Origin: Paraphysomonas bandaiensis | Lineage: Eukaryota; Protista; Chrysophyceae | Assembly (NCBI GenBank): GCA_965644295.1 | Contig: CBFFRP010000618.1 | Location: 1 to 26,491, forward strand | DNA: 26,491 nt | Direction of reading: 5' to 3' | Part shown: piece after piece, positions 1 to 26,491 of the stretch | Numbering within the stretch: position 1 is the stretch's first letter | Layout of the letters: each line of letters begins with the position of its first letter | Notes under the pieces: generated by a model | Told to the model about the DNA's origin: nothing | The model's database searches: none | What the model saw: the letters and a program-made list of their open reading frames with translations, nothing else | Position numbers and translations under genes: made by a program

Positions 1-3000
1 ACTCTGGGATGAATGCTCTCGAATGGGGTGGTTATATAAATGCTGCGTGAAAATTATAAAATCTATTCGTATTACACTGGGCTGATTGCACTTTCCTATA
101 CCACAATTCATATGACACCCTTTTCAAGACAAAATTATATGTGGAGAGTTTATACATCATGACGGGTATTTCAGACTATTACAGATTATGTGTTTGAATA
201 CATTTCTCCCTAACCAATGCGATCCAACGTATATATATCATAACTGCTCATCGCTCACAACATATTAGCTAGTGATCCCTAATTCTGAAATGATCTCCGT
301 CACAGCGTTTATTACCTCCTCACGAATTCCCACACGAATAGTAGCTAAGTAGGCTTTCAACAACTCCGTCCTACGAAGCCGCTGGGACTCCTCATAGTCC
401 GCCCGACGGCTAAATACATTAGGTCTACGATTATTGTATCTACAATTAGCAGTGTGTCGGTGGGCATCGTCGCCACAGTCGTGTAGACAGTATCCACAGA
501 AACCACAGTTGCAATTCGGACAATAAAGAGCTAGACAATGATCGTAGTCCAAGCTATCTGGAGTGAACAGCCACGCACATCTCGGACATCTGAGGGACAA
601 AATACAATTCCTAATGTAGTTCCCGTGAGTTTGTATCTCTCTGTCCTTCTCAGATAAGGCAGCGAGGCGGGCCTTCTCCAGCCGCTGAGCCTCTTCGTAT
701 TCGCACCTTTCTCGCCAAGCAACAAGCTCACGCTCACTGCGTTGATACAAACGGTGAACCTCTTCTGTTAACAGTCGTACCACTTTATGGGAATCAAAGG
801 GACCCACATTACATCCGTGAGAATGGTAGGGACACATGATTCGGAACTCGCCACCGTAATCTGTTCGTTCTTCCCAAACCTCGTTAAACTCAGCGGCTCT
901 CATGTTAGGCCAAGGCTTCTGCAGCTCTGTGCTGTTAGCTACTTGCCTGAACTCCCTCAAAATATCTCCTTTGTTGCCTCGAAGGTAAAGGTCTCGTTGC
1001 CCAGATATGTCCCAAATGTGAACTAGTCGACGTCGACCTCTCTCTGACGTGGCCTCAACTTTGACATAAGCGTTAAGACAGCCTTCACAAGTAAAGTGCC
1101 GATCATCTCCTTTGCACTGTAGCCCCTGACACATATCTACCTCTTCATCACACAAACAACATACTCGCATGCGAGCTTGTTGTTCCTTCTCCTGTCTCTC
1201 CCGCTCCTGCGTTATCTCCCGCTCCTGACAAACGATTCTTTCCCGGAGGGTTTGAATATCATTGGCTAAATCTTGTATGGCGAAGAAAGACTTCTGTAGT
1301 GCATCTCGGGAGGAAAGTCGTTCCTCCGGGTTTTGACACAGAATCTCCCTAAGACGGTTCCTCAAATCATTGAGTTCTCCATCACACTCAGGAATCCTGT
1401 GCACTAGAAATTTATCCATACGGTCCCGATTACACTCGAGGCCGAAGATGTGAAGTACACACACACCAAAGGAGTACATATCGGAAGCATAAGACGGAGC
1501 ATCACCAATGAATATCTCAGGGGCCATAAAATCATGAGACCCTCTCATTTTCCCGCCCAAAGTAGACTGGTCTCGACTCAAGGAGTCGATAGAAATATCA
1601 AAATCCGTTAACATAGCGGTTCCTCTGTCCGAAATAAGGATATTGTCTGGTTTCACATCACAGTGTACCACATTATTGCCGTGCAAATGAGCCAACCCAT
1701 TCAGCACATCGTTGCATAATAGACGCTTGGACAATATGCTTAACCCATGTTCTTGTCTCTCCAGGTACAGCGCTAAGTTTCCGTTTACGTAGAAAGGCAT
1801 TTCTATATACGCTTTACCCTTCTCAAGGAATACAGCAGTGATGTCCGCTATGTACGGACTTTGACAATGGGTAGCTAATATGCGAGCTTCCCGCCAGAAG
1901 CTTTTCTGCTGGTCCTCATTGCTGCATGAAAAAGCTTTCAAAAATACGTTCCTCTTAGCAAAGCAACCCCTCATAACCATGTTTCGGCTGTTGCTCTCAA
2001 CTATTTCCAAGTCAGAGTAATCATGAATCGAACGGTCAATTATCAGTAACCCCTTAGCTATGTCAGGCAAATCTTTCGGGTCAAAACCAATCCCAGGAAG
2101 CAAGATTGGCATCTCGGGAAAATGAGTCAAAGCTATTCGAGAGAGAGCAGCTCGCTCTTTGCACAGTGCGTTACGCTTGAACTGAAGCTCTACTCTGGCA
2201 TTATTCAGATCTTCTCCGAGCTGTTGTTGTCTCGCTCTGTCACAATTATCACCCTTAAGTTCCTGTATTTTAATAGCATGCTCACACTCCGCTATATGTA
2301 TCTTAGCATTTCTAATATCGTCCAATAGGCCGGAGAAGATTTGTCCTTTGGGAGGACCATCAACCCACACCTCCATTTCCTTGAGCTGGCTTCGTATTCT
2401 GGCCCTTTGTTGCACAATTTCGGAAGCTTTATGACACCAGTATGAGGTAAACCGCGCGACTGCTACACATGCTTCCCTGGTATCTCTTCTTAAACCTGGG
2501 TAAAAACGCATTGGGTTCTGCCAGTGATCCCTCTCAACACGAAGACACTCATCCAATTCCTTCGAACAAACTTCCAGATTATGCATACTCATGCTATTTT
2601 CATCAACTAACATCTCCCCAACACATCCCAAACATTTATGAAATGCCGCAAGCGCTCTCTCTGACTCCTCAGCGGGGGAGCGCGAGCACTCACCCACCCA
2701 TTCTCCCACCTTATCTTCGAAATCCGACAGAAGCGTCATCAGCTCAGTAGACGATATATGACGGGTTTCTCCAGTGCATTCTTCAATCACCTCATTTCCT
2801 GACCATCTGCACCCATCGTAGACTTGCTTCAAAACCTCTAACCACTTTTCCACGGGAGCTGCGAGGGCTGTCCGCATTACAGATACCAGTTTACGCCGAA
2901 CACTATCGCGCTCACCCTGAAGCCCTTGTAGATATTCCATATCAACATCCTTACTTTCTACATGACTACGGATGGACTCTTGTAGGGACAAAAGCTTCCG

Positions 3001-3290
3001 CTCCAATTCTGCGAAGACACTGTCCGAACCATCTACTGACTCCACTGCCTCCATACAGGGAGCAGTTAACCACGAGTCTTTGCTTTCAAATGCCGACAAA
3101 AGGCCCATCACAGAGTCGCGTAGATCACCATCAGCAATGAAGGACACTAACTTCTCGCCACTAGAGATTATATCTGGCCTGCGCAAACTCCTCACTTCAA
3201 GAACTTTCGAATGCACAACAGAGACATAGGAAGCACATCGTCGAGCAGCCTGCTCATAACAACGATACCAATGATATCAAACATAACATA
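1..3290. repeat. Left arm of an inverted segmental duplication (partner ~14540-17828)
   Basis: Position 1 corresponds to 17828 (ACTCTGGGAT vs ATCCCAGAGT). The 264-nt 3' flank differs by about four substitutions and one short indel by eye. The two 983-aa ORFs align end to end. Homology runs to the window edge, so the arm may be longer. Confidence 0.95.
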
Positions 3291-5364
3291 TAACGGCATC
3301 GCCATAACACACATACCTCTGCAGCAGCAGAGGCTTCTTCCTGTCTCTGCCTCTCAGCCTATACAATAATACACATACAACATAATTGAAAACAAAACAT
3401 ACACAACACCTATATACTACACCAACCATACCAATACTATCAAACATAACATATAACTACATCACCATAACACACATACCTCTGCCTCTTCCCATCTCTG
3501 CCTCTCAGCCTATACAATAATACACATACAACTTAATTGAAAACAAAACATACACAACACTTATATACTACACCTACCATACCAATACTATCAAACACAA
3601 CATACAACTACATCACCATAACACACATACCTCTGCAGTAGCAGATTTCTCTTCCTGTCTCTGCCTCTCAGCCTATACAATAATACACATACAACATAAT
3701 TGAAAACGAAACATACACAACACCTATATACTACACAAACCATACCAATACTATCAAACACAACATACAACTACATCACCATAACACACATACCTCTGCC
3801 TCTTCCCATCTCTGCCTCTCAGCCTATACAATAATACACATACAACTTAATTGAAGCCAAAACATACACAACACCTATATACTACACCTACCATACCAAT
3901 ACTATCAAACACAACATACAACTATATCACGATAACACACATACCTCTGCAGCAGCAGATTCCTCTTCCTGTCTCTGCCTCTCAGCCTATACAATACACA
4001 TATGATTCCAGTAAGTTGTATCTGTAGTTCTGCGATTGCTTCGAAGGATTCATACTAACATGTGCACTTCTGATGATTTGACGCATCGCATCACTTTTGG
4101 CCAAGTCAACAGGAGTCTTTCCCTTCTGAAAATATAACAAACATAAAAAGGGTGACACAATACGTATCACTTTTCACATAATGAGTCTGTGGGGGTATAT
4201 ATACATGTGTGTGTAGAGGGGTTACTTGCTTCGTCTCGTATATGAATATCTGCTCCTGCTCTTATAAGATACTCAGCTATATGTCTGTGACCATTACATA
4301 CAGCCCAGTGAAGAGCATTCCTACCAAACTATAAAACAAAATAATAATCACATATGAATATATATATGTGTGTTGAGGGGTTACCTACATTGTCTCGTAT
4401 ATGAATATCAGCTCCTTCACTTATGAGATACCCAGCTGTATCTCTCTGACCTTCAGAGGCAGCAAAGTGAAGAGCTGTCCAACCTAACTATAAAACAATA
4501 ATAACAATCAAATACGAGCCTTATCACTCTATGAATGTATATATACGTATGTACGTATGAATATGTATGTATATATGTTACTTACATTGCTTTGTTTACT
4601 CATATCTGCTCCTTCTCTAATAAGATACTCAGCTATGTCTCTGTGACCTTCAGATACAGCCGAGTGAAGAGCTGTTCTACCACACTATAAAACAAAAATA
4701 GTAATCACATATGAGCTTTCATAATACTGTATGTACATGTATATCTATATAGGTATACGCTACGTGTGTGTGTACATGTATATCTGTTTCTTATATGTCA
4801 AGTGTATATATACGTATGTGTTACTTACTTTGCTTCGTGTATGTATGTCTGCTCCTGCACTTATAAGATACTCAACCATACCTCTCTGACCTTCAGATAC
4901 AGCAGAGTGAAGAGCTGTATTACCATCCTATAAACAGTAATAGTAATCAAATATGAGCCCTTAGAGCACTCTATGTATGTATGTATGTGTATAGAGGGGT
5001 TACTTACATCGTCTCGTATAGTTATATCTGCCCCTACTCTTACAAGGTATTCAGATATGTCTCTGTGACCTTCAGAGGCAGCCCTATGAAGAGCTGTAAC
5101 ACCATCCTAATAAACAATATCAATGATCACATATGAGCCCTTATAGTATTGTATGTATGTATATCTATTCATATAAGTATGTATATGTATGTATGTGTGT
5201 GTATGTATATCTATTCCTATGTGTATGTATGTATGTATATGTATGTGTATGTGTGTGTGGTGTACCTTATCTTTTATATTGATGTTATCACCCCTCCCAA
5301 CACACTTCTTCACTTCATTGAAGTCACCCCTCGCAGCTGCTGTAATTATATCATCCATCTTCAT
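265..5364 (-). CDS. Gene A: ankyrin-repeat / coiled-coil / protein kinase / RBR-like E3 ligase protein, 13 exons, ~1276 aa
   Basis: Hand-spliced exons, all phase 0: 5364-5266 (MKMDDIITAAARGD...IKDK); 99-nt ankyrin exons 5106-5008, 4927-4829, 4684-4586, 4487-4389, 4328-4230; cap exon 4125-4060 (KGKTPVDLAK...SAH); micro-exons 3986-3945, 3823-3794, 3672-3631, 3509-3480, 3358-3317; terminal exon 3249-265, in frame with the 983-aa ORF. Motifs VFLK, HCDVKPDN, DFD, FMAPE, SDMYSFG, CCLC...HFTCEGC...CPYHSHGC, CPRC...HCLALYCPNC...FCGYC. All introns GT-AG except one GC-AG. Confidence 0.9.
3317..3989 (-). repeat. Tandem micro-exon/intron array in gene A with a 314-bp higher-order unit
   Basis: Exons alternate 42 nt (AERQRQEExSAxAE) and 30 nt (AERQRWEEAE). 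The four intervening introns are near-identical and each exactly 121 nt. Exon start spacing is 163/151/163/151. Confidence 0.93.
4126..4229 (-). other. Non-canonical GC-AG intron of gene A
   Basis: After the 99-nt exon 4328-4230 the minus strand reads GCAAGTAACCCCTCTA, where sister introns read GTAAGTAACCCCTCTA. The next GT (4225) would shift the frame. The acceptor TTTTCAG ends at 4126. Confidence 0.7.
4230..5106 (-). repeat. Ankyrin exon-intron tandem array of gene A (5 internal repeats)
   Basis: Five 99-nt exons encoding xGxxALHxAxxxGxRxxxxYLxxxGADxxxxxx, separated by related introns. Confidence 0.93.
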
Positions 5365-6108
5365 CTTATATCTGTGAACAGAAGTGAAGCATCTATAGAG
5401 CAGCAGATCTCACCTCACTTCACTATCTATAAAAAAGGGTGTTTTTTAGCATGATGGACATATTCCACACACATAAATATCGTAGTATTTTTAACTATGG
5501 ACGATTCTAAAAAGCCCATTTTCTCAAAAATTGATACCATTGTAGAGTTTACACAACTCTCAAAAACCCTGCTTTTAATTTCTTACCTGCTTTACCTACA
5601 GTAGATCAGGGAGTTGTTGAAGATCCAAAAAACCCATTCGGACGGAAAAATGATTTTTATGCAATAGATATTTTTTATAGGTTCTGATTGTTTTCTTGAG
5701 AATGCGTAGTTTTGTCACTTTTGGAGTGTCAAAACTGCGTATTTTTTGAAGTAATCCAAAACAATAATGACATCTATGCACAGTATATACTGCTGGCTGT
5801 ATATACAGGAGTATACCTGTAAGTGTATTACCTCTGTATACAGTACTATGTATTATCTAACTGTATATTATGAAACCGTCAGTTTGATTACCATACATAT
5901 CATCGTTAACATATACATACACCCCCCCCATACATACATATATATAGAGAGAGAGAGACTTCAGATGACTGCAGTGCATTAATAACATCTTCTACTATAA
6001 TCCTATAACACAATCACTATCCCTTTTCTTCTCCATGTCTATCTAATAGATTCTTTATACTGCATTATTATTCATAACTATATATAACATATATACATAT
6101 ATAACAAC
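5365..6108. promoter_or_regulatory. Divergent intergenic region between gene A and IQUB (probable promoters)
   Basis: Head-to-head starts at 5364 (-) and 6109 (+). An A/T-tract-rich block lies at ~5430-5770. Positional inference only. Confidence 0.35.
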
Positions 6109-7802
6109 ATGACAACAGAAGAACCTGCATCAGATACACCACAAACAGATACTAATCCACAATTAACTTCACATGAAGATTCATTAATAAATAAAGATGA
6201 AGGGTTTAGTGAAGGGTTATGGCCACCTTACTGTAATCCATCATATGTGATGCCAGATGAAATAGATGTACATGTTGAAACTGTGACTGGTAATTACAGT
6301 TTTCCTGTTCAGATTATTAAAAAAACACAACGAAAATTATATTTTGGAGGGTATCGACATAAGGAGACGAGTGCAGTGTATCATCATGCAAGCACACAGA
6401 CTCCTACTGAGAAAAAGACAAATCAACGTGAAGTCAGCCATCTTAGAACCAGGGAGACTCAAACACATGATCATAAATCTGTTTCTGTGCAACCCTTGCG
6501 AGAACATGGTACTCAAATGCAAAGGATTGATTTATATCTTGATAACAAGAGGGATGTTGAGATCACTTCCAAGCCATATTTCACTGCGGAAGAGCTGTTT
6601 TACTTGAAGCGAGAGAAATGTGTTGAGATTCAGAGAGTATGGAGGGGCTATATGTCAAGGTGTCGAGCAATTAGACTGAAACAGAATATTGTTCTGGAAG
6701 AAGAGAGAGCCCTTGAAGCCAAGTGAGTAGATGATTATTGATATGCACTGTTACATCATATTGACTGAGAAGTAATATGTCCTGTAACTGCTAAGTGCTA
6801 CCTACCATCGACGTGATCTCTTCCATGCTTATCGTAATTTTTTTAATAGGGAACATAACGAGAAAACTCTCCAAGAACAAAAAATGCAAGAAATGCGTAA
6901 ACGCACTCACCCAACTACAAATGAAGACTTTGCTAGACTGTACAATGAGCTCGATGCGTGGAGGAAAGCGGAAGTTGCTAAAGTAAAGGTATGGATATGG
7001 TAACATGTTAGAGTTGTGCCGAATGACATGCGAGAGTTTACCGTTGTTATAGTGACATTGTAACATGAATTACAATAGTTATTATAGCAAAAGTTTTATA
7101 ATGCATTGATAGGCGAACACTACTCCTGGAGAGGAACGTCGTCGAGCTCTGGAGGCAATTTTGGCTGAGGAAACAGAAGCATTGCAAAATATACAACGCC
7201 TCAAGAATACTGCCCATCGGGCCACTGTTCAGGAGAAGACACAAAAGATGTTGGAACTGATGGCTCAGCCTAATAAGTGGGCGATGAGTGATGGAGACGT
7301 TGCCACCGTCCAGACACCAGCCTCAACGCGTGCAAAGGAACTGTTGGATTTGTACAATGCCTTGAACGCTCCATTAGTGGGAACCAACCAGCGATTGGAA
7401 ATTTTACTGAATGTCAAATGGACTGTGAAAGAATCGATGTCCTCTAATACTGGAGGAGGGCTATCAGTTACAATGAATTGCAATAAAGAAATTCTGGACC
7501 TTGTCGACAGAGAGGCAGATCTCCTTAACCGCGGCAGGTATGGTTGTGTGTATAGTTTGCTGTTACTCTCTGTGCGGACATATTATGTATATTGTATTTC
7601 TTATGATGAGCCTATTAACAGAGATATGACAATGTATTTGAGATATATCTAAGCTGTTTTGTTTAGACCATTCAAAAGCATGGAATCTTTGCGCAAAAGA
7701 ATTAGCAACTTGTTCCTTCAGTTTATTGAAAATCCTGCGTACAATCCTCGTGCTACAGAGTTTATTAACATACCTGTACCTCCCACTGGACAGACCACCT
7801 AA
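6109..7802 (+). CDS. IQUB: IQ and ubiquitin-like domain-containing protein (IQUB/FAP253 family, flagellar radial spoke), 4 exons, ~437 aa
   Basis: Exons 6109-6722, 6850-6988, 7113-7537 and 7667-7802 have compatible phases and GT-AG ends. Family motifs: YFGGYRHKETSAVYHHASTQT, RETQT, REHGTQM, KPYFTA, IQ motif IQRVWRGYMSR, RTHPTTNEDFARLYNELDAWR, LVDREADLLNRGR, LRKRISNLFLQFIENPAYNP. No clear ubiquitin-like domain at the N-terminus. Confidence 0.9.
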
Positions 7803-8419
7803 TCACTCATTTGTGAATGGAGGTATCAATCTGTGTAGGTGTGCCCAGGACAATGTGTATTTAATATAATCTGAATTATGAAACTGGGTGTACTAGTTAG
7901 CTGGTTTATGATTTGGACTGTGGTAGGAAAAATGACTCGTGTTCGCATTCTGTATGTGAGGGTAATTTATAATTATAGTACTTCTTTTTGGTATATTTTT
8001 ATTCGTTGGGTATATCTGAAACTGAAAAGGCGGATTGCTTAGTTCATAATACCTTGTCTGGTGAAGGTTCATCCGTTAATTAATAAACATATCGTAGTTG
8101 CAATCTCTAAGAACATGATGGTGATGCGGTATTACAGTCATCGGTTGTTGGCGTATGAGGGGTTGAAAGAACACTGTCTTCGGTTATATGACTCGCTATT
8201 ACAAATATTTGGCTCAACTAGACTGTTCGAATTTAAACTTATTACGTTCGTTAAAAAATCGAAGCAAGGACTTCGCTCTCATGACGTAAACATATCACAT
8301 ATCATACTATAAATCACATCAACGTTATAGCCATCCTTCTAAGGGCGCAACAAGAAATGAAAAAATATGACATGCTACATGAACGACCTCTGAAGAAAAG
8401 GTCGTTCACTTCGACGCCC

Positions 8420-9442
8420 TCACACGAGGCGGACTTCGCCACAGGCGACTCTCGCACCAGCATTTCCTACAAATTAAAGCCAATGAAAACACCATGCACA
8501 CAGATGTATCGGTATACATGTATCATATGTAGACAATAAACCAGCGACATACATATACAACAAAGAGCATACCAGTAGTTAGGGAAAGCTCGTGTCCCCC
8601 CTTGCCAAGATCATCAGGGTCCGCGTGCACCATAACAGATCTTCCTACCACTGTAAACTCGCCGGAACTATACGGAATGATATCAAACAATACATTGTAG
8701 ATATAAGATTAGAATTCATATACAAAAAAGAAGCATTGCATGAAGCGGGATAGAATCGCATATGTGCCACTACAATGGATACAGACACGGCAGTATTCCA
8801 ACTTTGCATTATAATATCATGAAATCAGCTCATACATTCTCACTAAATGGTCAGTGATGCTTCCTTCTGCAACTCCAGATGCATCGGCTTCAATGTTTCC
8901 AAGATCCCCCGCATGACGGACCTAAACACTGACATTAGACACAACTCACATCAATCTAATAAGATGATACCTCATCAGTTGGACCACCGTGAGTATGTCC
9001 ATGGGGGTTATAGTGAGGACCCGCAGAGGTACACCCATTTGAAAAATCAGCAAATTCATGACTAAAAATAATTTTTTAATAAATAAATAATAATAAAAAA
9101 TTGGAATTATATACATGTATATATATATATGAGTGTATACAGCATGTATATATATATATATATAAGTGTGTATGTATGCGAGTACGTATGTATATACATA
9201 CATGAGTGTATATATAAAATATGCCTTTGTGATATACATACATATACATATATGTGTGTATGAGCTTACATATGGAATCCATGTAGACCCGGAGTGAGAC
9301 CCGTCACACGATAATTAATAACACATGGACCATTCTCTCCGTCCTGTTCAAAGTGAACGATACCATGAACACCAGTGGATCCTTCACTGCCGTCACAGCT
9401 TCTTCCGTTAGGGCCTACTTCACAGATTGCTTTGATTGACAT
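8420..9442 (-). CDS. SOD1: Cu/Zn superoxide dismutase, 5 exons, 163 aa
   Basis: Not in the ORF track. Exons 9442-9270, 9061-8971, 8921-8836, 8667-8573 and 8466-8420 splice to [10 protein letters not shown]...[51 protein letters not shown]...[38 protein letters not shown]. All Cu/Zn ligands, the disulfide Cys pair and the catalytic Arg are present. No signal peptide. Confidence 0.96.
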
Positions 9443-9949
9443 GGTGATGTTAGTACAGAAGTCGAGTTATATTAGAATGAATATATGAACATGTATGCAT
9501 GTATGTATGTATGTATGTATGTATGTATGTATGTATGTATGTATGTATGTATGTATGTATGTATGTATGTATGTATGTATGTATGTATGTATGTATGTAT
9601 GTATGTATGTATGTATGCATGTATGTATGTATGTATGTATGTATGTATGTATGTATGTATGTATGTATGTATGTATGTATGTATGTATGTATGTATGTAT
9701 GTATGTATGTATGTATGTATGTATGTATGTATGTATGTATGTATGTATGTATGTATGTATGTATGTATGTATGTATGTATGTATGTATGTATGTATGTAT
9801 GTATGTACAGTATCTTGGTGTAGTGGGTTCCTGTGGTGTCCAGATTTCAATGTCAGTCATTATTATCACAAAATAAACAAGTTCATAACACTATCATTAC
9901 TATCAACTTGTGGCCTGTCAGTTTCTTGTATCATCTAAGAGAGATTGAG
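9443..9949. promoter_or_regulatory. Probable bidirectional promoter of SOD1 and gene C
   Basis: Only 507 nt separate the divergent ATGs (9442 -, 9950 +), and 317 nt of that is microsatellite. Confidence 0.4.
9491..9807. repeat. (TATG)n microsatellite, ~79 units
   Basis: Near-perfect tetranucleotide run with only two T>C interruptions (9498, 9618). Confidence 0.98.
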
Positions 9950-12900
9950 ATGTTTAAAGCTGCTCGTGAGGGTAAAATCAGAGACGTGCAGAGGTGTATT
10001 AGGAGAGGTGTGAATATTAATGAAAAGGACCAGGTAAACCATACACACACATAGAATATATGTACCATAATGATACAGTGTTCTAAGGGCTCATATGTGA
10101 TTATTATAATTGTTTATAGGATGGTTATACAGCTCTTCACTCTGCTGTATCTGAAGGTCAGAGAGGTATGGTTGAGTATCTCATAAGAGCAGGAGCAGAC
10201 ATACATACACGAAGCAAAGTAAGTAACACATACATATACATACACATATAGATAGATAGTGTATTAAGGGCTCATATGTGATTATTATAATTGTTTTATA
10301 GGATGGTTGTACAGCTCTTCACTTGGCTGTATCTGAAGGTCAGAGAGACATAGCTGAATATCTTATAAAGGCAGGAGCAGATATTCATACACGAGCCAAT
10401 GTAAGTAAAATATATAAAAATATATGTACATACACATATATATAGATAGAGTGTTCTAAGGACCCATATGTGATTATTATAATTGTTTTGTAGGATGGTA
10501 ATACAGCTCTTCTTTTGGCTGTATCTGAAGGTCAGAGAGACATAGCTGAATATCTTATAAAGGCAGGAGCATATATTCATACACGAAACAATGTGAGTAA
10601 CCCCTCTATAAACATACATACATACATATATATATACAGTGTTATGAGGGCTCACATGTGATTATATATAGGATGGTGGTGTAGCTCTTCTCTTGGCTGT
10701 ATCTAAAGGTCACAGAGATATAGCTGAGTATCTGATAAGAGCAGGAGCAGATATAACTATACGAGACAGAGTAAGTAACCCCTCTACATCTATATACATA
10801 CATAACTACAGAGATGCAGTGTTATCTTGTATAGACTACAGGGCTCATGTGATTGTTTTTATTTTGTTTTATAGGATGGTAATACAGCTCTTCACGATGC
10901 TGTCTCTACAGGTCACAGAGATATAGCTGAGTATCTTATAAAGGCAGAAGCTGATATTAATGCACGGAACAGTGTAAGTAACCCCTCTACACATACATAC
11001 ATATGATACATACATATGTACATACACACATATTATATACATATAATCATATCGTGTTATAAGGGCTCATGTTTGATTATAATATATGTTTCACAGGATG
11101 GTTGGACAGCTCTTCTCTTGGCTGTCTCTCAAGGTCACAGAGATATAGCTGAGTATTTGATAAGAGAAGGAGCAAATATTCATATTCGAGACGATGTAAG
11201 TAACCCCACTAGATACATATACATACACATATATACATACATAACTATAGAGATACAGTAGACGCATATGTGACTACTGTTATTGTGTTTTATAGGATGG
11301 TAACACAGCACTTCACAAGGCTGTCTCTGCAGGTCACAGAGATATAGCTGAGTATCTTATAAAGGCAGGAGCAGATATTAATGCGCGGAACAATGTGAGT
11401 AACCCCTCTATACACATACATACATATGAACATATATATAACAATATCGTGTTATAAGGGCTCATATTTGATTATGATATATATTTTATAGGATGGTTGG
11501 ACAGCACTTCACAAGGCTGTCTCTGCAGGTCACAGAGATATAGCTGAGTATCTTACAAGAGAAGGAGCACATATTAAGATACCAAACAATGTAAACAATT
11601 CCGCCCCTCTATACACATATACATACATTTATAGATACATACAGTAAGGACTCATATGTAATTATTATTGTGTTTTATAGGATGGTAATACAGCTCTTCA
11701 CGATGCTGTCTCTGAAGGTAAGGGAGATATAGCTGAGTATCTCATAAGAGCAGGAGCAGATATGAATAAACAAAACAATGTAAGTATCCTGTCTACACAC
11801 ATATGTATACTTATATACATATAATCAAAATGTGTTTCTAAGGCTCAAATGTTATTATTATGATTCTTTTGTAGGATGGTTGGACAGCACTTCACAAGGC
11901 TGTATCTAAAGGTCACAGAGATATAGCTGAGTATCTTATAAGAGAAGGGGCAGATATTCAAATACGAGACAATGTATGTATCACATGAAAACACACATAT
12001 GTACATATATACATATACATATAATCATATCGTGTTGTAAGGCTCAAATCTTATTATTATAATTCCTTTGTAGGATGGTTGGACAGCTCTTCTCTTGGCT
12101 ATATCTAAAAGTCACGGAGATATAGCTGAGTATCTTATAAGAGAAGGAGCAGATATGAGTAAACAAAGCAATGTAAGTATCACGTCTACACACGTATGTG
12201 TGCATACATAGATATATATATAATCATAATGTGTTTCTAAGGCTCATATGTGATCCTTATAATTGTATTATAGGATGGTTGGACAGCTCTTCTCTTGGCT
12301 GTATCTAAAGGTCACAGAGATATAGCTGAGTATCTTATAAGAGCAGGAGCTGATATTCATACACGAGACGAGGTAAGTAACCCTTTTATACATACATATA
12401 TATATATATATATATAAACATATCGTGTTAGAGGAGCTCATATGTGATTATTATAATTGTATTATAGGATGGTTGGACAGCTCTTCCCTTGGCTGTCTCT
12501 GAAGGTCACGTAGATATAGCTGAGGATCTTATAAGAGAAGGATCAGATATGAATGCACAAAACAATGTAAGTATCACATGAAAACACATATATATATAGA
12601 TATACTTATGTACATACATACATATTTACACCTACATATTTACATATAATCATATCGTGTTATAAGGGCTCATATGTGCTTACTATTATTGTATTACAGG
12701 ATGGTTGGACAGCTCTTCACTGGGCTGTCTCTCAAGGTCACAGAGATATAGCTGAGTATCTTATAAGAGAAGGAGCAGATATTCATATACGAGAAAGTGT
12801 AAGTACCCCTCTATGGCTACCTACTTATACATATATATATACATATATATATACATATAATCATATCGTGTTATAAGGGCTCATATGTGATTATAATATA

Positions 12901-15900
12901 TGTTTCATAGGATGGTTGGACAGCTCTTCTCTTGGCTGTATCTGAAGGTCACGAAGATATAGCTGAGTATCTTATAAAAGAAGGAGCAGATATTCATATA
13001 CCAAACAATGTAAGTAACCCTTCTTTAGATACATATAAACGCATACATATATACATATGATAATATGGTGTTATAAGGGCTCATATGTGATCCTTATAAT
13101 TGTATTATAGGATGGTTGGACAGCTCTTCTCTTGGCTGTATCTAAAGGTCACAGAGATATAGCTGAGTATCTTATAAGAGAAGGAGCAGATATACATACA
13201 CGAAACAATGTAAATAACCCCTCTACACATACATACGCATATATATATATATATATGTGAATGTATCGTGTTATAAGGGCTCATGTTTGATTATAATATA
13301 TGCTTCACAGGATGGTTGGACAGCTCTTCACTTGGCTGTCTCTGCAGGTCACAGAGATATAGCTGAGTATCTTATAAGAGAAGGAGCAGATATGAGTAAA
13401 CAAAGCAATGTTAGTAACCCTTCTATAGATTCATACCTACTTACATACATATATATATACATATATATTGTTATAAGAGGGTTCATATGTGATTATTATA
13501 ACTGTATTATAGGATGGTTGGACAGCTCTTCACAAGGCTGTCACTAAAGGTCACAGAGATATAGCTGCGTATCTCATAAGAGAAGGAGTAGATATTGAGA
13601 TAAGAAACAATGTAAATAACCCCGCCCCTCTACGCACATATATAGATATGCAAACATACATACATATACATGCACACACGTATAAGGGATCATTTTATAA
13701 ATTTTGATATATATATACCCCACAGACCCATTATGTGAAAAGACGATATGAACATGCGGCGACTGACTGTGCCACTTCTTTTTGTGATGTTAATAGTTTT
13801 TTTCGCAGAAGTGCAAGACTCCTGTTGACTTGGCAAATGATGAAGCGATGCGTGAGCTCATCATAAATGCACATGTTAGTATATATCCTGTACCCTTCAT
13901 CGCATTGTAGAGCTAGAAATATATCATATGTATAATTGTACAGGCAGAAAGGCAGAGACAGGAAGAGAACGCTGCTGCAGAGGTATGTGTGGCTGTGGTA
14001 TGATATGTTGCATAGTATTGCTACGGTTGGTGTGTACAGGTGTCGTGTTTTTGTTTTTGTTTTAATTGAGTGTGTGTGTATTATTGTATAGTCTGAGAGG
14101 CAGAAACAGGAAGAGGAAGCTGCTGCTGCAGAGGTATGTGTGTTACGGTGATATAGTTATATGGTATGATATGTGTGATTTCATTGGTGTTGTTAGTGTA
14201 ATATATAGATGTCCTGTTTGCTTTGGTTTTTATTGAGTTTGTTTGTATTGTATAGGCTGAGAGGCTGAAGCAGGAAGTGGAAGCTGCTGCTGCAGTGGTA
14301 TGTGTGTCATGAGTTATGTAACAGAAACATATATAAGCTTGCAGTTTATATATTATGACAACCTAACATATAGATGTTTGAAGTATACATGTGTCACACA
14401 CGAGTATATGTGTGAAGTATTCATATAGTACATATATATATGCAGTATGTATGTAACGTGTACATATAATTCGTACATTTATGTGCATGCAGTACGTATA
14501 TAATGCAGATATATATATGATGTAGTTATATATGGTATGATATTTTTGATATCATTGATGCGGTTGTTATGAGCAGGCTGCTCGACGATGTGCTTCCGAT
14601 GTCTCCGTTGTGCATTCGAAAGTTCTTGAAGTGAGGAGTTTGCGCAAGCCGGATTCAACCTCTCGTGACAAGAAGTTAATGTTCTTCATTGCTGATGATG
14701 ATCTACGCGACTCTGTAATGGGCCTTTTGTCGGCATTTGAAAGCAAAGACTCATGGTTAACAGCTCCCTGTATAGAGGCAGTGGAGTCAGTAGATGGTTC
14801 GGATAGTGTCTTCGCAGAATTGGAGCGGAAGCTTCTGTCCTTACAAGAGTCTATCCGCTGTCATGTAGAAAGTAAGGATGTTGATATGGAGTATCTACAA
14901 GGACTTCAGGGTGAGCGCGATAGTGTTCGGCGAGACCTAGTGTCTGTAATGCGGACAATCCTCGCAGCTCCCGTGGAAAAGTGGTTAGAGGTTCTGAAGC
15001 AAGTCTACGATGGGTGCAGATGGTCAGGAAATGAGGTGATTGAAGCTGTAGAATGCATTGGAGAAACCCGTCATATATCGTCTACTGAGCTGATGACGCT
15101 TCTGTCGGATTTCGAAGATAAGATGGGAGAATGGGTGGGTGAGTGCTCGCGCTCCCCCGCTGAGGAGACAGAGAGAGCACTTGCGGCATTTCATAAATGT
15201 TTGGGATGTGTTGGGGAGATGTTAGTTGATGAAAATAGCATGAGTATGCATAATCTGGAAGTTTGTTCGAAGGAATTGGATGAGTGTCTTCGTATTGAGA
15301 GGGATCACTGGCAGTACCCTATGCGTTTTTACCCAGATATAAGGCGAGATACCAGGGAAGCATGTGTAGCAGTCGCGCGGTTTACCACATACTGGTGTCA
15401 TAAAGCTTCCGAAATTGTGCAACAAAGGGCCAGAATACGTAACCAGCTCGAGGAAATGGAGGTTTGGGTTGATGGTCCTCCCAAAGGAGAAATCTTCTCG
15501 GGCCTATTGGACGATATTAGAAATGCTCAGAAGCGTATTGCGCAGTGCAAGTTTGCTATTGAAATTCAGGAACTTGAGGGTGATAAATGTGACAGAACGA
15601 GACAACAACAACTCGAGGAAGATATGAAAAATGCGAAAGTAGATCTTCAGCTCAAGCGTAACGCACTGTGCAAAGAGCGAGCTGCTCTCTCTCGAATAGC
15701 TTTGACTCATTTTCCCGAGATGCCAATCTTGTGTCCTGGGATTGGTTTTGACCCGAAAGATTTGCCTGACATAGCTAAGGGGTTACTGATAATTGACCGT
15801 TCGATTGGTGATTACTCTGATTTAGTCGAGAGCAACAGCCGAAACTTGGTTATGAGGGGTTGCTTTGCTAAGAGGAACGTATTTTTGAAAGCTTTTTCAT

Positions 15901-17561
15901 GCAGCAATGAGGACCAACAGAAAAGCTTCTGGCGGGAAGCTCGCATATTAGCTACCCATTGTCAAAGTCCGTACATAGCGGACATCACTGCTGTATTCCT
16001 TGAGAAGGGTAAAGCGTATATAGAAATGCCTTTCTACATAAATGGAAACTTAGCGCTGTACCTGGAGAGACAAAAGCATGGGTTAAGCATATTGTCCAAG
16101 CGTCTATTATGCAACGATGTGCTGAATGGGTTGGCTCATTTGCACGGCAATAATGTGGTACACTGTGATGTGAAACCAGACAATATCCTTATTTCGGATA
16201 GAGGAACCGCTATGTTAACGGATTTTGATATTTCTATCGACTCCTTGAGTCGAGACCAGTCTACTTTGGGCGGGAAAATGAGAGGGTCTCATGATTTTAT
16301 GGCTCCTGAGATATTCATTGGTAATTCTCCATCTTATGCTTCCGATATGTACTCCTTTGGTGTGTGTGTACTTCACATCTTTGGCCTCGAGTGTAATCGG
16401 GGCAGTATGGATAAATTTCTAGTGCACAAGATTCCTAAGTGTGATGGAGAACTCAATGATTTGAGGAACCGACTTAGGGAGGTTCTGTGTCAAAATCCGG
16501 AGGAACGACTTTCTTCCCGAGATGCACTACAGAAGTCTTTCTTCGCCATACAAGATTTAGCCAATGATATTCAAACCCTCCGGGAAAGAATCGTTTGTCA
16601 GGAGCGGGAGATAGCGCAGGAGCGGGAGAGACTGGAGAAGGAACAACAAGCTCGCATGCGAGTATGTTGTTTGTGTGATGAAGAGGTAGATATGTGTCAG
16701 GGGTTGCAGTGCAAAGGAGAGGCTCGGCACTTTACTTGTGAAAGCTGTCTTAACGCTTATGTCAAAGTTGAGGCCACGTCAGAGAGGGGCCGACGTCGAC
16801 TAGTTCACATTTGGGACATATCTGGGCAACGAGACCTTTACCTTCGAGGCAACAAAGGAGATATTTTGAGGGAGTTCAGGCAAGTAGCTAACAGCACAGA
16901 GTTACAGAAGCCTTGGCCTAACATGAGAGCCCCTGAGTTTAACGAGGTTTGGGAAGAACGAACAGATTACGGTGGCGAGTTCCGGATCATGTGTCCCTAC
17001 CATTCTCACGGATGTAATGTGGGTCCCTTTGATTCCCATAAAGTGGTACGACTGTTAACAGAAGAGGTTCACCGTTTATATCAACGCAGTGAGCGTGAGC
17101 TTGTTGCTTGGCGAGAAATTTGCCATTACGAAGAGGCTCAGCGGCTGGAGAAGATCCGCCTGGCTGCCTTATCTGAGAAGGACAGAGAGATACAAACTCA
17201 CGGGAACTACATTAGGAATTGTATTTTGTCCCTCAGATGTCCGAGATGTGCGTGGCTGTTCACTCCAGATAGCTTAGACTACGGCCATTGTCTAGCTCTT
17301 TATTGTCCGAATTGCAACTGTGGTTTCTGTGGATACTGCCTACACGACTGTGGCGACGATGCCCACCAACACACTGCCAATTGTAGATACAATAATCGTA
17401 GACCTAATGTATTTAGCCGTCGGGCGGACTATGAGGAGTCCCAGCGGCTTCGTAGGACGGAGTTGTTGAAAGCATACTTAGCTACTATTCGTGTGGGAAT
17501 TCGTGAGGAGGTAATAAACGCTGTGACGGAGATCATTTCAGAATTAGGGATCACTATCTAA
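9950..17561 (+). CDS. Gene C: ankyrin-repeat / coiled-coil / protein kinase / RBR-like E3 ligase protein, 24 exons, ~1679 aa (paralog of gene A)
   Basis: Exon 1 is 9950-10033 (MFKAAREGK...EKDQ; first in-frame ATG, an upstream exon is not excluded). Eighteen 99-nt exons start at 10120, 10302, 10494, 10672, 10875, 11097, 11296, 11492, 11681, 11875, 12074, 12274, 12468, 12700, 12911, 13111, 13311 and 13513. Then cap exon 13809-13874, micro-exons 13944-13982, 14092-14133, 14256-14297, and terminal exon 14577-17561. All are GT-AG, phase 0 and stop-free. Kinase ~15810-16545, RING1 16665-17015, Rcat 17238-17384. Confidence 0.92.
10120..13611 (+). repeat. Ankyrin exon-intron tandem array of gene C (18 internal repeats, ~180-230-bp period)
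   Basis: Each unit is AG|GATGGTnnnACAGCTCTT...GGTCACAGAGATATAGCTGAGTATCTTATAAGAG...|GT plus an intron with conserved ends and a TA/CA microsatellite core. Confidence 0.96.
13944..14297 (+). repeat. Three helical-linker micro-exons of gene C
   Basis: AERQRQEENAAAE (39 nt), SERQKQEEEAAAAE (42 nt), AERLKQEVEAAAAV (42 nt), each flanked by AG and GTATGTGT. Their introns are more diverged from each other than those in gene A. Confidence 0.88.
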
Positions 17562-17828
17562 TATTATGTTGTGAGCGATGAGCAGTTATGATATATATAT
17601 GTTGGATCGCATTGGTTAGGGAGAAATGTATTCAAACACATAATCTGTAATAGTCTGAAATACCCATCGTGATGTATAAACTCTCCACATATAATTTTGT
17701 CTTGAAAAGGGTGTCATATGAATTGTGTTATAGGAAAGTGCAATCAGCCCAGTGTAATACGAATAGATTTTATAATTTTCACGCAGCATTTATATAACCA
17801 CCCCATTCGAGAGCATTCATCCCAGAGT
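14540..17828. repeat. Right arm of the inverted segmental duplication (partner 1-~3290)
   Basis: Reverse-complement match to the window start, covering the acceptor of the terminal exon, the whole exon and the 3' flank. Confidence 0.95.
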
Positions 17829-18477
17829 AATTATAAATGGATCTATAACTGAAAGTCTTTATATTTAGCAATAGGCGTTATAAACCTGTACCAATATAGT
17901 GGCTAGTTGAATGGCTAGACATACTAGCTAGCTAAATGAAGATATTTATCACAGTGTGGAAAATATTATTTATTACTTACTTACATAACACTTCAGTTTT
18001 ACAGTAATAAAGTCAACGACTACACAATTCAAGCTATTCAGTCATTAGCATAAAGTTATTGTTTGTACGACACCCCACGAATATTACGTCGACGTGTCAT
18101 CCGATCATAACATTCTCAGATAAGAGCACGCATTGGTTCACTCATTCTGTTGTAGGATTTGTCACTATTACCCATTGCTGTTTTTAGTCCTTTTCTTTGA
18201 CGAAGTTACTGTAGATAATATATATAAAACAAACACTAATATACTTAATAATATAACATAAATATACATAATAATATCAACCTGCTGCTAAGTGCCTCAA
18301 GTAACTTGCCGCTAGCTTGTAGACATGCTGTCCATTATTATAGTTGATGTCGTAAAAGTATTTTTGCTGTATACCTGAGTATACCTCTTAAATTTAATTA
18401 AATATATGTGTTACATGTAGCTACTTACCTCAGAAGTAATACCTCTTAAATTGTATATGATGTTGGAGTGAACAATG

Positions 18478-21400
18478 TTAATCTGATTCATGGTCTGACA
18501 CTTCTTGTTCTTCATCCTCGAAATCACCTTCTGTTAAACGGGTTGCATTTATACGCACCTGCAGTAGCATTTTTCCTGTTGACGTAACGTCGTGCTTCTG
18601 CTCCAAAGTACGGTGCATTGAGCGCTCCTCTCGGTTCGCCAGGTAAAGATCTGATGCGTTGCGTTCGGCTACATGACCGGTCGTACCCTCCTCTAAGCGC
18701 ACAAGGTTTAATATATTCACCTGGCAGTACTAGTTTAACATCGAAACATAGAGTACACAGCACACTAGAACAACTGCCGTCACTAAATCACTACATATCC
18801 ATGCATGTACTCACTCTGTTGTACAGTTAACCGTAGCAAAATAATCGAATGTCATTATTACAACGTTGTACACTCGTTACTGCCTGCTATTAATTAAAAC
18901 TCTTCTTAAACTAATTCTTCCATATAACACACTTGCTAGCACGAACAAGTACATATGGTAACAATTGCACGTCATGGTACTCATACATCTCCGGCATCTC
19001 CGTTTGGTACAGCAGCGTACTCAATACGATTAACATGACTACGCACATTTCGTAGCTCCATGGTGATGTTATTGATATCACCAAACAATTGCTCCCACCG
19101 CCGGTTCTTCAAATTTTCGCTTCGCAGTTTCGATTTAAGCATTTCATCACTGACAACTGTCAAAATGACACCAACAATGATAATCAGCCATTCAAACCAG
19201 CGCGGTGCTGTCAAGTGAAATATGTCTTGAACCACGGGAACAAATACAACAATGAAAGTACAAGACATACTGAAAAGAATGGCCTTGATCATTGCAGTGT
19301 TACGGAAAGGATCATTGCGGATGGCCAAACTGAAAGATCTAGCAGTCAGAGGTCGCAAACACTCTGCAAAAGTAATAATAAGGAACACCATTGTCCGGGC
19401 AATCTTTAGTCCATCTTTTACACAGTCACCTGACTCCACTTCCACCCAAGTTCCACTTGACGTCAACTGATTACACTGTGTGATGAGATCGCCATCATCA
19501 TTGTACATATTGTCGATAAGCACCACACCAATATTCCACCACAAGCCCATGAAGAATGTAAGCAACATAAAAACGACAAGTACAGTGGCGTGTCCAAGAA
19601 TGCCGACAGCGATCACTCCGCTGAGAATTCTGGAATTTTTCTTTCTAGGAGGTTGTCGCATGACGTCTCCTTCTGGATCCTCAATACTGAGTGCAACGGC
19701 CGGCATTCCGTCAGTGATCAAATTGATAAACAGAATCTGCAGCGGTTCCAACGGATTCGGCATGCCGATAAGAAGAGACAATAAGATCACAAGAACTTGA
19801 GACCAGTTAGTGCCAATAAAATACATGACAAATTTGCGCAGATTGCTGTATATAGTTCGAACCCATTTCAATAGCACCAACAATCGAAGAAAATTTATCG
19901 TCAGTTAAAATCATATCAGAGGCTGCTTTGGCTACTTCCGAGCCTGCTATACCCATCGCAATACCAATATTTGCTTGCCTCAAGGCAGGGGCATCATTTA
20001 CCCCATCTCCTGTCATTCCGCATACTTTGCCTTGTCGCTGAAAAGATTTCACAATTTGAATTTTGTCCTCTGGTCGTGCCCGAGCAAAGACAAATGTGTG
20101 CCAGCGTTATTTCATCGATTTCCCGAGCACTCAAATAGTCACCATTGGGTCGGAGTACAGAGCAGTCGACGGCACACTCAGTTTCATCCATCGTAGGCCC
20201 AACTATGTTAATCATCTTAGCGATTGCTACAGCAGTTTTTAAGTAATCTCCGGTGATCATAACAGTCCGAACACCACCTTCCTTTGCCGTCAAAACAGCT
20301 TTCTTACCCCTGGTCGAGGGGGGGGTCCATCATACCTATTAGGCCTGAGAATACCATATTGGACACGAGCACATCTGAGCTTATCTTCAGTGGGGACAGA
20401 CTCGTCATCCTCATCAACAGCTATAGTCGTAGAACGACGATAGCAGGCCGCAAGAACACGTAAACCAAGATCAGATAGGCGGTCACATTCCTTGACGATA
20501 TCGCTCCGCATGTCAGCAGTGAGTTCAGTGACAACGGTGACCAGACCCATCATGCTCGTCACGAATCACGTATTTACACTTATTTAATAGGACAAGTGGG
20601 GCCCCTTTGGACATTACAACCAAGTTGTTTTGGTCATTTGCTTTGTCTGAAGATGAGTTCGGGGCAGGTATAAAATATTTGAACCGCTCTTCTTGGAGTC
20701 TATGCACTGAGGCCATCATTTTGAACTTGGAGCCAAATGGAACAACACACTCCTGAGGGTTTGACTTTCTGTACTCTCCCGTGTGGCGATACCGAATTTT
20801 TGGGAGGCTACAACCAGGGCCGCTTCGGTGGATGTACCAATAGGAACCCACTTGCCTTCATTGTAACGTAGACCGAGCTGGCATATAGCACGAGTCACCA
20901 TTGTGGCAGCCAGTGCAACAATCGACTGAGAATGAGGACCGTTTGTCACTTGGTTATCTTTTGAGTCCATCACATGGCCTTGCGTCGGATCATATCCACT
21001 CCCACTCAATGCTGTAGAGTCTCTCGTACGTCCACATCTGGGTGGCGGTCATTTTCCCAGTGTAAGGGTTCCAGTCTTATCACTGCATACAACAGAAGCA
21101 GACCCCAGAGTCTCGACAGCGGGCAAACGGCGAATCAAAACATTTCGCTCTGACACAGCGTGTGTTCCTAGTGCCAAGCACATGACAACAACAAGTGGAA
21201 GTCCCTCAGGAATCGCAGACACAGCCATACTAACCGCAAGCATCAAACTCTGGAGCCAAGGAGGATTGTCTTCATTATTCGGGTCTCTAAAGTTACGTAA
21301 AATACCGATAATTATCACCAACACAGCACCAGTAATCGCAAAGCCAGTCATAATGAGACCCAAATGATGGATTTCATCTTGTAAAGGAGTTCGCTTCGGC

Positions 21401-22438
21401 TGTACACTCGACATGAACTTCTTTATAGACGTGCAGCAGTTGGTGGCATTAACGACATACGACACAGAGAAGCTCGAAGTCTTCTTCTCAGTCTTTATGA
21501 TCATCCTCTTCTTCATCAGACTCATACTCTTCCGATTCAGAACTTCGGTTTTCTTGAATCTCACTCATTGAATCGATGTATACGAGATTGCATTTCTTGT
21601 GGTACTTTATTCTCACTGCTATCATTCTCAGGTCCTTGATTAAGTAAAGTAGCAATTGATCCCAACACTGTGTATTCATACCCGTTAAAAGGACAACACC
21701 CGTAAGTTTTCCATCCACCATACTAGTTGATCCATATACCATATTCACTGCAGTTAATTTATTTTCATCTTCTTTCAAGTGTTGTACGAGCAGATTTCTT
21801 TACTTCCGCTCGATTCCACCCGTTAAGATCATTTCATTCACTTTCACATGATGTGATTCAATTATTCGTATATCAGCAGTGAATCCAAATCACCCGTTGG
21901 CGATAAAACAATAATATCACCTGGTACAATATCACATGTTGATATCATTTCTAATTGTCCATTACGATATACATGTGAATGTGGATCAGCTAAGGATGCT
22001 AATGCTTCTAATGCATTCCCAGATGAACATTCAGTATATGTTGCTAGCAGATGCGCTGTACTTCAAAATAATAATCAAATACAGCAATACCTTCAACTAA
22101 ATTCACCAACAAGTAATTGATACAATAGCAGCAATCATTAATATAATAATCACAATATTAACAAACTGTGATAAAAAATAATAACCATAGTGGAATACGT
22201 TTAGGGTTTGGTTAACTCATTTGTACCATATAGATGTAATCTACGTATTACTTCATCTGGAAGTTAATCCATTAGATATATTAGTACTTAATGCACCAAC
22301 CACATCTTCATATGGTATATTAGAATTAGCGTATTGGTTTAATTCTTCAGATGAAATCACTTCATTACTTCGGTGATGTTTTTTACGTAATAATTCACAT
22401 GCTTTTTCTTCATCAAAAGATGCCATTTCAACACTCAT
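18478..22438 (-). CDS. Type II P-type cation-transporting ATPase (ATP4/ENA-like Na+ pump or SERCA/PMR1-like), frame broken by many indels
   Basis: Motifs occur in the correct order across nine ORF pieces: GLTS..YGTNEL, DIVPGDI, corrupted [43 protein letters not shown], corrupted [49 protein letters not shown]. First ATG at 22438. The ORF stop is at 18981, but GAT|GTATGA (18986) and CCAG|GTG (18720) allow an in-phase last exon 18720-18478. Confidence 0.85.
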
Positions 22439-22970
22439 ATAATTCAAGATAGTCTTAATTCACTTAGTGCAAAGTATGACCAATCTCAATCACTTTCCTC
22501 CCATATTTCCTAACTATGAATTGTGTATAATAAACATTCATTCTATATACACTTTCGGGAAATCTTTCATGACATATTCTTGACTCGCTAAATTTACTTT
22601 TTTTTTCTATTATTTTCTACGACAATTTTGAACGAACATCAAATTCATATATATAACACACTACATTTTTTTGTTTATGTAAAATTGAAGAATGAAATTT
22701 TACAAATCATCCCACTGTCGTAGCGTCAATCTGACAAAATTTGATAATCAAACAACAATTTTTCTACCAATCATATTCTTATAAATCGATGTAATTGGCT
22801 AAATAAAAAATAACGTCAGAAAAATCATTTTGATATGCGGAATTACCAGTTCATGGATGGATCTCGGAAGATCGCAACCCGCAAAATACATTCGTCATTG
22901 AAAAAAAATCAAACCGTCAGAGATCTGTATAGCCAATCATCAATCTGTATAAGGTGCTGATTATGAAGAA

Positions 22971-23594
22971 ATGGTTCGCTCAGTGATTGTGGTGAGCCAG
23001 ATACTTAGGCACGCACATATATTGCAGCACCACCACCAATTGGCACTCACTATCCAATGGTCAATGTGTCTAGCATGCGTAGCGCCAGTGCAGTCGTTCT
23101 TAATACGATGGTACATGAAATGGTCTCACTTTTCCCTGTGGTCACATGAGCATGCACCAGCAAGCTATGCTTGCACCAACTCGAATCTTAGCCATGTGCT
23201 ATGATCACACATCAACCAGTACTGTCAATCACTGATGTAACTCGGAGAATTCAACAACTGAATGCACGTGACTGAAGTTCCGGGTTCTATCAATGAAGCG
23301 CAAATCTACTGCTCTTTTACCAAAATCGAGAGCCCTAACCAAGCTTCTGAATCATATATGTCTGCACACGTCATCGAGTTTGTTCGAATATTCGCTGTAG
23401 CAACTTTTACTGCATTGGCGGCAGTTCAAATCTGGCGGGAGCATGGATATTATTAGAGCATCGAGCGTTTGTTTTATTTTCTTGCAGGTTGCTGCTAGGA
23501 ATTGCAACAGCTACCCTGGATTGAAGCGTTGCAGTCGGCGCTGACAACAGCATACCACGATGATTTGGCATTAGTTTTAACGTGTTTGCTGTGA
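22971..23594 (+). CDS. Possible small hypothetical gene, structure unresolved
   Basis: GC-richer island between AT-rich spacers, with short open frames (22971-23204, 23262-23456, and ELQQLPWIEALQSALTTAYHDDLALVLTCLL* ending 23594). No recognisable motif. Confidence 0.25.
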
Positions 23595-24015
23595 AATAAA
23601 TTAAAGTGCACAGAATACATGTACTTTATAGTCTCATATAGATTGAATCATATTGCTATTTGACTGTTTGTCTGCAACATGTTTTCATGAGTTGTGTCGT
23701 TATAAATATGAAATATGAACGTTATAGTAATATATGTATTCTTGTGGCCAATGGTTGTATTAATTATTCTAGTTAGAATATATTTTTATTGTTCTAAAAG
23801 GGGATGTAATAGTATCATAATCGAGTTATTTTAATGAAAACGCAGTCGTCATATTTACAATTCCTAACCACGAATGCTCTGTTGCACGTACTCATGTGTA
23901 CTTGTTTAGTTATACTAAATCCCGTATTCATTGGTTGCTTAAAAGTGCTACATCCAATATAGACGAAAAATGCTGCACATCTTTGAAAAAAGAGAGTTGG
24001 TACTCGTAGCTGATT

Positions 24016-26302
24016 TCATTTCCTCCACTTGGGATCTGTGTGCTTAGGGTGGAGCCTGCCCTTGTACAGTGTAAAATATATATCACCATCTATCATCTAC
24101 CTCGGATATTTGTTGTTCTTTACTTGTGTACGTTATGAAATCTTGCCCCTGCAAGCACCCATCCTTTCTTCATCTGTACGATGCGCAACACCATATCATT
24201 CAGAGTGGAAGTCAGGGAGCACGTGATTAAATAATCTTTGATGACTTACTAACGAACAAACACAAACACATAATCCTGCAATATAATCAATAGACCGAAC
24301 AAGGCAATCAAACACAGTTCAGGTTATGTTTATATAGAAACCACCATCCTCTCTATTCTGCGGTTATTGAACTTAGAGAAAAGTTATAAAAATCACAGTG
24401 ATCAAGTGGTCTAAAGGTGGCCCGTGAACGGAGAACATCTCTATAGATAAGGACACATAACATTAACACAAAGTCTGTTTCACTCGTCGCTTACTCGGCT
24501 CCATTCTGGTGAATCAAAAGTAAATAGGAGAGATTTGTTGGCATTTATAATGTCTTTGAATAGTTTCTCCTGGAAACGGTTCACATCCGCACAAGAGACT
24601 GTAGAGACATACACCAACCTATACACAGTATATCACTGTGGTACAATGTATCTGTAGATATAAAATAGCGCGAAACATTATAAGATAGCAGCAATGAAGA
24701 ATCCCTAGCGAGATATCTGTATATACGCAAGTCACAGTGTAATATACAGTAGGTCAGAGCATTATACATATTTAAGATAGTGCCAAATATCCTTAGGTGT
24801 CTGCATATCGCTGAGGTGGGTGTTGTGCATAATGCATTACTTACCGAAAACATGTCTACATTCAATGAATACCCTTCGCGCACTCCCGATCGAAATATCT
24901 CCGAGTGCTAGCTACCCTGAGTGCCGCACCGCCCTCTCGGAGGCAGCCATCTTTTTCAAAATCCGCATTATTTCCGGTAAGTCTGCTAGTTTTATCTGCA
25001 TGGTGGGTGCTTTGCACGAGACAACAGTAAGTTCTCGTTCATTCGTTCAGGGAAAGTAATGTTAGATAGTTTGATATCTCGATGGGCGATATGGTTTGCT
25101 CGACAGAGTGCAACAGCTTGTACGAGTTGGATAGCAATGTGCTTGACATGTTTTTCCCTCTTTTTTTGAAGGCACCCTCTTCAGATAGCTTGTCGAAAAG
25201 ATTATTAGACTTCATAAGCTCCATATCAATCACAAAGTTCTCTCTGAAAATAGTGTTAGACCAACCATCTTCTCCGTCGCGCATGTAGTACACAATAATC
25301 AACGTGGAACATACACGGTAACATAAAACCGTGTCAATAGAGAAGAGTTCAAGCAGTATAAAATGGGAGCATGAGTTTACCTTGTCTCCATGATACCATC
25401 TGCAGTTGTACAACGGGCACATTTCAGACAAAGTCACCTCATCAACATCATCTATTGACTTTGGCCTGGTTGATATCACCGCGTTTATGAGTTGATTTCA
25501 GCTAGCACTTTCGTATGTAGCGTATCTTTCCGCTCTTTGCCACTATTAACTTGAGACCAGAACTCACGCTTATTTATAAGTTTCAAGGCACATTGACTCG
25601 TATATACATCGTCGCGAAAAAAACGTAAAACTACATTGAAAGCATATGATCATGCTCTTTAACGTTACGCTACTGCATCAAAGTGTAAAACAGATATCAG
25701 GACGGACTCATGGAATTTAAACTCGTCAAGCTCTACTGGAGAGAAGATCGCCTCAGAATAGGCATATGAGCATTCCGGTCAAGCTTATTATCTGAACCAT
25801 AGTTTCTTCGACTAAAGTATGACGACGATCTATGACAACATAGAAATAAGAAACATGAAAACAGTAATTGCTTCAAATGCACAAATTCAATCCCACAAAA
25901 GAACTCATTAACAAATAGACTCTGCCTCGCCAACGGTGACCGCCCTGTCGGCGCAACGTCACCATCAGAATCAGAGCTGCTAGCAACGATCTTCAGTTCC
26001 TCGTCTACGGCCTGGTGTACGAAGCATAACGACCTATGCATATATATCAACGTCAGCACACACCAAAACCAAGTCATAACTCCTTACCTATACCAAGAGG
26101 TGGTCGACTGAAAGCATACACATCTTTGACTGTCATTTTCGAGGCCAAGATTAGTCTCCCCTGAAATACTTCGTCAGTGTAGGTGTGCGGTTCACTACAG
26201 AGAAATATTTCCTCTTTCGGGGAGGCGATAATTCAAGCTGAGCAGTAATACTGCAATCGTATCATATAATCGGACCTTGGGGGTGCCCTGCATCACTTCG
26301 AC
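24016..26302 (-). CDS. Hypothetical multi-exon gene, partial and probably indel-damaged
   Basis: Coding-like pieces (AVDEELKIVASSSDSDGD, DDVDEVTLSEMCPLYNCRWYHGDK, WSNTIFRENFVIDMELMK, RFQEKLFKDIIKCQQISPIYFDSPEWSR) with plausible donors (GTAAGG 26087, GTAAAC 25380) and an acceptor (TTCAG ending 26303). I could not build one continuous frame and do not recognise the family. Confidence 0.35.
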
Positions 26303-26491
26303 CTGAATATAAAAAACTTACAACGGCTAATATATATTATCAACAGTATACTTGTATAACAAGCAAAACACAATTACAAATATCAAGTTTGCTTTACCGC
26401 AATAACAACAAACCTATAATAGAATCTCTTTACTAAACTCTTGCCATATACATTCACACAAGTGGAATATAACTTTTATTAACAACTTACC

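Follow-up and report, generated by a model that had tools for sequence, protein, structure and literature searches.

Two genes (A and B) in the window, the whole 26,491-nucleotide stretch of Paraphysomonas bandaiensis DNA that was analysed, are predicted to encode single polypeptides in which an ankyrin (ANK) solenoid, a linker, a helical region, an atypical non-RD protein kinase and an IBR-less RBR-type ubiquitin ligase are joined, and ANK-directed ubiquitination is the best and, on balance, a probable explanation of this arrangement. The order ANK array, micro-exon linker, putatively helical region (labelled a coiled coil in the initial annotation), kinase, RING1 and Rcat-like domain, proposed there, agrees with the exon plan, the Pfam matches, the profile comparisons and the predicted fold. 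As had also been proposed, the effector ends of the two genes are conserved, while the sensor ends differ greatly (5 vs 18 internal repeats). The 983-aa terminal proteins are 93% identical (917/984), and the terminal exons have a dS of 0.09 and a dN/dS of 0.35 overall, with 0.45 in the pre-kinase region, 0.20 in the kinase and 0.28 in the ligase.

Gene layout and ankyrin exon cassettes

The terminal open reading frames form an inverted pair of 983 aa each (265-3216 on the minus strand and 14610-17561 on the plus strand), and the genes diverge from each other (head to head), separated by an IQUB-like gene that is not related to them; a P-type ATPase is the other neighbour. Both genes follow one exon plan, in which an ANK cap exon is followed by internal ANK exons of 99 nt, a closing cap exon, a run of micro-exons and a terminal exon, the last of which adds 11 codons 5' of each 983-aa frame, up to an AG acceptor (Table 1). 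The micro-exons are 30-42 nt long and encode peptides of the AERQRQEE..AAAE type, and in gene A their region (3260-3996) was found by Tandem Repeats Finder with periods of 151 and 314. The resulting E/R/Q-rich linker, which varies in length, is probably helical. The pre-kinase region that follows is confined to the family's own members, since phmmer found it whole in P0069 and P0219 and its last part in P0112, while its last ~60 aa align to the distant metagenomic homolog P0222 by BLASTP; no relative of the region was found in the Atlas or the PDB.

Table 1. Predicted features of genes A and B, with positions in the window.
Feature	Position	Strand	Remarks
Gene A, whole coding span	265-5364	-	predicted protein ~1276 aa; exons read from sequence
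Gene A N-cap ANK exon	5266-5364	-	read from sequence
Gene A internal ANK exons (n=5)	5008-5106, 4829-4927, 4586-4684, 4389-4487, 4230-4328	-	exon finder, ANK HMM, Pfam Ank
Gene A ANK cassette array	4230-5106	-	5 internal exons
Gene A C-cap exon	4060-4125	-	read from sequence
Gene A micro-exons (n=5)	3945-3986, 3794-3823, 3631-3672, 3480-3509, 3317-3358	-	read from sequence
Gene A micro-exon linker	3317-3986	-	42, 30, 42, 30, 42 nt; E/R/Q/A-rich; 62 aa in total
Gene A terminal exon	265-3249	-	2985 nt
Gene B, whole coding span	9950-17561	+	predicted protein ~1679 aa
Gene B N-cap exon	9950-10033	+	read from sequence
Gene B ANK cassette array	10120-13611	+	18 exons, one repeat each, period ~195-200 nt
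Gene B C-cap exon	13809-13874	+	read from sequence
Gene B micro-exons (n=3)	13944-13982, 14092-14133, 14256-14297	+	read from sequence
Gene B micro-exon linker	13944-14297	+	39, 42, 42 nt; 41 aa in total
Gene B terminal exon	14577-17561	+	2985 nt
Pre-kinase region, gene B	14577-15827	+	~400-415 aa, taken to be helical; gene A equivalent 1999-3249 (-)
Protein kinase domain, gene B	15828-16559	+	Pfam Pkinase; gene A equivalent ~1267-1998 (-)
RING1, gene B	16656-17018	+	gene A equivalent 808-1170 (-); translation checked
Helical hairpin in IBR (BRcat) place, gene B	17034-17225	+	AF2 model, consensus of 140 relatives
Rcat-like zinc domain, gene B	17238-17384	+	gene A equivalent 442-588 (-); read from translations
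Candidate catalytic Cys codon, gene B Rcat	17289-17291	+	profile register with known catalytic Cys
Helices 3' of Rcat, gene B	17385-17558	+

The internal ANK exons, exactly 18 in gene B and exactly 5 in gene A, are all 99 nt long, in phase 0 and flanked by AG and GT, with the exception of a GC donor at the last one of gene A. Single exons cover the whole Pfam Ank unit (PF00023, positions 1-33 of 33; E-values of 4e-9 to 8e-12), and the tandem 33-residue repeats match the Ank profile in both arrays. Tandem Repeats Finder detected the arrays independently (periods of 192-200 in gene B), with an identity of 75-80% between exon-intron units. Within the gene B array, exons compared in pairs are on average 83% identical, vs 57% for 60 nt of upstream intron. 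The dN/dS between gene B repeats is ~1.09 overall and 0.42 at framework positions, and variation clusters at positions 3, 7, 8, 12 and 29-33; at high-entropy positions the value is 3.1, which is inflated because the sites were picked after the fact. In all 23 internal ANK exons of the two genes, the frame is open, the length is exactly 99 nt and the splice sites are usable.

The precedent that had been invoked for this plan is real: the LRR-ROCO and NB-ARC-TPR candidate receptors of Ectocarpus carry one repeat per exon, and their repeat number varies among paralogs (PMC3341825, PMC11378527). Genes A and B share with them the stramenopile lineage and cassettes of the same type, with one repeat per exon, a symmetric phase and a repeat number that differs among paralogs. 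However, the two groups are not homologous, the repeats are LRR or TPR there and ANK here, the partner domain is a ROC-COR GTPase or NB-ARC there and a kinase plus RBR-like ligase here, and the family here is much smaller (~five close loci).

RBR-like ligase module and atypical kinase

The C-terminal module of 313 aa begins with RING1, continues with a helical hairpin where RBR ligases carry the IBR and then has an Rcat-like zinc domain, and it is of the RBR type by profile and fold, in agreement with the RBR-like E3 assignment of the initial annotation. The Pfam run on the window protein itself found neither the RING1 nor the Rcat part, and weak Pfam IBR_1 matches that stay below the Pfam thresholds are present in 66 of 140 relatives. 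A profile of these 140 relatives, compared with PDB sequences, matches parkin (E-value 8.6e-5), where RING1 and Rcat form two separate alignments, and further matches the Rcat of CUL9, ARIH1 and HOIP; in the Rcat alignments the catalytic cysteine is in register. The AF2 model of the module has a pLDDT of 95.8, and in a Foldseek search with it ranks 1-47 are all RBR ligases. A RING1 of the C3HC4-type cross-brace fold is predicted from the profile and from VIA-align superpositions (parkin, Z 6.9, rmsd 2.7, 97 residues aligned; RNF144A, Z 6.8), and Rcat plus its helix superposes on that of RNF216 (Z 5.8). All these structural matches are moderate (best Foldseek E-value 2.4e-3, every Z below 7), which is to be expected of small zinc domains. 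An insert of ~60 aa in RING1 is clade-specific and missing from most relatives.

Between RING1 and Rcat an IBR (BRcat) is absent; in the AF2 model, module residues 139-202 are helical, with a single Cys and no Cys/His cluster, and the relatives are alike in this respect. The model places helices at 148-182 and 186-202 with a pLDDT above 90. Since no canonical IBR is present, the module is termed RBR-like rather than a full RBR. The Rcat is recognised by HMM alignment and fold, and its candidate catalytic cysteine is at least 90% conserved in the 140 relatives. In canonical Rcat domains the catalytic Cys is followed at +2 by a His, which is missing both here (CLALYC) and in the family consensus (CFALTC). 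Taken together with known RBR ligases (parkin, ARIH1/HHARI, RNF216, HOIP, CUL9), the module shares RING1 followed by an Rcat-type domain, a conserved Cys at the catalytic position and a fold that matches almost exclusively RBRs, and its helical tail 3' of Rcat resembles that of RNF216; it differs in the hairpin, the lack of the +2 His, additional conserved Cys/His residues (DCGxDAHxH) and the fused kinase.

The kinase domain matches Pfam Pkinase at aa 424-645 (E-value ~1e-29; 5e-30), the match beginning at profile position 27, and PDB kinases with an E-value of about 3e-17. Both genes keep the beta3 Lys (VFLKAF), the alphaC Glu (WREARIL), HCDVKPDN, the metal-binding Asp and MAPE. The kinase is non-RD (HCD), has DFD instead of DFG (Gly to Asp) and is devoid of the Gly-rich loop GxGxxG, in the place of which genes A and B have ESNSRN and the relatives a conserved S-R-N/H-R-V-Y. 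With the loop missing and DFD in place of DFG, the kinase may have low, unusual or no activity, and a response by phosphorylation, as suggested in the initial annotation, is therefore an assumption.

Paralogs, transcripts and spread of the cassette

Genes A and B are members of a small, recently expanded family with five close loci and one old divergent paralog. The inverted pair described earlier thus stands as an inverted, head-to-head arrangement, but not as an isolated one, because the same 62.5-Mb genome contains no fewer than three further close loci (on C263, C138 and C461) and the divergent paralog. Counted with the ANK HMM, the five close loci have 5 (gene A), 18 (gene B), 11 (C263), 7 (C138) and ~1 (C461) internal ANK exons, so that repeat number varies across the genome. 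In the copy on C461 the reading frame is disrupted, with 383 aa left open, and only one ANK exon is recognisable. In addition, the gene B side is repeated on another contig with 95.5% identity.

The family is transcribed and spliced, its ANK number is variable among paralogs, and its terminal exon is under purifying selection. The transcript of the divergent paralog (P0219, a complete MMETSP ORF of 1137 aa) has ANK repeats and the kinase-ligase exon in one reading frame, as had been supposed for the window genes. In this paralog the catalytic Asp is lost (HCG) and a Ser stands in for the Rcat Cys, but it is expressed, which implies that some family members work without catalysis. For the window itself, polyA RNA contigs use the predicted acceptor of the terminal exon, drop to zero depth in the gene B introns and have a loose end at 14575/6, where micro-exon-like sequence is joined to the terminal exon; RNA-type contigs also have joints near 13875 to 14093, in the gene B micro-exon linker. 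None of these RNA contigs is a full-length transcript of gene A or gene B; they are short and in many cases derive from paralogs or other strains. The domain order is kept in the distant homolog P0222, in a plain intronless ORF.

The combination of kinase, RING1 and Rcat is an old cassette that is widespread in protists and not special to this genome. In a search of protein-cluster representatives, 2569 relatives of the ligase module were recovered, and among the top 150 of them a kinase is present in 29 and a UPF1-like helicase in 11. The cassette kinases share one signature, with no GxGxxG, non-RD and DFD, while Lys, Glu, Asp, Asn and APE are kept. The architecture was not known as a described family to the initial annotation, and for the whole ANK-kinase-ligase chain this agrees with our searches, as no description was found in Pfam or the literature searched; the kinase-RING1-Rcat part, as just noted, is widespread. 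Subsets of the ANK, kinase and RING/RBR domains are also combined in ANKIB1 (ANK and full RBR, no kinase), plant KEG (RING-kinase-ANK-HERC2-like repeats, with a plain RING and another order) and RIPK4 (kinase and ANK, no ligase), but in our searches none of the three showed more than generic domain similarity to the genes here.

Other proteins carry the ligase module as a fusion with UPF1/ZNFX1-like helicases or with a MATH domain. The helicase subfamily of RBR ligases corresponds to Plant I/Helicase of Marin 2010 (PMC2904391). A helicase-type RBR of Pythium oligandrum (TMW58426.1) has a C-terminal Rcat and tail of the same sequence type (profile E-value 2e-33), preceded by a Pfam-detected RING and IBR. 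Unlike genes A and B, it has a DEAH helicase, a RING and an IBR that Pfam detects, and two Rcat-type units in tandem, with neither kinase nor ANK.

Proposed mechanism and alternative explanations

In the mechanism that we favour, the ANK array would bind a protein partner, with its specificity and reach altered by cassette gain or loss and by substitutions at canonical binding-face positions. RING1 would recruit E2~ubiquitin, and the ubiquitin would pass to the conserved Rcat cysteine (for gene B, the codon listed in Table 1) and be transferred from there onto either the target bound by the ANK array or the polypeptide itself. The attached kinase may switch the ligase on in cis or mark the target, a PINK1/parkin-style logic within a single chain, and the ANK partner could be foreign (immunity) or cellular (regulation). 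PINK1 and parkin likewise pair a kinase with an RBR-type ligase, and some cassette relatives (P0106, P0162) have an N-terminal ubiquitin-like domain, as in parkin; however, kinase and ligase here share one chain and the kinase is of another atypical type, and the likeness is one of analogy only.

Unlikely, though a serious contender, is a regulator of ordinary cell function, in the form of a kinase/E3 scaffold that recruits substrates in a housekeeping or stress pathway and in which ANK number drifts by unequal crossing-over with no adaptive meaning. The near-identical tandem exon-intron units invite unequal recombination, the between-repeat dN/dS near 1 is compatible with relaxed constraint, the decayed copy on C461 suggests birth-and-death turnover, and the ancient, widespread kinase-ligase cassette looks like a core signalling unit. 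However, long arrays that were not used would decay fast, whereas the framework positions are constrained and every internal ANK exon of the two genes is intact in frame, length and splice sites.

Somewhat more doubtful is a dedicated intracellular immune or surveillance receptor family, the immune role being the one proposed in the initial annotation, in which ANK arrays would recognise viral, bacterial or parasite ligands and signal through kinase and ligase or cell death. Conserved effectors with differing ANK numbers among recent paralogs point in this direction, as do the Ectocarpus-like cassettes, the between-repeat dN/dS with changes clustered at binding-face positions, the fusion of the same ligase module to helicases and MATH, and the presence in the same genome of 11 or more loci that exceed the TIR_2 cut-off. 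The kinases are also non-RD, a trait that Dardick and Ronald, in 2006, are said to have found enriched among pattern-recognition receptor kinases. On the other hand, about five close loci are a small number, the neighbouring genes are unrelated to defence, binding-face variation is normal in any ANK protein and the post hoc choice of sites inflates dN/dS, and P0222 keeps the architecture without introns, as expected of a conserved cellular function. Slightly less credence still is given to a bolder form of this idea, in which RING1-hairpin-Rcat would be a new IBR-less RBR branch that co-evolved with its own atypical kinase as a cross-protist 'phosphorylate and ubiquitinate' cassette; in this lineage it would be combined with a library of ANK exon cassettes and serve, within one chain, as a receptor for innate immunity or surveillance.

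A catalytically silent scaffold or decoy, in which pseudokinase and zinc module would serve contacts only, such as E2/ubiquitin binding without transfer, is improbable, for although the degenerate Gly-rich loop, DFD, the candidate catalytic Cys with no following His and the expressed divergent paralog with HCG and Cys-to-Ser speak for it, the Lys, Glu, catalytic Asp, Asn, metal-binding Asp and APE are kept in genes A and B and in distant taxa, the Rcat Cys is highly conserved, and the Gly-loop replacement is itself conserved, which argues for function and not decay.

Organization of the two genes and their ankyrin arrays

The window contig belongs to a eukaryotic assembly of 62.5 Mb in 669 contigs and carries two 983-aa ORFs, one on each strand (265-3216, minus, gene A; 14610-17561, plus, gene B), which are 93% identical (917/984 residues). 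Upstream of each ORF, the frame stays open for 11 further codons up to an AG acceptor, and the two ORFs are therefore assigned to longer terminal exons. The genes are divergent (head to head), with predicted proteins of ~1276 aa for gene A and ~1679 aa for gene B, and the exon plan upstream of the terminal exon is of identical type in both. A first exon with a capping ankyrin (ANK)-like unit is followed by internal ANK exons of exactly 99 nt in phase 0, each with a pyrimidine-rich tract and AG before it and, with one exception, GT after it, then by a closing cap exon of 66 nt (K-x-K-T-P-V-D-L-A type peptide) and by micro-exons of 30-42 nt encoding AERQRQEE..AAAE-like peptides, five in gene A and three in gene B. 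Taken singly, exons align with the Pfam Ank unit over its whole length (positions 1-33 of 33), with E values from 4e-9 to 8e-12. The exception, the final internal ANK exon in gene A (4230-4328, minus), has the donor GCAAGT at 4229-4228, and this site either belongs to a rare GC-AG intron or is a splice site that has weakened. The initial annotation had described this two-gene layout, and every countable detail of it, including the 5 versus 18 internal repeats, was accurate when rechecked.

Features of the two ANK-kinase-ligase genes and their neighbours in the window
Feature	Position (nt)	Strand	Basis or content
Gene A, first exon	5266-5364	minus	ATG start, capping ANK-like unit
Gene A, internal ANK exons	5 within 4230-5106	minus	motif scan and exon-built HMM
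Gene A, terminal exon	265-3249	minus	ORF and AG acceptor
IQUB-like gene, between genes A and B	6109-7652	plus	IQ motif and IQUB-like domain, E 5e-29
Gene B, first exon	9950-10033	plus	ATG start, capping ANK-like unit
Gene B, internal ANK exons	18 within 10120-13611	plus	motif scan and exon-built HMM
Gene B, terminal exon	14577-17561	plus	ORF and AG acceptor
P-type cation ATPase, multi-exon, downstream (right) of gene B	18981-21564	minus	E1-E2_ATPase, Cation_ATPase and Cation_ATPase_C pieces

The ANK exons of gene B share a mean identity of 83%, against 57% for the 60 nt of upstream intron in an ungapped comparison. Comparison of the gene B repeats with one another gives a dN/dS of 1.09 overall and of 0.42 when framework positions alone are counted; for the ten positions that vary most (3, 7, 8, 12, 15 and 29-33) it is 3.1, but these sites were picked after the fact and the value is no test of selection. 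Positions 3, 12, 31 and 33 match four of the six binding positions that are randomised in the DARPin design.

The C-terminal module, its kinase and its relation to RBR ligases

In the window protein, Pfam finds the kinase alone, with no RING and no IBR, and when the whole terminal exon served as query in a word-indexed protein search, only generic kinases matched (E 2e-12 or weaker). The lack of module relatives in that search is due to its word filter; a profile of the last 313 aa and its paralogs, run exhaustively against 1.84 billion cluster representatives, recovered 2569 relatives at E 1e-3 or better and 1587 at 1e-10 or better. Hosts of the module include haptophytes, diatoms, dinoflagellates, oomycetes, choanoflagellates and rotifers, and haptophytes, rotifers and diatoms are the commonest among ESM Atlas neighbours. 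Most relatives run from module positions 10-57 directly into 121-312, indicating an insert of ~60 aa in the first zinc domain of the window clade. In an alignment of 140 relatives, the first part of the consensus reads C-x2-C ... C ... H-F-x-C-x2-C ... C-P-x5-C followed by a long Cys-free stretch, and the second part CPRC-x2-AF-x-DF-x-GCFALTC-x2-C-x-CGFCAWCL-x-DCG-x-DAH-x-HV-x2-C followed by conserved helices.

Several independent lines (profile, predicted fold, Foldseek, VIA-align, Pfam on relatives and a Pythium protein) tie this module to RBR ligases. Against PDB sequences, the profile matched parkin (E 8.6e-5) in two separate stretches, with RING1 aligned to its parkin counterpart and the CPRC domain aligned to RING2/Rcat, as well as the Rcat regions of CUL9, ARIH1 and HOIP, and in all four alignments the conserved Cys of G-C-F-A-L is in register with the catalytic Cys. 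An AlphaFold2 model built on the 140-row alignment has a pLDDT of 95.8 and a pTM of 0.76; it was used in place of a first model from 7 sequences (pLDDT 56.8, Rcat below 50), which was discarded. Foldseek with this model gave RBR ligases at all ranks from 1 to 47 (parkin, HHARI, HOIP, RNF216, ARIH2, HOIL-1L and RNF144A; best E 2.4e-3). By VIA-align, model residues 9-168 resemble the RING1 of parkin (Z 6.9, rmsd 2.7 over 97 residues) and of RNF144A (Z 6.8), and residues 183-307 resemble the Rcat plus helix of RNF216 (Z 5.8). In addition, weak Pfam IBR_1 matches occur in 66 of the 140 relatives. Moreover, the DEAH-helicase protein TMW58426.1 of Pythium oligandrum has a Pfam-detectable RING and IBR followed by the Rcat type of the window module, which places this domain at the Rcat position in a canonical RBR.

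RBR ligases take their name from the IBR, whereas the window module, as modelled, is without one: between RING1 and the Rcat-like domain the AlphaFold2 model places two long helices (148-182 and 186-202) with one Cys and no Cys/His cluster. As RING1 and Rcat are recognizable and the IBR is missing, the module is called RBR-like. Neither a Pfam family nor anything relevant in the literature searched was found for a RING1-Rcat module without IBR, or for such a module fused to a kinase, an absence in searchable sources that is no proof of novelty; the nearest known kinds are RBR-type ligases and ANK-kinase multidomain proteins.

The kinase preceding the module in genes A and B keeps the beta3 Lys, the alphaC Glu, HCD..KPDN, the metal-binding Asp and APE, with ESNSRN at the Gly-rich loop and DFD instead of DFG. 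Kinases preceding the module in other organisms have a common signature, namely S-R-N/H-R-V-Y for GxGxxG, a non-RD H-[ACSG]-D and DFD, and a canonical Gly loop is found in only 4 of 29; this shared signature marks the kinase-RING1-Rcat cassette as old and conserved. Transcripts of the cassette are known from the dinoflagellate Biecheleria cincta and the choanoflagellate Acanthoeca spectabilis. Among the 44 top matches of at least 600 aa, 21 carry a kinase and 11 a UPF1-like helicase, and some module relatives have an N-terminal MATH or ubiquitin-like domain. In two proteins of other organisms (P0106 and P0162), an N-terminal ubiquitin-like domain precedes the atypical kinase and the RING1-Rcat module, which brings a parkin-like Ubl together with a kinase in a single chain. 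For the ~420-aa region before the kinase, presumed to be helical, the ESM Atlas gave no usable match and the PDB profile search no significant one (best E 0.079).

Family copies, transcripts and selection

Close copies of the module, 87-100% identical in protein, are found in the two window genes and on contigs C453, C138, C461 and C263. C453 was ruled out as a further independent paralog by its 95.5% identity to window 14936-26491 over 11.7 kb, which makes it either a haplotig or a segmental copy of the gene B side that arose very recently. This 21-kb contig (positions 8657-21279; L019, L001 and L010) terminates within the terminal exon and has the appearance of a divergent haplotig; the genome may accordingly be highly heterozygous, or the assembly may retain both haplotypes. 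Upstream of the module, internal ANK exons number 7 on C138, 11 on C263 and 1 on C461, where the open frame is only 383 aa. The repeat number, which the initial annotation had proposed to vary among paralogs, thus takes the values 5, 18, 7, 11 and 1 in genes A and B, C138, C263 and C461 of this genome.

A divergent paralog on C409 (L007, 81181-84987; 28% identity) has HCG for the catalytic HCD and Ser for the candidate catalytic Cys of the Rcat; both of its enzymes are predicted to be inactive, and it may be a regulatory or decoy paralog. It is transcribed: the complete MMETSP ORF P0219 (1137 aa) matches it at the checked parts, the L007 ORF and one upstream ANK exon, and holds four ANK repeats, the helical region, the kinase, RING1 and the Rcat-like domain in a single frame, which makes it the strongest transcript evidence for the family. 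On C207, C236, C447 and C377, the profile search picked up further genes with the module, which are of other types. One of them (L008; C447, 14965-18261) has RING1 and Rcat split by an apparent intron, a more canonical GCFALTC..NCGASFCAWC, and a long Cys-rich region lacking a Pfam match before the module, with an upstream open frame of 1626 aa. Beyond this genome, the metagenomic homolog P0222, a 1112-aa intronless ORF on a 46-kb contig, has the same domain order as the window genes at 28-39% identity, so one repeat per exon is a trait of the window lineage and the architecture itself is older.

The terminal exon is covered by contigs of polyA metatranscriptomes (runs X1 and X4), which leave several predicted introns at zero depth. 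They stop at 14575/6 with micro-exon-like sequence attached, indicating that the predicted terminal-exon acceptor is in use, and they bear out the predicted splicing of the family; these contigs are short, many differ by 5-10% from the window, and no full-length A or B transcripts are among them. RNA-type contigs also contain a GT..AG joint from 13209 to 13513, which connects an ANK exon end to a later ANK exon start with one whole cassette (one-repeat exon unit) skipped; this joint may reflect skipping of an exon in frame, or come from a paralog or from a strain that carries fewer repeats. Between the terminal exons of genes A and B, dS is 0.09 and dN/dS 0.35, which places both copies under purifying selection; by region, dN/dS is 0.20 in the kinase, 0.28 in the ligase module and 0.45 in the N-terminal region.

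Possible function, significance and neighbouring elements

The architecture of these proteins, its conservation and its expression rest on observation; for binding and catalysis, we infer the following scheme as the most likely one. The ANK solenoid would bind a protein partner and would be connected to the effector cassette by the E/R/Q-rich linker, which differs in length in steps of whole micro-exons, and by the family-specific helical region. RING1 might dock E2~ubiquitin, and ubiquitin could then pass to the Rcat Cys and on to the bound partner or the protein itself, with the kinase regulating the ligase in cis or marking the target.

The biological role may be that of an ordinary regulatory scaffold with neutral copy-number drift, a tentative possibility; variation of the binding face is expected of any functional ANK protein and is by itself no sign of an arms race. 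A role as an immune receptor is rather doubtful, and its support is circumstantial: variable sensors are joined to conserved effectors, one-repeat-per-exon genes have a precedent in Ectocarpus, the kinases are non-RD, the same ligase module is fused to ZNFX1/UPF1-like helicases and to a MATH domain, and TIR genes are present in the same genome; however, the family is small and its genomic context is neutral. The TIR_2 domains lie at no fewer than 11 loci, in large open frames (e.g., C280 32850-33173 and C111 17249-17572), and TIR alone was found in two scanned ORF pieces among these loci. The best match of the word-indexed search, the kinase-TIR protein P0001, is not from this genome. A catalytically silent scaffold is improbable; the altered active sites of the C409 paralog speak for it, and the retention of the kinase residues listed earlier in genes A and B speaks against it.

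Should the biochemistry hold, the module would represent a widespread type of ubiquitin ligase lacking the IBR, with 2569 cluster representatives unannotated in Pfam, and its hard-wiring to a distinctive kinase in many relatives would offer a natural single-chain system for the coupling of phosphorylation to RBR-type ubiquitin transfer, a question that in the case of PINK1 and parkin must be approached in trans. In addition, the arrays of ANK cassettes offer a tractable example of how repeat number evolves through exon duplication in a marine protist, and they are a candidate, as yet unproven, for a recognition system of stramenopiles based on neither NLRs nor LRRs.

The IQUB-like gene shows no sign of kinship with the ANK-kinase-ligase family. 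Shortly before the start codon of gene B lies a microsatellite (9491-9807) of pure (ATGT)n in ~79 copies, which gives rise to long spurious ORFs in all frames.

Follow-up and report, generated by a model that had tools for sequence, protein, structure and literature searches.

In brown algae, candidate immune receptors of the LRR and TPR types are encoded by genes with one repeat per exon, and they are characterized by exon duplication and diversifying selection (Zambounis 2012, PMC3341825; Teng et al. 2024, PMC11378527). Exon shuffling is reported to be essentially limited to the LRR and TPR loci in Ectocarpus (PMC3341825; PMC11378527). Repeat exons lying within introns or on the opposite, non-coding strand, whether intact or inactivated, were taken as the hallmark of "highly dynamic shuffling" in these genes (Zambounis 2012, PMC3341825). 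Several splice isoforms have been reported from LRR exon arrays of this kind in brown algae (PMC11378527).

These one-repeat-per-exon receptor genes are the closest precedent for the ankyrin repeat gene analysed here, gene B, which is located together with an inverted paralog, gene A, on a 26,491-nt stretch of a contig of the marine protist Paraphysomonas bandaiensis (GCA_965644295.1, CBFFRP010000618.1, positions 1–26,491). The whole stretch is referred to as the window.

Exon structure of gene B and its inverted paralog

Gene B occupied positions 9950–17561 of the forward strand, with a predicted protein of approximately 1,679 residues. The predicted protein began with an N-terminal cap, which was followed by 18 internal ankyrin repeats, a C-terminal cap, a short charged spacer, and the kinase domain, and it ended in a Cys-rich module (Table 1). 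A pattern scan of positions 10120–13611 on the forward strand gave exactly 18 units of 99 nt, each preceded by AG and followed by GT. All 18 exons were in frame 1, free of stop codons, and in phase 0 at both ends, and they comprised 594 codons. The scan and the translation bore out the preliminary description, which had reported 18 symmetric 99-nt phase-0 exons without a stop or indel in this region. Its five further exons of this kind in gene A were also found without a stop or indel, the last of them (4230–4328) with a GC donor instead of GT. Skipping or duplication of any subset of exons in frame, which it had pointed out, is formally true, and the 2^18 subsets represent a formal ceiling only.

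The exons were invariably 99 nt long, whereas the introns within the array ranged from 79 to 133 nt, which indicates that length change was tolerated in the introns and not in the exons. The peptides of all 18 exons matched the Pfam Ank profile (PF00023), with a best E value of 1.5e-12. The match shown in full had a score of 39.9 bits (cut-off, 21.1) and spanned profile positions 1–33 of 33, so that the exon borders correspond to the Pfam repeat register. The flanking exons were also composed of whole codons (exon 1, 84 nt; cap exon, 66 nt; mini-exons, 39, 42, and 42 nt), and all introns of gene B are therefore in phase 0. Each of the three mini-exons lay within a homologous unit of exon and intron.

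Table 1. Features of gene B and gene A and their positions in the window
Feature	Position	Strand	Remarks
Gene B exon 1, 28 codons, with the start codon and an N-terminal half-repeat as cap	9950..10033	+	phase 0 end, GTAAAC donor
ANK exon 1, 99 nt	10120..10218	+	97% identity with gene A exon 2
ANK exon 2, 99 nt	10302..10400	+	
ANK exon 3, 99 nt	10494..10592	+	
ANK exon 4, 99 nt	10672..10770	+	
ANK exon 5, 99 nt, N-type	10875..10973	+	first of alternating N-type/W-type stretch (exons 5–10)
ANK exon 6, 99 nt, W-type	11097..11195	+	
ANK exon 7, 99 nt	11296..11394	+	90% identity with exon 5
ANK exon 8, 99 nt	11492..11590	+	donor GTAAAC, non-consensus
ANK exon 9, 99 nt	11681..11779	+	
ANK exon 10, 99 nt	11875..11973	+	
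ANK exon 11, 99 nt	12074..12172	+	92% identity with exon 17
ANK exon 12, 99 nt	12274..12372	+	93–94% identity with exon 16, closest pair of the array
ANK exon 13, 99 nt	12468..12566	+	
ANK exon 14, 99 nt	12700..12798	+	
ANK exon 15, 99 nt	12911..13009	+	
ANK exon 16, 99 nt	13111..13209	+	donor GTAAAT
ANK exon 17, 99 nt	13311..13409	+	donor GTTAGT; 91% identity with gene A exon 3
ANK exon 18, 99 nt	13513..13611	+	donor GTAAAT
C-terminal capping half-repeat exon, 22 codons	13809..13874	+	82% identity with gene A cap exon 4060–4125 (−)
Three Glu/Arg/Ala-rich charged mini-exons	13944–13982, 14092–14133, 14256–14297	+	39, 42, and 42 nt; phase 0
Gene B large last exon	14577..17561	+	N-terminal region, protein kinase domain PF00069, Cys-rich C-terminal module
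Gene A, inverted paralog of gene B	265..5364	−	
Gene A exon 1, 99 nt	5266–5364	−	
Gene A five 99-nt ANK exons	5008–5106, 4829–4927, 4586–4684, 4389–4487, 4230–4328	−	
Gene A cap exon	4060–4125	−	
Gene A mini-exon array	about 3317–3989	−	
Gene A large exon	265–3249	−	protein 93.5% identical to that of gene B

The protein kinase was the sole domain identified by Pfam in the large last exon of gene B. No ROC-COR or NB-ARC core was present, no Pfam match was obtained outside the kinase domain, and the N-terminal region had no known relatives. The identity of the Cys-rich C-terminal module as an RBR E3 ligase was considered and rejected, since no Pfam or PDB sequence match was obtained, and the module was left unnamed. 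The same module was found in a helicase protein of a public assembly. Word-based protein searches with the whole large exon, residues 1–400, and the first 250 residues returned distant kinases and one helicase protein, and no orthologs. An exact-protein look-up of the large-exon protein gave no record.

The large exons of genes A and B were closely related, with a pS of 0.088 and a pN/pS of 0.36, yet the genes contained 5 and 18 repeats, respectively. Clear orthologous exon pairs were limited to two, gene A exon 2 with ANK exon 1 and, less strictly, gene A exon 3 with ANK exon 17. Two more paralogs contained 7 and 11 repeats.

Repeat unit, array growth, and variable positions

The one-repeat-per-exon layout is not special to gene B and is common to a genome-wide family. 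When 20 loci were sampled across this 62.5-Mb genome, 200 units were detected, of which 194 had the same exon structure and 6 were degenerate. A two-exon probe gave at least 224 matches over many contigs, and the longest arrays reached 32 or more exons; the arrays on three contigs (C186, C260, and C436) were half sampled. Several arrays contained exons of 100% identity, and higher-order repeats of two units and of eight units were present. The earlier caution that one repeat per exon also occurs in ordinary genes was reinforced by these observations, because the layout is the standard one of the whole family in this genome.

The exon–exon junction pattern had no match in the genome itself, and intronless retrocopies are therefore absent. 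In metagenome contigs, a pattern of this kind gave seven matches, all of which were unrelated ankyrin genes from other organisms. In an exhaustive profile search with the 18-exon alignment, the top 150 matches were giant ankyrin proteins with at most 45% identity to gene B. No transcript of the family was present among these 150 matches, the word-based protein matches, or the metagenome contig matches.

The introns shared a conserved 5′ element (first 16 nt, 70% identical) and a conserved 3′ block (last 45 nt, 76% identical). For comparison, the identity of the exons was 83%, both overall and at third positions. The exon-like identity of the intron ends indicates that the whole block of exon and intron is the repeat unit. 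The periods detected by TRF were about 192–200 and 381. The exons were equal in length and symmetric in phase, and their flanking introns were homologous, as expected of a tandem exon-duplication array, or of exon shuffling as defined by Patthy. The intron was also considered as a mobile introner-like element, and this was rejected; the 5′ element occurred 57 times, and all but 9 of the matches were on contigs already known to contain ankyrin arrays. The remaining 9 were on contigs C41, C438, and C526.

The nearest neighbour of a unit was in its own array for 70% of units, compared with 7% with shuffled labels. The PHI test for recombination gave a p value of 0.0005, a signal that linked sites within selected codons could also give. 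Within gene B, no exon pair exceeded 94% identity, and therefore no very recent duplication is visible in its array. Taken together, these results support tandem duplication and loss of exon and intron over evolutionary time, probably through unequal crossover. The preliminary description had proposed a repertoire generated through either Dscam-like splicing or unequal crossover. Unequal crossover is the mechanism that we infer, as a process of germline evolution, from the clustering by array, the 100%-identical exons, and the difference of 5 and 18 repeats, whereas the Dscam-like part of the proposal was not supported, with no docking element found.

Ten positions of the repeat were variable (3, 7, 8, 12, 24, and 29–33). 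In gene B, the pN/pS was 2.44 at these positions and 0.46 at the framework positions, the former being inflated because the positions were chosen from gene B itself. As a fairer test, the same ten positions had a pN/pS above 1.4 in 11 of 15 other arrays, which are not independent lineages. These pN/pS values of the repeats are crude pairwise counts between the repeats of one protein, not between alleles. The framework positions were equally well conserved in all 18 exons. The variable positions partly matched the ankyrin binding face. According to our own register mapping, we take positions 3, 12, 24, 31, and 33 to be those randomised in DARPins, and positions 7, 8, 29, 30, and 32 presumably lie outside the DARPin library positions. 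The gene B protein may have a receptor-like binding role.

The duplication unit would be a block of ~200 bp containing an exon plus its intron, which would explain why each internal repeat is a single 99-nt phase-0 exon. Homologous blocks would exchange sequence by unequal crossover or gene conversion, in the germline and over evolutionary time, so that their arrays would grow, shrink, and be homogenised in part. Selection would hold the exons open and at exactly 99 nt, with their framework residues, and differences between repeats would build up mainly at the ten positions that partly match the ligand-binding face. The transcript would most likely be spliced constitutively, intron by intron, to encode one 20-repeat solenoid. 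Block duplication, germline recombination, selection, and constitutive splicing together form the best explanation of the whole, with a probability of about 0.72.

Splicing of the array and alternative explanations

The donor sequence was GTAAGT in 12 of the 18 ankyrin exons, and four of the 18 differed from the family consensus (GTAAAC, GTAAAT twice, and GTTAGT). All acceptors were AG following a T-rich tract. The short length of each intron (79–133 nt) suggests that the splice sites are paired across the intron, which would disfavour exon skipping. In most protists, short introns are recognised by such pairing, and intron retention occurs rather than exon skipping. Judged from the sequence, constitutive splicing of gene B is most likely.

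No docking and selector arrangement was found in the introns, where the conserved blocks were same-sense copies in every intron, the first included. The introns had no consistent fold (mean z of −1.05), and when the 5′ element was paired to the 3′ block, the value was −8.79 within an intron and −8.75 between introns. These folding and duplex tests covered all introns of the array except the one after ANK exon 2. The long inverted repeats in the region were microsatellite-based. The introns were also considered as hosts of snoRNAs or other known RNAs and rejected as such; an Rfam scan of the window region starting at 10450 gave sub-threshold microsatellite-type miRNA matches only.

Some of the 18 exons may nevertheless be cassettes, whose occasional or regulated skipping would add a modest set of in-frame isoforms with fewer repeats to germline evolution. 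Because the exons are symmetric, any skip would stay in frame, and the four non-consensus donors could mark skippable exons. The intron elements paired no better within than between introns, so that splicing to the neighbouring exon is not enforced by them, and up to nine isoforms have been reported from the ROCO genes of Ectocarpus (PMC11378527). However, the framework was conserved equally across all 18 exons, and the introns are short, which may disfavour skipping. On balance, skipping of this kind is unlikely. Regulated combinatorial or mutually exclusive splicing as in Dscam, by which gene B alone would produce a large receptor repertoire, is very improbable. Tandem homologous symmetric exons and variation focused at likely binding positions are consistent with it, whereas there was no unique docking site, the donor and acceptor signals were uniform, the intron folds were unremarkable, and the inverted repeats were explained by microsatellites. 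Each exon also encodes a full repeat of a many-repeat solenoid, unlike the choice of one domain from many. The same layout was shared by 20 or more arrays that differed widely in length, which is more consistent with structural arrays than with splicing clusters.

The cassettes might also be shuffled in the course of an individual lineage by somatic or programmed DNA rearrangement, a process that operates in lamprey VLR genes and has been hypothesised in Ectocarpus. Only the cassette architecture and the hypothesis in PMC3341825 would agree with this. Gene B is, however, an intact germline gene that is complete from the start codon to the stop codon, in which both caps are present and every exon is open. 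No inverted or inactivated cassettes were found in the array or next to it, even when the thresholds were relaxed. The window contained no flanking cassette banks. No repeat exon was on the non-coding strand, the nhmmer matches being one-stranded in each array, and raising the E value to 10 gave one extra within-array fragment only, at another locus. The introns of gene B are too short to hold a hidden repeat exon. Somatic recombination has not been shown even in brown algae (PMC11378527), and rearrangement of this type in gene B is extremely improbable. The possibility that the array is not a working coding region, having arisen through misassembly or as a pseudogene-like satellite in decay, is close to negligible. 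Several family arrays were on short repeat-only contigs (C508, C571, and C640), and the region had a second copy (C453) that was truncated within the large exon, as an artefact might produce. Against this, the array had 594 consecutive stop-free codons, a fixed exon length beside variable introns, and a framework pN/pS of 0.46. Its pairwise identities of 75–94% were low enough to assemble, and PolyA metatranscriptome runs contained about one quarter of the words sampled from the gene.

The widest interpretation, that the ankyrin cassette genes constitute a receptor diversification system whose exons are recombined by regulated combinatorial splicing or somatic DNA exchange, is highly doubtful. 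If it were true, a single locus would produce numerous ankyrin binding surfaces, joined to a kinase and a Cys-rich effector module, and the system would parallel, with ankyrin repeats, the adaptive-like immunity that has been hypothesised in brown algae.

Comparison with known systems

As it stands, the finding illustrates an evolutionary mechanism and does not represent a new molecular process. In the animal ANK1/2/3 genes and other ankyrin-repeat genes, many repeats are single 99-bp exons encoding 33 residues, which are spliced constitutively to form a solenoid. The repeats and introns of the animal genes are old and diverged, whereas the introns here were ~76% identical over their last 45 nt, the family was lineage-specific, and variation was found at few positions. 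DARPins likewise have a consensus framework in which only a few positions vary; gene B differs in its natural origin, and no evidence pointed to use as a library.

The Dscam-type arrays of arthropods are also composed of tandem homologous exons that arose by exon duplication and are exchangeable in frame. However, Dscam clusters pick one of many exons by docking–selector RNA pairing, whereas the exons here each contribute a single unit to a fold built of many. Fungal NOD-like receptors reportedly contain near-identical ANK, TPR, or WD40 repeats with few variable surface positions (Dyrka et al. 2014), and these repeats are said to be fused to signalling domains and to evolve by unequal crossover. 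To our knowledge, the fungal repeats lie within single exons, in contrast to the present family, in which every repeat has its own exon and intron.

The brown-algal LRR and TPR genes were best matched to the present family. Both have a symmetric exon of fixed length for each repeat, homologous introns, a large family, and a signalling domain joined to the repeat array. The repeats of brown algae carry signs of diversifying selection, and those of the present family carry tentative ones. Repeat number differed between recent paralogs in both, with 13 and 17 repeats in brown algae and 5 and 18 in genes A and B. The non-coding-strand and intronic repeat exons that are a hallmark in brown algae were not found here. 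If the organism is culturable, cassette arrays could be conveniently studied in it, given the small size of its genome and the shortness of its introns. The brown-algal repeats are LRR (72 nt) or TPR with ROC-COR or NB-ARC as partner domains, whereas those here are ankyrin (99 nt) with a kinase and a Cys-rich module. The family, with hundreds of exons in arrays joined to this kinase and Cys-rich module, adds ankyrin as a third repeat class to the exon-array design described with LRR and TPR in brown algae.

Exon structure of genes A and B

The window belongs to a eukaryotic genome of 62.5 Mb in 669 contigs, and parts of gene B were also present in sequencing runs labelled marine or seawater metagenome, including polyA metatranscriptomes. 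The preliminary description had placed 18 symmetric, phase-0 ankyrin exons of 99 nt at 10120–13611 and had assigned the same layout to the five exons of gene A. Both claims were confirmed in full. A pattern scan returned exactly 18 units of AG, 99 nt and GT on the + strand, and a single open frame was shared by all of them. The exon length was invariably 99 nt, whereas the introns of the array ranged from 79 to 133 nt. Pfam Ank was matched by all 18 exon peptides, and the one match shown in full covered profile positions 1–33 of 33, so the exon borders correspond to the ankyrin repeat register. From the exon lengths of 84, 99, 66, 39, 42, and 42 nt, it follows that all introns of gene B are in phase 0. 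The 18-exon array of gene B is real and far beyond chance. Gene A contained only five such exons, the last of which had a GC donor.

Features of genes A and B in the window, and degenerate ankyrin units at three sampled loci (L016, L021, and L028) on other contigs (C365, C571, and C640) of the same genome
Feature	Position	Strand	Length or basis
Gene A, inverted paralog with the same plan as gene B	265–5364	-	
Cys-rich C-terminal module, ~300 residues (gene A)	271–1230	-	sequence comparison
Gene B first exon, start codon and N-terminal cap	9950–10033	+	84 nt
Gene B ankyrin exons (18)	10120–13611	+	99 nt each; pattern scan and Pfam Ank
Gene B C-terminal cap exon	13809–13874	+	66 nt
Gene B charged mini-exon 1	13944–13982	+	39 nt
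Gene B charged mini-exon 2	14092–14133	+	42 nt
Gene B charged mini-exon 3	14256–14297	+	42 nt
Gene B large last exon	14577–17561	+	2,985 nt
Cys-rich C-terminal module, ~300 residues (gene B)	16600–17558	+	sequence comparison
Degenerate family unit	L021 3060–3342 (C571)		
Degenerate family unit	L016 6920–7580 (C365)		
Degenerate family unit	L028 5014–5112 (C640)		

The last exon of gene B encoded a protein kinase domain (PF00069, E 5e-30), and no relatives of its N-terminal part were detectable in protein searches. In the protein collections, the large exon had only distant kinases as relatives, apart from a match of the Cys-rich module to the C-terminus of P0001 (34% identity over about 210 residues), a protein of 1,587 aa with Upf1-like helicase domains from a public assembly. 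The module had no match among Pfam or PDB sequences, and it looks like a shared, unnamed module with a putative zinc-binding role.

The mini-exons formed a tandem array of exon–intron units separate from the ankyrin array, at 3260–3996 (-) and 13944–14297 (+). They were 39–42 nt long, in phase 0, and encoded a charged spacer rich in Glu, Arg, and Ala. Three were present in gene B and more in gene A, whose array covered about 740 nt (4.7 copies by TRF, each of about 151 nt). An (ATGT)n microsatellite of ~79 copies (9491–9807) was located between the divergent paralogs, directly upstream of the first exon of gene B. A P-type cation ATPase gene with a PF00689 C-terminal domain, at 18981–22447 (-), was split into overlapping ORFs that lie in different frames, a fragmentation that may reflect numerous very short introns like those of the ankyrin genes.

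Splicing of the gene B array

The donor sequence was GTAAGT in 12 of the 18 gene B exons and non-consensus in four (GTAAAC, GTAAAT twice, and GTTAGT), and every acceptor of the array was an AG preceded by a T-rich tract. The long inverted repeats of the region were formed by microsatellites, and known RNA families gave no match in the gene B array region. A Dscam-like splicing programme, as proposed in the preliminary description, received no support and is unlikely for gene B: a unique docking element was not found in the array introns, the conserved intron blocks were same-sense copies in all introns including the first, and the intron folds were unremarkable (mean z -1.05). Together with the mostly uniform donors and the short introns, the missing docking element and the unremarkable folds favour constitutive splicing. 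Judged from these sequence features, gene B is most likely spliced constitutively into one 20-repeat solenoid; skipping of some ankyrin exons is a reasonable possibility. That active combinatorial splicing or somatic exchange makes a receptor repertoire from the ankyrin cassettes is highly improbable.

The exon–exon junction pattern had no match in the window's own genome, and its matches in metagenome contigs were unrelated ankyrin genes only. A profile search of protein collections with the 18-exon alignment returned, among the best 150, only unrelated giant ankyrin proteins with identities of 45% or less.

Within 10593–13512, a conserved AACCCCTCTA-like element directly after each donor was partly complementary to a conserved TATAAGGGCT-like block that precedes the likely branch region. 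For the introns of this interval, with intron 2 left out, the duplex of the 5' element and the 3' block was stronger than in shuffled controls (z about -6). The pairing was equally strong within an intron (-8.79 kcal/mol) and between introns (-8.75 kcal/mol), and it carries no order information. It might bridge the intron ends and bring the splice sites together.

The ankyrin exon family and the evolution of its arrays

A two-exon probe matched the same genome at least 224 times, across many contigs. At 20 sampled loci, the nucleotide profile of the 18 gene B exons found 200 units, of which 194 were intact exons of 99 nt without stops, flanked by AG and GT (or GC). Array size reached 32 exons or more, on a contig made solely of such exons. 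The one-repeat-per-exon layout is a trait of the family and is not peculiar to gene B. The other six units were degenerate owing to frameshifts, stops, or loss of a splice site, which indicates occasional exon death within arrays. Neither inverted nor intronic dead ankyrin exons were found in the sampled family arrays by the nucleotide profile search; at relaxed thresholds (E up to 10), a single extra fragment appeared inside an array, at a locus other than gene B. The genome contained four full-length copies of the kinase/Cys-rich large exon (protein identity of at least 83%), along with two partial copies and one distant copy, and most ankyrin arrays were therefore located away from any copy.

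Contig C453 duplicated window positions 14937–26491 at 8000–21279 (locus L011), starting inside the large exon of gene B. The protein was 100% identical over large-exon residues 110–983, whereas the 8.3 kb of downstream DNA compared was only 93.7% identical and required 229 gap openings. This contig terminated within the large exon and may represent either a diverged haplotype or a segmental duplicate of recent origin with an unassembled ankyrin array. Contig C526 (9071–18544) carried exact 5' elements of the ankyrin introns on the + strand at about 9.1–9.6 kb and on the - strand at about 10.6–18.5 kb, which suggests that it may hold another array pair in opposite orientation, like genes A and B.

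The repeat unit of the family arrays was the exon with its intron. In the introns, a variable core of CATA/TA microsatellite was flanked by a conserved 5' element next to the donor and by a conserved 3' block of ~45 nt adjoining the acceptor. The 3' block may comprise the branch region and the pyrimidine tract. Identity between units was 76% in the 3' block, 83% in the exons, and 83% at exon third positions. The exact 5' element had 57 matches in the genome, all but 9 on contigs with known ankyrin arrays.

The nearest neighbour was located in the same array for 70% of units, versus 7% with shuffled labels. Exons with 100% identity were present inside several arrays, and higher-order repeats of two and of eight units were seen. 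Genes A and B contained 5 and 18 repeats despite their close large exons (pS 0.088, pN/pS 0.36), and the only clear orthologous exon pairs were A2/B1 (97%) and A3/B17 (91%). The paralogs on contigs C138 and C263 had 7 and 11 repeats. Clustering by array, shared introns, higher-order repeats, and the gap in repeat number between A and B together support the view that exon–intron units were duplicated in tandem and lost over evolutionary time, and that unequal crossover, the probable mechanism, also homogenised the units of an array in part. The unequal crossover of the preliminary description was thus supported as an evolutionary process by the own-array clustering, the identical exons, and the differing repeat numbers of A and B.

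Among the gene B repeats, pS was about 0.16 and identity did not exceed 94% in any pair, so this array was not expanded very recently. With a window of 5 informative sites, the PHI test on its 18 exons was significant (p=0.0005), and the correlation between the 5' and 3' halves of the exons was only weak (Mantel r=0.24). Gene conversion or crossover within units would fit these results, although linked sites in selected codons could mimic them.

Most variation in the gene B repeat was concentrated at ten of the 33 positions (3, 7, 8, 12, 24, and 29–33). By a crude method comparing repeats of one protein rather than alleles, pN/pS between gene B repeats was 2.44 at these positions versus 0.46 elsewhere, while synonymous divergence was equal in the two classes (0.153 and 0.159). 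When the ten positions chosen in gene B were applied to other arrays, pN/pS at them exceeded 1.4 in 11 of 15. By the register mapping that we assume, five of the ten correspond to randomised sites of designed ankyrin repeat proteins. Within the limits of this crude comparison of repeats, not alleles, such a distribution suggests selection for distinct putative binding surfaces.

Comparison with known systems

A single 99-bp exon per repeat is familiar in animal ankyrin genes too. The closest published case to the ankyrin family is that of the LRR and TPR arrays of brown algae. There, each LRR (72-nt) or TPR repeat of the ROCO and NB-ARC genes is encoded by one exon, recent paralogs vary in repeat number, diversifying selection was inferred, and somatic recombination was put forward as a hypothesis (PMC3341825). 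The architecture was later confirmed and several splice isoforms were reported, and the same study noted that somatic recombination has not been found (PMC11378527). Exon shuffling in Ectocarpus was reported to be essentially confined to LRR and TPR loci (PMC3341825), and general surveys name it as one of the mechanisms by which repeats may expand (PMC1553488, PMC7314423). The family described here differs in its repeat class, which is ankyrin instead of LRR or TPR, and in its partners, which are a kinase and a Cys-rich module instead of ROC-COR or NB-ARC. In the sampled arrays it also lacks the inverted or intronic dead exons that the authors of the brown-algal work took as the hallmark of highly dynamic shuffling (PMC3341825). 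The one-repeat-per-exon architecture and its dynamics are shared by both systems.

Follow-up and report, generated by a model that had tools for sequence, protein, structure and literature searches.

The gene described here, from the marine protist Paraphysomonas bandaiensis, carries 18 ankyrin repeats, each on its own 99-base exon, and raises the question of whether the few codons at which these repeats differ were diversified by selection on the binding of partners. The gene (gene A) lies in a 26,491-nt window, the whole stretch of DNA analysed, which was read on the forward strand of contig CBFFRP010000618.1 (assembly GCA_965644295.1).

Gene model and ankyrin identity of the repeats

Splicing of gene A, as modelled, would join 24 exons into an ORF of 1679 amino acids without stops. 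All 24 exons are in phase 0 with AG/GT borders, and in-frame stops are present in 21 of the 23 introns. The 18 ankyrin exons are without exception exactly 99 nt long, preceded by AG and followed by GT (Table 1). The predicted protein would consist, in order, of an N-terminal cap; the 18 repeats; a C-terminal cap; a short charged linker encoded by three mini-exons, which connect the ankyrin array with the kinase part; a region of about 420 aa; the kinase; and a Cys/His-rich tail. In the 983-aa ORF of the last exon, Pfam placed a Pkinase match at aa 424–645 (E 5e-30). Only protein kinase families were found in this exon by Pfam, with no NACHT or NB-ARC domain, and the N- and C-terminal parts flanking the kinase domain gave zero matches.

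An earlier note on this DNA had counted 23 repeats between positions 10120 and 13611. That interval holds 18, and 23 is reached only with the five repeats of gene B, an inverted paralog. When both genes are taken together, every residue which the note listed at codons 3, 8 and 12 is present (gene B alone supplies V and R for codon 3, R and F for codon 8, and N for codon 12), as are all of its pentapeptides for the loop, HTRSK, TIRDR, NARNS, KIPNN, SKQSN, HIRES and EIRNN.

Table 1. Features of genes A and B in the window; for exons A01–A18 the residues at codons 3/8/12 and at loop codons 29–33 are given, with exon limits taken from the spliced gene model
Feature	Position	Strand	Codons 3/8/12	Codons 29–33	Remarks
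Gene A, N-terminal capping exon	9950..10033	+			28 aa, ATG start, donor GTAAAC
ANK exon A01	10120..10218	+	Y/S/E	HTRSK	
ANK exon A02	10302..10400	+	C/L/E	HTRAN	
ANK exon A03	10494..10592	+	N/L/E	HTRNN	codon 7 = L
ANK exon A04	10672..10770	+	G/L/K	TIRDR	
ANK exon A05	10875..10973	+	N/D/T	NARNS	
ANK exon A06	11097..11195	+	W/L/Q	HIRDD	
ANK exon A07	11296..11394	+	N/K/A	NARNN	
ANK exon A08	11492..11590	+	W/K/A	KIPNN	
ANK exon A09	11681..11779	+	N/D/E	NKQNN	
ANK exon A10	11875..11973	+	W/K/K	QIRDN	
ANK exon A11	12074..12172	+	W/L/K	SKQSN	
ANK exon A12	12274..12372	+	W/L/K	HTRDE	
ANK exon A13	12468..12566	+	W/L/E	NAQNN	codon 7 = P, codon 20 = D
ANK exon A14	12700..12798	+	W/W/Q	HIRES	
ANK exon A15	12911..13009	+	W/L/E	HIPNN	
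ANK exon A16	13111..13209	+	W/L/K	HTRNN	
ANK exon A17	13311..13409	+	W/L/A	SKQSN	
ANK exon A18	13513..13611	+	W/K/K	EIRNN	
Gene A, C-terminal capping exon	13809..13874	+			22 aa, KCKTPVDLAN...
Gene A, three Glu/Ala/Gln-rich mini-exons	13944-13982, 14092-14133, 14256-14297 (span 13944..14297)	+			
Gene A, last exon	14577..17561	+			~420 aa, then protein kinase domain, then Cys/His-rich C-terminus
Gene B (inverted paralog), five ANK exons	5106-5008, 4927-4829, 4684-4586, 4487-4389, 4328-4230	-			
Gene B, kinase-containing last exon	265..3216	-			93% aa identity to gene A; dS 0.093, dN 0.033

The Pfam family Ank (PF00023) was matched by all 23 repeats of the two genes, with a best E of 1.5e-12. 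The match of the first repeat spans model positions 1–33 of 33, and so does that of exon A16 (39.9 bits with a cut-off of 21.1; E 3.9e-10). The exon limits coincide with the canonical ankyrin repeat (G2, T4, H7, G13, G25), and an alignment with DARPin chains in the PDB confirmed this register. With the key residues G2, T4, P5, H7, G13 and G25 numbered as in PMC9611651, G2 is kept in 18/18 repeats of gene A, and T4, G13 and G25 in 17/18 each. P5 is replaced by Ala in every repeat, and the TPLH motif thus reads TALH, while codon 7 encodes His in ten repeats, Leu in seven and Pro in one.

Folded on its own, one 33-aa repeat yielded two helices (H2–11 and H15–31) with a break near G13 and a pLDDT of 81, a one-repeat model that does not address stacking. 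By helix periodicity, positions 8, 11 and 12 fall inside an arc of 100 degrees that roughly faces away from the conserved L6 and V10, with A9 about 100 degrees to the side. The concave surface is where the randomised positions of DARPins are located (PMC8229355), and homology together with this helix geometry suggests that the variable sites described below lie on the same face.

Variable codons, fixed framework and DARPin positions

The repeats are 64–91% identical to the first one, with a mean column identity of 78%. Variation had been described in the earlier note as concentrated at codons 3, 8, 12 and 29–33. All of these are among the nine positions of highest entropy in gene A, which are codons 29, 12, 30, 32, 8, 33, 3, 7 and 31; however, codons 7 (H/L/P), 14, 15, 23 and 24 vary too and were missing from that description. 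The residue alphabet is small, with W in 11 repeats and N in four at codon 3, and LL in seven and HK in four at codons 7–8. Since the variation is largely such a small alphabet spread by duplication, it represents fewer independent events than the counts suggest.

The framework is almost fixed even at synonymous sites, as had been proposed: in gene A, pi is 0.134 at four-fold framework sites versus 0.333 in aligned intron columns (P=1e-4). Codon bias was rejected as the cause of this silent-site fixity, as the repeats differ from the kinase exons in codon usage. Thr is encoded by ACA in 181/194 cases in the repeats versus 11/58 in the kinase exons, and Tyr by TAT in 169/194 cases in the repeats, whereas the kinase exons favour TAC. 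At codon 12 of gene A the third base is invariant and the first two have a pi of 0.62 and 0.37, which argues against a local mutation hotspot.

The six positions randomised in DARPins correspond to exon positions 1, 3, 11, 12, 31 and 33. The overlap claimed with these sites is partial in gene A, where four of the six are among the nine most variable positions (P=0.034) but positions 1 and 11 scarcely vary. In the genome-wide family described below, five of the six are among the six most variable positions (P=1.5e-4). Like gene A, DARPin libraries keep a consensus framework constant between N- and C-caps and are diverse at the beta-turn and the inner helix. On the other hand, exon position 8, which is a fixed Leu outside the six-position design in DARPins, is here the most variable site; loop residues 29, 30 and 32 vary too in gene A; and the change to TALH, with Leu in place of His7 in 7/18 repeats, also distinguishes gene A from DARPins.

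Recombination, selection and the cassette family

The earlier note attributed the variation to diversifying selection at codons 3, 8, 12 and 29–33, and suggested site models on codon-aligned repeats together with a recombination screen. The screen revealed that the exons of gene A are recombinant mosaics, with Rm of at least 8; of 153 site pairs, 75 failed the four-gamete test, and a Mantel comparison of 5′ with 3′ exon halves gave a correlation of 0.23. Exons A11 and A17 have identical 3′ halves and different 5′ halves, and A12 and A16 have identical 5′ halves and different 3′ halves.

Site models M1a and M2a were run on the gene A repeats with our own implementation. M2a was preferred (2dlnL 17.7, P=1.4e-4, omega2 2.9), with codons 3, 7, 8, 12, 29, 30 and 32 as selected sites, in a test that mosaic exons inflate. 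When codons 1–16 (the 5′ half) were given a separate tree to allow for the mosaic structure, this half gave 2dlnL 13.4 (P=0.0012), and the model of the 3′ half gave 2.6 (P=0.27). The first two positions of codons 3, 8 and 12 are 1.5 times as diverse as aligned intron columns (P=0.018), and codons 29–33 are 1.15 times as diverse (P=0.20). The proposed selection is thus upheld for codons 3, 8 and 12 but not for codons 29–33. By NG86 over all gene A pairs, dN/dS was 2.5 at the a-priori DARPin positions, 3.0 at the codon set of the earlier note and 0.53 in the framework, with an overall omega of the repeats of about 1; such dS-based ratios overstate omega, because silent sites of gene A are less diverse than its introns, and, measured against introns, codons 3, 8 and 12 show an excess of just 1.5-fold.

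The cassette is not confined to the window: at least 195 such exons (99 nt, phase 0) were found in about 20 arrays of the 62.6-Mb genome. Family-wide, codons 1, 3, 8, 11 and 12 change at about 2.7 times the silent rate. Four other independent array sets gave LRT P values from 5e-7 to 0.005, codon 8 being selected in four of four and codon 3 in three of four. Pair counts that are robust to recombination agree with selection at codons 3, 8 and 12. In 42 neighbour-defined pairs, pN was 0.254 at codons 1, 3, 8, 11 and 12, pS was 0.094, and the introns ranged from 0.076 to 0.138. In 90 intron-nearest pairs, omega per site was 2.9–3.6, and it was 1.7–2.2 against the most conservative intron rate (P<=4e-6). 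At codons 29–33 the family-wide pN/pS was about 1.5 relative to silent sites and about 1.05 relative to the upper intron estimate. The most conserved silent sites of all are those of codons 4, 5, 6 and 9, which lie among the hypervariable codons.

Positive selection at codons 3, 8 and 12 of gene A, in the beta-turn and inner helix, is therefore supported, with omega above 1. The data for codons 29–33 fit a loop that evolves almost neutrally and in which a few recurring cassettes are shuffled. Where the selected residues sit in the ankyrin fold suggests that they may set ligand specificity.

Explanations and closest precedents

We consider it reasonably probable that the groove codons of gene A were diversified by selection within a shuffled array of cassettes, which forms a recognition arm linked to a kinase. 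A unit of about 195 bp, exon and intron together, has undergone tandem duplication as well as exchange among repeats and among loci, and these processes keep the fold-determining framework nearly uniform, silent sites included. A few codons gain amino-acid changes faster than silent or intronic sites, namely codon 3 at the tip of the beta-turn (in the family also codon 1) and codons 8 and 12 on a single face of the inner helix (in the family also codon 11). Such faster-than-neutral change indicates selection for novel or differing side chains in what would be the concave groove, by which ankyrin domains hold their partners. The loop codons 29–33 change at about the neutral rate, and the few cassettes that recur there are reassorted. 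The most probable role of the array is that of a variable arm for target recognition, which would recruit different partners to the kinase and putative zinc-finger effector part, and gene A would belong to a repertoire of cassette arrays that extends across the genome.

It is unlikely, though worth weighing, that the repeats instead form a static surface whose groove diverged when the array was built, with each repeat contacting part of one or more fixed partners and now conserved; omega above 1 would then record past divergence. The comparisons made here are between paralogous repeats only, orthologous arrays having been searched for and not found, and among such repeats ongoing diversification is not separable from old, now-conserved differences. 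The small residue alphabet of gene A is in keeping with a static surface, as are A01 and repeat B2 of gene B, which differ by 3 nt and indicate that some repeats are stably kept, and the presence among the PDB matches of 4rlv, a 24-repeat ankyrin-1/ankyrin-2 chain. Yet the two genes have 18 and 5 repeats despite a kinase-exon dS of 0.093, and only one gene B repeat has a full-length counterpart in gene A. Recent duplicates with a silent divergence of about 0.09 already differ at 25% of the nonsynonymous sites of hypervariable codons, and the same sites recur in six array sets.

Codons 3, 8 and 12 change faster than silent sites and introns alike, which neutral sites cannot do, and in each of the six data sets M2a fits better than M1a. 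These results make it quite improbable that the pattern is ordinary ankyrin conservation, that is, purifying selection on the framework, an unconstrained surface with omega of about 1 and likeness due to recent copying, even though the sites randomised in DARPins were chosen as non-conserved positions of natural ankyrin repeats (PMC9611651), codons 29–33 behave as neutral and omega for the repeats as a whole is close to 1.

Selection on the exon sequence itself (e.g., on splicing enhancers of short exons) or exon-centred conversion tracts could also lower silent divergence and raise dN/dS above 1 without positive selection, as the low silent diversity of gene A and the fixation of framework codons against the usual codon usage of the genome might suggest. 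We regard this as very improbable: in recent pairs pS lies within the intron range and hypervariable pN is above both, and the strong conservation of silent sites at codons 4, 5, 6 and 9 renders implausible any conversion tracts that skip only the variable codons. Least probable of all is that the cassette pool acts as a repertoire generator through frequent exchange of exons, in the germline or somatically, or through skipping them in varying combinations, with many binder variants fused to kinase, PARP and other effectors, as a protist analogue of anticipatory immunity that uses a natural DARPin-like scaffold.

If selection has indeed diversified the groove codons of shuffled cassettes, a marine protist would possess a large family of ankyrin binders, resembling a DARPin library, built from shuffled single-repeat exons fused to signalling enzymes. 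This would extend the hypervariable repeats of fungal NLRs and the one-repeat-per-exon shuffling of brown algae to the ankyrin fold in a new lineage, and would point to candidate genes of recognition or conflict in this organism, with viruses or parasites as conceivable targets. The family would also offer natural data on the ankyrin positions that tolerate or reward diversification, including position 8.

The closest precedents are the ankyrin repeats of fungal NLRs and the LRR/TPR genes of Ectocarpus with one repeat per exon. Ankyrin repeats that are highly conserved internally occur in fungal NOD-like receptors (Dyrka et al. 2014, PMC4986451), a precedent for WD40 repeats being that of Paoletti et al. 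2007 (PMC1805685). With the gene A family the fungal NLRs share near-identical tandem repeats; a few positively selected codons, which map to the concave face in the inner helix and the beta-hairpin; recombination of repeats within and between loci; and a repeat domain joined to varied effector domains (PMC4986451). Unlike those of gene A, fungal repeats do not each occupy an exon of their own, and they follow a NACHT or NB-ARC domain on its C-terminal side, a type of domain that gene A lacks. Their repeat-number polymorphism was shown between isolates; the numbers compared here, 18 and 5, are those of the paralogs A and B. The fungal repeats were delimited by at least 85% identity over at least 100 aa (PMC4986451), and the repeats here mostly lie below that level of identity.

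In Ectocarpus, ROCO (LRR) and NB-ARC-TPR genes have one repeat per exon and undergo exon shuffling (Zambounis et al. 2012, PMC3341825). The repeat type is LRR or TPR in these genes and ANK in gene A, and the kinase with a Cys/His-rich tail of gene A is unlike their effectors. The Ectocarpus genes have EST support, and gene A is a model predicted from sequence. Relic or inverted repeat exons inside introns are a feature of Ectocarpus; among open-frame exons on both strands of the window and of 20 loci, no array here contained them or had repeat exons on its second strand. Both systems have one symmetric exon per repeat, which in gene A amounts to 18 exons of 99 nt in phase 0, and in both the repeat exons are under diversifying selection and related cassettes are scattered over many loci. 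Recent duplicates in Ectocarpus, like genes A and B, are nearly identical except for a remodelled repeat domain with a different number of repeats.

Organization of gene A and its inverted paralog

The DNA of the window is eukaryotic, and its introns are short and of the GT-AG type. Gene A is a predicted ankyrin-kinase gene on the plus strand, whose splicing and expression are deduced from the sequence. Its array comprises 18 open segments of 99 nt (exons A01 to A18), each encoding one ankyrin repeat of 33 codons, with an AG just ahead of it and a GT donor just behind, which is GTAAGT in 11 of the 18. The earlier note had counted 23 repeats in this interval; 18 of them lie there, and the other five belong to gene B, an inverted paralog outside it (exons B1 to B5). 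The spliced model of gene A has 24 exons, all in phase 0, and gives an ORF of 1679 aa without internal stop; 21 of the 23 introns carry in-frame stops. No Pfam match was obtained for the approximately 420 residues ahead of the kinase domain or for the Cys/His-rich tail behind it. With the 983-aa kinase exon, a word search found no close relative (top match 34% identity across 20% of the query), a metagenome scan returned no relative, and Atlas gave generic kinase clusters only. In a sequencing-run word search, marine polyA metatranscriptomes contained 9–14% of the words of the window, and the runs coded X10-X12 about half.

Features of the window and of related loci in the assembly
Feature	Position	Strand	Remark
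Gene B, inverted paralog	265-5362	-	Plan as gene A, only 5 ankyrin exons
Gene B mini-exon region	3260-3996	-	
Gene B ankyrin exons B1-B5	4230-5106	-	
Gene B repeats 3-5	4230-4684	-	Altered first residue
IQUB-like, cilium-associated gene	6109-7652	+	Between the inverted paralogs
(ATGT)79 microsatellite	9491-9807		98% pure; immediately upstream of gene A start codon
Gene A N-cap exon	9950-10033	+	Bears the ATG
Gene A ankyrin exons A01-A18	10120-13611	+	
Gene A repeats with Leu-Leu	10494-13209	+	Codons 7-8
Gene A C-cap exon	13809-13874	+	
Gene A mini-exons	within 13944-14297	+	Three, Glu/Ala/Gln-rich
Gene A last exon	14577-17561	+	2985 nt; encodes a protein kinase domain (E 5e-30 to Pfam Pkinase)
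P-type cation ATPase gene	18981-21564	-	Downstream
Copy of gene A kinase exon	C453 18657-21278		
Array adjoining PARP catalytic domain	L036 (C457) 985-1734	-	Cassette family
Array adjoining different protein kinase	L039 (C483) 4193-5500		Cassette family
Retroelement fragments flanking arrays	L024 3-1025; L034 416-1561; L030 5458-5913		

The mini-exons (39–42 nt) and their introns are repeated in tandem in both genes (TRF period 151/314 bp, 86–94% matches). Counted by eye, there are about six in gene B and three in gene A, so linker length also differs between the paralogs. In gene B, repeats 3–5 begin with Cys, Leu or Phe, not Asp, and the intron behind the last ankyrin exon opens with GC, not GT; this could be an intron of the GC-AG type or the onset of decay in the shorter array. 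Runs of ATAC/TATG, akin to the (ATGT)79 microsatellite, occupy many introns in arrays of the cassette family, where they produce long spurious 'YIHT' open frames.

Variable positions and the ankyrin groove

Every ankyrin exon is a match to the Pfam Ank model (PF00023), over positions 1–33 of 33 for the first, and aligns without gaps with the internal repeats of DARPins, an engineered ankyrin binder library. The exon numbering therefore equals the canonical ankyrin numbering (G2, T4, P5, H7, G13, G25; PMC9611651). The six positions randomised in DARPins, which sit on the concave surface (PMC8229355), are exon positions 1, 3, 11, 12, 31 and 33. Variable positions were mapped to the concave face by homology; one repeat folded by itself formed two helices, the loop being over-extended into the second, and was uninformative on this face. 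Helix periodicity places positions 8, 11 and 12 of the inner helix inside one arc of 100 degrees, which faces roughly away from the conserved L6 and V10, and A9 lies about 100 degrees to the side of this arc. Because it shares the arc with 11 and 12, position 8 probably faces the same groove as the DARPin-randomised positions.

In gene A, amino-acid entropy is highest at codons 29, 12, 30, 32, 8, 33, 3, 7 and 31; codons 14, 15, 23 and 24 vary moderately, and all others are fixed or have one deviant. The residue lists and pentapeptides reported in the earlier note were all found in the sequence. The overlap with the DARPin library is partial: the nine most variable codons include four of its six positions (P=0.034), and positions 1 (Asp in 18/18) and 11 (Ser in 17/18) are near-invariant.

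Exon and intron together form a unit of about 195 bp, and at least 174 sites in the 62.6-Mb assembly hold a copy of it with roughly 80% DNA identity. The family set analyzed here comprises 195 repeat exons of the exact 99-nt structure, in about 20 arrays, from 20 fetched loci and the window. Outside the window, variability ranks highest at positions 8, 3, 1, 12, 11 and 33, so that five of the six DARPin positions are in this top six (P=1.5e-4).

The framework, also described earlier as almost fixed even at synonymous sites, is so indeed, with a pi of 0.134 at four-fold framework sites of gene A versus 0.333 in aligned intron columns (P=1e-4). Codon bias was ruled out as the cause of this silent-site fixity, since the kinase exons use other codons (ACA for 11 of 58 Thr, and TAC favoured for Tyr) than the 194 repeat exons (ACA 181, TAT 169).

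At codons 7–8, seven of the 18 gene A repeats read Leu-Leu, so that the canonical His at position 7 is replaced; elsewhere in the family, Leu occupies position 7 in only 2 of 172 repeats. This loss of His7, specific to gene A, might change inter-repeat hydrogen bonding.

Selection on the repeat codons

Diversifying selection at beta-turn and inner-helix codons, namely 3, 8 and 12 in gene A and also 1 and 11 in the family, is a well-supported reading of the codon comparisons. Over all pairs of gene A repeats, NG86 omega was 1.09 overall, 2.5 at the a-priori DARPin positions, 3.0 at the codons proposed in the earlier note (3, 8, 12 and 29–33) and 0.53 in the framework. Site models M1a and M2a, in our own implementation, were run on IQ-TREE codon trees, with topologies held fixed although the exons recombine. 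For gene A, 2dlnL was 17.7 (P 1.4e-4, omega2 2.9), with posterior >0.9 at codons 3, 7, 8, 12, 29, 30 and 32; for genes A and B together it was 32.3 (P 1e-7), with posterior >0.9 at codons 3 and 8. Codons 1–16 of gene A on their own tree gave 13.4 (P 0.0012; posterior >0.9 at 3, 7, 8, 12, 14 and 15), and codons 17–33 on their own tree gave 2.6 (P 0.27), with no site significant by LRT. The proposed selection was supported at codons 3, 8 and 12 and not supported at codons 29–33. Whether codon 7 is selected is doubtful, since seven repeats carry a Leu variant that has simply spread.

Four other array sets all rejected M1a (P 5e-7 to 0.005); selection was found at codon 8 in every set, at codon 3 in three sets, and at codon 12 in two sets, a third giving it support of 0.83. 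In gene A, diversity at codons 3, 8 and 12 was 1.5 times that of the introns (P=0.018), and at codons 29–33 it was 1.15 times (P=0.20). The loop codons 29–33 are compatible with near-neutral change and reassortment of a few recurrent cassettes. A local mutation hotspot at codon 12 is unlikely, as its third base is invariant beside variable first and second bases (pi 0.62 and 0.37).

Per-site omega at codons 1, 3, 8 and 12 was 2.9–3.6 across 90 disjoint intron-nearest pairs, and still 1.7–2.2 when the most conservative of the intron rates was taken as reference (P<=4e-6), such rates being bounds and not measured values. In the short AT-rich intron flanks, divergence is underestimated by gapped pairwise alignment and overestimated by ungapped anchored comparison, and it is biased downward when pairs are chosen for their intron similarity. 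Since the estimates are biased in both directions, both bounds are given and 42 pairs chosen solely by the likeness of neighbouring units were also used. These presented a pS of 0.094, an intron rate bounded by 0.076–0.138, and a pN of 0.254 at codons 1, 3, 8, 11 and 12, 0.145 at codons 29–33 and 0.074 elsewhere. A strict synteny definition left four pairs only, and the 18-nt downstream flank distances were meaningless as a yardstick. The comparison of paralogous repeats fits both continuing diversification and earlier, now conserved divergence.

Array remodelling and the cassette family

The ankyrin exons are recombinant mosaics. Exons A11 and A17 are identical in their 3' halves and different in their 5' halves, the opposite occurs for A12 and A16, and gene B repeat B3 has the same 3' cassette. 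In gene A, all four gametes were present in 75 of 153 informative-site pairs, a minimum of 8 recombination events is required inside 99 nt, and distances of the 5' and 3' halves are weakly correlated (Mantel r 0.23). The kinase exons of genes A and B differ by a dS of 0.093 and a dN of 0.033, yet B2 is the sole gene B repeat with a full-length gene A counterpart (A01, 3 differences); the arrays have therefore been remodelled much faster than the remaining gene. Silent differences are 0.100 within and 0.137 between arrays, a weak contrast.

In fungal NLRs, repeats of the ANK, TPR and WD types are very much alike, polymorphic in number and positively selected at concave-face sites (PMC4986451). 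In Ectocarpus LRR/TPR genes with one repeat per exon, exons are shuffled and selection is diversifying, and the main difference between recent paralogs lies in the repeat domain (PMC3341825). The gene A locus unites these themes on an ankyrin fold, with a kinase effector, but lacks the NOD domain of the fungal NLRs, and a scan of both strands of the window and 20 loci for open repeat exons gave no intronic relic exons like those of the Ectocarpus genes. A literature search for ankyrin genes with one exon per repeat found none, and a metagenome scan with the repeat alignment returned seven loci (43–64% identity) of ordinary ankyrin proteins.

Four other contigs carry close relatives of the kinase exon (83–100% identity), and a fifth carries a 30% relative. 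The arrays adjoining a PARP catalytic domain and a different protein kinase suggest that the ankyrin cassette array was joined to several effector types. From residue 110 on, the kinase exon of gene A has a 100% identical copy in contig C453, which stops at the contig edge; a duplicate or haplotig of the assembly is the probable explanation, otherwise a very recent duplication. Several arrays have fragments of Copia-type reverse transcriptases, and a retroviral-polymerase SH3-like fragment, at their flanks.
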